Below, in pieces: positions 1-64,000 of a stretch of DNA of 64,000 nucleotides. Source of the stretch: an uncultured Verrucomicrobiae bacterium (GTDB lineage: Bacteria; Verrucomicrobiota; Verrucomicrobiia; Limisphaerales; JAFGQR01); assembly GCA_963788655.1 (NCBI GenBank), contig CAWBHS010000099.1:64001-128000 (forward strand). Direction: 5' to 3'. The notes under the pieces are model-generated. The model saw only the letters and a list, made by a program, of their open reading frames with translations. It ran no database searches and was not told the DNA's origin. Both the position numbers and the translations under genes were made by a program. Position 1 is the first letter of the stretch. The number at the start of each line of letters is the position of its first letter.

Positions 1-529
1 AGCGCCGCCCAATTTGAACGGGCCATTCGCCAATTTAAGGCTTGGGGAGTGTCCATTTCGAATGGACAGTTGAAAGACGCCTTGTATGGGACGCGGGTGT
101 TGTCGTCGCGCCAGTACCGATTCGATGGTCAAGTTGCTGAGCATTTTTGCGCAACACCTGTCGATGGCCAGCAACCAAATCATCATGCAGCAAGAGCATG
201 CCGAACCTCCGATCATCACCAAGGCCAAGGCGTTTATCCAAGAACATCAGGCCGATGATATTTCGTTGGGAGCGGTGGCCAAATCGGTGAACACCAGCAC
301 CTTCTATTTCTGCAAGATGTTCAAGAAAGTCACCGGCCTGAACTTCACGAACTACCTCTCACGGGTGCGCATCGAGAAGGCAAAGAATCTGTTGCTGAAT
401 CCCAACCTACGCATCAGTGAAATCGCCTTCGAGGTCGGCTTCCAGTCGCTTACGCACTTCAACCGCGTTTTCAAGAAAGTCATTGGGCAGTCTCCTACCC
501 AATACCGTAGTCAGCTTTCGGTCAGTTGA
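1..529 (+). CDS. AraC-family transcriptional regulator (probably PocR-type sensor + HTH); 5' partial, +1 frameshift at ~117-118 as sequenced
   Basis: C-terminal AraC double HTH (ISLGAVAKSVNTSTFYFCKMFKK...ISEIAFEVGFQSLTHFNRVFKKVIGQSPTQYR). Frame 1 (SAAQFERAIRQFKAWG...TRVLSSRQY) joins frame 2 (DSMVKLLSIFAQHL) if one C of TACC is removed. Confidence 0.85.
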
Positions 530-535
530 ATTGCT

Positions 536-2353
536 TCAGACGTTGGCCAGACGCTGTCGCAGCGCTTCAAGTTCCTGGCGCAGCCCCGCTGGCAAGGCGT
601 CGCCGAATTTATCGTAGTAAGCACTGATGTTGTCGGCTTCCTCTTTCCATCCCGCGGCATCCACCGACAACAGATCCTTGACGTCTTCAGGCGACAGGTT
701 CAATCCCGACAGATCCAGGGCTTCCGGGGTCGGGAGATTCCCGATGGGCGTCACTTGTGCCTGGCCCACACCGGCCACGCGTTCACAAATCCACTTCAGC
801 ACGCGGCTGTTTTCGCCGTAGCCGGGCCACAACCATTTGCCGCGGTCATTGCGACGGAACCAATTGACAAAAAACACTCGGGGCAACTTGCTCCGGTCGG
901 TTTTCTCCGGCAACGAAAGCCAATGGGCGAAGTAATGGCCCATGTTGTAGCCGCAGAAGGGCAACATGGCAAACGGATCGCGCCGCATCACACCCGATTG
1001 GCCAATGGCCGCAGCGGTGGTTTCCGAACCGGCTCCAGAGCCCAAGAACACGCCATGTTCCCAGTTGAATGCTTCATTGACCAATGGAACGGTCCCGGCC
1101 CGGCGACCGCCGAAAAGGATCGCGGACAGCGGCACGCCTTCCGGTTTTTCCCAGTCCGGATCAATGACCGGGCACTGGGCCGCGGGCGCGGTAAAGCGGG
1201 AATTGGGATGCGCGGCTTTGCGTCCACAGTCCGGAGTCCATTCGTTGCCCTGCCAATCGACCAGCTTGGGTGGCGCTTCCACGCCCATGTCTTCCCACCA
1301 CACATCGCCTTCGGGCGTGAGCGCCACGTTGGTGAAAATGCTGTTGCGGGCAAACGTGGCGACCGCGTTTGGATTGGACTTGTCGGAAGTGCCGGGCGCC
1401 ACGCCAAAGAAGCCGGCTTCCGGATTGATGGCATACAGCCGGCCATCCTCTCCGAGGCGAATCCAGGCAATGTCGTCGCCCAGGCACTGCACTTTCCAAC
1501 CGGGCAGCGAAGGCTGCATCATGGCGAGATTGGTTTTGCCGCAGGCGCTGGGGAATGCCGCCGAGACATAATATTTTTTTCCCTCCGGTGAAGTCAGCCC
1601 CAGAATGAGCATGTGTTCCGCCAGCCAACCTTCCCGGCGGGCGACCACCGAAGCAATCCGCAACGCCAGACATTTCTTGCCCAACAGGGCATTGCCGCCG
1701 TAGCCGGAGCCGTAAGACCATATCGAAGGATCGTCGGGAAAATGTACGATGTATTTCTTTTCCGGATCCGGTTCGCACGGCCAAGCCACATCCGCTTGTC
1801 CAGGTTGAAGCGGCGCCCCCACCGAGTGCATGCATGGGATGAACGAGCCGTTTCCCAGGACATCCAGCACGCTTTGCCCCATACGGGTCATAATCCGCAT
1901 GTTGCACACCACGTACGGCGAGTCGGTGATTTCGATGCCGATCTTGGCAATGGGCGCATGCAAGGGGCCCATGCTGAAGGGGATGATATACATCGTGCGG
2001 CCCGTCATGGAGCCTTGGAACAGCCCGCGCAGGTGTTTGCGCATTTGTTCCGGTTCGGTCCAATTGTTGGTGGGGCCAGCCTCTTCCGGTGTTCGCGCGC
2101 AAATAAACGTGCGTTTTTCAACCCGCGCGACGTCGCTGGGATGGGAGCGGGCCAGGAAACAGCCAGGACGCAATTCCGGATTGAGACGGGTAAAGGTTCC
2201 GCTCTTCACCATCAAATCGCACAGCCGGTCATATTCTTCTTCGGAGCCATCACACCAATGGACGTTGGCGGGTTGACACAATTGGACCATTTCCTCAACC
2301 CAAGCGAGGAGTTTCGCATTCGTTGTCGGCGCCACAGTTTTGTTTTCGGACAT
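536..2353 (-). CDS. pckG: Phosphoenolpyruvate carboxykinase (GTP)
   Basis: 605 aa with motifs [73 protein letters not shown]. Confidence 0.97.
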
Positions 2354-2623
2354 ATTGGCTCAGCGTTTACGGGTAAGTGTTCACCATTAAAAGACCGCCG
2401 TGACACAGTGTCCGCCGGCGGTCGCCGATGTGTTCTACCAAGTTGGTATAACTAGGCTTGAAAGAAAGGAGAATTCCGCCTTTTTGGCGAGTAAAAAATT
2501 CGGAAAATCATTTTACCGTTTCCGTCAACGTGCGATTCCCCGCGAATCAACCGTTTTCCAAATGCCGACAAACCGCAAATCGTGAAAATTCGCGAAGTTC
2601 ATTTCTCCGAAACATGCCCCCAA

Positions 2624-4435
2624 TTACTCCTCGGTAGTAGCCGCCGGTTTGCATTGTGATTGGATTTCGCGAATCAGCTCGAAATTGCAAATCCGCACCT
2701 CCGGTTTGCCCAGGGTGCTGAAGACCAGCTCGTTGTCGGGGCCCACGGAGAGCAGCAAATGATCGGGTTTCAGATTCAGATCTTCAACGCCGCTTTCGCC
2801 AAGGCGCCCCGCGGTGCTTCGCAATAATTCAGTTTGGATCGTCTCCGTGATACGTCCCTCCAGCAGGGCCTGTTCAGCATTGATTCCCTGATGGTACTGC
2901 ATGTCCTGCGCGGCCAACAGTTCATCGGGCCCATTCCAGAAACCCCAGATCGTGATGTAATCGTGGTCTTCCCGCAATACCGGTTTGCCATCCGGCGTGA
3001 GCAAATCTCGGAAACGGTCGTACCGATGGTGATCGGATATCTTGCGCACCGCATCCGTCTTATGGCCGGTCATGTAAATCGCCCGCGGATAGACCGTCTT
3101 CAGCTTGCCCTGACCGATCCGAAACGCATACGCGAATTCCTCAAACGGTGTGTTGTACCCGTGTTGATAAATGTGCTGGGCCTGCTCGCTATCGCCCACC
3201 AGCACGGGCGCGTCGCCCATGCGGGAGATTTTCCAGACCAGGTGGATGTTGTCCTTGGTACGGGTGTAAAACACCTGGTTGCTGGGTGAAAGTGAAGTTT
3301 TGCGCGTGCGTCGCCAACGTTCGGGGAGGAAGTAATTGAACAAGTCGGGGTCACGCCCCACCACCCAAAGCAAGCCGCCGGTGCTTTCCGCATGGCCAAA
3401 AATGTAATCCACGCCCGATACCGTGGTTGCCTTCAGATGGGCGGGCAAAGGTTTGCTGGTCAGCGCCTCGAACCGCTTGGCCATGTGCTGCAGATAATGC
3501 CGTCGATGGACCTTGCGCACCGCCTCCTCATGATCGGGCGTGCGCTCCAGCAATTCATAATCCACCACCGCATAGACGAGTTGACCGTGTTTATCGCGCA
3601 CGAACGTGCGATTATCGGCCTTCGTCCGCACGATGATATGGGCCGGTTTCATATCGACCACGCGATACCCCTTTTGTTCCAGTTCATGATTCACCAGGCT
3701 AGTGGTGCTGGCATAGAACTCCTCGCGCTCCTTCGGATCGAGTTGCCAGAGGTCGGCCACATCGACGATGTCCAACCCTTTGACCCAACCGTACAGGACG
3801 ACGTATTGCCGCAGGATGTCCAATTCGACGCCGGGGGATTGCTTGATTTTGGCCGCGATCTTACTCTCGGAACGCCCCGTTTGCCAGAGCTGAAACCGTT
3901 CGGGCGGTACGTAAATCGCCAGGGGCCGCTGCGTGCGAATGCGAATTCCGCGCGGGCCGGTAGCCCCGGAACGTAGTTCCATCAAGAGCGAAAACTCCTC
4001 GAACGGACTGTTAAACTCGGCGTTGATGAATTTGTTGATCGTCAACGTGTCCACCGGCACCTCTTCCCCCACCCGCGACCATTTCACAACCAAGTGCAGT
4101 CGTTTGCCACGGACGCTGCGGGTGGGCACTTTATACACCACACTGGTTCCCACCAAACGCTCGCGTTTCGCTTCGAACCACTCCCGCGCGTACCAGTTTT
4201 CGGGCAGCAAGTGCTCCCAAAACGGAACCCCGAATTGCGTCAGATAAAGATCCCCGCCATCGCCGGTCTGACAATGGACATAGCCGACATCCAGCAAATT
4301 AACGTAGTTGGCGCCCGGGGGATGGGCCGTTCCGGCAGATATAAACGAAGTCTCCGGCACGATTTGGCCGACTTTCTCCGCGTTACCGAGAGCGGACGCG
4401 ACTGGAGTCACGGATGGATCCGTATCTAATCCCAT
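2624..4435 (-). CDS. Hypothetical protein with two tandem protein-kinase-like (RIO/Kdo-like) domains
   Basis: 603 aa with an internal duplication: LVVKWSR/LVWKISR, FNSPFEEF/YNTPFEEF, PLAIY/PRAIY, DMKPAHII/NLKPDHLL, VDYELL/CNFELI. Confidence 0.7.
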   Translation of the reverse strand: MGLDTDPSVTPVASALGNAEKVGQIVPETSFISAGTAHPPGANYVNLLDVGYVHCQTGDGGDLYLTQFGVPFWEHLLPENWYAREWFEAKRERLVGTSVVYKVPTRSVRGKRLHLVVKWSRVGEEVPVDTLTINKFINAEFNSPFEEFSLLMELRSGATGPRGIRIRTQRPLAIYVPPERFQLWQTGRSESKIAAKIKQSPGVELDILRQYVVLYGWVKGLDIVDVADLWQLDPKEREEFYASTTSLVNHELEQKGYRVVDMKPAHIIVRTKADNRTFVRDKHGQLVYAVVDYELLERTPDHEEAVRKVHRRHYLQHMAKRFEALTSKPLPAHLKATTVSGVDYIFGHAESTGGLLWVVGRDPDLFNYFLPERWRRTRKTSLSPSNQVFYTRTKDNIHLVWKISRMGDAPVLVGDSEQAQHIYQHGYNTPFEEFAYAFRIGQGKLKTVYPRAIYMTGHKTDAVRKISDHHRYDRFRDLLTPDGKPVLREDHDYITIWGFWNGPDELLAAQDMQYHQGINAEQALLEGRITETIQTELLRSTAGRLGESGVEDLNLKPDHLLLSVGPDNELVFSTLGKPEVRICNFELIREIQSQCKPAATTEE

Positions 4436-4584
4436 CTCGCCAGTCTAAATACAGCGTCCACCAGCGCAAGCTACAGTTGCACAAAAACGGTAGAAGCAGG
4501 GCTGGGGCAAATCCGCAGGCCGAAATTCGAACGTAATTGCACCCGAGACGCTTTATTGAGCAGCCATTCACGATGAGAACTGCT

Positions 4585-4632
4585 TTCGGCCTTCGGGTTT
4601 CGGGTTTCTTTCGGATCTCGGACTTCGGATTC
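4585..4632. repeat. Degenerate short tandem repeat (TTCGG-based, ~7-8 nt period)
   Basis: ttcggcc ttcgggt ttcgggt ttct ttcggat ctcggac ttcggat. A complementary-type CCGAA run occurs at ~45256-45300. Confidence 0.55.
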
Positions 4633-5711
4633 TATTTCTTGGCGATTGGCGCCTTGGCTTCTACCCACCGGTCGGTGGCTCCCAACAGGACTTGGCGCAA
4701 TCGTGCCTGCACCCCGGTGATCAGGTCACTCGCTTCGGTTACCGTCAAGTTTTCCAGCATGGCGATTTCATCCGCTTCGAAGCCCTCCAAAAAGTGCAAC
4801 TCGAACACGGCGCGCTCTTTGACTGGCCACGAGGCGGTTACTTCGTGCAGGTAATGGACCAAGTCGTGTTCCATGGCAATGGCATCAGGACTCTCCGTTC
4901 GGCGGTCGGCCACCAGATCGGACAATCGCGCTGTCGTCGGTTCAAGGTTTTCCTCGATAATTCCCAACGGATTCTCCGCGTCGTATCCTTCCACGATCTC
5001 GGCCTCGTCGGCAACCGGTTGGGTTTCGTCCAACGGCACCGATTCCTGGCCTTCCACGCGCAATTGGCGGTATCGGCGCGCCAATTCCTGGCGCAGGAGA
5101 TCAAAGAGCCACAGCCGGTAACTCAACTCCGGCGGTTTGGCTTCCGGATCGGCCAAAGCTTGGCGCACCACTTCGTCAACCGCCGCCTCAGCCGTGATGG
5201 CGCCTTTGGGAACCAGACCGGAAAGATGCGCTCGGGAAAGTTGCCGCTGCACATGGTACAGCAACCGGCCATAGTACCGCTGAATCATCGTCGCCAGCGT
5301 ATCCGCGAGCGACTGGGGGCCTTCGGGATGCGGTTCAGCGGCAAACCGAAACGCGTTGTCCACCGGCACCAGCTCCCGCCGCGCCGCAGGCTTCCAATCC
5401 TGTTCGCGGCGCAACTCCGCTTTCAAGCTCCCCAACTCCCGCAGGAGCGCCGCCACCGCCTTGTCAAACGCGGTGATGGGATCCACCGCGGCCTTGTGAG
5501 TGTGCAGGATGTTTGAAGGTAGGCGTAACGTCAGGGCTACGGTGAAATGCTGCCGTTTGGGATGCCGTTCCAGGCTGACCAATAAGTGGACGGCATCCGG
5601 CGGAAAGTGCTGGAGATGCGTCTCCAATTTGGAAATCTTCTGGTGGATTTTCGACAGCAGTTGTTGGCGGGGACTAACACGTTTCGTGATCAGGTTCCAA
5701 GAGAGCGTCAT
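4632..5711 (-). CDS. HPF/RaiA ribosome-associated domain fused to sigma70 (ECF-like region 2/4) domains
   Basis: N-terminal ~105 aa show an HPF/S30AE pattern (KIHQKISKLETHL...HLLVSLE...FTVALTLRLPSNILH...DPITAFDKAVAALLREL). The C-terminus resembles sigma region 4 (PVKERAVFELHFLEGFEADEIAMLENLT...ARLRQ). Confidence 0.75.
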   Translation of the reverse strand: MTLSWNLITKRVSPRQQLLSKIHQKISKLETHLQHFPPDAVHLLVSLERHPKRQHFTVALTLRLPSNILHTHKAAVDPITAFDKAVAALLRELGSLKAELRREQDWKPAARRELVPVDNAFRFAAEPHPEGPQSLADTLATMIQRYYGRLLYHVQRQLSRAHLSGLVPKGAITAEAAVDEVVRQALADPEAKPPELSYRLWLFDLLRQELARRYRQLRVEGQESVPLDETQPVADEAEIVEGYDAENPLGIIEENLEPTTARLSDLVADRRTESPDAIAMEHDLVHYLHEVTASWPVKERAVFELHFLEGFEADEIAMLENLTVTEASDLITGVQARLRQVLLGATDRWVEAKAPIAKK

Positions 5712-6070
5712 AATTTCAATATCACCTTTGCTCGATCCATTTTGCCCGGAGCCCCAGGGTCCGGCACGGCTTCAGGGTGCAACCGAACACCAGCCTCAAT
5801 TTACCCCCGGACCGGTCGGTGTCGTCGGCCCGGCGCTTCGATTGGCAGCCCATTACTCGTCGCATCCTGCTCAGAACGTTCACCAACTATTCGCGATTGT
5901 CCACGATGGATTGAGTGGAAGCCGGTTCCAGACTTCCGACTGAGGTTGTCGCGAAGGTTGCCCGGCTTGGTGGGATTGTGCCGTCAAACAATCGTCAATT
6001 TTTCTGAAGTCCCCAATCGGGTGCTGCCGGCAAGCAGCCGGACGCACGTGGGAATGGGCAACGGTAAATC

Positions 6071-6216
6071 GCGCCAGCGTTTGGAGCGCGTGGAGCTTGC
6101 TCCCGCTTTCATTGGACGAAGGTGGACCGCAATGAACAGAATCGTTTGCAGGCATCTGGCGGACCTTTTCTCTTCGAAAGCGCCGGCAAGCCGGACGCAC
6201 TCCAAACGCTGCGCGA
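6071..6216. repeat. REP-like inverted doublet (GCGTTTGGAG-type)
   Basis: cgccagcgtttggagcgcgtggagcttgctcccgctttc is paired with the inverted copy gaaagcgccggcaagccggacgcactccaaacgctgcgcg. Confidence 0.65.
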
Positions 6217-6330
6217 GGTGCGGAAACCAACGTGATACGTTCCCCGATACACTCACCGCCTGCCCGTAGAAACGAAGGCGATGAGTGCGCGCGAATATTT
6301 ACCCTCAGTTCGAACGCCAATTGCACGTTC

Positions 6331-6362
6331 GATCTGCCGGCAGGATGCTGGCAGCACGCTGT
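6331..6362. repeat. REP-like palindrome, GTGCTGCCGGC family (right half)
   Basis: gatctgccggcaggatgctggcagcacgct. The same motif occurs at ~11143, 11340, 32148-32391, 34348, 34863 and 35958. Confidence 0.7.
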
Positions 6363-6380
6363 CAGGCCTGCATTTTCCCG

Positions 6381-9300
6381 CTAAAATTCGTAGGCGAACG
6401 AGAGGCCGAGGGTGATGCCCTTGGTGTAAGCGGCATACGTGGCGGAGCCGTTCTTGCCGTAGGTGATTTCGTGTTTCGGATCCAGGAGATTCTTGGCGGA
6501 AAACTTCAACTTCATGTTTCGCCCGAGGCGTTGGGAGATGATGAAGTCCAGGCCGGGAGCCGGTTGCTCGTAGAGGTCCGGGCTGTTTTGGGAGGTAATG
6601 ACCAGCCGCGGCCCGGAGATATTAAACAGGAGCGACGCACTGGTGCCGCTACGCGGATTGTCGTAGCTCAAATCCACATTGGCGATGTAGGGAGATTGGT
6701 CCTCCAACGGGCGGGTGGTGTCATCGATGCGAAATTTGCGCAACGAGTTTTGCTCGTCATCCGGAATGTCTTCCTCCGATTCAATCAGGGTCAGATTGCC
6801 GCCCAAGCTGAAATGACGCAAGCTGCGATGGAGGAATGCCAGTGACTTGCGGGCTTCAAACTCCACCCCATAGACGGTGCCCTTATCGCGGTTCACGTAT
6901 CCAACAAAGTCACCCACCTTGTCCGTGGCGCGCTTTTCAATCAGATCCTTCAGATCCTTGTAGAAAATGCCGACCGAGAATATTTCCCCAGGATTGGGAA
7001 ACCATTCCCAGCGCAAGTCGTAGTTTTTTATTTGCGAGATGCGGAGATCGGCGTTGCCCGTCAGAAACACGTCCAGCACGGGATCGTAACTCTGGATCGG
7101 AGCCAGTTCGCGGAACGAGGGCCGGGCGATGGTTTGGCCATAGTTAAGCCGCAGATTCATATTGGTGCGGAGCGTATAGACCAGCCCGACCGCGGGCAGC
7201 AAATGGGCCTGGTCGAGACTGGAAGGGACATCCTCTCCGCTGGTGCCATTCAAGCCCGGGATGGTACTGCTGGACACCATGTCAATTTGGGTGGTTTCGT
7301 AGCGTGCTCCACCAATGAAACGCAGTCTCCGGCCCACGGGAAGATCCGTCATCAGGTAACCCGCCGTGATGGAGCGATCCCCGCTATAGCGATTGTCGAA
7401 GGGAGCATCCAAATAGGTGTTCCAATCAAACGCATAGGTGGTATTCCGGCTGGTCACGTTGGTCGTGACGGAAGCGATGCCCAAATTGGCGGGGGTCAGA
7501 TACTCGTTCGGATCCGGGTTCGCCAACTTGCTGTCGGGCGATTTATACTGATAGAAACGCTCTTTGAAGTTACGGGTGGATTGGCTGTCAAAGTAACCAA
7601 ACTTGATCTCGCCAGGATTCCAGGACAAGGGACTGAACGGCACCGCCAAGTCGAATTTCAGGTTCAGATTGTTTTCATCCAGGTTACGAAAGAAGCGGCG
7701 GGGAAATTGAGGATCGAGGTTGGCGTCGCCAAAGTTGCCCGAGCGCGCGGCGTAAAAACGCACGTCGGGCTCATCCTGGGTGGTATCGGTCAGGGTGGCC
7801 AGCCAATTGAATTTGACGTTCCTGAAGGGACGGAGTCAGGTCAAACACGTGGCCGCCTTTCAATTGGAACATAGTGAGGTTCCGTTCGATCCACTGCAAC
7901 CGGTCCTCGACCAACTGGTTGCCACCAATCGGATCTCCGGCCGTATGGTCGAAGCCCTGGCGCATGCGGGAACTATCCTCGGCAAATTGATTGTAAAGGA
8001 AGTTGAACCCAATCTCGTGATCATCACTGAGTTGGTAGGCCAGACTGACGGAGCCCGACCAGTTGATCGTCTCCTTGGATTTGGCCTCGGTGTATCCTTT
8101 GATTTGCTCCAGGTCTCCCGGTTCTTTGCTGAAATCGTATTTGTACCGACCGACCTCGCCATTGTCGTAGAACGAATACGAGTGGTTGTAAGGCAGATTG
8201 AAAAAGATGCCCACGGGCCGGCTGAACAGCAGCGCGGTGTCTCCGCCGGACAAAGAAAAGTTATGATTCAGCGGCGACATCGTGGTCGTGGGGCCCAAGG
8301 CCGCCGGACCCAGGATCTTGGTCAAGCGGTCGTTCGCATAATTGTCCTCGAGCAGTCGGGTGCCCTGGGCGGGGTTGGACGTTGTAATCCGAACGGTCTG
8401 CCGGCCGAGGGGAAACCCGATGCGTTTCTCCGCCTCCAGTTCGGGCGGCAATTGTCGGGTGCCATCGTCCATTCCCAGCCAATCGGTGCCCCCGCCCGGA
8501 TAGGTGAGGAAGTTCTTGTTCAGGCTGGCTTGGGTATTATACGAGCCTCCCACCTCGAGGCCAAAGAAGGGCTTTTCGGGAAACGACTTGGTGATGATGT
8601 TGATGTTGCCACCGGTGAAACTGCCCGGTTGATCGGGAGTGAACGTTTTGGTGACTGCCACCCGGTCGATGATCTTGGCGGGAAACATGTCCAGCGACGC
8701 CGAACGCCGGTACGGGTCCGAGGACGGCAGTTCGGCTCCGTTGAGCGTGGCCGCGCTGTAACGGTCGGTCAATCCGCGGATCACCGCATAGCCCTCACTG
8801 GACACCGCGGCGCCGGAGACTTTGCTGACAATCGCCGCGGCATCGGACACGCCCGATTTAGAAATCTGCTCGGAGCTTACCGCTTCCACGCCAGCCGCGG
8901 ACTTGGATCGTTCTTGATATACGGCGGAGATGGTGCTGGGCGGCGGTTTGAAGATGGAGAGCTTCGGCGGCGGAGGGGCGGCGCGCCGGGTGGCTCGTTG
9001 TTCCGTGGTTGGTTTCTTCTCCTGGGCTTCCCCCGACCCGCCTTTGGACTTGCCCCCGGTCTGGCTGCGGGTGTCAGTGAAAAAGGTCTGGCCCACAGCG
9101 GCCGGCGCGTCGGCCGCCACGGCCCGGCGGGTACCGCTGCTGGCTCGCGGGGTGAGGCTTTTGGGCAGTTGGGAACTGGGGGGCGGCGGCGGTGGCGGGC
9201 GCTCCGGTTTCCTGGTGGTTGCCTCTTCAACACGGCGTTTCTTCTCTGAACGTATAAACTTCAGGTAGCGATCCAAAAGTTCCTTACCTTTTTCCGTATG

Positions 9301-9399
9301 CGCCGCCCAGTATAGGACCCCGGCCACCAGAATTACATGAGCCACGATGGAAATGATGATTCCGGTGCGGTCCTTCTTGGATTTCGTCTTACGAGGCAT
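6381..9399 (-). CDS. TonB-dependent outer-membrane receptor with an N-terminal TonB-like anchor and Pro-rich linker (~1005 aa); +1 frameshift at ~7821-7830 as sequenced
   Basis: Plug motifs (VIRGLTDRYSAATLNGAELPS, LDMFPAKIIDRVAVTKTFTPD, GGNINIITKS) lie in 7771..9399. Barrel motifs (TIARPSFRELAP, GNADLRISQIKNYDLRWEWF, KFSAKNLLD, terminal LSFAYEF) lie in 6381..7763. Removing one base near 7821-7830 gives continuous ...LTPSLQ-NVKFNWLATLTDTTQDEPDVRFY. Confidence 0.88.
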
Positions 9400-9492
9400 T
9401 AAAGCTCCAGATTAGAGGGGCATCTGTCCGATTCGGGAACGGCCAGCATTTCAGTCGGTGGCAAGGCGGGACCGGCATTGGCCCGCCGCGCA

Positions 9493-9912
9493 TCATCGCA
9501 AGGCTCCTCCCGTATCGGTGGCCAAACCGACTTTGTTGATGTTGGCCGAAATCAGCACGTCGAGCACATCCATGATCCGCTGGTAGTTGATGGCGCGGTC
9601 TCCGGCCACCACCACATTCAGATCTTCATCTTGCTTGCGGAACTCGACGAGGGTGCGCAGGAGTTGGTCCAGATTCATTTCCACGCCGTTCAGGAAGATC
9701 TTCCCCTGGTTATCGACCGAGACATAGTTCGCTTTCTTGGTCGGTTCTTCCTTCGGATTGGGGGTAGCGGAGGGAAGGCTGATGTTCACTTCATTCACGG
9801 GGGGCGCCGTCGTGATAATGAAAATGACGAGCAACACAAACGCCAGGTCGAGCAACGGCGTGATGTTCAGCTCGTGCATCGTCCCATGTTTGGAGGCGGA
9901 ATACTTTTTCAT
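9493..9912 (-). CDS. exbD: Biopolymer transport protein ExbD/TolR
   Basis: ELNITPLLDLAFVLLVIFIIT transmembrane motif with the conserved Asp; C-terminal VVVAGDRAINYQRIMDVLD. Confidence 0.92.
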   Translation of the reverse strand: MKKYSASKHGTMHELNITPLLDLAFVLLVIFIITTAPPVNEVNISLPSATPNPKEEPTKKANYVSVDNQGKIFLNGVEMNLDQLLRTLVEFRKQDEDLNVVVAGDRAINYQRIMDVLDVLISANINKVGLATDTGGALR

Positions 9913-9945
9913 AAGCCGGAAAGCAAATCGGGAGCCGGGTGGACC

Positions 9946-10821
9946 TCAGGCGCTGGCAAACGACGATTCGGTTTGGCCCTCCGCCCGCATCTTCTTGAGC
10001 GCGTCGGCAATCTCATCGGCAATCGGGCGATGGTCCACATAGCCGTGTTCGATCGCGGTGGCGTATTCGGCGGTGAAATTGTCCAGTTCCTGGGTGATGG
10101 CGCGGATGGTGGTAATCATGTAGTTATAAGCGAACATGGCGGGGATGGCGACAAACAGGCCGGTGACGGTGGCCAGCAACGCGGCCGCCACGCCCGGCGC
10201 CATGGCCGCCAGGCTGGCCGCCTGCACTTGGGCAATGCCGGAAAAGGTTTCCATGACGCCCCAAACGGTGCCCAGCAGCCCGATGAACGGCCCGCCGGCC
10301 ACAGCGGTGGACAGAATGATCATGCTTTTTTCCAACGAAATGGATTGGGCGCTCACCGCGCGTTCCAGGGCCACCCGAACCGATTCGAAGGAGGCCCCGC
10401 TGATCTTGACGGTGTTGGCTCGCGCAAAGTAATCCGTCTCCGCATGCTTGGCGAGGTCGTCCGGATTCTCGGATTTCACCGCGTCCACCTGGCTCACAAT
10501 CACCGGATTGTTTTTCAGATGGTAGGCCAATTCCTCCGCCCCGGTGAAGTACACTTCGTAAGCCGGTGCCCCGACGAACTCCTGCTCCTTGTTATACAGC
10601 TCCATGGGTTCACGCGTGGCCCGGTAGGCACTGAAAAATTTCCGGGCCATGGTGCTGGCCTTGATCAACTGCCGGCCTTTGCTGATCATCACCGTCCAAC
10701 TGAACAGGGAGAGGAAGATCAGCATGACAATGGTCATTTTGCCTTCGGTGGTCAGCTTGTCCACCGCGAAGGAGACGGCGTTCGCAAACATCGGGATCAG
10801 GTCGTGCGCTTCCATAATCAT
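9946..10821 (-). CDS. exbB: MotA/TolQ/ExbB proton channel protein
   Basis: LSTAVAGGPFIGLLGTVWGVMETF and APGVAAALLATVTGLFVAIPAMFAYN motifs; directly upstream of exbD. Confidence 0.92.
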   Translation of the reverse strand: MIMEAHDLIPMFANAVSFAVDKLTTEGKMTIVMLIFLSLFSWTVMISKGRQLIKASTMARKFFSAYRATREPMELYNKEQEFVGAPAYEVYFTGAEELAYHLKNNPVIVSQVDAVKSENPDDLAKHAETDYFARANTVKISGASFESVRVALERAVSAQSISLEKSMIILSTAVAGGPFIGLLGTVWGVMETFSGIAQVQAASLAAMAPGVAAALLATVTGLFVAIPAMFAYNYMITTIRAITQELDNFTAEYATAIEHGYVDHRPIADEIADALKKMRAEGQTESSFASA

Positions 10822-11140
10822 TAATCAGAGGTCACAATTCATTCGGTTCCGGTTTCTGGCCACGCGCACGAACCACCACGCTTGCCCGGGGGGCTTGCGG
10901 CTCGGTCCAAAATTGCGGTGTCCAACACATCGTGAAATTTGAATCCAACTTAAGGATGAGCTGTGGCAAACCCATGGCAGTCCCGTTACTTTTCTGTCAC
11001 GACGAATTGGACGATGGGACGGCCGATATTTGGTATTTAATGCCATCCTTGGCAACACGTTGCCAAGGTGCTACCGCAGGCGTTGGGACGTAGCTTAAGA
11101 CGCTAGCGCTGGCGCCGGCGCGATAGCGTCTTGGAGTGCG

Positions 11141-11370
11141 GCAACGTGCTGCCGGCATCTTGCCGGCAGTTTGGAACGGCGGCTTCAAATAATGACCAAT
11201 GCCCAATGCCCATCACTCCGGCATCCGCCTTTTGATTTCGGTAGGGTCATTGCGGACTTGGCCATTCTCTGGGACTTGGCCATTGGTCAGTGGCACCTCG
11301 GGCGCGCGCATTAGTTCGAGACTTGCTCTTGCACACGCTCTGCCGGCGGGACGCCGGCAGCACGTTGCCG
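11141..11370. repeat. Composite repeat: GTGCTGCCGGC REP-like ends enclosing AATGACC/GGTCATT heptamer runs
   Basis: caacgtgctgccggcatcttgccggcag at ~11142 and tgccggcgggacgccggcagcacgttg at ~11341, with aatgaccaatgccc ... ggccattggtcag between them. Confidence 0.65.
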
Positions 11371-11388
11371 GTCCATACTACACTTCCT

Positions 11389-12249
11389 CTAGTTTGCCGG
11401 AGAAGCCGGCTCGTCGCCCACCGCACAGGGATTGGCGCGGTTGCCCAACCGTTTCCGCCATTCGCTGGGGCTGGTGCCGAACTGCTTTTTGAAGGTGGTG
11501 TTGAAGATGCCGGGATGCCGGTAGCCAACCGCCAACGCGACCGTGGCGATCTTCTCACTGGTTTCCGCCAACATCTGTTTGGCCTTGATCATGCGGATTT
11601 CCGCCTGTTTGGCGCGGAAAGACACGCCGACATTCTGAATGAACAACCGATTGAAGTGCCGCGGGCCACAGTTGCAACGGGCCGCCAATTCGGTGACGGA
11701 ACATTCCAAGATTTCTGCCTCGGGCAGTTGCTGGAGGAGCAGCCGGATACGTTTGTTGGCCGGCATGAACGTTTTGCCGGGCGTGCGCGTCTGCCGGCAT
11801 TCGCGGTCGAAGAATAACGCGGCGATCTGGAGCATCAGACATCGGGCCAGCAGGCCCTGACGTTGTGCCACCTGGGCCTGCAAGCGGAGAAAAGTGTCGG
11901 CGAGCGGATCCCCGGGGCGGAAGCGGCGCGCAACGGGCTTCTTCCGTGAGGGTAACAATTCCAGTTGCCGCAATTCGTCCAGCGTCAGCAGGCCCGGCAA
12001 TAACTCGGGACAAAATAGAAAGAAGCTTAAGGTCGCGTCCCCCAGTTGGCTGGCACGAAATGTCCCGGGCCGGTGCGGTACTACGATCAAGGCATCTCCC
12101 TCATCCAACTCGATCACTTCCCCCGCTCTCAACCAATAGCCGCGACCGGTGCTCAGCCGCAGGAAGCACCAGCACGCAAACTCCGCCTTCCATTCGCCCG
12201 AAGGCGGGAGGTTCTCTTCATACAATGAGAGATGGCTTTGACGATTCAC
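11389..12249 (-). CDS. AraC-family transcriptional regulator (cupin-like N-terminus)
   Basis: C-terminal SVTELAARCNCGPRHFNRLF...KIATVALAVGYRHPGIFNTTFKKQFGTSPSEWR. Start uncertain: GTG at 12249 chosen, ORF is open to 12342. Confidence 0.85.
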   Translation of the reverse strand: MNRQSHLSLYEENLPPSGEWKAEFACWCFLRLSTGRGYWLRAGEVIELDEGDALIVVPHRPGTFRASQLGDATLSFFLFCPELLPGLLTLDELRQLELLPSRKKPVARRFRPGDPLADTFLRLQAQVAQRQGLLARCLMLQIAALFFDRECRQTRTPGKTFMPANKRIRLLLQQLPEAEILECSVTELAARCNCGPRHFNRLFIQNVGVSFRAKQAEIRMIKAKQMLAETSEKIATVALAVGYRHPGIFNTTFKKQFGTSPSEWRKRLGNRANPCAVGDEPASPAN

Positions 12250-12450
12250 TTTCTTTAGAACCCTGCGAATTTGGCATGGGCAGGTTACACTGCAAGGGCA
12301 GCCCGGCGACATTTCGGCAACAAGCTGGTGACGAAGAGTCATCAGCCGGCCGGCGCGGTTGGCGGTCAGGTTATGAAATAGATGAGGATACGTAATCGGA
12401 CACGGAAATTGGAGTGCAAGCTCAGCGATTGGCCGTGAGGCGGCATCGAT

Positions 12451-12468
12451 TCGTCATCGGGCTGTAAC
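12451..12468 (+). promoter_or_regulatory. Possible Pho-box-like direct repeat pair
   Basis: TCGTCAT (12451) and CTGTAAC (12462), 11 bp apart. Confidence 0.35.
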
Positions 12469-12656
12469 ACCGTTTCTGAGTCGTAGGTCAGGAGCAGCGG
12501 CCCAGCGTCGGCGATCGATCCCGGTAGCTTTCAAGGCGCACAAGACCTTGCCTGACAAACGTCTGATGCGGACGGCCCGCCGCCCCAGGCCGTCGTCACC
12601 GCTGACTGCTTCGCGCCAATACCGGGCCGCTTGCGTCCCAGCCTCCAGCGACGAGA

Positions 12657-12696
12657 TTGTCACCAATTTGTCACCTAATTGACCTTTACGTGTAAC
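12657..12696 (+). promoter_or_regulatory. Pho-box-like array upstream of the porin/pst cluster
   Basis: TTGTCAC (12657), TTGTCAC (12668), TTGACCT (12679), GTGTAAC (12690): exact 11-bp period, resembling the PhoB half-site CTGTCAT. Confidence 0.7.
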
Positions 12697-12742
12697 TTAC
12701 GTTCCCTATGGTGTCACCGCGTAACTAATCAATCCTAATACT

Positions 12743-14146
12743 ATGAAGAACACAAAATTCACTTGGGCGGCGCTGGCCGCCGGATCGCTCGCGGCCTTGG
12801 GCAGTGTGACCACGGCATCCGCACAATCATCGGACACCTTGATCGACGTGTTGGTGGACAAAGGGGTGCTCACACTGGATGAAGCCAAACAACTGCGGGC
12901 GGAAGCGGATAAGGATTTTACGCGGGCGTACGCCGCCAAGAGCGGCATGCCCGAATGGGTCACGGCCTTGAAATTCAGCGGCGATTTCCGGGGCCGTTAC
13001 GATGGAATTTATGTGGACAACCCGGCCCAGATTGACCGCCCGCGCTGGCGCTACCGTTTGCGGTTCGGTTTCACCGCGCTGATGTTGGACAACCTGGAAG
13101 TCGGACTCCGGCTGGCTTCGGGGAACGATGATCCGATTTCCCGCAACACAACCCTCAGTGACAATGGCGCGCCCAAACCAATCGGCATCGACCTGGCCTA
13201 CGGGAAGTATTACCTGCTCAACCGACCGACGGTGGGCGGGTCCGTCACCTTCGGCAAGATGAAGAATCCGTTCCATTTTTCTTCGATGGTTTTTGACCAC
13301 GATTACACGCCGGAAGGTGGCGCCATGCAGTACCAGTTCAATTTGAACCAGGATCCGGTCAAAGCCCAAGTCCTCAAGTTGAATCTCGGCGCGTTTGTGC
13401 TGGATGAACTCAAGGCCAGCAGTAGTGACCCGTATCTGCTGGGGGCGCAATTGCGATGGGAAGGCAAATTTGGCGAGGAACTGAAGCCGACCGGGTGGAA
13501 TGTATCAGCGGGCGTGGCGTTTCTGACCATTCAGAATGCCAACCAATTGACCCGGAGCGCGGTGCCGAATGTTGACACCGGGAATACGCGGATCCCAACG
13601 ACCAAGCAAGTCGTGTCACTGGATCCTTCGGTCGGCGTGACCACCAACTCATTAACTTCCTACGAAACCCTGGCCAACAAATTCAATCCCATTGTCGCCG
13701 ATGCCTCGGTTGGTTACACGCTGGAAGACTTCTGGATGTATAACGCACCATTCCCGATTGTGGTCGGGGGCGAGTACATGTACAACCCGGCCGCCGGCAC
13801 GCGCAACACGGGCTGGAACGTCGGCGTCACGTTTGGCAAGGCGGGCAAAAGCCGGCGGTGGGAACTGTCCTACAATTACAAATATTTGGAAAGCGACGCC
13901 TGGTATGAGCAGTTTGTGGACTCGGACTTCGGCGCCTATTATGCGGGCACTTCGCTCAACGGAACCAAGGGCTATGGCGCCGGCACGAATGTGCGTGGCC
14001 ACGTGATCTCCCTCGCGTATTCTCCGTTCAACTCGCTGACCCTGGCCGCCACCGCCTTTGTCACCGAACTGATCGACAAGCCGGCCGTATCCCATAACAA
14101 CAGCGACACCTTGCGCGTGCAGGTGGATGCACAATGGAAGTTCTGA
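12743..14146 (+). CDS. Putative outer-membrane porin (Porin_5-like), probably phosphate-related
   Basis: Signal peptide; SDTLIDVLVDKGVLT coiled N-domain; LKFSGDFRGRYD, RWRYRLRFG; C-terminal RVQVDAQWKF beta-signal; located upstream of pstS. Confidence 0.8.
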   Translation: MKNTKFTWAALAAGSLAALGSVTTASAQSSDTLIDVLVDKGVLTLDEAKQLRAEADKDFTRAYAAKSGMPEWVTALKFSGDFRGRYDGIYVDNPAQIDRPRWRYRLRFGFTALMLDNLEVGLRLASGNDDPISRNTTLSDNGAPKPIGIDLAYGKYYLLNRPTVGGSVTFGKMKNPFHFSSMVFDHDYTPEGGAMQYQFNLNQDPVKAQVLKLNLGAFVLDELKASSSDPYLLGAQLRWEGKFGEELKPTGWNVSAGVAFLTIQNANQLTRSAVPNVDTGNTRIPTTKQVVSLDPSVGVTTNSLTSYETLANKFNPIVADASVGYTLEDFWMYNAPFPIVVGGEYMYNPAAGTRNTGWNVGVTFGKAGKSRRWELSYNYKYLESDAWYEQFVDSDFGAYYAGTSLNGTKGYGAGTNVRGHVISLAYSPFNSLTLAATAFVTELIDKPAVSHNNSDTLRVQVDAQWKF

Positions 14147-14209
14147 TTTCCGCGATCTGGTTGCCAAATTAGCGGAGCGCGCGACCTCCTGCGACCTCCG
14201 TTGCCGTTG

Positions 14210-14249
14210 CAAGCCGGGACTGGTTTAGTCCCGGCTTGTTTGTTTTTTT
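14210..14249 (+). terminator. Rho-independent terminator after the porin gene
   Basis: Perfect 12-bp stem caagccgggact-ggttt-agtcccggcttg followed by tttgttttttt. Confidence 0.85.
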
Positions 14250-14400
14250 GAGGAGGGCATTGGAGGCTTGGTCCAATTGTTCCAGTGTTCCCTCACCGGC
14301 GCGGCTTTGATTGGAGGGCATCGCCGAACCGAGCCACCAACGTGGGCGGGCGCAATGACCTTTTTGGGAACCAAGGCGCGGATGCTTGTTTCCGATCGTG

Positions 14401-14435
14401 CCGTCAAACATTGGTCAAGTTCACACAATCGTCAC
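14401..14435 (+). promoter_or_regulatory. Possible Pho-box-like repeats upstream of pstS
   Basis: GTCA at 14403 and 14414, and TTCA/GTCA at 14420 and 14431; each pair is 11 bp apart. Confidence 0.45.
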
Positions 14436-14501
14436 CTGCCCGCCATGGGGAGTTTTCATTCGCGTACATCATTAGGAGTAACAAATCGCAGCGAACAATA
14501 A

Positions 14502-15365
14502 ATGCAACACACTATGAGAACAATACAACACATCTTGCTGCTGGCCGCCCTGACCGCTGGAGTAGGTACGGCAGCCGCCGCGGACAGTATTACCATCAAA
14601 GGTTCGGACACCATTGTCATCCTCGCGCAGAAATGGGCGGAAGCGTACATGAAGCTACACCCGGACGTGAAGATCGAAGTCACGGGCGGGGGGAGCGGTA
14701 TTGGCCTGGCCGCGCTGCAAAACCAGAGCACGGACATCGCCGATGCCTCGCGCCGGATGAAACCCAAGGAGATCGCCAATTGCGTGAAAGTGTTTGGGCG
14801 CCGGCCCACCGAGTACAAGGTCTGTCTCGACGGACTTTCCGTTTATGTGAATGAACACAATCCGCTCAACGAAGTGACGATCTTCCAATTGGAACGGGTG
14901 TTCACCGGCAAATACAAAAACTGGAAGGAATTGGGCGGCGCCGATGAGCGCATCAATGTGTATGGCCGGGAAAACAGTTCGGGCACCTACGAGTTCTTCA
15001 AGGAACACGTGCTGGAAGGCCAGGATTACACCGCACGCACCCAAACCATGCCAGGCACCGCCGCCGTGATTCAGGCGGTGGCCAAGGACAAGAACGGCAT
15101 CGGCTACGGCGGGGTCGCTTACGGCAAAGGCACCAAGATTCTCAAAGTCAAACAGTATGACAATTCTCCCGCCATTGCGCCCACCGAGGAAACGGTGCTG
15201 AACAAGACCTACCCCATTTGGCGCTACTGCTACAATTACGTGAATCCGGCACTCGATCGCGGGATTGTGGCCGATTATCTGCGTTGGATTCGTACTGACG
15301 AAGGCCAAAAGATCGTCAAAGAGGTCGGCTATTTCCCGTTGCCGCCTCACATGCGGATCAAGTAA
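14502..15365 (+). CDS. pstS: Phosphate ABC transporter substrate-binding protein
   Basis: Signal peptide; ITIKGSDT, VTGGGSGIG, DIADASR, GRENSSGTYEFF motifs. Alternative ATG at 14514. Confidence 0.93.
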   Translation: MQHTMRTIQHILLLAALTAGVGTAAAADSITIKGSDTIVILAQKWAEAYMKLHPDVKIEVTGGGSGIGLAALQNQSTDIADASRRMKPKEIANCVKVFGRRPTEYKVCLDGLSVYVNEHNPLNEVTIFQLERVFTGKYKNWKELGGADERINVYGRENSSGTYEFFKEHVLEGQDYTARTQTMPGTAAVIQAVAKDKNGIGYGGVAYGKGTKILKVKQYDNSPAIAPTEETVLNKTYPIWRYCYNYVNPALDRGIVADYLRWIRTDEGQKIVKEVGYFPLPPHMRIK

Positions 15366-15476
15366 TCGTAATGGAGGACAATGGGCCCCGGCTGCTACGC
15401 GGCCACTTCCGGAGCGAAAGCGAATTCCAAAACCTGGCCTGTTCCCGCGCCCGCAATTAACCCAATCGTGAATCCT

Positions 15477-16655
15477 ATGTCCATTGCTGCCCAATCACCC
15501 AAACGCACCGCCGACTGGAGCGCCATTCAACGCGGCGTCAAATCCCGGCCGGGTGAATGGCTGACGGAGAAGGGCATCCTGCTGGTGGCGCTCACCGCCA
15601 TCCTGATGGTGTTCCTGATCTTCCTGTTCGTCGGCCGGGAAGCACTGCCGGTGGCGTTGAGGAAAATGAACACCGCGCACAATCAGGAAATCATTCCGGT
15701 GGCGGATATGGACCAAGTGGCGCCGGAGAAGTTGTGCGCCTATCTGGATTTGAAACCGCAAGAACTCGCCTCCATGGATCCACAAACCTTGCGCATTCTC
15801 ATGGAGGTCAAGGCCGAGGAATTGCAAGCCCGACCGGACGACAAGGATGCCCGGCTCAATACTGCCCGTTGGCAGTATATCCTTCATCCGCACCAGTGGA
15901 CCGGTTACGATAAACCCGAATACATCTGGCAACCGGTTTCCAAGATTCCCAAGTTCAACATTATCCCGCTCATCATCGGCAGCCTCAAAGCCACGCTCGT
16001 GGCGCTGTTTTTTGCGGTGCCGTTGTCCCTCGGGGCCGCGATCTATGTCTCGCAATTGGCCCCTCCGAAATGGAAAGAATACTTGAAGCCCGCCATCGAA
16101 ATGCTCTCCGGCATTCCGTCGGTAGTGCTGGGTTTCTTTGCGCTGATCGTCATGGCCTCGGTCCTCCAGGCCATCTTCGGTTCCCAGTATCGGCTGAATG
16201 CCCTGGTCGCCGGTATTGCCCTGGGCTTCGCCGTCATTCCCGTGGTGTTTTCCATCTCCGAGGATGCCCTGACCAGTGTGCCGCGTAGCTACGTGCATGC
16301 GGCCCTGGCGCTGGGTTCCTCCCGGTGGCATACGGCTTGGCGCATCGTGTTGCCCGCGGCCATGCCGGGGGTGTTCGCCGCCGTAGTGCTGGGCTTCGGA
16401 CGCGCCATTGGAGAAACGATGATCGTGTTGATGGCCAGCGGCAATGCCAGCATCGTTTCCTGGAACATCTTTGAATCAACCCGGACCATGACCGCCACCA
16501 TCGCGGCGGAGTTGGCCGAAACCGTGGTGGGCGGCACGCATTACCGCATGCTCTTCCTGATCGGCGCGCTGTTGTTCATCGTGACGTTCCTTGCGAACAT
16601 GATCGGGGATCTCGTCATGCACCGGTTGAAGAGCAGACTGGAGGGCGCCAAGTGA
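15477..16655 (+). CDS. pstC: Phosphate ABC transporter permease PstC
   Basis: KPAIEMLSGIPSVVLGFF, GFGRAIGETMIVLMASGN, TMTATIAAELAE. Start uncertain (ORF open from 15381). Confidence 0.93.
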   Translation: MSIAAQSPKRTADWSAIQRGVKSRPGEWLTEKGILLVALTAILMVFLIFLFVGREALPVALRKMNTAHNQEIIPVADMDQVAPEKLCAYLDLKPQELASMDPQTLRILMEVKAEELQARPDDKDARLNTARWQYILHPHQWTGYDKPEYIWQPVSKIPKFNIIPLIIGSLKATLVALFFAVPLSLGAAIYVSQLAPPKWKEYLKPAIEMLSGIPSVVLGFFALIVMASVLQAIFGSQYRLNALVAGIALGFAVIPVVFSISEDALTSVPRSYVHAALALGSSRWHTAWRIVLPAAMPGVFAAVVLGFGRAIGETMIVLMASGNASIVSWNIFESTRTMTATIAAELAETVVGGTHYRMLFLIGALLFIVTFLANMIGDLVMHRLKSRLEGAK

Positions 16656-17677
16656 GCAAAGTTAAAATCCGTCCTGAATCGTTCGACACCCGGCTCCACA
16701 AGCGGCGCCGCTGGCAACGGATGCTGCTTAAGGATGAGCATCTGTCGTGGGACATCCGCCGTTCCGGGGCGAATATGCCCTCCACATTCTTCACCGGTCT
16801 GACGGGCGCGGCCACCGCGCTTATTCTGAGCATCCTGGCGTTTATCATCATCAACGTTGTCTGGAACGGTCTGGATGGACTTTCCTGGCATTTCATCTTC
16901 TCCGGTTCGGCCAACATGTTTGACGTAAACCAGGCCGGCGTGTTCCCGATGATCTTCGGCACGGCCGCCCGCGTAATTCTCATGACCATTTTCGTCATTC
17001 CCATCGGGGTCATCACCGCCATTTACCTGACCGAATACGCCGCCACCACCTCACCGATCACCCGCATTATTCGTGGCGCAGTCAACAACCTGGCCGGTGT
17101 GCCGTCCATCGTGTTCGGTTTGTTCGGCCTGGGTTTCTTCATCAGTTTCGTCGGGGGCGGCCTGGACCAACTGTTTTCGCCGGACAATCCGGAGCCCGTA
17201 TGGGGCAAGCCGGCCATCATCTGGGCCTCGCTGACGATGGCGGTCATGACGCTGCCGGTGGTGATTGTAGCCACCGAAGAATCGCTGCGGGCGATTGCGC
17301 CGGGATTGCGCGAAGGCAGTCTGGCCTTGGGTGCCACGAAACTCCAAACGATCCGGCGCGTGGTCCTGCCGCAAGCGCTGCCCGGAATTCTGACCGGCGG
17401 CATTCTGGCGGTGAGCCGTGCGGCCGGTGAAGTGGCGCCCATTCTGTTCACCGGCGCTGCCTATTACATGGCCCACCTGCCCAAGTCGCTCACCGACCAG
17501 TTCATGGATTTGGGCTACCATGTGTTTGTGCTTTCCACCCAATCGCCCAACATTGATCAAACGCGTCCCATCCTCTACGCCACCGTGGTCGTGCTGCTGC
17601 TGCTGACCTTTGCCTTGAACGTGGTCGCCATTTTCGTGCGGGCGCAAGTGCGCCGCCGCCTGCGGGCCATGCAATAA
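16652..17677 (+). CDS. pstA: Phosphate ABC transporter permease PstA
   Basis: [49 protein letters not shown] overlap with the pstC stop. Confidence 0.93.
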
Positions 17678-17679
17678 TT

Positions 17680-18525
17680 GTGAACCTCAATTCTATGACG
17701 GCAACCCCAACCCATCTCGTTAAATTGGATTCCAAATTGACGGTCGCTCCGGCGGCGGACACCTCCGCCCACGCGCCCTTGATCGACGTGAAGAACCTCT
17801 CCTTGTGGTACGGAAAGGACCAGGCGCTCAAGGACATTACCTTGTTCATCCGGGAACACGTCGTCAGCGCTTTTATCGGTCCGTCCGGCTGCGGCAAATC
17901 CACGTTTCTGCGCTGCTTCAACCGGATGAACGACCTGATCGACCACGTGCGGATGGATGGCGACATCCACATTGCCAGCCAGAACATCTACGGCCACGAA
18001 GTGGATGTCATCGAACTACGGAAGCGCATTGGCATGGTGTTCCAGAAATCCAATCCGTTCCCGAAATCCATCTACGACAACATCGCCTATGCGCTGCGGC
18101 TCCATGGCGTCAAGGCCAAGTCCGAACTGGACGGGCTCATCGAGCAAAGTCTCCGCGACGCCGCCCTGTGGGATGAAGTCAAGGACCGCCTCCAAGCCAG
18201 TGCCATGGGATTATCCGGCGGTCAGCAACAACGCCTGTGCATCGCGCGGGCGATTGCCATCCGCCCGGAAATCATTCTGATGGACGAACCCGCTTCGGCG
18301 CTCGACCCGGTGGCCACCGCGCGGATCGAAGATCTCATCCTGGAATTGAAAAAGGAATTCACCATCGTGATTGTGACCCACAATATGCAACAGGCGGCGC
18401 GCATCTCGGATTTTACCGCCTTCTTTTACCTGGGCGAATTGGTCGAATACGACACCACCGCAAAGATCTTTACCAATCCGGCCAAGAAACAAACGGAAGA
18501 CTATGTTACGGGACGATTTGGATGA
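17680..18525 (+). CDS. pstB: Phosphate ABC transporter ATP-binding protein
   Basis: [43 protein letters not shown], terminal [10 protein letters not shown]. Confidence 0.96.
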
Positions 18526-18540
18526 GCAACGGGGGAATGG

Positions 18541-18620
18541 GATGCCGGATGCCAGATACCTGACGCTGGGCACCAGATACTGAATACTGGCTACTGATTA
18601 CTGATTACTGGCTACCGAAT
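18541..18620. repeat. Heptamer tandem repeats (GATGCCR / ACTGATT-like) between pstB and phoU
   Basis: gatgccg gatgcca ... actgaat actggct actgatt actgatt actggct accgaat. Confidence 0.6.
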
Positions 18621-18681
18621 GTGCGATGCGCTATAGATGATTTGTGATGGCTAATGACTAACCTCTCACCTTGCTACTGTT

Positions 18682-19356
18682 ATGATTCACTTTGAACAAG
18701 AACTCGATACCCTGAAAGAAAAGCTCCTGAGCATGGCGGTCGCCGCCGAAACCGCCGTCACCCGCGCCATGAAGGCCTTGGTAGAGCGCAACGACTCCTT
18801 GGCGGCGCGCATCAAGGAAGAAGACAAAATCCTTGACCAATTCGAGATGGAGATCGACGAACTGGCGATTGACCTGCTGACCAAGGCCCCGCTGGCCTCG
18901 CACCTGCGGTTGATTACTGTGGCCATGAAAGCCTCGCACGACCTCGAGCGCGTGGGCGATGAAGCCACTACCATCGCCCGGCGGGCTCTGGAATTAAACG
19001 CCGAACCGCAGCTCAAGCCCTACGTCGATATTCCCCGTATGGCCACGCTCGCGCTGGAAATGCTCAAGGACGCCATGCAAAGCTTTGTCGATCGCGATCC
19101 GATCAAGGCGCGCACTGTGATCCCGCGCGACAAACAGGTGGATGCGCTCAACAAGCAATTGTACCGTGAACTGGCCAGTTTCATGGTCGAAAAACCCAGC
19201 AGCATTTCCCGGTGCCTGCACATCATGGTGGTATCGAAGAGCCTCGAACGCATCGCCGATCACGCCACCAATATTGCCGAAGAAGTGGTTTATCTCTGCG
19301 AGGCCAAGGACATCCGCCACGACCCGGAAATCAAACGCGGCAAGCCGGCCTCGTAA
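18682..19356 (+). CDS. phoU: Phosphate signalling/transport regulator PhoU
   Basis: PLASHLR...DLERVGDEA, DKQVD, SLERIADHATNIAEEV repeats; follows pstB. Confidence 0.95.
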   Translation: MIHFEQELDTLKEKLLSMAVAAETAVTRAMKALVERNDSLAARIKEEDKILDQFEMEIDELAIDLLTKAPLASHLRLITVAMKASHDLERVGDEATTIARRALELNAEPQLKPYVDIPRMATLALEMLKDAMQSFVDRDPIKARTVIPRDKQVDALNKQLYRELASFMVEKPSSISRCLHIMVVSKSLERIADHATNIAEEVVYLCEAKDIRHDPEIKRGKPAS

Positions 19357-19363
19357 GCAACGC

Positions 19364-20356
19364 TCACGGGCCGCCGAGGGGAATGTTCACGTAGCCGCCA
19401 AACCAGAATTTCCCGTCGCTGTTGGCCCCGTCCACCACCGTGCGGCTGTAGAATCCAAACTGCCATTTCCGTTTGGAGGTGGTGTAATTGAAGCCTGCCT
19501 CAATCGCATCGCGGTTTTCACGCACCGCCACCGGATAATTGATGTACCGCGTGGCCGGATCGAAGCTGATGTCGTCCCCCGAGGTCGTTCCCAGGTGCCG
19601 GTAGCCCGCCTGCAGTTCCCACCCTTTGATCTGTTGGAACAAGCCGGCCGCCACAATGTACTGGTCGTTGGACGTGGTGCGGTTCCAGCGAAACAGCGCG
19701 TCACCATAAGCCCCCAATCCCGTCCAGCCGAAATGTTTTCGGGTCAGCACTTCGGGCGCGATCGCCACCGAGCGGAGGCCGGGCGCAAACGGAAATCCCT
19801 GGCTGTAGGTGCCGGGCAGGACGGCCCCGGCGCGGAATGTCAACGTGGGGATCCATTTGGATTGGGAGCTCGCCTCATTGTGAATCTGGTAGCGCACGCC
19901 GAACGCCGTGTCCATCAGGCCACCGGTGGAGCGGGAATAACCATTGGGATTGTTGTCGTTCGAGAAATACCGCCACCCAACGGTGGTATAGCCGAGCGCG
20001 AAATCCGCCGCCCACCGTTCGGTGATACCGTATTGGAGCGTCAGGTAACCCTGGATGGTGTCAACGCCATAACGCTCCCCGTTTCGATGCCAGGTCACAT
20101 CCTGGTATTCGTTTTTGACCCAGATGTGGTAGGCCTCGGATTCCTGGTAGAACGCCCCGACGACAAACTGACGGCGTTGCGGCACGTCCGCCCATTGGGC
20201 AAATGGTGCGTGCGGGACGTTCTCACTGGCCCCAAGCGATGGGGCTAGCACCAGGCAGATCATTCCCGCCAGCCCTAGGAACCAGCGTCGCCCAGCCCGG
20301 CTCGTTGGCCGGGATAGTTTTCCGATTTCCGTTTTGACTCGTTTGTTCTGCTTCAT
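19364..20356 (-). CDS. Hypothetical exported protein, probable outer-membrane beta-barrel ('transporter'-like)
   Basis: Signal peptide; alternating beta-strand patterns (YLTLQYGITERWAADF, GLMDTAFGVRYQ, PTLTFRAGAVLPG, FWFGGYVNIPL). Confidence 0.6.
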   Translation of the reverse strand: MKQNKRVKTEIGKLSRPTSRAGRRWFLGLAGMICLVLAPSLGASENVPHAPFAQWADVPQRRQFVVGAFYQESEAYHIWVKNEYQDVTWHRNGERYGVDTIQGYLTLQYGITERWAADFALGYTTVGWRYFSNDNNPNGYSRSTGGLMDTAFGVRYQIHNEASSQSKWIPTLTFRAGAVLPGTYSQGFPFAPGLRSVAIAPEVLTRKHFGWTGLGAYGDALFRWNRTTSNDQYIVAAGLFQQIKGWELQAGYRHLGTTSGDDISFDPATRYINYPVAVRENRDAIEAGFNYTTSKRKWQFGFYSRTVVDGANSDGKFWFGGYVNIPLGGP

Positions 20357-20950
20357 GATTTCTGACGGGTTGTTTCATTCGCCATCCAACGAACGTCCGC
20401 CCATGCCCCCCGGCACCAATGCCGTTTCGAATATTCGGTTCCAATGGCCACCTAGTGGAGCCGGGACGAAGCTGTATCCACGCCACGGCAGATTTCAACC
20501 AAAGAAGAGTTGAAGCATGAAGGGGTGAAACGTCGAAGAGTCGAGGTGGAGGAAAGGGGTAATTCCTGGGAGCGCGGATGCTTTTATTTGCGCGAAGGAC
20601 CGTCAGGAGTGATGCCGACTTTCAATTTGTTCTAACACGGAGTTGCACTCTGCCCGGGCGTTGAAGGCTCCCAACGCCGCTGCCGGTACGGGCTAGGAGA
20701 TGCGTGATAGTCTTGCTCACACGTCGAGATTCTTTACAGAGTTTGAAATTGTTCAAATCCTTTTGGATAACTATGAAAACAGCCGCTGAACTGGCCATTT
20801 GCGTGGTTTTAGAGTTGGAATAGCTTACAGTTTTAGTCGGAAGGCTATTTCTTGAAATAGAAGTAAGGCGACATCAGTATGATTTTAAATGATTGATGAC
20901 AAGCGGCTTGAACACATTTAGAACGACGACAATTCAGGCTTGCATCGATA

Positions 20951-20967
20951 CTGGCACGCACTTAGCT
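20951..20967 (+). promoter_or_regulatory. Sigma54 (-24/-12) promoter
   Basis: CTGGCACGCACTTAGCT: GG at 20953-54 and GC at 20965-66 with exactly 10 nt between; 34 bp upstream of ATG 21001. Confidence 0.7.
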
Positions 20968-21000
20968 ATAAAAACCATCCTATTGCAACAAAACTTGGCT

Positions 21001-21763
21001 ATGAAACAACATCATTCACTATTCAACTCATTGATTCTCGTTGGCGTTTCGGCGTTGACTGCATCGGCAGTAACCGTCACTGTACTTCCCAGTGACCCTA
21101 ACTGGGGCAATCCGGCAGGCGAAAACGGAGGCGGCGGATTCCAGCGCCATCACCGGATCGGCTCCGCGCTCCGGCAATGGCTCGTTGGAATTAACGGGCG
21201 ATCGCACCCGATTCTTTGGTCTAGGCAATCCGTATGATTCCACAAGCAATCTCGGATTGTTGAGTGACCTGACTGACTTCAGGTTCGATTGGTCGGTCGC
21301 AGTCGGAAGCTCGCAGGGCACGACTCCCAATTACTCGCCGGCGTTGAGGCTGCACATTTGGGACGGAGCCCAACGCAGTGAGCTCATTTGGGAAAACGCG
21401 TATAATGGTCCAACTACGGTGGTCCAAGGCATGTGGTACTCCACCGGCACCGATGACAATTTCTCGCAGTATGTGGCGGGAGTTGGCGACAGCCTGATTT
21501 ACAACCGGTCAATATCGGATTGGAGTTCGCTCGGTTACAGTGCAAACGCATATATTGCCGGCGTCAGTATCGGGGTTGGCTCTTCCGCGGGATCCACCTA
21601 TCATGCCTTTGCCGACGATCTAGTATTAAGTTTCGGGGTAAATTCCACCACCTACAACTTCGAAGCCTCCGCTGCTTCGGTGCCGGATGGTGGGGCGACG
21701 CTGCTTCTATTCGGAAGTGCCTTGGCGGGATTTGCAGCATTGCGTCGGAAGTGGCGGGCCTAG
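21001..21763 (+). CDS. VPDSG-CTERM (PEP-CTERM-like) exosortase-target surface protein; +1 frameshift at 21139-21140 as sequenced
   Basis: Signal peptide MKQHHSLFNSLILVGVSALTASA. Removing one T of GGATTCC joins ...ENGGGG to SSAITGSAPRSGNGSLEL. C-terminus SVPDGGATLLLFGSALAGFAALRRKWRA. Confidence 0.85.
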
Positions 21764-21789
21764 CCGGCTCCAACCAAGAAACACAATTC

Positions 21790-21819
21790 GGGCCGGAGCA
21801 ATCCGGTCCTTTTTGTTTT
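21790..21819 (+). terminator. Rho-independent terminator
   Basis: gggccgga-gcaa-tccggtcc hairpin (GNRA loop) followed by tttttgtttt. Confidence 0.8.
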
Positions 21820-21906
21820 AACCATGGCGTGTTAACAATCGGGTATCCAGAATCGGGCATCCGGCATCTTCACCGGTCGCATCGGCCCACTTCAACGCTT
21901 CACCCC

Positions 21907-23376
21907 TCACTGCCCGGTCCCAGTTGCCTTTGCCGGCGCATTCGTGCCGGTGGCTGAAGGAGCCGGCAAGTTCAACTTCGTGCGCAGACGAGCTTTGAAT
22001 TCCGGGGCCAGCCGGCTGTCCGGCGCCAACAAGCGGTTAAGCACGTCTTTCTTCATGTCCTCGAAGGGCGGCAAGCCCAGGCGCTGTTCCTGGCCCTTGG
22101 CTTTATCCCGGCAATAATTCCAAAACTTCAGCGCCATGGCCATCATCCCGGCGGCGCGGTCATCGTTATCGATGGCCATGGCGAGGTAGGCGTCGCCGAT
22201 AAAGCCTTCCAGCACGGTCATGGATTTGTCATAGCTCATCGTCCCAATGTCCTCCACGTGCCGTTGGAACACGTATTCTTCCAACGTGTCTTTGGCCGGG
22301 ATGGCATCGGGGTATTTCTGGCGCACGTAATCGAACCAATACTTGGCTTCGGTCTCACGGTTGTGGGTGTAGAGCATGTAAACGATGGTGCGCAGGAAAT
22401 TCTTGTGCGCCCGTTCGATGGGCACCTTGTTCTGCTGTTCATCCTGGATCAGCTTCTCCCAGTTGGCATTCACCCGTCCGATCTTATCGAGGTCCGGTCC
22501 CGTAATGATGTACCCGTTCTTGGGCAGACGCACCACGCGTCCGGCGAAGACCGACATTTGTTGCGAGGAATAAATCACCCGCCGCAGGAAGACGAGATTG
22601 CTGTTGCTGGAATTGCGCAATCCCACGCAGGCCCAGTAAATGGCGTGCGCTTCGGGCAGGCGCCATTCCAGGGGGCCGTATTCCGTGTCCACCTCCTTCA
22701 TGATTTCCGGGTCCATCTTGTATTTGTTGCGCAGCAACTCCGCGCGTTTCCGCTCATCAGCGGTGGTCGGATGGATCAATTCGGCGAAGTTCGGGCGCGG
22801 ACCATCGAAGAGCGCGGTCATCTGGCGCGCCCACTCGGTCTTGTAATAGCGATGGGCGTCATCGAGGTCTTGCCCCATCTTGTGCTGGAAGAACCAGGCC
22901 AATTCCCGATAGACCATCGCCTGCGTGGGATTGTAGCGAATGGCGTCATCACGCAACAACTCGATGCCCCGCTGCACCCAGCGCCAGCGGTCCGCCGGGT
23001 CGGTGAACTTGACCGAAATGTTGTAGGCCATGTTCCAGGCCTGCACGAGCCAGACCTGCACGAAGGTGGGTTCGAGTTTGGTGATCCAATCGGCGAGCTG
23101 GACCATTTCAAAATACTTGCCTTCGTCCTGGAGATCGGTGGCGCGAATCCACAGCGCGTTGGCGATCAATCCCCGGAAACTGCCCAACGCCACGGTCACA
23201 AAGGTCAGCATGGGTGGGGCGCCCGCGGTATCCAATTGCGTGAAATAGCTCAGGCCCAGTTTCGGATCGCGGCGCTGTCCGTTGAGCTGGTGCTGGAAGA
23301 AACCGGCCAGCGCCAGCAACACCGCTGCGCTCAGGGCGAGCAGCGGTTTGTAGAAGCGATGGCGGTCAGTGGTCAT
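21907..23376 (-). CDS. Membrane-anchored helical-repeat (TPR-like) protein associated with an ABC transporter
   Basis: N-terminal TM; LGSFRGLIANALWIRA...WITKLEPTF..VW..QAWNMAYNISV...RWRWVQRGIELL; ATGA overlap with the upstream permease stop. Confidence 0.7.
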   Translation of the reverse strand: MTTDRHRFYKPLLALSAAVLLALAGFFQHQLNGQRRDPKLGLSYFTQLDTAGAPPMLTFVTVALGSFRGLIANALWIRATDLQDEGKYFEMVQLADWITKLEPTFVQVWLVQAWNMAYNISVKFTDPADRWRWVQRGIELLRDDAIRYNPTQAMVYRELAWFFQHKMGQDLDDAHRYYKTEWARQMTALFDGPRPNFAELIHPTTADERKRAELLRNKYKMDPEIMKEVDTEYGPLEWRLPEAHAIYWACVGLRNSSNSNLVFLRRVIYSSQQMSVFAGRVVRLPKNGYIITGPDLDKIGRVNANWEKLIQDEQQNKVPIERAHKNFLRTIVYMLYTHNRETEAKYWFDYVRQKYPDAIPAKDTLEEYVFQRHVEDIGTMSYDKSMTVLEGFIGDAYLAMAIDNDDRAAGMMAMALKFWNYCRDKAKGQEQRLGLPPFEDMKKDVLNRLLAPDSRLAPEFKARLRTKLNLPAPSATGTNAPAKATGTGQ

Positions 23377-24749
23377 GTGGTGCTTTGGGCGGTCGCCAAT
23401 TCGCGCCGCGTGAAAATGATGATACCGACCACCGCAAAAATGCCGCCCAGGAGCAGGACCACCTGGGCAAAGGCAATTCCCAAGGTGCCCCACGTGATAC
23501 TTCTCCCGGTGCTCAACGCGTCCACCGGCGAAAAAACCCGCACGAGGTTGACGATCCGCAACAACACTTTGAAAAACGGAACCATGATCACGTCCACCCA
23601 ACTGCCCCCGCTGACACCGGTTTCATGGTCGGCACCCACTACGGTGCCTTCCTCGACCACGGTGGAGAGCGTACCCGTGGACAACGACACCACCAACAGA
23701 CTGAGGGAGAAAAACGCGGCTACCGGGAAGGATAACAGACTCGCCGATGCCAGTCCCAGCGCCGCCAACAACGCCATCCAAAAAAGAATGATCATCAGAC
23801 CGCGGGCGAAGTTCAGGGCAAATCCGCCTTCGCGGTAAAGCACTTCGAAACCATCCTCCAACGGGAACAGGAGCGCGGTGGGGTTGCGGTTGATAAAGGA
23901 GACGGTGAGCACCCCATTCTCGTCGAACAAATTGGGCGGAATGGCAAACTCATGAAACGTGTTCGCCGACATGCTTTGCCGGTCCACCACCACCTGGGTT
24001 TTGCCCGGCACGCCGATTTGCCATTCGCCCTGATACAAACCGCTCTCATTGGTCTGGGCGACGTGGAAATTCGCCCGAAGGTAGAGGGGGTCGTTGTGCA
24101 ATGAATTCTTGCGCAGCCCCAGCGGGAGCGTCCACACCCGTTGGAAACCGGGCGGTACAATCTGAAAACCGGCCTTGACCTGTTCGGTCAGTTGTTTGCG
24201 CAACAGGGGATATTGGTCGGGCGGCACCTCGGTTTCCTGGATGCGCTTCTGGAACACAGCGTCCACGTATTTGTCGATGTCCGGCATGGGCTCCTTCAAC
24301 GCGCCCCGCGCCACGAAAATCTCATGGTGCAAAATGGCCTGTTGGTCCGCGGGCAACCGGCTGGCCCGCCATTGCAGGAGCAAATACACGCTGCCGCCGG
24401 TTAGGGCCAACAACGCGGCGTCCAGCAGCACAATGCCGAGCCATTTGCCCAGCCAGATTTGCCAGCGGGCAATGGGTTTCACGGCGATCATTTGCATCTG
24501 GCAGTCTTCGATGTCACGCGCCAGAGTGCCGCAGGACAACCAGAGCGTGGCCAGGCCCAGCAGCATGGTGATGACACTCAAGTTGTAGGTCAGCACCAGT
24601 TGCACAAACCCGCGCGCCGTTTGGTCGCTCTTGAGAATGAGCGGCAGCCCGATCACCGACCCGAGCAACAGCACCGCCAGCACCCAAAACAGCCGAAACC
24701 GGAAGGCGGCTTTCCAGGTGAGCTTGGCGATGGCCCAAATCCGTTGCAT
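23373..24749 (-). CDS. ABC-2 type transporter permease with a large periplasmic domain
   Basis: MQRIWAIAKLTWK start; RDIEDCQMQMIAVKPIARWQIWLGKWLG motif; multiple TM segments; ends IFTRRELA. Confidence 0.85.
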   Translation of the reverse strand: MQRIWAIAKLTWKAAFRFRLFWVLAVLLLGSVIGLPLILKSDQTARGFVQLVLTYNLSVITMLLGLATLWLSCGTLARDIEDCQMQMIAVKPIARWQIWLGKWLGIVLLDAALLALTGGSVYLLLQWRASRLPADQQAILHHEIFVARGALKEPMPDIDKYVDAVFQKRIQETEVPPDQYPLLRKQLTEQVKAGFQIVPPGFQRVWTLPLGLRKNSLHNDPLYLRANFHVAQTNESGLYQGEWQIGVPGKTQVVVDRQSMSANTFHEFAIPPNLFDENGVLTVSFINRNPTALLFPLEDGFEVLYREGGFALNFARGLMIILFWMALLAALGLASASLLSFPVAAFFSLSLLVVSLSTGTLSTVVEEGTVVGADHETGVSGGSWVDVIMVPFFKVLLRIVNLVRVFSPVDALSTGRSITWGTLGIAFAQVVLLLGGIFAVVGIIIFTRRELATAQSTT

Positions 24750-24799
24750 GCGATGCTAAGCTGGAACTTGAAGGTTCCGAAACGGTGAGGGTGAGGGAT

Positions 24800-26053
24800 T
24801 CATTTCGGTTTTTGCAGCAGTGAGGACAATTTCTCGTTGGCCTTTTCCAATTCGGCCGGTCGCGGCTTTTCCGTGGGCTTATCGGTGGCGGGCGCTTTGG
24901 ATTCTGGCACGGGCGCGGGCTGGGCTTCCGGTTGGGCCAGCGCGGCCAACTTCGATTGGTCGATGGGAGCGGCGGCCACGGGTTCGGGCGGTTTCGTTTC
25001 CTCGCGAGGCGCCGCCGCGGCTACGGTCAACCGCTCCAGAAAACGATCGGGAGCGGCTTGGGTTTCCGCTTCGCCCCGTAAATATGCCGCCACCCGGCCA
25101 CCGGATGTGGCGCCGGACGTTGCCGTGGCGGACTGCCGCGCTTTTTGGACCACATCCAGGAAGTAACTCTCCAGGTTCTTCGTCGGCGTGTCCACGCGGA
25201 CTTTGTCCGGATCCACATCCTTCCGGAGAATGGCCAGCACCTGTTCCATATCTTCGCGCGGCACCGGCGGCATGGTGATCCGCACGACGTCCGGCCGGGC
25301 CAGCAGTTCCTGCAACGGGCCCTGGGCTTGAATGCGTCCCCCGTAAAGAATCAAGACGCGGTCGCACACGTCTTCAACGTCCGCCAGCAAATGGCTGCTG
25401 AGAATCACGGTCTTGCCGCGTTGGGCCAGCGCGAGGATCAGATCCTTGATCTCCCGGCAGCCAATGGGGTCCAGGCCCGAAGTCGGTTCGTCGAGAATCA
25501 CCAGGTCCGGATCATTGATCAGCGCCTGCGCCAGCCCGATGCGCCGTTGCATGCCTTTGGAAAACTCCCCAATCGTCCGCGTCCGCGTCTGGGTCAAGCC
25601 GACCATCTCGAGCAATTGCTCGGTGCGTTTTTTCCGTTCGCCACTGGGCAAGTGAAACAGATCGCCAAAGAACTCCAGGGTTTCGCGCGAATCGAGGTAG
25701 CGATACAAATACGATTCCTCGGGCAGGTAACCGATGCGTTCCTTGGTGGCCACATGCCGGGGCGAATGGCCGAACACTTCGATGTGTCCCTTGGTGGGAT
25801 ACAAAAGGCCCAACAGCATTTTCACTGTGGTGGATTTTCCGGAGCCGTTGGGACCCAGCAGGCCAAACACTTCGCCGCGCCGCACCTCGAAATCGATGTT
25901 ATCGACCGCGCGGGCCTTGGGCCGGCCCCAGAAATCCTTGAAGATCTTGGTCAAGCCGCGCACAGCCACGACCGCGCTTCCATCCGTGAATTGCGGTTTG
26001 CTGGCGCTGGCTTCCGCGTTGGCTTCAGTAACGGTCATTAGGTCAGTGCTCAT
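24800..26053 (-). CDS. ABC transporter ATP-binding protein with a low-complexity C-terminal tail
   Basis: GPNGSGKST, FSKGMQRRIGLAQAL, LDEPTSGLDP, SSH motif. Confidence 0.93.
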   Translation of the reverse strand: MSTDLMTVTEANAEASASKPQFTDGSAVVAVRGLTKIFKDFWGRPKARAVDNIDFEVRRGEVFGLLGPNGSGKSTTVKMLLGLLYPTKGHIEVFGHSPRHVATKERIGYLPEESYLYRYLDSRETLEFFGDLFHLPSGERKKRTEQLLEMVGLTQTRTRTIGEFSKGMQRRIGLAQALINDPDLVILDEPTSGLDPIGCREIKDLILALAQRGKTVILSSHLLADVEDVCDRVLILYGGRIQAQGPLQELLARPDVVRITMPPVPREDMEQVLAILRKDVDPDKVRVDTPTKNLESYFLDVVQKARQSATATSGATSGGRVAAYLRGEAETQAAPDRFLERLTVAAAAPREETKPPEPVAAAPIDQSKLAALAQPEAQPAPVPESKAPATDKPTEKPRPAELEKANEKLSSLLQKPK

Positions 26054-26398
26054 GGCGTGAGACGGGTGGTGCGGGAAAATATTCCCGTCGAATCAACTTT
26101 TTCGTTCGTTTTGCCATGGCAGTAATCGTGGGACCGAAGCCGGGACCGGCTCGGCCAGTGACGAAACTGCCATTTTGGCCACAACTGCTCAGCGCGCATC
26201 CAGGCATCCTAACAACGGGATTAGCCGAGGGCAAGGTTGTGCGGTTGAACTGCTGAGCGGTATCAATTCGGCAACAAACCACCAATAACCACGAATGGAA
26301 CCGGACTTCGACACAGTTGCCGACACAGTTTTTGGAAGTGGGCTTCAATCAAGCTCGGCTGGGTAGTGTATGACTCTCCCCGGCATGGCTCCGAACAC

Positions 26399-26513
26399 GT
26401 AGGACGGGCGTCTCGCCCGTCCCGAACGTCTGAGGGCGAACGCTCTCTGCAAGACGTTCGCTGTCCCAGGAGCGATGCGGGTGTATTCGGAACAGCCGGG
26501 ACGGGTGGCCTGC
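26399..26513. repeat. GTAG-type REP-like doublet (right copy degenerate)
   Basis: gtaggacgggcgtctcgcccgtcc; related to 42633-42765. Confidence 0.6.
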
Positions 26514-26517
26514 CGGT

Positions 26518-27570
26518 TCAGCCTTCGAGCAACTCGCGCTGCCAGTTCATCAACTCTTTGGAGTTCACGTCCCAGTTGTGGGCCAGTTGCACAAGGGTGG
26601 CGCGACTGGCAATAAGACTGGGATCCAGGCCCAGGTCCGTTGCGTGCTGGTTGCGCCGGCGCTCCAGTTCGCGGAGCCGTTTCTTTTCCGCTTCCGTTTG
26701 CCGGCGCCCGCGAGGTTTGTAAATCCGCGGCAATTCCTTGGAAGCCAAGCCGCTGGTAATGGCCTCGGTGACTCCCTGTCGCCGGCGGTTGGTCAGATGG
26801 CGCGGAATGATTTCTTCCACCGGCGAACCATCCGCCGCCGCCGTGGCCAGGCTCACCATGGTTTCCGGCTGCAGAATGAAGTATGGCGGTTTATTGGCAT
26901 GCACGGCCTCCATTTCGCGCCAGCGCCAGATCTCGCGCACGACCGCCAACGCCGCCGGAGCCAGGCGGCTGCTGCCTTTGACGCGCCATTGTTGATCCGG
27001 GTCCACTTCCCGCAACTGGGCGCATTCGTTGATCAACCGGGCACAGCTCTCCCGGTGCCAGTGCAGCCGACCTTGCTCCTTCAACTCCGCGCGGAGAATG
27101 TCGGCCAGCGATTTGAGGTGATGCGTATCGTTCCGGGCATAGGCCTCCATCCGCGGCGTGAGCGGACGACGCGCCCAATTGGCTTTTTGCGGCCCCTTTT
27201 CCAAGGTCACTCCCAAATATTTGGACACCAGGCTGTCCAGGCCGAAATGACGTTGGCCCAGCAACCGGCTGGCAATCATGGTGTCAAAGATGGCCTTGGG
27301 CACAAAGTTGCAGTGCCGCTGCAACAACCGCAGATCGTAATCGGCGCCGTGCAGGATCAATTCGTGCCGGCGCAATTCCTTGAGCACGGGGGTGAGATCC
27401 GCCCCGGCCAGGGGGTCCAAGAGCACATCGTGTTGTTCAAAACTGACCTGGATCAGGCAAAGCTTTTCGGGATAGGCGTGCAAACTGTCCGCCTCGGTGT
27501 CCAGTGCGATCCACTGGGCTTCCCGGAGGCGGGGCACGAAATCGGTCAGTTTCTGTTGCGTATCAATCAC
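26518..27570 (-). CDS. rnd: Ribonuclease D (3'-5' exonuclease + HRDC)
   Basis: DEDD motifs ALDTEADS, HGADYDLRLL, IFDTMIA, NWARRPL, YARND; HRDC WRWREMEA..NKPPYFIL. Confidence 0.9.
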   Translation of the reverse strand: MIDTQQKLTDFVPRLREAQWIALDTEADSLHAYPEKLCLIQVSFEQHDVLLDPLAGADLTPVLKELRRHELILHGADYDLRLLQRHCNFVPKAIFDTMIASRLLGQRHFGLDSLVSKYLGVTLEKGPQKANWARRPLTPRMEAYARNDTHHLKSLADILRAELKEQGRLHWHRESCARLINECAQLREVDPDQQWRVKGSSRLAPAALAVVREIWRWREMEAVHANKPPYFILQPETMVSLATAAADGSPVEEIIPRHLTNRRRQGVTEAITSGLASKELPRIYKPRGRRQTEAEKKRLRELERRRNQHATDLGLDPSLIASRATLVQLAHNWDVNSKELMNWQRELLEG

Positions 27571-27693
27571 GCGGCGGAACTATAGTGAAGGCGAAAACCA
27601 GAAAAAGGCAAAACCAATTTCACCGGCGGTCTATTTAAAACCAGCCTGATGAAAGGAGCTTTCAAAATACGGGCGAGCCGGTATAACCACCCC

Positions 27694-29208
27694 ATGAATC
27701 TCGCAACGGCATTTTGCGTTTCCGCCCGGAAACATGCGCCGAAGCCTGCCATTTTCTGGGGGGAACGGCAGTTTCCCTACGAGTTGCTGTGGCAACAGAC
27801 CGAGCGATTGACCAACCACCTGCGCGCGCACTGCGGCCTGCGGCCGGGGGATCGGGTTGCCCTTTGGCTGAAAAACTGCCCCGAATTCATTCCCGCCCTG
27901 TTTGGCATTTTACACGCCGGCGGAGTCGTCGTGCCGATCAACAATTTCCTCAAACCGGATGAAGTCAGTTTCATTTTGGCGGATGCCGGGATTGATTTGG
28001 TCATTACCGATGCGTCCATGGAGGAGCATTTTGCGAAGCTGACGCAGGCCCGGCCGCAATTGAAATTCTGGACGGTGGAAGAGTTTAATGCCCCCTCGTT
28101 CCAGACCCAGCCGCCGGTCCGTTCCGGTTTTCGCCCTCCGCGCGAATCGGATTTGGCGTTGATCATTTACACCTCGGGCACCACGGGGCATCCCAAGGGC
28201 GCCATGCTTTCCCATGGCAATCTGCTGCACAACGTCGAGAGCTGCCGCCTGGTGCTGTCCGCGATGGATGTGGACCGGTTTGTGGTGGTGTTGCCGATGT
28301 TTCACAGTTTCATGCTTACCGTGGGGGTGTTGCTCCCGTTACTGGTGGGCGGATCCTTGGTGCTGATCAAGTCCCTGCACCCACCGAAAAACATCATCCA
28401 GGAAATCATCCAACACGGCGGCACCATCCTGCCATGCATTCCCCAGTTCTTCCGGACGTTGGCGCACGCGAATTTGCCCTGCCCACTGCCACTGCGATTG
28501 TGCATCAGCGGCGGCGCCCCGTTGCCGGGGGAAATCCTGCGCGAGTTCAACGCCCGGATGCCCATGCCATTGATCGAAGGCTACGGTTTGAGCGAAGCCA
28601 GTCCGGTGGTGAGTTTGAATCCGGTGGCGGGCCCCTGGAAAGCCGGATCCGTCGGCGTGCCGATTCCCGGCGTGGAAATTGGCGTGTGCAACGAAGCCGG
28701 GGAATTCCTGGCGCCGCACCAGACCGGCGAAATCTGCGTCCGCGGCGGCAACGTGATGCGCGGTTATTGGAACCAACCGGAGGCAAGCGCCCAATGCCTC
28801 CGGCATGGCTGGCTGCTGACCGGCGACGTCGGGTATCGCGATGGTGAAGGTTATTATTACATCACGGATCGCAAGAAGGATATGCTGCTGGTGAACGGCC
28901 TCAACGTCTATCCCCGCGAAATCGAGGAAGTGCTCTACCAATTTCCCGGCGTGCGGGAAGCCGCCGTGATTGGTGTTTCGGACGCGCGCAAGGGGGAGCA
29001 CCCGGTGGCCTTTGTGGCGCTCCAGGAGGGCCAAGCCACCGATGCCAAGGCCTTGCTCGCGTTCGCCCGCGAGCGTTTGGCCGATTACAAAGTGCCCCGG
29101 CAAATCAACTTTCTGCCCGCGCTCCCGCGCAACGCCACCGGCAAAGTATTGAAGACCGCTCTCCGGCAACAAGCCGGGCCACCCGTTGGCCAAGCCGAAG
29201 GTCTTTAA
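27694..29208 (+). CDS. fadD: Long-chain-fatty-acid--CoA ligase (AMP-binding)
   Basis: IIYTSGTTGHPKG, EGYGLSEASP, TGDVG, DRKKD, PRNATGKVLK. Confidence 0.88.
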   Translation: MNLATAFCVSARKHAPKPAIFWGERQFPYELLWQQTERLTNHLRAHCGLRPGDRVALWLKNCPEFIPALFGILHAGGVVVPINNFLKPDEVSFILADAGIDLVITDASMEEHFAKLTQARPQLKFWTVEEFNAPSFQTQPPVRSGFRPPRESDLALIIYTSGTTGHPKGAMLSHGNLLHNVESCRLVLSAMDVDRFVVVLPMFHSFMLTVGVLLPLLVGGSLVLIKSLHPPKNIIQEIIQHGGTILPCIPQFFRTLAHANLPCPLPLRLCISGGAPLPGEILREFNARMPMPLIEGYGLSEASPVVSLNPVAGPWKAGSVGVPIPGVEIGVCNEAGEFLAPHQTGEICVRGGNVMRGYWNQPEASAQCLRHGWLLTGDVGYRDGEGYYYITDRKKDMLLVNGLNVYPREIEEVLYQFPGVREAAVIGVSDARKGEHPVAFVALQEGQATDAKALLAFARERLADYKVPRQINFLPALPRNATGKVLKTALRQQAGPPVGQAEGL

Positions 29209-29412
29209 CGCCAGTCAGCGCACCGGGTGCAACCCCATGTCGGGCACGGGGAAGCCTTTGATCCTCGAACGCCGTAGGATTCCCGCGCCAACGCGGCCGG
29301 GAATGCGGAAACGATGCGGAAATATCAGCGCTCGACGGAGTCTCACCTTACCCGCCGCCGGCAACACCGTGGTAACGGTTGAGGGTTGAGGGCTGAAGGT
29401 CGTCGGGAGCGG

Positions 29413-29542
29413 CAAATGACCAATGACCAAGGTCCAGAGAATGACCGATTCCCAAGGACCGGGGCTCCGGCGGGAGGCCCCTTACTTTTGTTTGGAATTT
29501 GAGATTTGGAGATTCTCTGGAGCTTGGTCATTGGTCATTGGA
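29413..29542. repeat. Inverted pair of AATGACC/GGTCATT heptamer runs
   Basis: aaatgaccaatgaccaagg...aatgacc on the left; ttggtcattggtcattgg on the right. Confidence 0.65.
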
Positions 29543-29645
29543 CTTTTGCCACCATCAACCATCTCGGTAATGGAGCGCTCTTGTCGGTCCTCGAAATTTC
29601 ATGGGTTGACATTCCGGGGAGAACAACGGAAAACGAGCGCCGATT

Positions 29646-30389
29646 ATGGGACTTTTAAATGATCGGATTGCGGTGGTGACCGGTGCCGGGCGCGGGATTG
29701 GCCAGGCGATTGCCTTGAAATTGGCCGGTGAAGGTGCCGACGTTGTGTGCGTCGATCTGCAGGCGGACTTTGTGAGCGAAACCGTGGGCAAAGTTCAAAA
29801 ACTCGGGCGTAAAGCCTGGGCCGTGGCCGCCAATGTGGCTGACGCCGCCAGTGTGGATGCGGCGGCGGGACAAATACTTAAGGAGCCCGGTCGCGTGGAT
29901 ATCCTGGTGAATAATGCCGGCATCACGCGCGACACCTTGTTGATGCGCATGAGCGAAGCGGACTGGGATGCCGTACTGAACATCAATTTGAAGGGCACCT
30001 TCCTGATGACCAAGGCCTTCGCGCGCGCGTTCCTAAAGCAGAAATCCGGGCGCATCGTGAATATTGCCTCGGTCATTGGCTTGATTGGCAACGCCGGCCA
30101 GTGCAACTACGCGGCCAGCAAAGCCGGGGTCATCGGCTTGACCAAGTCCGTGGCCCGGGAACTGGCCTCGCGCGGCATTACGGCCAACGCCATCGCTCCC
30201 GGTTTCATCGAAACCCGGATGACGGAAGCCCTGAACGAAGAGATGCGAAATGCCTTGCTCAAGCAGATTCCATTGGCCAGTTTGGGGCAACCCGAAGACG
30301 TGGCCAACGCGGTTCTGTTTTTCGCCAGCCCGGCGGCACGTTATGTAACCGGCCAGGTGCTGGCGGTGGATGGCGGGATGGTCATGTGA
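29646..30389 (+). CDS. fabG: 3-oxoacyl-ACP reductase
   Basis: TGAGRGIG, NNAGITRD, NYAASKAG; upstream of acpP-fabF. Confidence 0.95.
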   Translation: MGLLNDRIAVVTGAGRGIGQAIALKLAGEGADVVCVDLQADFVSETVGKVQKLGRKAWAVAANVADAASVDAAAGQILKEPGRVDILVNNAGITRDTLLMRMSEADWDAVLNINLKGTFLMTKAFARAFLKQKSGRIVNIASVIGLIGNAGQCNYAASKAGVIGLTKSVARELASRGITANAIAPGFIETRMTEALNEEMRNALLKQIPLASLGQPEDVANAVLFFASPAARYVTGQVLAVDGGMVM

Positions 30390-30563
30390 AAATTACGAAA
30401 ATTCACACTGGACAGGGCGCGGCCCGCTCGCTAGACAAAGCGGCGATTTAAGAATTACAACCGTTAGGCAAGCAAACAATCGAAACCAAATCATTTCGCG
30501 ATTCAGGGCTTGACGCCTGTTGGACCGTGACATAGACAGACCACAAGATAACCGGAGTATACC

Positions 30564-30809
30564 ATGGCAGAAAAATCAGTAGAGCAACGAGTCAGAGAGA
30601 TTATCGTCGAACAAATGGACGTTAATCCCGATCAAGTGACGCTCGACGCCAAGTTTATCGAAGACCTCGGCGCCGATTCCCTGGATGTCGTGGAACTGGT
30701 CATGGCGCTGGAAGAAGAGTTTGACCATGAAATTCCCGACGAAGAAGCCGAGAAACTTCTGAGCGTGGGCGACGTCGTCAAATACATCGAAGACCTTCGG
30801 TCAAAATAG
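30564..30809 (+). CDS. acpP: Acyl carrier protein
   Basis: [20 protein letters not shown] phosphopantetheine motif. Confidence 0.97.
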
Positions 30810-30878
30810 GCCTGTTGTGATCCCTACCCGGGGCAGCTCCGGCTGGCGTCAGCCCAGGCTGCCCCGTTTGTTTTCTTT

Positions 30879-32138
30879 ATGCCACGTCATTGGACAGAGC
30901 GACGGGTGGTCGTGACCGGTTTGGGCACTGTCACGCCCCTCGGTAACCATATCAACGACTTGTGGGCCAATCTGCTCGCCGGCCACTCCGGCATCGGGCG
31001 CATCACGCGGTTTGATCCGACAGAGTATGACACCCAAATTGCCGCCGAAGTGAAGGATTTCACTCCGGGCGATTCCTTTCCTTCCCCCAAAGATGCCCGG
31101 CGCGCCGATCGCTACGCACTCTACGCCGTCAATGCCGCTTACCAAGCCCTCCAGGATTCGGGCATGAATCTTGACGCTTTGAATCGGGATGAGATCGGCG
31201 TCTTCGTCGGTTCGGGCATTGGCGGACTGCGCACCACGGAAGAACAACACTTGGTCTTGTTGAATAAAGGACCGGGTCGCATGTCACCGTTCGTCATTCC
31301 CATGCTCATTCTGAACATGGCCTCCGGCCTGATCTCGATGTTCTACAAACTGCGCGGCCCCAACCTCGCCACCTGCACCGCCTGCGCCACCGCCTCCCAC
31401 GCTTTGGGCGAAGCCTGGCGGACCATCGTCATGGGAGACGCCCAAGTCATGCTGGCCGGGGGCAGCGAAGCCACCGTCACCGAATTCGGGATCGGCGGCT
31501 TCTGTGCCATGAAAGCCATGAGCACGCGCAATGACGAACCGGAAAAGGCTTCGCGGCCATTCGACATCGACCGCGATGGCTTCGTCATGGGTGAAGGTGC
31601 TGGCGTGCTCGTCCTTGAGGAACTGGAGCATGCCAAAGCCCGGAGCGCAAAAATCTATTGTGAACTGACCGGCTACGGCAATTCAGCCGACGCCAATCAC
31701 ATGACCGCGCCCGATCCGGAAGGTGATGGCGCCGCGCGCTGCATGCAGATGGCACTGCGCAATGCCCGGCTGAATCCGGAGGACATTCAATACATCAACG
31801 CTCACGGCACCTCGACCCCGCTCGGCGACGTGGCCGAAAGCAGGGCCGTCAAACGGGTCTTCGGACCGCACGCATCCAAGGTGGCGGTCAGTTCCACCAA
31901 GAGTGCCACAGGGCACATGTTGGGCGCCGCCGGGGCAGTTGAAATGGCCATTTGCTGCAAGGTCATTGAAAACCAAGTGGTACCGCCCACGCTGAATCTT
32001 GATCATCCCGATCCGGAGTGCGATTTGGATTACGTTCCCCATACGGCTCGGGAAACCAAAGTAAACGCCGTCATCAATAACTCGTTCGGCTTCGGCGGCC
32101 ACAATGCCAGTCTGGTGGTCAAGAAGTTTGTGGGGTAA
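30879..32138 (+). CDS. fabF: Beta-ketoacyl-ACP synthase II
   Basis: RRVVVTGLG, TACAT, INAHGTST, KSATGHMLGAAG, NSFGFGGHN. Confidence 0.96.
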   Translation: MPRHWTERRVVVTGLGTVTPLGNHINDLWANLLAGHSGIGRITRFDPTEYDTQIAAEVKDFTPGDSFPSPKDARRADRYALYAVNAAYQALQDSGMNLDALNRDEIGVFVGSGIGGLRTTEEQHLVLLNKGPGRMSPFVIPMLILNMASGLISMFYKLRGPNLATCTACATASHALGEAWRTIVMGDAQVMLAGGSEATVTEFGIGGFCAMKAMSTRNDEPEKASRPFDIDRDGFVMGEGAGVLVLEELEHAKARSAKIYCELTGYGNSADANHMTAPDPEGDGAARCMQMALRNARLNPEDIQYINAHGTSTPLGDVAESRAVKRVFGPHASKVAVSSTKSATGHMLGAAGAVEMAICCKVIENQVVPPTLNLDHPDPECDLDYVPHTARETKVNAVINNSFGFGGHNASLVVKKFVG

Positions 32139-32147
32139 TGGCGGGCG

Positions 32148-32391
32148 CCAACGTGCTGCCGGCGTCTCGCCGGCAGAAACGAGTACGGCGGGTGCGCTCG
32201 AAACTGCAAACACCGTTCGGTGGATTTTCCCCGTTTGATCTGCCGGCAGGATGCCGGCAGCACGTTGGGCAAATGTGCTGCCGGCGTCTCGCCGGCAGAA
32301 ACGGGTACGGCGGGTGCGCTCGAGACTGCAACTACCGTTCGTTGGGGTTTTCCCCGTTCGATCTGCCGGCAGGATGCCGGCAGCACGTTGG
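32148..32391. repeat. Two tandem ~122-bp REPIN/MITE-like units, each bounded by inverted GTGCTGCCGGC palindromes
   Basis: Unit: (c)aacgtgctgccggcgtctcgccggcagaaacg...gatctgccggcaggatgccggcagcacgttgg; near-identical copies start at ~32148 and ~32270. Confidence 0.85.
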
Positions 32392-32412
32392 CGGTAGCTG
32401 CGGTGGCATATT

Positions 32413-33717
32413 ATGAACTTCCTTTCCCTCATTGAATCGAAACGTGATGGAAGGTGTCTTTCGCCCGAGGCCATCCAATTCCTCGTCCGCGAATTCGTTG
32501 CCGGCCACGTGCCGGATTACCAAATGGCTGCCTTGCTGATGGCGGTCTTTTTTCGCGGGCTGGATGCGGGTGAAACCCGGACACTTACGCTGGCCATGCG
32601 CGACTCCGGCGATGGGCTCCACTTTCCGGACGACCCACGTCCGCTCGTGGACAAACACTCCACCGGGGGCGTGGGTGACAAGGTATCGTTGCCGTTAGCA
32701 CCTTTGCTGGCTTGCCTGGGATTTCGCGTACCCATGATTTCCGGTCGCGGCCTCGGTATTACTGGCGGCACGTTGGACAAATTGGAATCGATTCCCGGCT
32801 TTCGCACCGCGTTGACGGCCGAACAAATCGTGGCGCAAGTTCAGCAAGTCGGCGTCGTGATTTGCGGCCAGACGGATCGTATGGTGCCGGCGGATAAAAT
32901 GCTTTACGCCTTGCGCGACGTGACCGGCACGGTGCCCTCCATCCCGCTCATCACCGCTTCCATTCTGTCCAAGAAATTGGCCGAAGGTTTGGCGGCGCTG
33001 GTGCTGGATGTCAAATTCGGTTCGGCCGCCTTCATGCGGACCCGTGAACAAGCGCGTGAACTGGCCCAGGCCATGGTGCGTCTGGGCGTGGAGTGCGGCG
33101 TCAAGGTGCGGGCGTTGCTGACGGAGATGAATATCCCCCTCGGCCGAGCCGCGGGCAACTGGCTGGAAGTCAAAGAATCGGTGGCCTGCCTCGAAGGGAA
33201 TGGACCTGAGGATCTGCGCGAGTTGGTCATCGAATGCGCCGCTCAACTGCTGGTGCAAACCCAGCGCGTCGGCGATTTGGCAGCCGCCCGAAGTCAGGCG
33301 AACCAATGCCTGCTATCTGGCGAACCCCGTCGCAAATGGGACGAGATGCTCGCCGCTCAAGGCGCAGATTTGGATGGCTTTTACCGGCAACTGCAACCGG
33401 ACCACACTGCGCCTGTGGTCGTCGAATTGAGGGCCACGCGACCTGGTTATCTCGTTGGTTGCGATGCCCGAACGATTGGCGAAGTCATCCGCGACTTGGG
33501 CGCGGGGCGGTTAACCAAAGACACGATTCTCAATCACGAGGTCGGACTCGACGCCATGGCCAAACCGGGCGACACCATTTCCGAGGGCGATTGGTTGGCC
33601 CGGGTACATGCGGCGGACTCGCGCCAGGCCGAACAGGCGCGGCAACGGCTCATCAAGGCGTTTGTGATTGCGGAGACAGAGCCATCCCTGCCCCCGCTGA
33701 TTGCCGAAGTCTTGTGA
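32413..33717 (+). CDS. pdp: Pyrimidine-nucleoside/thymidine phosphorylase
   Basis: DKHSTGGVGDKVS, MISGRGLGITGGTLDKLESIPGF, YALRDVTGTV, SILSKKLAEG. Confidence 0.93.
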   Translation: MNFLSLIESKRDGRCLSPEAIQFLVREFVAGHVPDYQMAALLMAVFFRGLDAGETRTLTLAMRDSGDGLHFPDDPRPLVDKHSTGGVGDKVSLPLAPLLACLGFRVPMISGRGLGITGGTLDKLESIPGFRTALTAEQIVAQVQQVGVVICGQTDRMVPADKMLYALRDVTGTVPSIPLITASILSKKLAEGLAALVLDVKFGSAAFMRTREQARELAQAMVRLGVECGVKVRALLTEMNIPLGRAAGNWLEVKESVACLEGNGPEDLRELVIECAAQLLVQTQRVGDLAAARSQANQCLLSGEPRRKWDEMLAAQGADLDGFYRQLQPDHTAPVVVELRATRPGYLVGCDARTIGEVIRDLGAGRLTKDTILNHEVGLDAMAKPGDTISEGDWLARVHAADSRQAEQARQRLIKAFVIAETEPSLPPLIAEVL

Positions 33718-33874
33718 ATTGCCGAAATCGGTGGGTGCGCGGGAGTCAGAGCCAGGGTAGTAGCAAAAGCGGGAATCGGAGCGAGGCGTGCGCCGGCGGA
33801 AGGTTGGAAGGCCGGAAGGTTGCCAAATGGCAGATTCCGCTTAAACTCTTCAACGAATCACGCTGCAACCAACC

Positions 33875-34345
33875 ATGAGCGAACCCTATCAGGAAATCGT
33901 GCAGGGGGAGACCCTGCTCCGGCTGGCGCCCGGCGCGCGGCATGAAATGATCTGTGCCCGCCTGCACGAGCGGATGGCCATGTGTGTGGCCCGGTCGGCC
34001 ACCATGCGTTTGCTGTCGCCCCGCAGCATTGTCGAGCTGGCGACCGGCACCTTGGTGCGTCCCGATCTGGCCCTGATGGCGACGGCGACCAACAAAGCCT
34101 GGCTGATTGCCGAGATTATCGATTCCAGTGATCACAGCACGGACACCGTCACGAAGAAATCGCTGTACGAAGATTTGCGAATGCCGCGCTTATGGATGGT
34201 GGATCCACGTTACGACAACGTGGAAGTGTATCACGGCACCCAATACGGTTTGGCGTTGCGGGAGGTGTTGGCCGGAAGGGATCTCTTGCAGGAACGCCTC
34301 GTTGCTGGCTTTGAGTTTTCCATCGCCGAACTGTTTTCTGATTAG
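33875..34345 (+). CDS. Uma2/DUF820 family putative endonuclease
   Basis: EIVQGE..., VRPDLAL, IAEII, DTVTKKSLY, LWMVDP. Confidence 0.8.
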   Translation: MSEPYQEIVQGETLLRLAPGARHEMICARLHERMAMCVARSATMRLLSPRSIVELATGTLVRPDLALMATATNKAWLIAEIIDSSDHSTDTVTKKSLYEDLRMPRLWMVDPRYDNVEVYHGTQYGLALREVLAGRDLLQERLVAGFEFSIAELFSD

Positions 34346-34347
34346 CG

Positions 34348-34895
34348 GCAACGTGCTGCCGGGCGCGCAGAAACGAAGGAGCACTCACGGTCGAATGCGT
34401 GGGGGCTTTGAATCAATACAGAGCATTTAACAAAGACCGGTTGGGAATGACCAATGACCAACAACCAATGACCAGAGAATTCCCAATCTCCAAGGACCAA
34501 TGCATTAACCGTGCGTGATCGCCGCAAGATTGGGTCTTGGTATTTGGACTTTCTCTGGGTCTTGGCCTTGGTCATTAGTCATTATTTGTAGCCTATCCGG
34601 AGCTACTCCAGTTTCCAAGGTTTCTGATGCGCTCAACGCACTTGGCGAATTCGCAGGGGTGTCTTCCTTTGCTCTGCTGGCGTCCCGCCGGCAGACGCAT
34701 GCAACGGCGCGTATGATTGTGGTTGGACGTCACGCTGGCATTATGCCCAACAATCAAACCCCAAGCACAGTTGCGATCCGCGACTCTCAGGCATTGGGGA
34801 TTGGTCATTCTCTGGTCATTGAGCATTGGTCATTGGGCATTGATTCGGAGCCTTCGTTCCAAATCTGCCGGCAAGATGCCGGCAGCACGTTGCCA
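34348..34895. repeat. Composite intergenic repeat: REP-like ends plus heptamer runs
   Basis: gcaacgtgctgccgg...agaaacgaagg at the left and aatctgccggcaagatgccggcagcacgttgc at the right; AATGACC/GGTCATT runs at ~34446-34585 and ~34795-34845. Confidence 0.6.
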
Positions 34896-34899
34896 GCAG

Positions 34900-35814
34900 T
34901 TATTGCTTGGTGAGAAATTGCTGGACCTCGCGCCATTTTGGAATGCCGGCTTGGCCGCCGCGCCGGGTCGCTTTGAGGGCGGCCGCCGCGGAAGCAATGC
35001 GAATTCGTTCAACCAGGGGAAGCCCGAGTGCCAGCGCCGCCGCGTAAGCTCCATGGAAGACGTCGCCGCAGCCGGTTGTGTCCACCGCCTTCACACCAAA
35101 TGCCGGCTGGTGGACTGCCTTGGGTTGATGCTCGTCCCGAAACCAACAGCCGCGAACTCCACACGTCACCACGACAGTTTGCCGTGATGGCGACCACAGC
35201 TTGCTCACCGCCGCGGCCGGCGTCCGGGTGCGGGTCAACTTGCACGCGAATTCCTCGGCCAGAATCAAATGATCCGGGAGGGCGAACAATTGCTTAAAGC
35301 CAAGCCAGTCACAGTTTTCGAAATCCGCCACCACGGCGATTCCCGCGGCGCGAGCAACGCGGGCGGCGCGGATCATTCCCGGCACCCCGAACCGGTCCAC
35401 CAACAGGACACGAGTGGATTGCAGTACGGATCGCGCGGGCCGTCGCGGATGGGCTCCAATCGTATCCTGGGTGTCGTAGAAGATATTCCGCGTCTGGCGG
35501 GTTTCATCCACGACAATGAACGAGCGGCACGGCTTGGCGGCGGATTGATGGACCAGATGCCGTACGTCTATTTCCTCAAGTTGCAGACAGTCCACGACGA
35601 AACGGGAATCTTCGTCATCACCCAGAGTGCCGGCATAAGCGCAGTGGGCTCCCAGACGCGCCGCCGCCACCAAGGCCGTGGCCGTCAAGCCGCCACATTG
35701 CTTTTCCCGCCGCAGGACTGGTTGTTTGGTGTCGGCAGGAGGGTAGGCGGCCACATACAATAAATCATCCACCGCCGTGCAACCCAAACCCAGCACGTCA
35801 AATCGGATTTTCAT
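34900..35814 (-). CDS. PfkB-family carbohydrate kinase
   Basis: GGLTATALVAAARLG; VVTCGVRG; VDTTGCGDVFHGAY. Confidence 0.92.
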   Translation of the reverse strand: MKIRFDVLGLGCTAVDDLLYVAAYPPADTKQPVLRREKQCGGLTATALVAAARLGAHCAYAGTLGDDEDSRFVVDCLQLEEIDVRHLVHQSAAKPCRSFIVVDETRQTRNIFYDTQDTIGAHPRRPARSVLQSTRVLLVDRFGVPGMIRAARVARAAGIAVVADFENCDWLGFKQLFALPDHLILAEEFACKLTRTRTPAAAVSKLWSPSRQTVVVTCGVRGCWFRDEHQPKAVHQPAFGVKAVDTTGCGDVFHGAYAAALALGLPLVERIRIASAAAALKATRRGGQAGIPKWREVQQFLTKQ

Positions 35815-35869
35815 GGCGGGAATTTAAGGAATTGGAGCGCAGACTCAAGCGCGGCTGTCCGGAGGATGG

Positions 35870-35986
35870 TGTGGCCAGCAGCGTGCCGCCGGCAGAAACG
35901 AACGAAAGATCAGTGTTCGATTTTGAGCACCGTGGGAGAGCGGACGTTCCGTTCCAATCTGCCGGCAGGATGCCGGCAGCACGCTG
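35870..35986. repeat. REPIN-like unit, GTGCTGCCGGC family
   Basis: gcgtgccgccggcagaaacg ... aatctgccggcaggatgccggcagcacgctg. Confidence 0.7.
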
Positions 35987-36058
35987 GGGCGGCAAAATGC
36001 ACTACCGCAGATACCTTGACCCCTCCGGTCTCAGTGCCTAGTATGCCACGATTCTGAC

Positions 36059-37174
36059 ATGAGAATATTGGTTTTGATTTGTTTGGCCGCGATGTTGATG
36101 CCCTTTTCTGCCGCTGCGGAAAAGACGGTGGCGAGCATGATTCTGGCCGTTGTGAATGATTCGGTGATCACTTACAACGAAGTGAAGATGAATGCCTTGG
36201 CGAGTCTGGAGAGCGTACGGCGGAATTATTGGAACCAGCCCAGTGTCGCCGAGCAAAAATCGCGCACGGTGATGGAGGAAAGTCTGGAAAGCCTCGTGGA
36301 CCAGCAGCTCATCCTGCACGACTACCAAACGTCCGGCTTGCAGTTTCCCGAAGCGGTGATCGAGGACGAAATCAAGCGCCGCATTCGTGAGCGGTATGGC
36401 GACCGGGCCAACTTGACCAAGGAATTGCAGGCCAAAGGTATGAATTTCGAAGAATACCGCAAACGCCTGCGCGAAGAATTCATCACCGCAGCGATGCGCC
36501 AGCGGAACGTCTCGACGGCGTTGATTATTTCCCCGGCCAAGATCGAACGGTATTACCGGGAAAACGTCACCAATTATGCGGTGGGTGATGAGGTTAAAAT
36601 CCGCATGTTGGTCCGCAACGTGCCGGAGGCGGAGGCGGCGCCCGAGGTCCGGAATCTCATGCTCGAGATCATCCGGAAAATTGAAACCGGGGCTTCGTTC
36701 AGCGAGATGGCGGCGGTGTACTCGGAAGGTTCGCAGCGGGTGGAAGGCGGTGATTGGGGCTGGCGCGAGCGGTCCTTTCTCGAGAAAGGGCTTTCGGATA
36801 TTGCGTTCAGCCTCGAACCGGGTCAACGCAGTGCGCTGATCGGCTATCGGCACGACAGCGACGACGATTATTCAGTGATCCAATACGACGCGAAGGGCAA
36901 CACCCAGTGGGTGCGGCGGTATGGGCGCAGCGTTAAAGGCGCTAAAATGACGTTGTTGCACGAAACCAAGTTCGATCCTCCCAAGGCGGATGGAGGTTTG
37001 GAACCGCAGTATTATTATTTGATGAAGGTCGAAGACAAACGAACCGCCCACACTCAGAACTTGACCGAGGTGCAAGATGAAATTGAAAAGGAACTCCTCC
37101 GCAAAGAATCGGAGCGGTTGCGGAAGAAGTGGCTGAACCGGCTGCGGGCCAAATCGTTTGTGCGCTACTTCTGA
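36059..37174 (+). CDS. surA: SurA-like periplasmic chaperone / parvulin PPIase
   Basis: Signal peptide; ILAVVNDSVIT SurA N-domain; FSEMAAVYSEG..GGDWGW parvulin motif; C-terminal WLNRLRAKSFVRYF; upstream of pdxA. Confidence 0.8.
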   Translation: MRILVLICLAAMLMPFSAAAEKTVASMILAVVNDSVITYNEVKMNALASLESVRRNYWNQPSVAEQKSRTVMEESLESLVDQQLILHDYQTSGLQFPEAVIEDEIKRRIRERYGDRANLTKELQAKGMNFEEYRKRLREEFITAAMRQRNVSTALIISPAKIERYYRENVTNYAVGDEVKIRMLVRNVPEAEAAPEVRNLMLEIIRKIETGASFSEMAAVYSEGSQRVEGGDWGWRERSFLEKGLSDIAFSLEPGQRSALIGYRHDSDDDYSVIQYDAKGNTQWVRRYGRSVKGAKMTLLHETKFDPPKADGGLEPQYYYLMKVEDKRTAHTQNLTEVQDEIEKELLRKESERLRKKWLNRLRAKSFVRYF

Positions 37175-37252
37175 GGGGTTGGGAACCATGCCCGTCCACG
37201 GAACTGTTGTTCTACCAACTTCGGGAGCCGCTCCTCTTTGAGTCAGGTTTTT

Positions 37253-38248
37253 ATGGCCAAACTCTTTGCCATTGCTGCGGGTGACCCGACGGGCATCGGA
37301 CCGGAAATTGCCTTGAAAGCCCTGGCCCAGGAATGGGACGCCGACGCCGACCGTTACGTGCTGATTGGCGATGAGCACCTCCTCTTGAATTTGAACCGGG
37401 CGCTCGGATTGAACCTGCCCATGCAGCGGGAGGAAGAAGCCACGGTGGCAGGACGACTGACAATTTGCTCTCCGGGCGCCGCCTTGCCGGATGTCGCGTC
37501 GCTGACGCCCGGGCATCCCACGGCAGCGCGGGCGGCGGTGACCTGGTTGCGAGAGGGTGCCCAGCGATGCCTGCGGCAGGATGCGGCGGCATTGGTAACG
37601 GCGCCCGTGAACAAAGCTGCCATTATCCGCAGTGGCCAACCGTTCGTGGGGCAAACGGAGTATCTGTCCGAATTGGCGGGAACGGATCAGACCATCATGA
37701 TGCTGTTGGGAACCGACGCGCAGGGCCGCTGGCTTCGGGTGGCGCTCGCCACCACGCACGTGCCCATCAAGTTGCTGGCCGAACGGCTTGAACGGGACAA
37801 AGTCCAACTGGCCATTGAACTGGCTGCCCGCGCCTGCCGGCAACTGGGTTTGGAACGACAACGCATAGCGGTCTGTGGACTGAATCCCCATGCGGGGGAA
37901 AGCGGGGAATTAGGCACGGAAGAGCAAGCGCTCATTACGCCGGCCATTCGCCGGGCGCAGCGTCAGGGCTTGGACGTGGTCGGACCGCTGGCGGCCGATA
38001 CGCTGTTCCACTACGCCTATCGGGGCGACTTCGACGCGGTGGTGGCGATGTACCACGACCAGGGCCTCGCTCCGTTGAAGATGGTGGCGTTCGATACGGG
38101 CGTGAACTGGACGCTGGGCTTGCCGTTCATCCGCACCTCACCGGATCACGGCACGGCCTACGATCGGGCGGGTAAAGGTGTCGCCAACCCGGCGAGCATG
38201 GTGTCCGCCCTGCGTCTGGCGAAACAATTGGCGCGCGGTCAATCCTAG
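37253..38248 (+). CDS. pdxA: 4-hydroxythreonine-4-phosphate dehydrogenase
   Basis: GDPTGIGPEI, TAPVNK, LATTHVP, GLNPHAGE, AMYHDQGL, RTSPDHGTAYD. Confidence 0.95.
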   Translation: MAKLFAIAAGDPTGIGPEIALKALAQEWDADADRYVLIGDEHLLLNLNRALGLNLPMQREEEATVAGRLTICSPGAALPDVASLTPGHPTAARAAVTWLREGAQRCLRQDAAALVTAPVNKAAIIRSGQPFVGQTEYLSELAGTDQTIMMLLGTDAQGRWLRVALATTHVPIKLLAERLERDKVQLAIELAARACRQLGLERQRIAVCGLNPHAGESGELGTEEQALITPAIRRAQRQGLDVVGPLAADTLFHYAYRGDFDAVVAMYHDQGLAPLKMVAFDTGVNWTLGLPFIRTSPDHGTAYDRAGKGVANPASMVSALRLAKQLARGQS

Positions 38249-38278
38249 GACGGGAGTCGCTGGACTACTGCCAGGTTC

Positions 38279-38360
38279 TCATTCTTGCTCTTACTCTTGC
38301 TCTTGCTTTTGCTCTTTTTGGGGAGGCTTAAAGATTAAGAGTAAGCGCAAGAGCAAGCGC
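38279..38360. repeat. Inverted hexamer runs (CTCTTG / AAGAGC) between convergent genes
   Basis: ttcttgctcttactcttgctcttgct ... aagattaagagtaagcgcaagagcaag. Confidence 0.55.
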
Positions 38361-38424
38361 ATGAACAGTTGCACAATCAACCCTCACGTCCGCTGCGGCG
38401 AGTGTTGATGTGTCGCCAAGAGTG

Positions 38425-39138
38425 TCAGCTTGGGGCCTGAGCCCAGCGGATCGCATATTGAACCAGGTTGGCGCTGTCCCGCAGGCTGAGTTTCTGTTTG
38501 ATGTTCTCGCGATGGGTTTGCACCGTTTTCGGACTCAAGTGCAGCGTCTCGGCGATTTGCGCGGTGCGGAGTCCCTGGCCGATCAAGGCAAAAATTTCAA
38601 ACTCGCGATCAGTCAATTCCAGAATCGGGGAAGTCTTGTGGTGCCGCTGCTCGGGGGTGACCATGCGGTGCAGCAATTGATCGGTCATGGCGTCGCTCAG
38701 GTAGCTTTTTCCCTCCAGAACTTGCCGGATGGCGACCAGCAGTTTGCGCGGCGTCTCGTGTTTCATGATGTAGCCCCTGGCACCTGCCCGTAGCGCGCGT
38801 TCGGCATACACCGTTTCGTCATGCATCGAATGAACCAGGACCAGCAACTCGGGAAAACGGATCTTCAGATCCTTGATTAACTCGATTCCATTTTGGCCGG
38901 CCAGGGAAATATCGACCACCGCGAGGTCGGGCTTGGAACTCTCCGCGGCCGCGAGTGCCTCCCGGATGGTAGCGGCCTGCCCGCAAACCATCAGGTCCGG
39001 TTCGCGCTCCAACACCGAGGTCAAGCCTTCCCGCATGGTGGGGTGGTCATCAACCACCAGAATGCGGGCCTTCTTAGGTTGGGCACTGGTGGGTCTTTTC
39101 GAGGCCGCCCTTTTGGGAACTGCTTTATTGCTGGTCAT
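38425..39138 (-). CDS. NarL/LuxR-family response regulator
   Basis: ILVVDDHP, VVDISL, GARGYIMK, LTDREFEIF..IAETLHLSPKTVQTHRENIKQKL; ATGA overlap with the kinase stop. Confidence 0.93.
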   Translation of the reverse strand: MTSNKAVPKRAASKRPTSAQPKKARILVVDDHPTMREGLTSVLEREPDLMVCGQAATIREALAAAESSKPDLAVVDISLAGQNGIELIKDLKIRFPELLVLVHSMHDETVYAERALRAGARGYIMKHETPRKLLVAIRQVLEGKSYLSDAMTDQLLHRMVTPEQRHHKTSPILELTDREFEIFALIGQGLRTAQIAETLHLSPKTVQTHRENIKQKLSLRDSANLVQYAIRWAQAPS

Positions 39139-41852
39139 GAGGTGGACTTTCCTGCGCGGGCGGTTCCGATGCGTAGCGAACAAGTTACCAAGACGCCCCC
39201 TCGCGGCGCGGCCTCCAGACGAACGGTGGCGCCGATGGTGGCGGCGCGGTATTGCATGGTCCGCCAGCCCATGCCTCCATGCGCTGGTGGGCGACGGGGC
39301 AGGCCCCGGCCATCATCCTGCACCGTTAGGGTCACCCGGTTTGCCCGGTGGGCCAAATGAATCCGGATGCATTTGGCTTGGGCGTGCCGGAGCGCGTTCT
39401 GCACGGCTTCCTGGGCGATCCGAAAGAGATGCACGGCCGTGGCGTTGTCTTGAATCCGCACCGGCTGGGGGCAGACAAAGCGGCACGCGACCGGGTAGAT
39501 GTTGCTGACGCCGGCGGCCAATTCCCGCAACGCCGCCATGAGTCCATATTCATCGATGTCCACCGGCTGCAATCCGCGCGCCAGGTGTTGGGCCTGGGAC
39601 AGGGCTTGATCGAGCAAGTGCGTGATACGGGCGGCATCGGCGGCTTCCGCCACACCACGTTGCGCCAATTGATCATGCAGGACCTGACTCAGGTAGGCGA
39701 TGCCTCGCAAATGTTGGCTCAACCCGTCGTGCAGATCCTGGCCGAAGCGTCGCCGTTCCCGTTCGCTGATCTCCAGGACGGCCTCTTCCAATCGCTTGCG
39801 TTCGGTTATATCGAAGATCGTGCCGGCCGCGCCAATTCGGTTTCCCGCGCGGTCGATCAGCGGAGAAGAAGTCACCGACGCCCAGAACCGCTCGCCATTG
39901 CGGCGTTGGAGCCGCACTTCCACCCCATCGCGGGGCGTCGCACCCATGGTGATGAGATCATTCACCTGGCCAATCCGCTCCAGCTCCTCCGGGGGCCAAA
40001 ACACATAAGGCGTTCGCGATCCCAGTAACTCGTGAGCGCTCCAGCCAAGCATCGTGCAAAGCGCCGGGTTCACATAGATCAATCGTCCGTCCAAATCGAC
40101 CGCGGCAATCCCTGCTGGAATTGAGTTTTCGACGGCGGTGCGAAACGCGTGTTCGGTGCGCAACGCTTCTTCCGCTTGATGGCGCTCGGTTTGATCAAGA
40201 ATCACGCCGTCGAAATAGAGCAGCTTGCCCTCCTCATCGCTGATGGGCGTGCCCCGCTCCAACAAACAGCGCACGGCTCCATCTGGATGCCGGATGCGGT
40301 ATTCCAAAGTGAAGGGGCGTTTCAGCCGGGCAGCTTCTTTCAGCAACTTCCGCACGCGCGGACGGTCTTCGGGCAACATGATCGACTCGAGCGGACAGCA
40401 TTTGCCGCGCGACAGGCTTTCCGCCGGGTAACCGATAATCGCTTCGGAAGCCTTGCTGAAAAACTTGATTTGTTTGCCTTCGCGGGCGAACACGCGAAAG
40501 ACGATTCCGGGCAGGTTCTCCGTCAAGGTGCGGAAGGCCAGTTCCCGTTCTTGCAGAGCCTGGTTGGCCCGGTGGCTGTCGATCGATTGCGCCAGAATGT
40601 AGGCCGCCGCTTGTAGAAAATGGATGTCGTACGCGGTGAACTGGCGTCGTTGGGTGCAATGCGCACCCAGGATGCCAAAAGGTTGAGGGTGACCGCCAAT
40701 GATGACACTAACGCCGCTGACCATGCCGTGTTGCCGCAGCAAGGGCGGACAACGGAAGCGTTTTTCGGAGCGGAAGTCGTCCACAATGACCGGTCCCGCC
40801 GACCAAAGCGTGTATCCCGCCTGAGATTCGTAACCGGAACTGACTTTGGCATGGCCGACCCGACCTGGTTTCCAGCCCACGCCGGCCCGCAACCGGAGCA
40901 TTTTGCCATTGGGCTGAAGCTCCAATACTTTGCAGAACTCAACCTCCAGTGTTTCCGCGAGCAGAACCACGGCGCGGTCCAGCAGGTCGGAGAGGTTCTT
41001 GAACTCCTGGGCTTCCTGGCCCAAGCGCACCAGGGCGGCTTGTTGGTGGGAACGCTGGCGGAGCGCTTCTTCGACGCGTTTGCGGGCGGTGATGTCCTTG
41101 GAGTAACCGATCATTCCGGTCACCATCCCCTGGGCGTTTCGGAGCAGGGAAAGTGAAAGGTCGGCACAGAATGGTTCGCCGCACTTGCGCTGCATCCAGA
41201 CTTCAACGTTGTGTTGGCCTCTAGCTTTGAGCGGCTGGATCACCTCATTTTGCAGATAGGCATGTTGCTCCGGCGAGTAAACGAACGAGATGTGCTGGCC
41301 CAGGACCTCATTTGCCGGGTAGCCGAACATCCGTTCCGCCCCGCCGTTCCAACTCGTTACGTGGCCGTCCAGATCGGTGGACACGACCGCGTCGTGAATC
41401 TGGCTGATGATTTGGGCTTGCTGACGCCAAGCCTCCTCCGCCGGCAACGTTTGGCTGGGGGAGACGATTCGTCCGTCGCCGTCCACGGCCATAATCTTAT
41501 CGCCGGAAAAGTTGGGATATTGTGGCGCTGCCGACCGCGCGGACACGGCCGTCCGGGACGGCGGTCGTTTGCGATCCCCCTTCAGTTCAGTAAAAGGTTG
41601 GGCGGCCTTTTCCGATTTATGCAGAGCTTGGTTGTTTCGTTTCTGATTTGGACCTTCCATTCCGGACGTGCTCCCTTCTACGGGCCAAACCCGTCGGAAG
41701 AAATCTTGGGCAATTCTGCCCGCAGAAGCAATCGGGAATTCAGAGATTGCCTTGGGGGGAAGCGGCTCGCTCGGCGTTTGGCACCCGGCCTTGTGCGGCC
41801 CCAGGTCAGTTGCGGTTGGTTCCTGGGGTGGCTCCGTTTGGACCGGATCCAT
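39135..41852 (-). CDS. Cytoplasmic PAS-GAF-PAS-PAS sensor histidine kinase (HisKA_3)
   Basis: Three PAS domains, one GAF; ERERRRFGQDLHDGLSQHL, FRIAQEAVQNALRHA, VQDDGRG, GMGWRTM. Start uncertain. Confidence 0.88.
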   Translation of the reverse strand: MDPVQTEPPQEPTATDLGPHKAGCQTPSEPLPPKAISEFPIASAGRIAQDFFRRVWPVEGSTSGMEGPNQKRNNQALHKSEKAAQPFTELKGDRKRPPSRTAVSARSAAPQYPNFSGDKIMAVDGDGRIVSPSQTLPAEEAWRQQAQIISQIHDAVVSTDLDGHVTSWNGGAERMFGYPANEVLGQHISFVYSPEQHAYLQNEVIQPLKARGQHNVEVWMQRKCGEPFCADLSLSLLRNAQGMVTGMIGYSKDITARKRVEEALRQRSHQQAALVRLGQEAQEFKNLSDLLDRAVVLLAETLEVEFCKVLELQPNGKMLRLRAGVGWKPGRVGHAKVSSGYESQAGYTLWSAGPVIVDDFRSEKRFRCPPLLRQHGMVSGVSVIIGGHPQPFGILGAHCTQRRQFTAYDIHFLQAAAYILAQSIDSHRANQALQERELAFRTLTENLPGIVFRVFAREGKQIKFFSKASEAIIGYPAESLSRGKCCPLESIMLPEDRPRVRKLLKEAARLKRPFTLEYRIRHPDGAVRCLLERGTPISDEEGKLLYFDGVILDQTERHQAEEALRTEHAFRTAVENSIPAGIAAVDLDGRLIYVNPALCTMLGWSAHELLGSRTPYVFWPPEELERIGQVNDLITMGATPRDGVEVRLQRRNGERFWASVTSSPLIDRAGNRIGAAGTIFDITERKRLEEAVLEISERERRRFGQDLHDGLSQHLRGIAYLSQVLHDQLAQRGVAEAADAARITHLLDQALSQAQHLARGLQPVDIDEYGLMAALRELAAGVSNIYPVACRFVCPQPVRIQDNATAVHLFRIAQEAVQNALRHAQAKCIRIHLAHRANRVTLTVQDDGRGLPRRPPAHGGMGWRTMQYRAATIGATVRLEAAPRGGVLVTCSLRIGTARAGKSTS

Positions 41853-41931
41853 CGTCGGGTTGTGAGCTTTCGCGCCCATCGTCGAACGGAACGTGAATTT
41901 TAAGTGGTTCTTCGGGAAAGTCCCGAGGCGA

Positions 41932-42279
41932 CTAGGATTTCTTGAAATCGCGGAGGTATTGAACCAAGGCTTTGATTTCCTCGTCGGAAAGCTTCTTGCC
42001 ATAGGCCTTCATCTTCTTCCGGCCGTCTTTCTCGACACCGTCTTTGATTTTCATAACCGCCTCTGCATCCGTAAACGAAGCCTGCACCTTGGGATCGGTA
42101 TAATCCACGGCGCCGAGCTTGGCTCCAATGCGGGTGGGTACGCCGTCTTTGCCATGACACTTGGCGCAGGTTTTATCCCAGGTTGCCTGGGCACTCTTCT
42201 CCGCGCCGAAACCAGCCGTTGCCCCGATGGTCGCGCAGGTGATGAATACGGTAAGGGGAATCCATTGTTGCATTTTCAT
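41932..42279 (-). CDS. Small class I cytochrome c
   Basis: Signal peptide, single CAKCH heme motif, distal KMKAY Met ligand, LSDEEIKALVQYLR. Confidence 0.9.
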   Translation of the reverse strand: MKMQQWIPLTVFITCATIGATAGFGAEKSAQATWDKTCAKCHGKDGVPTRIGAKLGAVDYTDPKVQASFTDAEAVMKIKDGVEKDGRKKMKAYGKKLSDEEIKALVQYLRDFKKS

Positions 42280-42632
42280 ATTTTGTATCTCTGGTTCTTG
42301 AGGCTCGTGCTTCGTGCCGCATGGCTCCCAACACGTTGGGCAGTTGTTTGGTCTTGCTCGTTCGTTCGCTCGTTATCAAGTTCAGTTGCGCGCGCAAGCG
42401 GTCGCCACGTGAACGCGTCATGCGCCCGTCCGGGCGAGGGCCGTCTTGCCCCACACCTGGATTTCCTACTCGTACGCTTCCGCCGACAGCAATGCGGTCT
42501 TCGTCCGCATTGGCATTAAGGGAGATTCTTAGAGCGGATAAGGATGTGCCAATTCGACGCCTTGGCTTTCCAACCCGGCGACAATCAACTGAGCGCCAAA
42601 CTGAGATTGGATCCCTTAGCCGTGACTATTCA

Positions 42633-42765
42633 GTAGGACAGGCGTCCCGCCTGTCCCGAACGAGTGCAAACCAACAACTTGTATCACGGCGCCGTGAGTA
42701 TTTCTATGTCACCAAACGGTGAGGATGCCTTCGGCTATTCGAGACAGGCGAGACGCCTATCCTAC
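42633..42765. repeat. GTAG-type REP-like inverted doublet
   Basis: gtaggacaggcgtcccgcctgtccc ... gagacaggcgagacgcctatcctac. Confidence 0.75.
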
Positions 42766-42812
42766 CACGCCGAACTGCCTCATCGCAGCACCAGCCACTG
42801 AATTGATACGGC

Positions 42813-43574
42813 TTACGACGTTGGACGATTAACAGTTCCCTCAAGGAGGTTGGCCTCCTGGGCGGTGAGGGCGAGGAACGTCTGCTCAAGCGGACCTTCC
42901 GCCCCACTTTGCCGCCGCAGTTCCTCACGCGTGCCCACCGCGATCAGCCGCCCGTGGTGCATGATCCCAATCCGGTCGGCCATTTCCTCGGCCACACTCA
43001 GTTGATGGGTGGACAGGAAGACCGTCATCCCCGCCAGGGATCGTTCCTTGAGCACGTCTTTGACCGTGCGGGCGTGATGGGGATCCAGACCGACCATTGG
43101 TTCGTCAATCACAAATACCTCGGGCTCGTGCAACAGGGCGGAGACGATGGCCACGCGCTGGCGGGTGCCATGGGACAAGCCGTCGATGGCCTTGTTGGCA
43201 AAGGGAACCAGATTGAACCGCTCGATCAACTCACGGCCGGCCGAGGCAATTCGCGGTTCGGGCATGCGAAACATTTGGCCCGTGAACCGCAGGAATTCCC
43301 ACGCCGTCAATTTGTCATACAGAAACGGAAAATCCGGCACGTAGGCCAACCGTTTGCGGACTTCCAACGGTTCGGCCTGCACGTCGAAGCCGCCGACCCG
43401 TGCCGTGCCGGACGTGGGTTTGATCAGGCCGGTGAGGACCTTGATGGTGGTCGTTTTGCCGGCAGCGTTGGGGCCGAGCAGGGCGAAGAATTCACCCTGC
43501 GGAACCGTCAGCGACAGGTCGTTGACCGCCACCAGGTCGCCAAATTTCTTGGAGATGTTCAGCAGTTCGATCAT
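42813..43574 (-). CDS. ABC transporter ATP-binding protein
   Basis: GPNAAGKTT, LSHGTRQR, IDEPMVGLDP, STH. Confidence 0.93.
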   Translation of the reverse strand: MIELLNISKKFGDLVAVNDLSLTVPQGEFFALLGPNAAGKTTTIKVLTGLIKPTSGTARVGGFDVQAEPLEVRKRLAYVPDFPFLYDKLTAWEFLRFTGQMFRMPEPRIASAGRELIERFNLVPFANKAIDGLSHGTRQRVAIVSALLHEPEVFVIDEPMVGLDPHHARTVKDVLKERSLAGMTVFLSTHQLSVAEEMADRIGIMHHGRLIAVGTREELRRQSGAEGPLEQTFLALTAQEANLLEGTVNRPTS

Positions 43575-43582
43575 GGCAGCGA

Positions 43583-44401
43583 TTACTGAAGACCCATCAG
43601 CCCGTCATTATACAGCAGGATATGGGGTGGCAATTCGATCCGAATGATTTCGCCGACGGGGCTGATGAACAACCGGGCCCGGTATTTGCCGAGCAACCGC
43701 ACGTCCACGCGATAGACCCGCAGGCGCGCATTGCGGAACTGCAACCAATCGTTGCGCGTTTCCCATTCGAGCCCGAGCGTGGCCAGCGAAACCTGGCCCA
43801 TCCCAAACGGCAGGCCCATCGTGGCCAGCACGCCCGGGGGCAGGGGCAATCCCACGTCGTTCACCAGACTTTCCAGATGCCGTGGGTCGGACAACCGGTA
43901 GTCGCGATTTACCGGTTGGCCGTCGCCGTCATGGCGGAAGTGCAACGTTTGCTGGGCGGGATTCACGCGGAGTTCCCAAACTTCCGGACGGACCCGCATC
44001 ACGGCGACGAATTCTTCGAGGGCTTGATTGGTGTTCAAGCGCAGGTGCAGACTGAACTTCAAACGGCGCTCTTCGCCCAGGGACAAGTTTCCGTCCACGT
44101 CCAGCGTGTAACCCGTCAAGCGTTTGACCATGCCTTCCGGCGACCGTTCATCGGTGAGGCTTGGGCCGGTCGCGGCGGATTGGCTCACATTGGGCGCCCA
44201 AGTGCAATAGCCAATGGAAGCGTCTCGATAGGCGATGGCCAGCCGGGAGTTTTCCGGAGCCGTGAGCAGCTTGCGCCAGACGACTTCCGCCGGTACTGGG
44301 GTGGTGAAATGCCCTTGCGGGCTGAATTCCGAGCGCCACAAGAGCACGTTCATCGCGAGGAAGAACAGCGTCACGAAGGAGAAGAAAATGCGAAATCGCA
44401 T
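43583..44401 (-). CDS. Hypothetical membrane-anchored protein
   Basis: N-terminal TM (IFFSFVTLFFLAMNVLLW), beta-rich body; 7-8 bp gaps to both neighbours on the same strand. Confidence 0.7.
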   Translation of the reverse strand: MRFRIFFSFVTLFFLAMNVLLWRSEFSPQGHFTTPVPAEVVWRKLLTAPENSRLAIAYRDASIGYCTWAPNVSQSAATGPSLTDERSPEGMVKRLTGYTLDVDGNLSLGEERRLKFSLHLRLNTNQALEEFVAVMRVRPEVWELRVNPAQQTLHFRHDGDGQPVNRDYRLSDPRHLESLVNDVGLPLPPGVLATMGLPFGMGQVSLATLGLEWETRNDWLQFRNARLRVYRVDVRLLGKYRARLFISPVGEIIRIELPPHILLYNDGLMGLQ

Positions 44402-44408
44402 GCCGGAG

Positions 44409-45194
44409 CTAAGGAATATTCACCGACTGCCCGACGAGCATGTGCCGGGGATCCAATCCCGGATTGGCGGCCCGCAACGCGGAGAGCGAAACCCGATAGC
44501 GTCGCGACAACGCCATGAGGGTTTCGCCTTTCTTGATGCGATGGATCTTCTTCGTACCGGGGGCGGAGGCAGCTTCGTCAGTCGATGAACGTGACTCGTT
44601 GCGATTCGACCGCGTCCGATGGTTCGCACTGGCGCGTTCCGAGTCAGGATCGTGGTTACGGGTGGTGGACGCTCCATCCGTTTGCCGGGGCGCATAAGTT
44701 TGCTGGAGCCGGACGCTGTTGCGTTTCCACCAGTCGGCCCAGCCTTCCAGGTATTGCCGCAACTGTTGGTTCTCTTTGCGGAGCCGCTCGATCTCGCGCA
44801 TGGCCGTCGGATTCAACGTGGCCAGGGTATCGTCCTTGAGCATTTCCAATTTGCAGCCCGGAATGCGTTGCCGGGCGTTTTGCGCGGGATAGGCGTTGTG
44901 CGGGCGCAACTTGAGCACCTTGCTGTAGTGGTAAATGGCGGCCGGGTAGTCATTCTCGTGCTGCTCGTACAGCACCCCCAATTCGTAATGCGCCAGCGCG
45001 GATCGCGGATTGACTTCCAACGCTTTTTCGAAGGCCTCGATGGCGCCTTTGTAATCACGCGCCGCCGCGCGATCTTTGCCCGCCACAAAATACGGGTTCT
45101 TTTCCTCGTCCTGGGTGCTGGCAGTGGGAAAACACCCGCCCAGGAAGAGGCTCATCGCCAGCAAGGCGGCGCCGAACCACGATTTAAAAACCAT
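44409..45194 (-). CDS. TPR + LysM lipoprotein
   Basis: Lipobox LGGC; TPRs (AIEAFEKALEVNPRSALAHYELGVLY); C-terminal LysM HRIKKGETLMALSRRYRVSLSALRAANPG...VGQSVNIP. Confidence 0.88.
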   Translation of the reverse strand: MVFKSWFGAALLAMSLFLGGCFPTASTQDEEKNPYFVAGKDRAAARDYKGAIEAFEKALEVNPRSALAHYELGVLYEQHENDYPAAIYHYSKVLKLRPHNAYPAQNARQRIPGCKLEMLKDDTLATLNPTAMREIERLRKENQQLRQYLEGWADWWKRNSVRLQQTYAPRQTDGASTTRNHDPDSERASANHRTRSNRNESRSSTDEAASAPGTKKIHRIKKGETLMALSRRYRVSLSALRAANPGLDPRHMLVGQSVNIP

Positions 45195-45440
45195 GGCAAA
45201 ACCCTAAACAAACCGGAGGCACCGTGCAATGATGGGTTGCGGAAAAGAGCGTTTGAAGCCCAAAATCAAAAGGCCGATATCCGAACGGAAGCCGAAATCC
45301 TAACTTGGCGTAGCCAGCACCAAAAACTCCAATTCGCGTTAAAATATTTGCGAAACGATTACTGCTGGATGGAGCGGTTCCGGTGATGGGGAACAACCGG
45401 GACGGCTATCGTGCATCGCATTCACCTCCCGTCCGGGAAG

Positions 45441-46199
45441 TTAGCCACCACTTCGCACTGGCGGCTTCGGATGGGTGGAAAGAGCGGCGGACGACAGCAG
45501 ACTGCGGATTTCAGCGGCGGTCAACACGCGCCATTTGCCGGGCGGCAACTCGCCCAGCTTGATCGGGCCAATGCGAATTCGGCGCAAGGCCTCCACCGTC
45601 AGGCCCAGCGCGGTGAACATCCGGCGGACTTCACGATACTTGCCCTCCCGGAGCATCAGTTCGACGACGCTGTGGGTATTGTTGGCTTCCAACAAGCGCG
45701 TCTGCTCGGCCTTCAGAAAATCTCCCTGGTCACGGAGGCCCCGGGTCAACGGCTGCAGGACAGCCGCTTCCACCCGGCCGGCCACAACCGCGACATAGGT
45801 CTTGTGCATGCCATAGCGGGGATGCGTCAGGCGCAGACAGAATTCACCATCATTGGTGAGTAAGAGCAATCCCTCGGTGTCGCGATCCAACCGGCCAACG
45901 GGATACAAGTCCGACCATTCCTCTGGCAGCAGCTTGAAGACGGTGCGCCGTCCTTCCGGGTCGCGGCGCGTGCAAATGTAGCCGCGGGGTTTGTGGAGTG
46001 CCACATACAGCCGGCGTTTGGCCCGGACCGGATCGCCATTGACGGCCACCCGGTCATGTTCGGGATCGACTTGGGAGCCCAAGGCCGTGACGGCGTGGCC
46101 ATTGACAGTTACGCGCCCCTCGACAATCAGACGTTCGCTCGCGCGGCGCGAGGCCACGCCGGCTTGAGCCAAGTATTTTTGCAGACGCATGGTTGCCAT
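45441..46199 (-). CDS. rluB: rRNA pseudouridine synthase (RluB/RsuA family, S4 domain)
   Basis: RLQKYLAQAGVASRR S4 domain; HKPRG; PVGRLDRDTEGLLLLTNDG; EGKYREVRRMF. Confidence 0.85.
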   Translation of the reverse strand: MATMRLQKYLAQAGVASRRASERLIVEGRVTVNGHAVTALGSQVDPEHDRVAVNGDPVRAKRRLYVALHKPRGYICTRRDPEGRRTVFKLLPEEWSDLYPVGRLDRDTEGLLLLTNDGEFCLRLTHPRYGMHKTYVAVVAGRVEAAVLQPLTRGLRDQGDFLKAEQTRLLEANNTHSVVELMLREGKYREVRRMFTALGLTVEALRRIRIGPIKLGELPPGKWRVLTAAEIRSLLSSAALSTHPKPPVRSGG

Positions 46200-46231
46200 A
46201 GTCTTGTCGCTCTCCGCGGGTTGATCCGCCG

Positions 46232-46987
46232 CTAAAGTGTGCGCACCCGGATCTCCTTGAAACGCATCCGCAGTTCGTCACCGGTGTGCAGTTGCAGGGC
46301 GAAATGGCCCACGCGACCGACGTTGTGTTTGACGTGCGCGGCATTGTCCAGCACCCCCTGGCCGTTCCAATCGGTCATAACCACGCCGTTGAGGAGCGTC
46401 TTGATGTGGGTTCCCTGGCAGACGAGCGTGAGTTCATTCCATCCGTCGCCGTCTTCGGCATACTTGAACACGTAGTGCGCCGGCTTGAATCGGGGCTCCA
46501 TCGCCGAGTTTTTGAGGCTGGGAGAAATCCACCGGCGTTCTTCGCGCGTCTCGTCGTAGATGAGCCCGGTGCGCCAGGACATGGGCGGCGGCGGATGGAT
46601 GTCCACCTGCGGACCGTCCAACCAGCCGCCATTGGCGGTCGGATCAAACCGGCTGCGGAATTGCAAGCCGCTGTTGCCGGGGCAATCCTTGTAAGCTTGG
46701 AATTTAAGCTGCAACTCGAAGTCGCCGAACTCCGCGTCGCTCAGCAGCCAGACATAGTTGTGGTTTTTACGCCCCATCGAATCGCAAAGGATTGTGCCCT
46801 GGTCCACCTTCCAAAAAGATTTGCCCAGGTCCTGGGGTTGGCATTTGACGGTCCACCCGGAAAGATCGTGGCCGTTGAATAGTGGCGTCCACTGGTCCGG
46901 CGGCGTTTCAGCGAAGGCCGTCACCGCGAGCGACAAACTGGCAAACAAGCGCAACGAGTAACGGAATGGTGGGCGAGGTGACTTCAT
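46232..46987 (-). CDS. DUF1080 (3-keto-disaccharide hydrolase-like) exported protein
   Basis: WTPLFNGHDLSGW, FGDFELQLKF, GNSGLQFRS, GWNEL, GHFALQLH, FKEIRVR. Confidence 0.88.
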   Translation of the reverse strand: MKSPRPPFRYSLRLFASLSLAVTAFAETPPDQWTPLFNGHDLSGWTVKCQPQDLGKSFWKVDQGTILCDSMGRKNHNYVWLLSDAEFGDFELQLKFQAYKDCPGNSGLQFRSRFDPTANGGWLDGPQVDIHPPPPMSWRTGLIYDETREERRWISPSLKNSAMEPRFKPAHYVFKYAEDGDGWNELTLVCQGTHIKTLLNGVVMTDWNGQGVLDNAAHVKHNVGRVGHFALQLHTGDELRMRFKEIRVRTL

Positions 46988-47080
46988 GAGTGTTTCGTTT
47001 TTTCGGTGAAGTTAGCGTCAGTGGTGGCATCGCGTAAAGTGAACTCTGCGGCTGATGGTTGCTCAACCCCGAGTCAGCAT

Positions 47081-47251
47081 GGTAGGGCAAGACTCCGTCG
47101 AGCCCTGACTTCCCCGGGGTGCGTTCGCCAATGGAATGCCAAGCAAAGGGAGATCTTTGATGTTCGAATACTGATGACTTTCCGCGTTAACCCCGCCGGG
47201 GCGATTGAAACGATGCGAGAAAGTCAGGACTCGACGGAGTCTCGTCCCACC
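47081..47251. repeat. GGTAG-type REP-like inverted doublet
   Basis: ggtagggcaagactccgtcgagccctgactt ... aagtcaggactcgacggagtctcgtcccacc. Confidence 0.75.
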
Positions 47252-47333
47252 GGGGCGCTGCCTTGCGCTGCCTTGAATACGCCTCCCCACGATGCCGTCA
47301 GACCAGCAGAATCAACAACGCAATTCGGAGGAC

Positions 47334-48053
47334 ATGATGATGATGCGGATTTGCTATGCGGTTATGATGGTGGCGATCTTCGCCGGCAGCACTTGGGCGG
47401 CTGAGCGCCCCACGTTCAATGATAAAGATTTCCAGGAACAAATCCGTTCCCTGAAAAACGAGCACCGGGCTGAGGAACGACAGCGTCGCGCCCACGGCAT
47501 GATTCCGGGCCATCGGTTTTCCAGCCAACAAGTCAAGGCCATCGCGGCGCAGTTGAAGGATGACGCGGCGCGTCTCGATTTTGCCACGGCAGCCTATCCG
47601 CTTACGGTGGATCCGGAGAATTTCTATGACGTGTACGATGCGTTCACCACGTTTTCTCACGTCATGCGGCTGCACGACCGCATTCAGTCCCGGCACCGAC
47701 CGGCTACGGCTCCGGTGGTAATGGTGCCGCGGGTCATTTCGGATGACGATATGAAGGACATCCTTGGCGCGATTCGGAAGGAGTCCTTCGACAACACTAA
47801 AATGCAACTGGCCCGGCAGATCGTGGGCAGCAGTCGAGGCAATTTCCTGTCACGCCAAATCAAGGAGCTCTGCGCTTGTTTTTCGTTCGACAACGCCCGG
47901 TTGGAATTCGCCAAGTTCGCCTACGACTACACGCTCGACCAGGAGAAGTATTTTCTGGTGAACGACGCCTTCAGCTTCACCAGCAACAAAGAAGTCTTGT
48001 CGCGCTACGTCGAGTCCCGGAAACAGGACCCGCCGGCTGGCCGCCGACGTTGA
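47334..48053 (+). CDS. Exported protein with two DUF4476-like domains
   Basis: GGAGGA directly before the ATG run; signal peptide; duplicated FSSQQVK..DDAARLDFA..AY..TVDPENF / FLSRQIK..FSFDNARLEFAKFAYDYTLDQEKY. Confidence 0.75.
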   Translation: MMMMRICYAVMMVAIFAGSTWAAERPTFNDKDFQEQIRSLKNEHRAEERQRRAHGMIPGHRFSSQQVKAIAAQLKDDAARLDFATAAYPLTVDPENFYDVYDAFTTFSHVMRLHDRIQSRHRPATAPVVMVPRVISDDDMKDILGAIRKESFDNTKMQLARQIVGSSRGNFLSRQIKELCACFSFDNARLEFAKFAYDYTLDQEKYFLVNDAFSFTSNKEVLSRYVESRKQDPPAGRRR

Positions 48054-48136
48054 TGAGCTAGGAACGCGTAAAAAAACTGGGCACGCGAGGAGGGAATCTC
48101 TTCCTTCTCCTTGCACATGACCTTGGTCATTGTTCG

Positions 48137-49438
48137 CTACGGTTTGGACACCAAACGGAAAAACCGTGGCGGTCCTGAGAGCGGAACGATCAGCGATTGA
48201 CTGCCACCCGCAAACGCTGCCGCACCCGATACGGGGCTCCAGTCCTCGGCCGACAGACTGCTGGCGGATTGGAGGACGACATTGGAGGCTTCGGCCCGCC
48301 ATTCAACCAATGCGGTTTCTCCCAGCCGGCGAATCTGCAACCGGGGCGACGACGCGAGCAAGACCGGCACCTCAAACGTCTCCTCGTTCCTGAGTAACTT
48401 GGCCTCCTGGGCGTCGTAAATGGTGGCCCATCGTGCCGCCGACGCCGAGGTGGAAGGGTGACTGGCTTTCACCAACAGCAAATGATCGTAGTTGTTGAAG
48501 CCGGCGTCCCAGGCGAATTGCACCCGGCCAGCCGGGTCGGTGCGCTGATCAACGATCAATTCACTTTCGTAGGGCGGGAAACTTCGAACCTTCCATACCT
48601 TGACAAGGGCGCCGGCCAGCGGGGTCCCGGTCACGGTGTCAGCCACCAGCACTCGAGTTCGACTGAGCTCGGGCAATGTGCTGTTCAGCGACCACCGCAC
48701 GCGCGCATTGATCACTGCCGCCGTGACGTCCGCGAAACGCACCTGGGTCATCAGGTTCGAATAGGTCGAGGCCGTTTGAAAAAGGGTGAGCGGATCAGCG
48801 AGATAATCGGCGTGCATTGACCAAAACGGATCGTCGGGTTGCCTGAAGTCAATCGAGACTTGCGGCAAGTCCGGCGTGGGATCATTCACTGTGAGCAGGT
48901 TGTAATACTCCCCGACTCCGGCCCCGAAGATATGTTCGATCTCGTGGATCAAATGGTGCAACTGGCGGCAATACTCCAGCAGTCCGTCCGAACTCGCTTG
49001 GTTTTTCAGTGCCGATCGGTCATGTACCGCATCCCAATGGAGGTCTGCCGCCACGCCGGCGCAACTGTCATCGAACGCCATGAATCCACCGTAGCTGGTG
49101 AAGCCCGGCAGACTGGATGGCAGCACGTGCGCCCAGATTTCATAGTTCGGATCGGAACAATTCCCGGCATGGCCGCTGTAAGGAAGTCCGGCGGTGATCG
49201 TCACGTCCGCGGTGGGATCGAACGTAAAACGCCGGATGGTTTGTTTGGCGAAAATAGTATTCAGATCCTCGACATACAACGCGAGCCGGCGCTGCAATTC
49301 ACCGGGGGAAAGCCCGTTCGCCAGGTCGGGGTGCAGGAAGAATCGGAAGCGATGCCATTGGAGATGCTCTTGCGCCACCGCTTCCTGAAAAAGCAGCATG
49401 CTCAAGATTATCACAATCCATGTTCGCGCTATCTTCAC
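48137..49438 (-). CDS. Secreted HExxH zinc-metallopeptidase-like protein with a C-terminal Ig-like domain
   Basis: Signal peptide after GTG 49438 (start uncertain); LIHEIEHIFGAGVGEYY; C-terminal domain ending RFFRLVSKP. Confidence 0.65.
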   Translation of the reverse strand: MKIARTWIVIILSMLLFQEAVAQEHLQWHRFRFFLHPDLANGLSPGELQRRLALYVEDLNTIFAKQTIRRFTFDPTADVTITAGLPYSGHAGNCSDPNYEIWAHVLPSSLPGFTSYGGFMAFDDSCAGVAADLHWDAVHDRSALKNQASSDGLLEYCRQLHHLIHEIEHIFGAGVGEYYNLLTVNDPTPDLPQVSIDFRQPDDPFWSMHADYLADPLTLFQTASTYSNLMTQVRFADVTAAVINARVRWSLNSTLPELSRTRVLVADTVTGTPLAGALVKVWKVRSFPPYESELIVDQRTDPAGRVQFAWDAGFNNYDHLLLVKASHPSTSASAARWATIYDAQEAKLLRNEETFEVPVLLASSPRLQIRRLGETALVEWRAEASNVVLQSASSLSAEDWSPVSGAAAFAGGSQSLIVPLSGPPRFFRLVSKP

Positions 49439-49558
49439 CGTTTGGACCCGCAAGCGGAGCCTTCTTGTAGGCGGAGAATGGAAGCCGGTGCAAGCGCAAA
49501 ACGGCGAAACTACGATGTGACGGTGTGCTGACGAAAGGCCACTCGACATTCCGACTTA

Positions 49559-49833
49559 GAGCCTGTTTTAAAATTCGGCGTGGTCCTGTTTTCGCGGAAA
49601 AGGCCGGCTGGCGGCGTTGCGAACGCGCATACAGACCGCTGCGGTCGTATGCGAGTTCGTAGCGCGTCGCCAGCCGGCCTTTTCCGCGAAAACCCGAAGG
49701 GCGGCGGGTCTTTTGAACGCGGGCTTCGTTGGCTCGATCCTTACAGCCCGCTGCGGGGATGCGCGGACCTCGCCGCCTCGCCCGCGTCCAAAATCCCTCG
49801 CCGCAGGACCTCGCCCAATTTTAAAACAGGCTC
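49559..49833. mobile_element. 275-bp MITE with 30-bp terminal inverted repeats and a TTA target duplication (IS5/IS1031-like ends)
   Basis: Left gagcctgttttaaaattcggcgtggtcctg and right caggacctcgcccaattttaaaacaggctc (2 mismatches). TTA at 49556-58 and 49834-36. No transposase ORF. Confidence 0.85.
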
Positions 49834-49860
49834 TTAGCTGTGACTATGCAATGGCGTATC

Positions 49861-50006
49861 GGGAGCGCGCTCGCCTCGGGCGTTGCCCACCGGTGCCCTC
49901 GCCGGTTGGCCCGGTGCCTGAGTGGTCACTGAATCGTGAGCCACCTGGGGGGCGGAAGTGGTTGGCGAGGCGCCAACCACGGCGCCCGAGGCGGGCGCGC
50001 TCTCCC
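49861..50006. repeat. REP-like inverted doublet (GGGAGCGCGC-type)
   Basis: gggagcgcgctcgcctcgggcg ... cgcccgaggcgggcgcgctctccc. Confidence 0.6.
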
Positions 50007-50145
50007 TGTTCAAACTGAATCGTTACGGGTTTGCGGCGATAATCGCGGTGCGCAACACTGCGTATGCCAGCTTGTAGCGAATTCGGTGGAAGAATTGGAT
50101 TGTCATTTTCCCGGCAGGTCGAATAGTGTCTTCCACCCTGAGTTC

Positions 50146-51276
50146 ATGAGCCGCGACAATCTGTTGATCTTTGCCGACAGTGAACGCGACGCCAACATGC
50201 TTTATGCCGTAGGCATGTTCGTGCCGGATCCCTTCATCTATCTGTCTGTCCAGGGCAAAGGCCACTTGGTGTTGAATGACCTCGAAATGGACCGGGGCCG
50301 CCAGGGCGCCCGTCATTGCCGGGTGGTTTCCTTGAACCAATGCTTGCGCACCCTGCGCAACGACGGCGTGGAAAATCCAACCCTGGCGCACGTCATTCAC
50401 TGGCTGCTCAAAAGCCGGCGACTGAAGAAGGTCTTCGTGCCGGATAATTTCCCGCTGGCGCTGGCGCGGGAACTGCGCCGACTCAACGTCCGTTTGAAAC
50501 TCAGAAACCACCCGTTTTTTCCGGAGCGCGCCGTCAAGTCCGCCGAGGAATTGAAAAAGATCAGCGCCGCGTTGATGATGGCGGAAGTGGGGCTGGCGGA
50601 AGGCATTCAGGCGGTGAAGAATTCGAAGGTCGGCAAGAACCGACGCTTGCTTTACCACAGTGTGCCACTGACCTCCGAAAAATTGCGGGGCATCATCGAC
50701 ACGGCCATCATCCAGGTGGGCGGTCTGCCGGCACACACCATTGTCGCCGGCGGTCGGCAGGCTTGCGACCCGCACGAGGAAGGCCATGGGGCTTTGCGCG
50801 CCAACGAACCGATTGTGCTGGATGTGTTTCCCCGTTCCCAGCGGACCGGCTATTTCGGCGACATCTCCCGTACCGTCATCAAAGGTCGCGCGACCGAAGC
50901 GCTGCGCCGCATGTATCACACGGTCGAACGCGCCCAGGAAGTGGCCTTTCAACAGCTCCACGAAAAAGTGGCCGGCCAGGCAGTGCATCGTAGGGTCCAG
51001 GAGTTCTTCAAAAAAGAAGGTTATCCCACCCGCAAGCGGAACGGCCGAATGCAGGGATTCTTCCACGGCACCGGGCACGGAGTGGGTCTGGACATCCATG
51101 AGCCACCGCATCTCGGGGCCAATTCACCGGATGTGCTGCGAGTCGGGCATGTGGTTACGGTGGAACCTGGGCTTTACTATACGGAATTGGGCGGTGTCCG
51201 CTTGGAAGATATGGCGTGGCTGACACCCAAAGGCGTGCGGAACCTCACGAAATTTGAAAAGACCTTCGAGGTCTGA
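50146..51276 (+). CDS. Xaa-Pro aminopeptidase (M24 family)
   Basis: Metal ligands present: VLDVFP, YFGDISRT, FHGTGHGVGLDIHE, TVEPG, VRLED. Confidence 0.9.
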   Translation: MSRDNLLIFADSERDANMLYAVGMFVPDPFIYLSVQGKGHLVLNDLEMDRGRQGARHCRVVSLNQCLRTLRNDGVENPTLAHVIHWLLKSRRLKKVFVPDNFPLALARELRRLNVRLKLRNHPFFPERAVKSAEELKKISAALMMAEVGLAEGIQAVKNSKVGKNRRLLYHSVPLTSEKLRGIIDTAIIQVGGLPAHTIVAGGRQACDPHEEGHGALRANEPIVLDVFPRSQRTGYFGDISRTVIKGRATEALRRMYHTVERAQEVAFQQLHEKVAGQAVHRRVQEFFKKEGYPTRKRNGRMQGFFHGTGHGVGLDIHEPPHLGANSPDVLRVGHVVTVEPGLYYTELGGVRLEDMAWLTPKGVRNLTKFEKTFEV

Positions 51277-51623
51277 CGCGGATTTTTTGCACCCCGATCA
51301 CAGGATCGACAAGCGGTAGCCGCCAGTAATAGCTGCCAAATCAAAGAGGCCAACCCCATGATCCTCGCGCGTATTCCGCTTCCTTACATCTACAGCTACG
51401 ACGAGTGCGAAACATCCAATCCAAGCGGCCATGCCGGCGAAAATTCTGGCACACCCAAGGCCATTGTGGCACACGCTGACCGCCGGGCAAGATTTGCAAC
51501 CCATTCAAACTCAACTATCATGTCTCCGGCATGCCGCCCGCTTAAGCGAAGAGTCGAGATCGCGTTGCGGAACGTGGTTTTGGCCCAAATGCGGCCAAGC
51601 ACAATGTTGATGACACAGAGATT

Positions 51624-52305
51624 ATGATATTTGGAGAATATTGGTTTTGGTTTGTTATTCCCGGCTTGATTCTGGGTCTGGCCGCCCAATTCAAGTTGAT
51701 GTCCACGTACAAGCATTACGTGCGTGTCCCGACAGAAAGTGGGATTAGCGGCGCGGAAGCGGCACGGGAAATTCTGGATCGTGCCGGATTGCACAATGTG
51801 CCCGTTAATGAGATACGGGGGCAACTGACGGATCATTACGACCCGATCAAGAAGGCCCTGTTCCTTTCGTCGGAGAACTTTCATGGACGTTCGTTGGCTG
51901 CGGTTGGCGTTTCGGCGCACGAAGCCGGGACATGCCTTGCAGCACAAGGCGGCGTACGCGCCATTGAACTGGCGCATGGCGATGGTGCCGATCACGCAAT
52001 TCGCCAGTTTTGCCTGGTCGGGGATTCTGCTGCTCGGTTTGTTTACCGGGATGTTTTACCAATTCCTGGGTATTGGGGTGGCCATCTTTGCCGTATTGAC
52101 GGTGTTTCAACTGATCACCCTGCCCGTCGAGTTCAACGCCAGCAGCCGGGCCAAACAACAACTGGTGCGCCTGGGATTGGTGTCTGGACGAGAATCACGC
52201 GGGGTCAGCAAAGTGCTCAATGCCGCAGCCATGACTTATGTGGCCGCGATGGTGACCACGATCCTGCAGTTGCTGTATTTGATTCTGCTCTCGCGAAATC
52301 GGTGA
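51624..52305 (+). CDS. YugP-like membrane neutral zinc metallopeptidase; +1 frameshift at 51927-51929 as sequenced
   Basis: SGAEAAREIL, GQLTDHYDP, AAVGVSAHEAG|HALQH (HExxH is restored by deleting one G), LITLPVEFNASSRA, VLNAAAMTYVAA. Confidence 0.88.
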
Positions 52306-52357
52306 TCCGTCAGCAGAGCGTTGTCGAAGCCGCCGGCCTTCGCTACGTTGTCGGTGA

Positions 52358-53716
52358 ATGAATTCTGTCACGTGGCGTTGGCTTTTTCGAACACCGGTTG
52401 GTTGCTGTCGAGTTAGTTTGATCGGCGTCTGGCTGCTGGTGGTATTGGCCGGCGAAGCACCCGGCGCCGTCCCTCAGGTGGTCATTATCACTCCGCACGT
52501 CGAAGCCATTCGCGTGGAGTTCGGACGCGGATTTGCCGACTGGCACCAGCGGTACTTCGGAAAACCGGCCCATGTCGAATGGCGCTACCTCGGCGGCACC
52601 TCGGATTCGCTGCGGTTCGTGCGGTCGGAATTCAAATCCAAACCCGCCGGCATCGGCATCGATTGTTTTTTTGGCGGTGGCCAGGAACCGTTCCTCATTT
52701 TGGCGGAAGACGAACTGGCGCTGCGTTACCAGCCGCCGCCGGAAATCATCGACGGCATTCCGCAGAACATCAACGGCGTGGATGTTTATGATCCCAATTA
52801 CACGTGGTTTGGGACGGTGATTTCGAGCTTCGGTATCTTGCAGAACGTCCGGGTGCAAGCCGTCATGCAGTTGCCGTTTGTTCATCGTTGGAGCGAGCTG
52901 ACGCAACCGGCCCTCGCGGGATGGGTGGGCGCCGGCGATCCTCGCCGCAGTGGCACCATGGCGGTCATGTTCGAGGCCTTCCTCCAGTATTACGGTTGGG
53001 AACGCGGTTGGCAGGTATTGACGCAAATTGCCGGTAACGTGCGTCAGTTTGACCGCGCCTCCAGCACCACCGCCAAAGACGTGACCCTGGGAGAAACGGC
53101 GTACGGTTTCGCCATCGATTTCTATGGGATCAGTCAGGTGGCTTACGCCGGGCGGACCAATTTGACGTTTGCCCTCGCCCAGGATTTCACGGCGCTGAAT
53201 CCGGATTGCATTGCCATTCTCAAGGGCGCGCCGAATTTGAAAACGGCCCAGCGGTTCGTGAATTTCGTATTATCGGAGGAAGGACAAAAGCTTTGGTTCC
53301 TGCCGCAGGGACATCCGGAAGGACCGAAGACCCATTCGATCGAACGAATGCCGGTGCGTCCCGATCTTTACCAACGCTATCGCACCGAGAGCAACATCGA
53401 GTTCTCGCCTTTCGACTTGAAGCAGACGTTCCGTTACAACGCCGAGTTGAGCAAGGCGCGTCGCAGCGTGGTGGCGGACTTGGTGGGAGCGTTGTTCGTG
53501 GATACTCACACGGAACTGCAAGCCGCCTGGCGCCGTCTGATTCAACGCCAACTTCCGGAAGCTGACTTGGTCGAATTCGGCCGGGTGCCGGTGACTGAGA
53601 AAGAAGCCCTGACCCTGGCCACCGGCGCGTGGAAAGACCCTGCGCTGCGCAACGCGAAACGAATCGAATGGCAGAGTGGGGCGCAGGATAAATACCGCAA
53701 ACTGGCAGCGCCGTGA
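52358..53716 (+). CDS. ABC transporter extracellular solute-binding protein (Fe3+/thiamine/phosphonate-like class)
   Basis: Signal peptide; IITPH, IDCFFGGG, GDPRRSGT, IAILKGAPNLKTAQRFVNFVLSEEGQ. Confidence 0.8.
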   Translation: MNSVTWRWLFRTPVGCCRVSLIGVWLLVVLAGEAPGAVPQVVIITPHVEAIRVEFGRGFADWHQRYFGKPAHVEWRYLGGTSDSLRFVRSEFKSKPAGIGIDCFFGGGQEPFLILAEDELALRYQPPPEIIDGIPQNINGVDVYDPNYTWFGTVISSFGILQNVRVQAVMQLPFVHRWSELTQPALAGWVGAGDPRRSGTMAVMFEAFLQYYGWERGWQVLTQIAGNVRQFDRASSTTAKDVTLGETAYGFAIDFYGISQVAYAGRTNLTFALAQDFTALNPDCIAILKGAPNLKTAQRFVNFVLSEEGQKLWFLPQGHPEGPKTHSIERMPVRPDLYQRYRTESNIEFSPFDLKQTFRYNAELSKARRSVVADLVGALFVDTHTELQAAWRRLIQRQLPEADLVEFGRVPVTEKEALTLATGAWKDPALRNAKRIEWQSGAQDKYRKLAAP

Positions 53717-53788
53717 ACGCCAGCTCGGGGCTTCCCGGCTCATTTTGCTTTGCTCGGCGTGGGGAATGCCGTTTGATCGGGCGCGGCA

Positions 53789-54844
53789 ATGCGCGTGCAA
53801 ATCCAAAACCTGACCAAGAAATTCGGCGACACCACGGCGCTTCAGAATGTCTCGGTCGAAATCCAATCCCAGGAACTGTTCTTTCTGCTGGGCCCGTCTG
53901 GGTGCGGGAAAACCACGCTCCTACGGTTGATCGCTGGTTTTTATCAACCGGAGGCGGGCCAAATTCTTTTTGGCGACAAGCCCATGGCGGGGGTGCCACC
54001 GCATCGGCGGAACACGGGCATGGTGTTTCAAAATTACGCGCTTTGGCCCCATCTGACTGTGGCGGAGAATGTCGCCTACGGTTTGGAAGCGCGGGCGGTA
54101 CCGGAAGCGGAGCGTAAACAGCGCGTGGCCGAGGCGTTGGCGATTGTCCAGATGGATTCTTATGCTGGTCGGACGCCCAATCAGCTTTCCGGCGGACAGC
54201 AACAACGCGTGGCCTTGGCCCGGGCGCTGGTGATCAAACCGGATGTCCTGTTGTTGGACGAGCCGTTGTCCAACCTCGACGCCAAACTGCGTCTGGAAAT
54301 GCGGGAGGAAATTCGCCGTATTCACGCGCAAACTCGGATTACCACCATCTACGTGACGCACGATCAAAAGGAAGCCCTGAGCCTGGCTGATCGAATGGCC
54401 GTCCTGCGGGATGGGGTGGTGGAACAAGTGGGCGATCCCCGGACCATTTACCGAACGCCGGCCAACCACTTCGTGGCCGACTTTATTGGCGAAACCAATT
54501 GGTTGAATGCGGAGGTGTTGACGGGAACGCCGGGTGAATTGCGCCTGCAAACCGAATTGGGAATTTTCCAAGCCGCTGCCAGGCCGGAACTGACGACTGG
54601 GACCAAAGTCCGGGCCGGATTTCGGCCGGAAGCGGTGGTCATTGGATCGGCCAACGTGAATTGTTTTCAGACCACCATTGTGCAGGTGAGTTACCTGGGC
54701 GAGATCGAGCAATACGTTCTGGAAGTGGCGCCGGGAAAAACGATCAAGGCGTTCGAGCAGAATCCGCTCGAGATTCGGCGGGTGGGCACGGTCTTCACCG
54801 TCCACGTGCGGCCGCAAGATTTACTGGTACTGCCGCGACGTTAG
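53789..54844 (+). CDS. ABC importer ATP-binding protein (PotA/FbpC-like, TOBE domain)
   Basis: [52 protein letters not shown]. Confidence 0.92.
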   Translation: MRVQIQNLTKKFGDTTALQNVSVEIQSQELFFLLGPSGCGKTTLLRLIAGFYQPEAGQILFGDKPMAGVPPHRRNTGMVFQNYALWPHLTVAENVAYGLEARAVPEAERKQRVAEALAIVQMDSYAGRTPNQLSGGQQQRVALARALVIKPDVLLLDEPLSNLDAKLRLEMREEIRRIHAQTRITTIYVTHDQKEALSLADRMAVLRDGVVEQVGDPRTIYRTPANHFVADFIGETNWLNAEVLTGTPGELRLQTELGIFQAAARPELTTGTKVRAGFRPEAVVIGSANVNCFQTTIVQVSYLGEIEQYVLEVAPGKTIKAFEQNPLEIRRVGTVFTVHVRPQDLLVLPRR

Positions 54845-54996
54845 GCATTTAACTTGCGTTTAACCATTGATTCGCGTCGGCGAGAAACCGATAGGATGGA
54901 TGAAGTCGGTCGCCAGCAAGTCCTGGAGCGTTTGCTCACGGATTTAATTTGCTTGCGCATCAATGCCGGCGACGCCTAGGTACTGGGAAACAAAAT

Positions 54997-56044
54997 ATGG
55001 TCGTGCGAAAAAAGAAGACGGGGAAAGTTAAAGTCAAGGCGGCGGCGCGCAACACCGCGCGTTCGGGACCGGCTTCTTCGCGCCGTAAAGACCCCGCCAA
55101 GAGCAAGCAGACGGTGCCGGCGGTGGAGGTATTCCCGGAACCGATGGCCCCAAAGAAAAAGCCCTCGGCGTCTTCCGAAACGGAGCATTACACCCTGCCG
55201 CCCGAGCGGACCCGGGCGTATGATGCCGACACGGCCATCAAGCTGTATCTGCGAGAAATCGGCCAGGTGCGGTTGCTGACTCCCGAAGAAGAAATCGAAC
55301 TGGCGGCGCGCATCAAGAAGGGCGACAAGCGCGCTCGCGAACAGATGATCAAGGCCAACCTGCGCCTGGTCGTCAAGATCGCCCACGATTACGAGGGCTT
55401 CGGATTGCCGCTGCTGGATTTGATCAGCGAGGGCAACATCGGACTGATGAAAGCCGTCGAACGGTTTGATCCGTCCAAAGGCGGCAAACTCTCCACTTAC
55501 GGTTCGTGGTGGATCAAGCAGTCCATCAAACGCGCCCTCGCCAACCAGTCCAAAACCATCCGCTTGCCGGTGCATCTGGTGGACAAAATCTCGAAGATGC
55601 GGCGCATCGCGATGCGCTTGCAGGAGGAATTTGGCCGCGAACCGACTGACGAGGAATTGGCTGAAGAATTGGGGATGACGTCCACCCGGGTGGCCGCAGA
55701 TGCGGACGGCGGCAATTCGCCCGGCCTCGCTCGATGCGCCCATCGGCGACGAAGACTCGAACAACTTCTCCGAAATCGTCCAGGACGAAAGCGCCGAAAC
55801 GCCCTACGAGCAGCTCGAGGACAAAACTGTCACGAACATGCTGCAGGAAATGGTCACGACCCTCGACCCTCGCGAAGCCACCATTCTGCGGTATCGATTC
55901 GGTCTGGACGGCGGGACGGAGAAGACCCTCGAGGAAGTGGGCGAGAAATTTGGCGTGACGCGCGAGCGGGTGCGGCAGATTCAGAACATTGCGCTCAACA
56001 AGCTCCGCAAAATGATCGAAAAACTCGAAGCCGTTCAAAAGTAA
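54997..56044 (+). CDS. RNA polymerase sigma70 factor, RpoD/RpoS-like (no region 1.1); +1 frameshift at 55694-55695 as sequenced
   Basis: [59 protein letters not shown]. Deleting one C gives [19 protein letters not shown]...[20 protein letters not shown]. Confidence 0.92.
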
Positions 56045-56058
56045 CTCTCTCCCGATTG

Positions 56059-56595
56059 ATGCACCCGACTGCCCCGACCACCGCCGAAATCCAAGACGGG
56101 ATTCGCAACGTTCCCGATTTTCCGCAACCCGGCATTCAATTCAAAGACATCACCCCCGTCCTGGCGGACCCGCGCCTGTTTGCCGGCAGCATCGACTTGC
56201 TGGCGGGTGATTTCCAGCCCGGACAGGTGGATGCGGTGGTGGGCATTGATGCGCGCGGTTTTATTTTTGCCGCCGGCGTGGCGCTGAAATTGGAGGCGGG
56301 TTTTGTGCCGGTGCGCAAACAGGGCAAATTACCCTACCAGACGTTCGAGCAAAGCTACGCCTTGGAATATGGAGAGAACACCATCGCCATTCATGTGGAT
56401 GCCTTCAAACCCGGCAGCCGGGTGTTGCTGATTGACGATCTGCTGGCCACCGGCGGAACCGCCCGGGCGGCGGCGCAGTTGGTCGAAAAAGCCGGGGGCA
56501 AAATCCTGGGCGTGAACTTCCTCATCGAACTGGCCTTTCTCCAAGGGCGGGAGAAATTGAAAGCCTATCCGCTGCGATCGCTGGTGGTTTTTTAG
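56059..56595 (+). CDS. apt: Adenine phosphoribosyltransferase
   Basis: IRNVPDFPQPGIQFKDIT, DARGF, RKQGKLP, YALEYG, LIDDLLATGGT; own ATG 14 bp after the sigma stop. Confidence 0.95.
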   Translation: MHPTAPTTAEIQDGIRNVPDFPQPGIQFKDITPVLADPRLFAGSIDLLAGDFQPGQVDAVVGIDARGFIFAAGVALKLEAGFVPVRKQGKLPYQTFEQSYALEYGENTIAIHVDAFKPGSRVLLIDDLLATGGTARAAAQLVEKAGGKILGVNFLIELAFLQGREKLKAYPLRSLVVF

Positions 56596-56867
56596 GCACC
56601 GTCGTTCGGACCATGGCCCAAACGGGTTTGCCTACGCCCGTTCAAGGGTGCGCCCACAAGTCCGCCCTGGCAGGCCGGCATGGGCTAACCCCGCAATGCT
56701 TTTGTCATTCCGCCTCTGTCTCGAGCAAGGGCGGGATCAAATTATCGGCAACTTCGGTCGTCCTCAATTTTCGCCTGGCGTGATCAGATTCGGTCTCCGG
56801 CCTGAGTGGTGGTTGGTTCTCGAATTTGTTTTGTCACGTGTAATCGCCAGAGTTAGAATTCCACGCA

Positions 56868-58121
56868 ATGACATCAATCCGCCTGTTCATAATGAATTCG
56901 CCTCTGGTTTCCTCAACTGTACTCACTTCGCTGCTGCTGGGCACCACGCTCCAGGCCGGCGAGGTCAATGTCGCATCCAACTGGAAAGTCGGCACCCCCA
57001 TTGTCACTTACTGGTGCGGGCCTTCGCTTGACGACCGGGCGGCACAACAGATGGCCGAAGGTGGTTTCAACCTCGTCTGGTGCGGCGAAGGCCAGCTTGC
57101 GGTCGCTCACCAGCACGGCCTGCGGGCGCTGCTTACGGACGAGCTGCTCTCACCCGCGTCACTCGACAATCCCGCGCAACTCGAAAAGCTCGACGCCCTC
57201 ATTGACCGCGTTCGCCAGCATCCGGCGTTGTATGCCTATTACCTCCTCGACGAGCCGAGCGCCGCGCAGTTTCCCGCGCTGGGCCGGCTGGTGGCGCACC
57301 TGCGCGAACGCGACCCCGCGCACCTGGCCTACATCAACTTGTTCCCCACCTATGCGAACAACCAGCAACTGGGCACCCAGGGCGACACGGCGACAGCTTA
57401 TCAAAAATATCTACAGCAATACGTCGAGATCGTGAAGCCCGCGCTCATCAGCTACGACCACTATCAATTCCGGATCAAGGACGACAGCCAGCAGTATTTC
57501 CTCAACCTGTCGCTGATTCGCCGCGCGGCGCAGGACGCGGGCGTGCCGTTTCTCAACATTGTCCAGGCTTGCACCTGGGCACCGGATTCGATGCGCGTGC
57601 CCAATCCGGACGAACTGCGTTACCTGGTCTCCACCACCGCCGCCTATGGCGCGCAGGGAATCAGTTACTACGTTTATGCGTGTGCCAATCACAAGGGCAG
57701 CATCGTTGGTCTGGACGGAACGCCCGGACCGCTTTACCAGGCGCTCAAATCGTAAGATCCTGAATTCGTCGCCCTGGCGAAGGAACTGCAACCATTGCCC
57801 TCGCTCGCGGTCTTTCACACGTCAATGCAGGAGTCTGGCTGTCAACCGCTGCCGGCCGGCGCCCCGTTTCGGGTGGCAGCCTCGGCGCCACCGCTCAAGC
57901 CGCGTGGTTTGTTGCTCGGCTACTTTGGCGCGCAGGGTAAACCGACGCATGTGGTGGTCGTGAACCTGGATTACACGACCGAAATCAACACGGCACTGGC
58001 GGGGCCAACTAACCTGGAATCATTCGATGCCGCCAACGCCAAATGGAGCCCGGTGGGCAAATCAGAAATGGCGTTGCACCTGTTACCGGGGGGCTGTCGG
58101 TTGGTGCGAGTGGCTCAATAA
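56868..58121 (+). pseudogene. Exported glycoside-hydrolase-like (TIM-barrel) hypothetical protein interrupted by an in-frame TAA at 57753-57755
   Basis: Signal peptide; YYLLDEP, YINLFP, ISYDHY motifs. Reading continues in the same frame (LKS*DPEFVALAKELQPL...) to the stop at 58121. Confidence 0.6.
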
Positions 58122-58170
58122 GCAGACGGTTGCCAGTGCGCAAGCACCGTCCATCAGTTGCCCCAGCCAA

Positions 58171-61100
58171 TCATTCAACCAGCCGCACACGGTAGAAGCG
58201 TTGACCGCTTGGAGATACTTGCTCCGTTGCTTGCGCGGTGAGGTCTGTCGCTGTAACGTCGCCACCTGCCGCGGTCCACGCCGGTTGAGCAAGATCGACG
58301 GTGTATTCCACTCGATAAACCCGGCCCGGTGCAGCATCCCAACGAAGCGATACTAGGCCACCAGCCGCAACGGTGATTCGCACCGCCGGTGGCGTTTGGT
58401 TGGTATCCATCGGCAAGCCTTGTTGGTCGGGCACATATTGGATTTGATCCACCCAGCCCCGGTCCAAGCCGGCGGTGATTTGATCGTTTTTCGAGTAACG
58501 CCATTTGAGCAATTGCACGCCGGCGGGCACGGGAAACGTTTGGAATTCCCAGTCCACTTCGCCGGAAATGCGAATCTGTTCGGTGCTACCGACGTAGAAT
58601 CGCAATTGATCCTTGTCGGGTTCGCTGGACACTCGCCACCAAAAACTCACGGTGCCCGGCCCCATGATAAACGTTTCCAACCGCGTGTTCTCGCCCGGAC
58701 CAATCACCCCGCTGCGAGCGGCATCCATCCCGTCATGCATCACGTCGGTTTCCGCGATCCACGAAGCAAATCCGGCCATCTGCCAGTGGATGGACGGCGC
58801 ATCCACCGCTTCGCCCAGCGTGAGCAATGTGAGTTGCGCTGCCGGGCTGGTTACGCTGCCAACCTCGTTACTGATCAGCACCGAATAGGTGCCGGCCTGA
58901 AAAGGTTGGACATTGACCAGCACCAACCTCGCGGTAGTGGCGCCACTCACGTTCGTGCCATCCACCAAATTCGTGCCGTCGAATTGCCAATGGAAACTCA
59001 ACGGGGCGGAACCCGTGACGCCAACGTCGAAATTCACGGTGTCGCCTTCGCCCGCGATCTGCGTTACCGGCGGGCTGGTGATTTCCGGCGCGACTGGATT
59101 GCCGGTGAAGAAGAATTGGATCTGGTCCACCCACGCACGGTCCTGGCCGCCGGTGGTGCGGTTGTTCTTCGAATAGCGCCACTTCAACAATTGATCGCCT
59201 ACCGGTACTTCATACGTTCGATATTCCCAGTCCACCTCGCCGGAAATGCGCACCTGTTCAACGTCGCCGATGTAAAAACGCAATTGATCGTTGTCCGGCT
59301 CACTGGAGACCTTCCACCAAAAGCTCACCGTGCCGGGGCCGGTAACGTGCGTTTCCAGCCGCGTGTTTTGGCCATCGACAATCGCCCCGCTGCGGGCGGC
59401 ATCCTCGCCGTCGTGGGAAACCGTCGGTTGCCCCACCCAGGACGCATCGCCCGCGCCGGCCCACTCCCATCCCGGCGTATCCACCGCTTCGGCCAAGGGC
59501 AGGAGGCGAATGACGGTCAACCGCACATCCGCACTGAGGACGCTGCCCACGGCGTTGACGACTTGAACCGAATAGAGGCCCGCATCGGCGGCTTGCACAT
59601 TGGCAAGCCGCAGGGTGGGCGTGTGGCTGCCGCTGACCGAGCCAACGTCACCGAGCGTGAGGCCGTTGCGCCGCCAAAGGTAGTTCAAGGGCGGTGTGCC
59701 GTTCGCTTGCACGCTGAAGGTGACCGTCGCGCCTTCGTCCACGGTCGTGTTTTGCGGCTGACCGGTGATCGCCGGAAGCTGCGGCGCGAATTGCACCTCG
59801 TCCACCCAGGCACGGTCCTGCCCGGCGGTGCGACTGCCATTCTTCGAATAGCGCCATTGGACCGTATGGCTGCCGGCGGGAATGTTAAACGTCCGTGGCA
59901 CCCAATCCACTTCGCCGGAAATTTCGGTTGGGCTCGAACCATCGAGGTAGAAACGCAACCGGTCGTTGTTCGGTTCCGAAGAAACTTTCCACCACCAACT
60001 GAGAGTTCCCGGTCCCACTACCGTCGCTTGAAACCGGGTGTCCCGGCTGTTGCCAATGCTGCCGCTGCGCGCGGCATCCACTCCATCGTGCGTTACCTGC
60101 GTCTGGCCCACCCACGTCGGCGAGCCGCTGACCGACCAATTCCAATCCAGCGCGTCCAAAGCCTCCGCCAGCGGTACCAGCGGGAAAATCGTCAAAACGG
60201 CATTGGAACTAACGACCAGCGCAGCCGCGTTGCTGACGGTCAGCGAGTATGTTCCAGCCTGTGCCGGCGTGACATTGGCCAGACGCAATGTCGCCGTGGT
60301 GGCGCCACTCACCGAACCACCGTTGCTCAGGTTGACGCCGTTGCGCCGCCATTGATACGAAAATGGCGACGTGCCGGTGGCATGCACGGAGAATGTAACC
60401 GTTTCGCCTTCTTCGACACTTTGACTGGCCGGTTGCTGGGTAATGGTCGGTGGAATCGTCGGTACGTACGACACCTGGTCCAGCCAGCCCCGGTCCTGGC
60501 CGCTGGTCAAGAGCAGGTCTTTGCGGTAGCGCCATTCCAACAATTGGAGGCCGAGCGGAATGTCAATGGTTGCCTGTTGCCAACTCACATTGCCATAGAT
60601 GCTCGCCCGCATCACGTTCCCGACGTAGAATCGCAACTGGTCGTTGGTGGCCTGCGAGGAAACGCTCCACCAGAAACTGATCCGCCCCGGACCGGCGATG
60701 GTGGTTTGCAACAACGTTTCACCGGTCGGAGGAATGGGGCCGCTCTGCGCCGCATCCACCCCGTCGTGGGTCGTGCTGGTTTGGACTGTCCAGATGGAAT
60801 CTCCCTTGGTGATCCAACCCGAACTCCACACGCTGTTGGACGGCGTGCCCCAACCGGTGGTTTCAAGCGCATCGGCAAACGGGCTCCCGGTCAACACTGT
60901 CAAAACGGCATTGGAACTGATGGCCCGGCCACCATCGTTTTCCGCGATGGCCGAATAAGCGCCGCTCTGGGCGGGTTGGACGTTGGTGAGGATCAGCTTG
61001 CTCGAGGTGACGCCACCAATCGTCGCGCTATTGGTCAAGTTCACACCATTAAACCGCCACTGGTTCTGGACAATCGGCGTGTTGGTGACACTCGCGTGGA

Positions 61101-63999
61101 ACGTGACATTGGCGCCGGTGTCGGCAGTCAGGCTATCAGGATGCCCGCTGACCTTCGGCGCCGTCGATCCGAAGTGAACGGCATCCACCCAGCCGCGATC
61201 CTGTCCCGACGACCCGCTGCTGTCTTTGGTGTAGGCCCACTGGAACACGTGCGTTCCCTCCCAATAATCGAATGTTCGCCAGTTCCAATCCACTTCGCCC
61301 GAGAGGTTGGCCTGTGCCACGCCGTCCACCAGGAACTGGAGATAGTCGCGGCCGGACTGCGAGGAAACCTTCCACCAAAAACTCACCGATCCCGGTCCCG
61401 TCACCGTGGTTTTCATCCAAGCAGTGGCGCCGTTGGCCAATTCAGGACTTTCGGCGGCGTCCCGCCAATCGTGCGTGACCGCCGCCTGCCCGAACCATGG
61501 CGCCGCGCCGCCCAGCGTCCACGGCCCGTACGGATCATCCACCGCTTCGGGAATGCTGATCACGGGAATCACCTGCAACCGCGCGCTGGCGCTGACGTCC
61601 AGGCTGTAATCGTTTTGCACGACCACGGTGTAATCGCCTTCATTGGCCGCTCCCACGTTCAGCAACGTAAGCCTCGGGCTGGTGGCGCCCATCACCATGG
61701 CGCCGTCCGCCAGGTTTTGTCCGTTGAAACGCCATTGGTGACTCATCGGTGTGGTGCCGATGGCTTTGGTTTCAAAGGTGACCGTCGCGCCCGGCGCCAC
61801 GTCCTGGCTCACCGGCTGCAACGTGATCTTGGGCGGAATCGGGCCGGTGCCCGGGACGAATTGGAATTCATCCAGCCAGCCCCGATCCTGGCCTTTGACT
61901 CCCAGGTAGTCTTTGGAATAGATCCAGCGGAGCACATGATTGCCGGCGGGCAAGCCGAACGTGGGTTGCTGCCAATCCACCTCCCCGCTGAGGTTGGCCC
62001 ATTCCACGTCATCGACATAAAACCGCAACCAGTCGCCGTTTGTTTCCGAGGAAACTTTCCACCAGAACCGCACCACGCCGGAACCCAACACGGTAGTTTC
62101 CAGCCAGGAGGATTGGGTCGGTCCGGTCGGGCCGCTGGCGACGGCGTGGAGACCGTCATGGGTCACCTCGCCTTCCGGAAACCAGGGAGCTGAACCACCC
62201 GTGGTCCAAGTCAAGTGGGGAGCGTTCACGGCATCGGGCAACGTCAGAACCATCACGGTTGCGTTGGAACTGACCACGCTGCCCAGGGCGTTGTTGACGC
62301 GCAGGATATAAACACCGGACTGCTCCCGCTGGGCGTTGGTGATTCGGAGCGTTGGGGTGGTGGCGCCACTAACGTTGCCGAAGTTCGCCAGGTCTTCGCC
62401 ATCATACTGCCATTGGTAGCTTAGTGGCGTGGCACCGCTGGCCAGTGCGGTCAGCGTCACGGTCGTTCCGACCACCACCGTTTGGCCCGCGGGTTGACGG
62501 ATGATCGTTGGCATGGGCGGGCCGAATTGAATGCGGTCCACCCAGCCACGGTCCTGGCCGCGCGAAGTAGAGCGGTCCTTCGAATACGTCCAACGCAACA
62601 CTTGGTTACCCGAGCCGAGATCGAAGGATCGCCATTGCCAGTCCACTTCACCGGAGATGCGAGCTTGCTCCGAACCATTTACGGTGAAGATCAAAGGATC
62701 ATCGGTTTGTTCGGAAGAGACCTTCCACCAAAAGCTCACCGTGTCCGGTCCGGCCACCGTGGTTTCCAGCCAAACGGCGTCCCGATTGCCGATGTCGCCG
62801 CTTTCCGCGGCGTCCTGTTGGTCGAACGTCGTCGAGGTTTGGTTGAACCACACGGCGTCACCGCCGGTTGTGAACACGTGGCCGGGCGCATCGACCGCTT
62901 CGGCCAGCAGCGAAGCGGCGTTGACCGTCAACAGCGCGCTGGAGCTGACAACGCTGCCGGCGCTGTTGGTCACCCGCACGGAATAGAGGCCGGCTTGTGC
63001 GGACTGCACGTCAGTCAACCGCAGCGTCGCAGTCGTTGCACCGCTCACGGAACTGCTATCGGCCAGATCCATACCGTTCCATTGCCACTGGTAACTCAAC
63101 GGTCCCGCCCCGGCGGCCACCACGGTAAACGTGCGGGTGGCGCCCAGTTCGGCGGTTTGGTTTGCTGGCTGGGAGAGAACGATCGGTGGTGGCGGCCCCC
63201 GACGCACCTGGTCCACCCAGGCCCGATCCTGCCCGGCGTGGGAGTTGCTGTTCTTCGAGTAACGCCATTGCAATTCATGTTCGCCTGCTGGCACGTCGAA
63301 GGTGCGCCATTCCCAGTCCACTTCACCGGAGATGCGGAATTGATCTTCCGCATCCAGCATGAACCGCAACCAATCATGATCGGCTTCCGAGGACACCTTC
63401 CACCAGAAACTCACCTGCACCGGGCCGACGACGGTCGTCTTGATAAACGCATACTGACTGTCCCCGACCACGGTCGTTTGCGCGGCTTCGATTCCATCAA
63501 GCGTCACATCGGTTTCGCACTGCCACGGCGGGGCGCGACCATCGCTGGTCCATTCCAAGTCCGGCGCATCAAGGGCATCTCCAAGAAAACATTCGCGGAT
63601 GACCTGAGCCGTGCCGCCGACGTACTCGGCAGCGAACAGTTCATTGTTGCCGGAAAATAACGCGCGCCGGGTGGGCTGGTCGCACATCGCTACGGTGACC
63701 GTTTCCGTCCGGACCACTGGCTGTCCCTGGAACGCCACCTCGACCACAATGTAGGTCCCCGCGCTCAAGGCCAGACCGTCGGGCAGCGCCCAGGTTACGC
63801 CTACCCGACCCACCGCCGCCTGGGTGGTATCAACGATCAAGCTGGCGTTGGCCGTTTCCCCCAATCGGACGCCGGCAAACGATACCAGCAAGGGATCGAA
63901 ACAGAGGCTGAAGCCGAGTTCGTTTTCGCCACCGCGCGCTTCGAGCAACACGGGCAACCAATTGGGTTCGCCGCTGGTTAGTTGGATGTCTCCGGCGCG
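58171..63999 (-). CDS. Very large surface/adhesin-like protein: cohesin-like domain, 8 Trp-rich (MAM-like) domains alternating with 7 Ig I-set domains, and a C-terminal domain; 5' end outside the window
   Basis: Frame stays open to the window end. Repeats THDGxDAAxSG...GPGTVSFWWKVSSE...ISGEVDW...WxYSK...GQDRxWVD alternate with PxIxxQPxxQ...PLSYQW..NG...SGATT.TL...AG.YSV.V.N. Confidence 0.9.
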   Translation of the reverse strand, partial: RAGDIQLTSGEPNWLPVLLEARGGENELGFSLCFDPLLVSFAGVRLGETANASLIVDTTQAAVGRVGVTWALPDGLALSAGTYIVVEVAFQGQPVVRTETVTVAMCDQPTRRALFSGNNELFAAEYVGGTAQVIRECFLGDALDAPDLEWTSDGRAPPWQCETDVTLDGIEAAQTTVVGDSQYAFIKTTVVGPVQVSFWWKVSSEADHDWLRFMLDAEDQFRISGEVDWEWRTFDVPAGEHELQWRYSKNSNSHAGQDRAWVDQVRRGPPPPIVLSQPANQTAELGATRTFTVVAAGAGPLSYQWQWNGMDLADSSSVSGATTATLRLTDVQSAQAGLYSVRVTNSAGSVVSSSALLTVNAASLLAEAVDAPGHVFTTGGDAVWFNQTSTTFDQQDAAESGDIGNRDAVWLETTVAGPDTVSFWWKVSSEQTDDPLIFTVNGSEQARISGEVDWQWRSFDLGSGNQVLRWTYSKDRSTSRGQDRGWVDRIQFGPPMPTIIRQPAGQTVVVGTTVTLTALASGATPLSYQWQYDGEDLANFGNVSGATTPTLRITNAQREQSGVYILRVNNALGSVVSSNATVMVLTLPDAVNAPHLTWTTGGSAPWFPEGEVTHDGLHAVASGPTGPTQSSWLETTVLGSGVVRFWWKVSSETNGDWLRFYVDDVEWANLSGEVDWQQPTFGLPAGNHVLRWIYSKDYLGVKGQDRGWLDEFQFVPGTGPIPPKITLQPVSQDVAPGATVTFETKAIGTTPMSHQWRFNGQNLADGAMVMGATSPRLTLLNVGAANEGDYTVVVQNDYSLDVSASARLQVIPVISIPEAVDDPYGPWTLGGAAPWFGQAAVTHDWRDAAESPELANGATAWMKTTVTGPGSVSFWWKVSSQSGRDYLQFLVDGVAQANLSGEVDWNWRTFDYWEGTHVFQWAYTKDSSGSSGQDRGWVDAVHFGSTAPKVSGHPDSLTADTGANVTFHASVTNTPIVQNQWRFNGVNLTNSATIGGVTSSKLILTNVQPAQSGAYSAIAENDGGRAISSNAVLTVLTGSPFADALETTGWGTPSNSVWSSGWITKGDSIWTVQTSTTHDGVDAAQSGPIPPTGETLLQTTIAGPGRISFWWSVSSQATNDQLRFYVGNVMRASIYGNVSWQQATIDIPLGLQLLEWRYRKDLLLTSGQDRGWLDQVSYVPTIPPTITQQPASQSVEEGETVTFSVHATGTSPFSYQWRRNGVNLSNGGSVSGATTATLRLANVTPAQAGTYSLTVSNAAALVVSSNAVLTIFPLVPLAEALDALDWNWSVSGSPTWVGQTQVTHDGVDAARSGSIGNSRDTRFQATVVGPGTLSWWWKVSSEPNNDRLRFYLDGSSPTEISGEVDWVPRTFNIPAGSHTVQWRYSKNGSRTAGQDRAWVDEVQFAPQLPAITGQPQNTTVDEGATVTFSVQANGTPPLNYLWRRNGLTLGDVGSVSGSHTPTLRLANVQAADAGLYSVQVVNAVGSVLSADVRLTVIRLLPLAEAVDTPGWEWAGAGDASWVGQPTVSHDGEDAARSGAIVDGQNTRLETHVTGPGTVSFWWKVSSEPDNDQLRFYIGDVEQVRISGEVDWEYRTYEVPVGDQLLKWRYSKNNRTTGGQDRAWVDQIQFFFTGNPVAPEITSPPVTQIAGEGDTVNFDVGVTGSAPLSFHWQFDGTNLVDGTNVSGATTARLVLVNVQPFQAGTYSVLISNEVGSVTSPAAQLTLLTLGEAVDAPSIHWQMAGFASWIAETDVMHDGMDAARSGVIGPGENTRLETFIMGPGTVSFWWRVSSEPDKDQLRFYVGSTEQIRISGEVDWEFQTFPVPAGVQLLKWRYSKNDQITAGLDRGWVDQIQYVPDQQGLPMDTNQTPPAVRITVAAGGLVSLRWDAAPGRVYRVEYTVDLAQPAWTAAGGDVTATDLTAQATEQVSPSGQRFYRVRLVE

Positions 64000-64000
64000 C

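Follow-up and report, generated by a model that had tools for sequence, protein, structure and literature searches.

An exbB-exbD operon of Verrucomicrobiota whose transporter gene carries a TonB/TolA-type anchor and linker in place of a signal peptide: a candidate cis-linked Ton system

In the classical Ton system (FecA, BtuB, FhuA) the energiser gene stands third after the motor genes exbB-exbD, an N-terminal single helix with an S-x3-H face is followed by a Pro-rich periplasmic spacer of ~120 residues, and the transporter holds a plug inside a 22-strand barrel. All of these features recur at the locus described here; the fused protein differs from the classical system in being without a TonB C-terminal domain and without a Ton-box strand, in having the spacer covalently joined to the plug, and in pairing each transporter gene with a motor operon of its own. 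In type IV secretion, VirB10/TraF is likewise one chain that links an inner-membrane helix and a Pro-rich region to a C-terminal part inserted in the outer membrane, and it has been described as TonB-like in energy sensing; its outer-membrane part, however, is a helical antenna in a 14-mer and not a monomeric plugged beta-barrel, and it is not coupled to ExbBD. No sequence relation of VirB10/TraF to the fused protein was seen. The STN-domain transducers (FecA, FpvA) are also transporters with an N-terminal extension that crosses the periplasm and meets a partner in the inner membrane, but their extension is folded and contacts an anti-sigma factor non-covalently, and they possess a normal signal peptide and a Ton box; the fused proteins showed no STN domain.

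The nearest paralogues of the fused protein are the CarboxypepD_reg-type (Oar/SusC-like) transporters of Verrucomicrobiota and Bacteroidota, with up to 58-65% identity in plug and barrel between fused and classical members, a similar length (~950-1000 aa), and a plug onset at about residue 120-170 in both. In the classical members a CarboxypepD_reg domain and a YEVTAE-type strand lie between a cleavable-type signal peptide and the plug; the fused proteins have an anchor and a linker in place of this whole N-terminal part. We know of no characterised beta-barrel protein whose barrel is assembled in the outer membrane with the N-terminus still held in the inner one, and no published description of a TonB-anchor/transporter fusion was found. 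TolA and the vWA 'force transducers', as described in passages of PMC12204202, resemble the fused protein in having a helix of TonB/TolA type that bears SHLS-like residues, a domain II of ~100 residues that is disordered or Pro-rich, and a C-terminal domain other than TonB_C; their genes, too, stand beside a motor of TolQR/ExbBD type. That C-terminal part is, however, a soluble periplasmic target-binding domain, whereas that of the fused protein is an integral outer-membrane barrel; a barrel fusion of this kind is not mentioned in those passages.

The window analysed here is a stretch of 64,000 nt from an uncultured Verrucomicrobiae bacterium (assembly GCA_963788655.1, contig CAWBHS010000099.1, positions 64,001 to 128,000, forward strand); all coordinates are within the window, and all features of the locus lie on the minus strand. 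The operon (6381..10821) comprises, in order, exbB (10821..9946), exbD (9912..9493) and a fused gene of ~1000 aa (9399..6381) with GGAG 7 nt 5' of its ATG at 9399. Four open reading frames represent it: 9946..10821 (291 aa; exbB/tolQ-type motor subunit, Pfam MotA_ExbB 1.8e-29), 9493..9912 (139 aa; exbD/tolR-type motor subunit, Pfam ExbD 8.1e-27), 7771..9399 (542 aa; N-terminus MPRKTKSKKDRTGIIISIVAHVILVAGVLYW) and 6381..7763 (460 aa; C-terminus ...SFAYEF). A first-pass annotation had described a basic tail and a helix with S17/H21 after exbB-exbD, a linker with RPPPPPPPSS and AAPPPPKLSIFKPPPS running stop-free into a plug, and a barrel ending ...AYEF, and all of these were found again: tail and helix in ORF 7771..9399, both linker strings in a frame that stays open from residue 1 to the plug, and the ending in ORF 6381..7763. 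Upstream of exbB, an AraC-type regulator is predicted (11389..12342; Pfam HTH_18 1.4e-22) and is given as context only; an ORF of equal length and position was present at one of six fetched loci (L001).

The motor genes retain the residues that in E. coli meet the TonB helix and the D-box. At the positions matching E. coli ExbB S34, W38 and P190, the window and the six loci show no variation, and the same holds for ExbD D25 and L132 in an alignment of E. coli ExbD, the window and loci L001-L003. Passages of PMC12215075 report that ExbB S34/W38/P190 contact TonB S16/H20, and passages of PMC10907165 that D-box binding needs ExbD L132.

The fused protein begins with a predicted cytoplasmic basic tail (aa 1-12, MPRKTKSKKDRT; 9364..9399), in which K9, D10, R11 and T12 are conserved in 104, 118, 101 and 105 of 126 rows, respectively; the family has a median of 5 Lys plus Arg ahead of the helix. 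The TonB/TolA-type transmembrane anchor that follows (aa 13-34; 9298..9363) is a 22-residue apolar helix with S17-x3-H21; H21 is the sole invariant column N-terminal to the plug (122 and 123 sequences), and 34 of 126 rows have Ala at position 17. Alignment of the anchor with the TonB helix of E. coli needs no gap and puts S16/H20 on S17/H21, but only S and H of the SHLS motif are retained (L27 to V/I, S31 to A). By mean top-residue frequency, tail (0.63) and helix (0.59) match the barrel (0.58) in conservation. AlphaFold2 (AF2) models of window aa 1-300 and of the orthologue P0001 place the helix at 11-34 (pLDDT 94-96) and 12-34, respectively, followed by a second helix at 36-60 and 36-59; this is the moderately conserved juxtamembrane helix (0.47; aa 35-60, Lys-rich end; 9220..9297). 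The models thus give a helix after the anchor and no strand resembling a D-box, which, like the incomplete SHLS motif, speaks against a TonB-like N-terminus. On reading, aa 1-160 hold neither another hydrophobic stretch nor any Cys, so that the chain has a single export signal.

A profile built from family residues 1-36 scored E. coli TonB at 10.0 and TolA at 15.8 bits, and ExbD, TolR and CydX at -1.3, -2.5 and -1.9 bits. Among the controls, none of 2000 full shuffles reached the real score of TonB or of TolA, whereas a single one of 2000 helix-only shuffles did so in each case; none of 92 paralogue N-termini came to 10 bits (maximum, 2.1). The anchor is thus of TonB/TolA type in character, with a likeness beyond composition. 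The nearest named Atlas clusters to the N-terminal module are all TonB-type (scores 0.83-0.88), which we take as a lead only. In Pfam at E<=10 no TonB family was matched by the module, and a PDB profile search with it gave chance-level matches only (E>=0.53).

The same N-terminus could instead be an unusual cleaved signal peptide, leaving a mature transporter with a long disordered N-terminal extension. The motif at aa 87-113 would then act as an extended 'Ton box', bound in trans either by a classical TonB or directly, in the periplasm, by the ExbD dimer of the adjacent motor. We regard this cleaved-signal reading as unlikely, though deserving of weight. There is no A-x-A signal-peptidase site, as had been remarked in the first-pass annotation, but a permissive -3/-1 pattern (V25-A26-G27/V28), overlooked there, lies inside the window helix; a pattern of this kind (IGG/V or VAG/V) occurs in 77 of 122 proteins, so that cleavage is possible by rule. 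The failure of the standard profile searches to tie the N-terminus to TonB fits this alternative, too. However, E. coli TonB has the identical V-A-G at the aligned position, and its helix is not known to be cleaved; the residues after the putative site (VLYWAA) remain apolar, and the median apolar run is 22 residues long in the fused family, against 14.5 in the signal peptides of 92 classical paralogues. An invariant His and a conserved N-region Asp would be unexpected in a targeting peptide, and the positional likeness to TonB/TolA anchors exceeds composition. Conserved yet cleaved signal peptides do occur, as in the extended signal-peptide region of autotransporters, and conservation alone is therefore no proof of anchor retention.

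The linker of the fused family (median 120.5 residues, range 109-143, n = 118 of 122; 15% Pro) is about as long as the stretch that separates the helix of E. coli TonB from its C-terminal domain. It comprises, after the juxtamembrane helix, the Pro-rich spacer 1 (aa 61-86, ERPPPPPPPSSQLPKSLTP; 9142..9219), a conserved linear motif (aa 87-113, SSGTRRAVAADAPAAVGQTFFTDTRSQ; 9061..9141) and the Gly/Ser/Pro-rich spacer 2 (aa 114-155; 8935..9060), which ends at the place of the classical Ton box. Spacer 1 is poorly conserved (0.38) and modelled without secondary structure (10-residue block pLDDT 61 down to 45), and residues 60-149 of P0001 are under pLDDT 50. The motif is conserved at 0.72, close to the plug (0.76), with G89 in 117, R91 in 118, R92 in 111, D97 in 115, A98 in 126, P99 in 125, G103 in 113, F106 in 122, F107 in 108 and R111 in 107 of 126 rows; it is modelled as disordered (pLDDT 33-53, window and orthologue), as a partner-binding linear motif should be, which is a further point for a cleaved signal peptide with a motif caught in trans. 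It might be a partner-binding site, perhaps one gripped by the ExbD dimer, or might serve as a gate. The fused proteins have lost the Ton-box strand of their nearest classical paralogues, with prolines in its place: in the 22-aa pre-plug zone, 23 of 39 classical paralogues (median 0 Pro) but 0 of 123 fused proteins (median 5 Pro) have a Ton-box-like strand. A CarboxypepD_reg domain was found in 6/6 classical paralogues and 0/6 fused proteins tested.

The strong conservation of this motif within a variable, disordered linker, and its many small residues (AVAADAPAA), might also suggest that the fusion is translated whole and then split after export inside the linker, e.g. at or near the motif. 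We consider such a split quite improbable: no protease gene is conserved beside the operon (seven loci), no known processing-site feature was identified in the sequence, and the severed anchor, having no C-terminal domain for binding, could not hold the transporter.

The plug domain (aa 156-300; 8500..8934; Pfam Plug at aa 165-252 of ORF 7771..9399, 1.4e-08) opens in the AF2 model of window aa 1-300 with a helix at 157-166, to which the plug fold succeeds, and continues in the same ORF into the N-terminal part of the barrel (7816..8499). The C-terminal part of the barrel (6381..7815) is matched by the Pfam TonB-dependent-receptor barrel on ORF 6381..7763 (1.1e-31, profile positions 46-436 of 436) and by TIGR01782 (171 bits, under cut-off). 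The model of P0001 has a plug and a 22-strand-type barrel (mean pLDDT 87.4), with FecA (1kmp) as its top Foldseek match (E 2.7e-27).

The frame break between the two barrel parts (7812..7844) was examined by DNA alignment with two intact orthologues, the comparison with one of them (L004) covering the surroundings of the break. Relative to L001, the window copy shows eight indels, all multiples of 3, and one 10-nt excess at ~7844-7812, which we read as 9 nt inserted in frame (Asp-Leu-Thr) and a single surplus base near 7812-7818. The break had earlier been put at 7821-7830; its position within the barrel, ~1.1 kb from the fusion junction, stands, and the extra base is now placed slightly further on. 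It is either a sequencing error or real decay, and the window copy, being frameshifted, may be inactive or mis-sequenced.

This break, together with a second gene of the window that is likewise split (Zn_peptidase_2, 51624-52361), could raise the suspicion that, in this one genome, a misassembly or deletion joined a receptor gene to what was left of a tonB, which is hardly credible given the distance from break to junction, the in-frame length differences from L001, and the relatives. In a family search, 446 proteins were found at E<=1e-3 among 8000 candidates scored, and the 120 of these that were listed all span the identical junction, on many contigs (961-1008 aa, 93-100% of the first 300 aa covered, all with Plug). 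The helix motif is present in 117 of the 120; the other three are N-terminally cut gene calls, two of them beginning at the His. At all six fetched loci exbB-exbD lies immediately upstream on the same strand, and the fused ORF is intact (996-1010 aa) at five, the sixth ending at a contig edge. The architecture is therefore not an assembly accident, and for it the artefact reading is refuted.

The N-terminal module is also mosaic, having moved between barrel lineages. The module of the relative P0070 is 70-74% identical to those of core members, while its plug and barrel are only 42% identical to theirs and 58% identical to those of the classical protein P0147; on a plug-and-barrel tree the fused label requires seven changes, at least five of them forced.

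The motor genes score higher with tolQ/tolR than with exbB/exbD models, all below cut-off (window ExbB: tolQ 140 bits, exbB 104 bits), the anchor profile scores TolA above TonB, and TonB/TolA-like transducers with alternative C-terminal domains are known from the vWA family (passages of PMC12204202). These observations would suit a motor-driven envelope tether with Tol-Pal-like logic instead of a nutrient importer, in which the barrel would be an outer-membrane anchor pulled by a TolQR-like motor for envelope integrity or another surface process. We consider this improbable: the plug is the most conserved part of the protein, the nearest paralogues are ordinary CarboxypepD_reg-type transporters, neither tolB nor pal adjoins the operon in the window or the fetched loci, and the grafting of the module on several barrel lineages is what would be expected of an all-purpose energiser that serves various substrates. 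Near the operon, moreover, phosphate-uptake genes recur in the window and the fetched loci.

No TonB C-terminal domain (PF03544) was found in 139 window ORFs of >=120 aa, as the first-pass annotation had it, or in 148 flanking ORFs of the six fetched loci; nor was a stand-alone N-terminal module found, only fragments that continue into the plug. A classical tonB may nevertheless lie elsewhere in these genomes. The proposals that homologues align across the junction and sit behind exbBD without tonB are borne out by these relatives and loci, and the covalent joining of energiser and plug is supported, at the level of sequence, by the anchor score, the motor residues and the Ton-box loss.

We favour, with somewhat better than even confidence, a Ton system wired in cis, in which the ExbB-ExbD motor would pull the plug via a covalent tether. 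The polypeptide would consist of an uncleaved TonB/TolA-type signal-anchor helix, the juxtamembrane helix, ~95 disordered Pro/Lys/Gly-rich residues holding one strongly conserved short motif, and the plug-and-barrel transporter. The anchor helix would be retained and dock on the ExbB pentamer in the manner of the TonB helix, and proton-driven ExbB-ExbD would put the ~120-residue linker under tension. As the linker is covalently continuous with the plug N-terminus, where classical transporters have the Ton box, the pull would unfold or displace the plug directly, and TonB C-terminal domain and Ton box would both be dispensed with.

The fused architecture is shared by a large family of predicted outer-membrane nutrient transporters in Verrucomicrobiota. 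Since anchor and linker replace the signal peptide, and the gene lies directly behind ExbB-ExbD, one protein chain probably bridges both membranes, with its barrel in the outer and its N-terminus in the inner membrane. Such a covalent tether would remove the ligand-gated Ton-box step, so that futile pulling would need to be controlled in another way.

The operon lies on the minus strand of the window and begins with an exbB-type ORF (10821..9946, 291 aa; Pfam MotA_ExbB, 1.8e-29) and an exbD-type ORF (9912..9493, 139 aa; Pfam ExbD, 8.1e-27). These are followed by an ORF of 542 aa for an anchor, a linker and a plug (9399..7771; Pfam Plug PF07715 at aa 165-252, 1.4e-08, 35.6 bits with the cut-off at 23.9), and by an ORF of 460 aa for the barrel (7763..6381; Pfam TonB-dependent-receptor barrel PF00593, 1.1e-31); the latter two are a single gene split by a frame change. 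The start of the 542-aa ORF matches exactly the one written in the first-pass annotation, a GGAG is located 7 nt upstream of its ATG, and the frame contains no stop, second hydrophobic stretch or Cys from residue 1 to the plug. Scans for promoters and terminators did not rise above chance (4 promoter-like sites, 2.8 expected; 6 terminator-like sites, 8.6 expected).

When its DNA is aligned with that of two intact orthologues, the fused gene of the window has 10 extra nt at ~7844-7812, and this alone among the length differences is not divisible by three; the remaining eight indels relative to L001, one of six related loci that were fetched (L001-L006), are of 3 or 6 nt each, and the alignment with the second orthologue (L004) was printed around the frame break only. 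From a codon-by-codon reading, we interpret the 10 extra nt as an in-frame insert of 9 nt together with a single surplus base near 7812-7818. The frame break may be a sequencing error, or it may be real decay. A second split gene was found at 51624-52361 (plus strand; Zn_peptidase_2, PF04298), with profile positions 2-105 in ORF 51624..52361 and profile positions 96-217 in the overlapping ORF 51883..52305; the presence of two frame breaks within 64 kb points to either assembly indel errors or ongoing gene decay. Further, a 548-aa ORF (54949-56595, plus) combines Sigma70 regions 1.2 and 2 and part of region 3 (together aa 97-248), but no region 4, with a phosphoribosyltransferase domain (aa 411-526); this may be an unusual fusion, or a chimera that arose by frameshift or deletion.

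The barrel of the window protein is interrupted by the frameshift, and the intact orthologue P0001 was modelled with AF2 (family alignment; mean pLDDT 87.4, pTM 0.82). Among solved TonB-dependent transporters (TBDTs), the best Foldseek match of the P0001 model was FecA (1kmp; E 2.7e-27, TM 0.76 on the target); the fused protein has a true TBDT fold, with a plug inside a 22-strand beta-barrel as in classical TBDTs. Its best NCBIfam match was TIGR01782 (TonB-Xanth-Caul), below the cut-off.

The fused architecture is no accident of the window genome. With residues 1-300 as the query against proteins of more than 950 aa, 446 matches at E<=1e-3 were found among 8000 candidates scored; all of the 120 relatives listed (961-1008 aa) contain Plug and align across the junction between linker and plug, covering 93-100% of the query stretch. 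The named ones among these 120 are called just 'TonB-dependent receptor' of Verrucomicrobia/Verrucomicrobiota, and one is labelled Paceibacterota. A basic tail and a helix with S/A-x3-H are present in 117 of the 120, and the remaining three gene calls are shortened at the N-terminus, two of them starting at the His. An exhaustive phmmer search over 1.84 billion representatives gave 4992 matches at E<=1e-3; roughly a dozen of the top 150 are full-length proteins that align from residue 1-10 to ~300, and the others match in the plug only (query ~141-300), as a rule at target positions ~115-170. A genome-contig scan, with one protein and not an alignment as the query, returned six loci, all in Verrucomicrobiota MAGs or assemblies. 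In 6/6 of them exbB (291-324 aa) and exbD (136-139 aa) are located directly upstream of the fused ORF on the same strand, which makes 7/7 with the window; the fused ORF is intact (996-1010 aa) in 5/6, and the sixth runs off its contig. The first-pass annotation had described exbB-exbD followed by one anchor-linker-plug-barrel chain, and this arrangement is confirmed by its recurrence in the 120 listed relatives and in the five intact genes at these loci.

The N-terminal module is conserved in a segmented manner. In an alignment of 122 full-length members (A3; without the near-duplicates P0028, P0029 and P0100 and the truncated P0042, P0118 and P0120), His21 of the helix is the sole invariant column before residue 165, also with the window protein as first row. 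Among 126 N-termini, D10 is kept in 118, K9 in 104, R11 in 101, T12 in 105, I16 in 116 and T35 in 111; these rows were picked by a His-requiring regular expression, which makes their own His count circular, and in the independent count the His is present in every one of the 120 similarity matches that includes this position. Measured segment by segment as the mean frequency of the top residue (P0001 numbering), conservation is 0.63 for the N-tail, 0.59 for the helix, 0.47 for residues 36-56, 0.38 for the first spacer, 0.72 for the linker motif, 0.32 for the second spacer, 0.76 for the plug and 0.58 for the barrel. The linker motif reads G89-x-R-R-A-V-A-x-D-A-P-x3-G-x2-F-F-x-D-x-R, with A98 in 126/126 and P99 in 125/126. 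In the window (aa 87-113, 9061-9141, minus) and in all family members, this motif (SGTRRAVAxDAPAAxGxxFFxDTR) lies within an otherwise variable, disordered linker, and its conservation equals that of the plug; the distant members P0125-P0145 keep it in diverged forms (DAPP...FF..[DE].R), and no known motif was matched by aa 87-113.

The apolar run of the fused helix is 22 residues long in the median (interquartile range 22-22), compared with 14.5 (12-17) for the signal peptides of 92 classical paralogues, i.e. the nearest ordinary transporters. From the helix end to the plug start there are 120.5 residues in the median (109-143; n=118 of 122), with 15% Pro. AF2 predicted helices at 12-34 and 36-59 of P0001, a stretch of pLDDT <50 at 60-149 and a short helix at 159-168, followed by plug and barrel; for residues 1-300 of the window protein it predicted helices at 11-34 (pLDDT 94-96) and 36-60, disorder at 61-156 (no secondary structure; 10-residue blocks at pLDDT 45-66), a helix at 157-166, and the plug. 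The fused helix contains no A-x-A and a permissive -3/-1 site inside the helix, the latter by a simple rule that is too permissive to settle cleavage; the E. coli TonB helix has the same permissive V-A-G pattern, and E. coli TonB is reportedly not cleaved. Signal peptides that are conserved but cleaved exist.

The likeness of this anchor to TonB and TolA was examined with E. coli K-12 tonB, exbBD and tolQRA from the annotated record. Neither Pfam at E<=10 (no TonB family among the matches) nor a PDB profile search (chance-level matches only) linked seven N-modules to TonB, and homology of the module to TonB is therefore not claimable from standard searches. The E. coli TonB helix aligns without gaps to the fused helix, with S16/H20 on S17/H21 and VVAGLLY on LVAGVLY. 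A profile HMM built from family residues 1-36 scored E. coli TonB at 10.0 bits and TolA at 15.8 bits, and other short inner-membrane N-termini at -1.3 (ExbD), -2.5 (TolR) and -1.9 (CydX). The real score was reached by 0/2000 full shuffles for either protein, by 1/2000 helix-only shuffles (tails and composition kept) for each, and 10 bits were reached by 0/92 N-termini of classical paralogues (maximum 2.1). In the language-model Atlas the nearest clusters of the N-module were 1TM_TonB_rel, TonB_N, 1TM_TonB and TonB_C, at scores of 0.83-0.88, which are a lead only by the standard of the tool. Of the SHLS face (S-x3-H-x6-L-x3-S), S and H alone are kept: the H is invariant, the first S is kept in 92 of 126 N-termini and replaced by Ala in the other 34, the L position holds V, I or A, and the last S position A or L. 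No D-box-like strand was predicted after the helix, where AF2 gives helix 36-60 instead; the conserved stretch at aa 87-113 holds candidate motifs for this role further down the chain.

On the side of the motor, TonB S16/H20 contact ExbB S34/W38, and W38 touches P190, according to PMC12215075; the equivalents of S34, W38 and P190 are unchanged across the window and the six loci. Similarly, ExbD L132 is described as needed for binding of the TonB D-box in PMC10907165, and L132 and the proton-binding D25 are invariant where E. coli ExbD was aligned with the window and three loci (L001-L003). The retention of these partner residues is consistent with, and not specific for, such an interaction, because they are generally conserved in motors of this kind. 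The motor genes of the window scored higher with the NCBIfam models for tolQ (140 bits) and tolR (95 bits) than with those for exbB (104) and exbD (78), all below the cut-offs, and the family anchor profile scored E. coli TolA above TonB, and the motor may therefore be of either Ton or Tol type.

The fused protein is without the two features that define the partners of a Ton system, i.e. the Ton box of the transporter and the TonB_C domain of the transducer. The 22-residue zone that precedes the plug contains a median of 5 Pro in fused proteins, with a Ton-box-like strand in 0/123, compared with 0 Pro and 23/39 in classical paralogues, as judged by our own regular expression, the anchoring part of which matched 39 of 98 paralogues. 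In the classical, plug-only paralogues, the plug is preceded by an ordinary signal peptide, a CarboxypepD_reg domain (Pfam; 6/6 tested, versus 0/6 fused proteins) and a YEVTAE-type strand. The first-pass annotation had seen no TonB C-terminal domain in the window, and indeed TonB_C (PF03544) was found neither in the fused protein nor in any of 139 window ORFs of >=120 aa; the exbBD loci of relatives agreed, with no TonB_C in 148 of the 159 ORFs (>=130 aa) that flank the operon at the six loci, 11 antisense ORFs nested in long ORFs having been dropped. No stand-alone or TonB_C-bearing N-module was found with residues 1-150 against proteins of 30-297 aa (three matches) and 298-949 aa (two matches), in word-seeded searches that are weak evidence of absence; the five matches were the window's own ORF, three fragments continuing into the plug, and one 99-aa fragment ending within the linker. 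Since both Ton box and TonB_C are missing, the protein is best filed as a variant, and not as an ordinary member of the TBDT or the transducer family.

Trees of plug and barrel do not place the fused proteins in one clade. FastTree (36 fused, 15 classical rows; 20 of 71 picked rows had no match to the anchor regular expression and were dropped) gave 4 label changes, of which starred branches force at least 3, and an IQ-TREE quick search (LG+G4; 24 fused, 16 classical rows) gave 7, at least 5 of them forced, with a support of 99 for the core fused clade and of 100 for the classical P0147 as sister to the fused P0070/P0078; both trees are quick and unrooted. The N-module of P0070 is 70-74% identical to that of the core members P0047 and P0026, compared with only 42% for plug and barrel, which in turn are 58% identical to those of P0147; plug and barrel of P0078 are 65% identical to P0147 and 40-45% to the core. 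The non-monophyly and these identities together indicate that related barrels have swapped the classical N-terminus and the anchor-linker unit for one another, and that this unit is held more constant than the barrels that carry it.

TonB/TolA transducers are like the fused protein in having a Pro-rich or disordered, periplasm-spanning domain II of ~100 residues and a gene that adjoins exbB-exbD or tolQ-tolR; they differ by a globular TonB_C that binds its target by strand addition, where the C-terminal part of the fused protein is a TBDT. FecA-type transducers carry an STN domain before the plug, and no Pfam match for STN was obtained with the window protein or six family members; CarboxypepD_reg-type (Oar/SusC-like) TBDTs carry that domain between signal peptide and plug, unlike the fused proteins. 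VirB10 is a known protein that spans both membranes as a single chain and has a Pro-rich spacer, and is otherwise unrelated. The nearest printed concept seen is a vWA C-terminal domain on TonB/TolA-like transducers that adjoin motor genes (PMC12204202), with no transporter as the C-terminal part mentioned in the available portions of that text. A description of a fusion of TonB anchor and transporter was not found in the full-text literature searched, including the available portions of PMC12204202 and of a 2024 review (PMC11658791), and with subscription journals outside the scope.

The most likely and simplest reading of this architecture is a cis-wired Ton system, because the sole export signal of the protein is an N-terminal helix of transmembrane length and of TonB/TolA type, encoded behind a matching motor and followed by a linker of the length of the TonB spacer, and because this linker ends exactly at the place of the classical Ton box, which is gone. 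We infer that the helix would remain in the inner membrane, docked on ExbB, that the chain would cross the periplasm through a linker as long as TonB's own spacer to a barrel in the outer membrane, and that the motor would pull the plug directly via the covalent tether. The first-pass annotation had likewise proposed an energiser covalently joined to the plug, and the sequence evidence, as far as it reaches, supports this. A more far-reaching proposal, which we regard as evenly balanced between right and wrong, is that of a self-contained import machine: one chain in both membranes whose plug is pulled by ExbBD without TonB_C or Ton box, with the anchor-linker unit as a portable 'energiser cassette' that was grafted onto several barrels and swapped with the N-terminus of signal peptide, CarboxypepD_reg and Ton box, and with the linker motif as the handle or gate of the motor. 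The cis-wired reading is weakened by the permissive -3/-1 site in the helix and the existence of conserved yet cleaved signal peptides, by the reduction of the SHLS face to S and H, and by the missing prediction of a D-box-like strand. The loss of ligand-gated exposure of the Ton box would need another control, for which the linker motif (aa 87-113) is a candidate. We know of no precedent for a barrel protein that is assembled while tethered to the inner membrane.

Several phosphate-related genes were observed near the operon. In the window, a Porin_5 gene and a pstSCAB-phoU set (PstS-like PBP_like_2, two permeases, ABC ATPase, PhoU) are located at 12743-19356 (plus), and at L005 pstSCAB-phoU (1218-6894) adjoins the exbBD-fusion operon; CHAD-domain proteins (L003, 6503-7555; L006, 6593-7660), an alkaline phosphatase (L004, 17664-18404), and a response regulator with histidine kinase (L002) are encoded nearby at other loci. 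As a lead only, these recurring genes point to a link with the phosphate-starvation response. Rfam gave no match at E<=1 within 5600-12800, and hence no riboswitch that would hint at the substrate. Directly downstream of the transporter gene, the window encodes a 359-aa ORF (4632-5711, minus) with HPF/S30AE (aa 9-99) and ECF-sigma-like (aa 140-341) parts; at L002 (13080-16061) and L006 (13085-16081), the fused gene is followed on the same strand by a gene for a ~995-aa protein with a signal-peptide-like start and no Pfam match, of which the window has no counterpart. Other features of the window comprise a 223-aa protein with a C-terminal VPDSG-CTERM sorting motif (21092-21763, plus; PF18205, 1.6e-09), and an ORF of at least 1928 aa with many immunoglobulin I-set/Ig_3 repeats that runs off the window end (58171-63957, minus).

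Hundreds of fused proteins are at present named merely 'TonB-dependent receptor', and the mosaic distribution of the family suggests that the same barrels can carry either a trans- or a cis-energised N-terminus. Force transmission by the Ton motor is under debate, as is the question whether a pull on the N-terminus of the plug is enough for transport, and the debate persists because the link between TonB and Ton box is transient and non-covalent. If the cis-wired reading is true, energiser and transporter would form one chain next to their motor genes, with a fixed 1:1 stoichiometry and a defined tether length. Such a family would raise a new question of biogenesis, i.e. how BAM folds a 22-strand barrel whose N-terminus is kept in the inner membrane, and it would offer a direct genetic handle on the pulling model through His21, the linker motif and the length of the linker.
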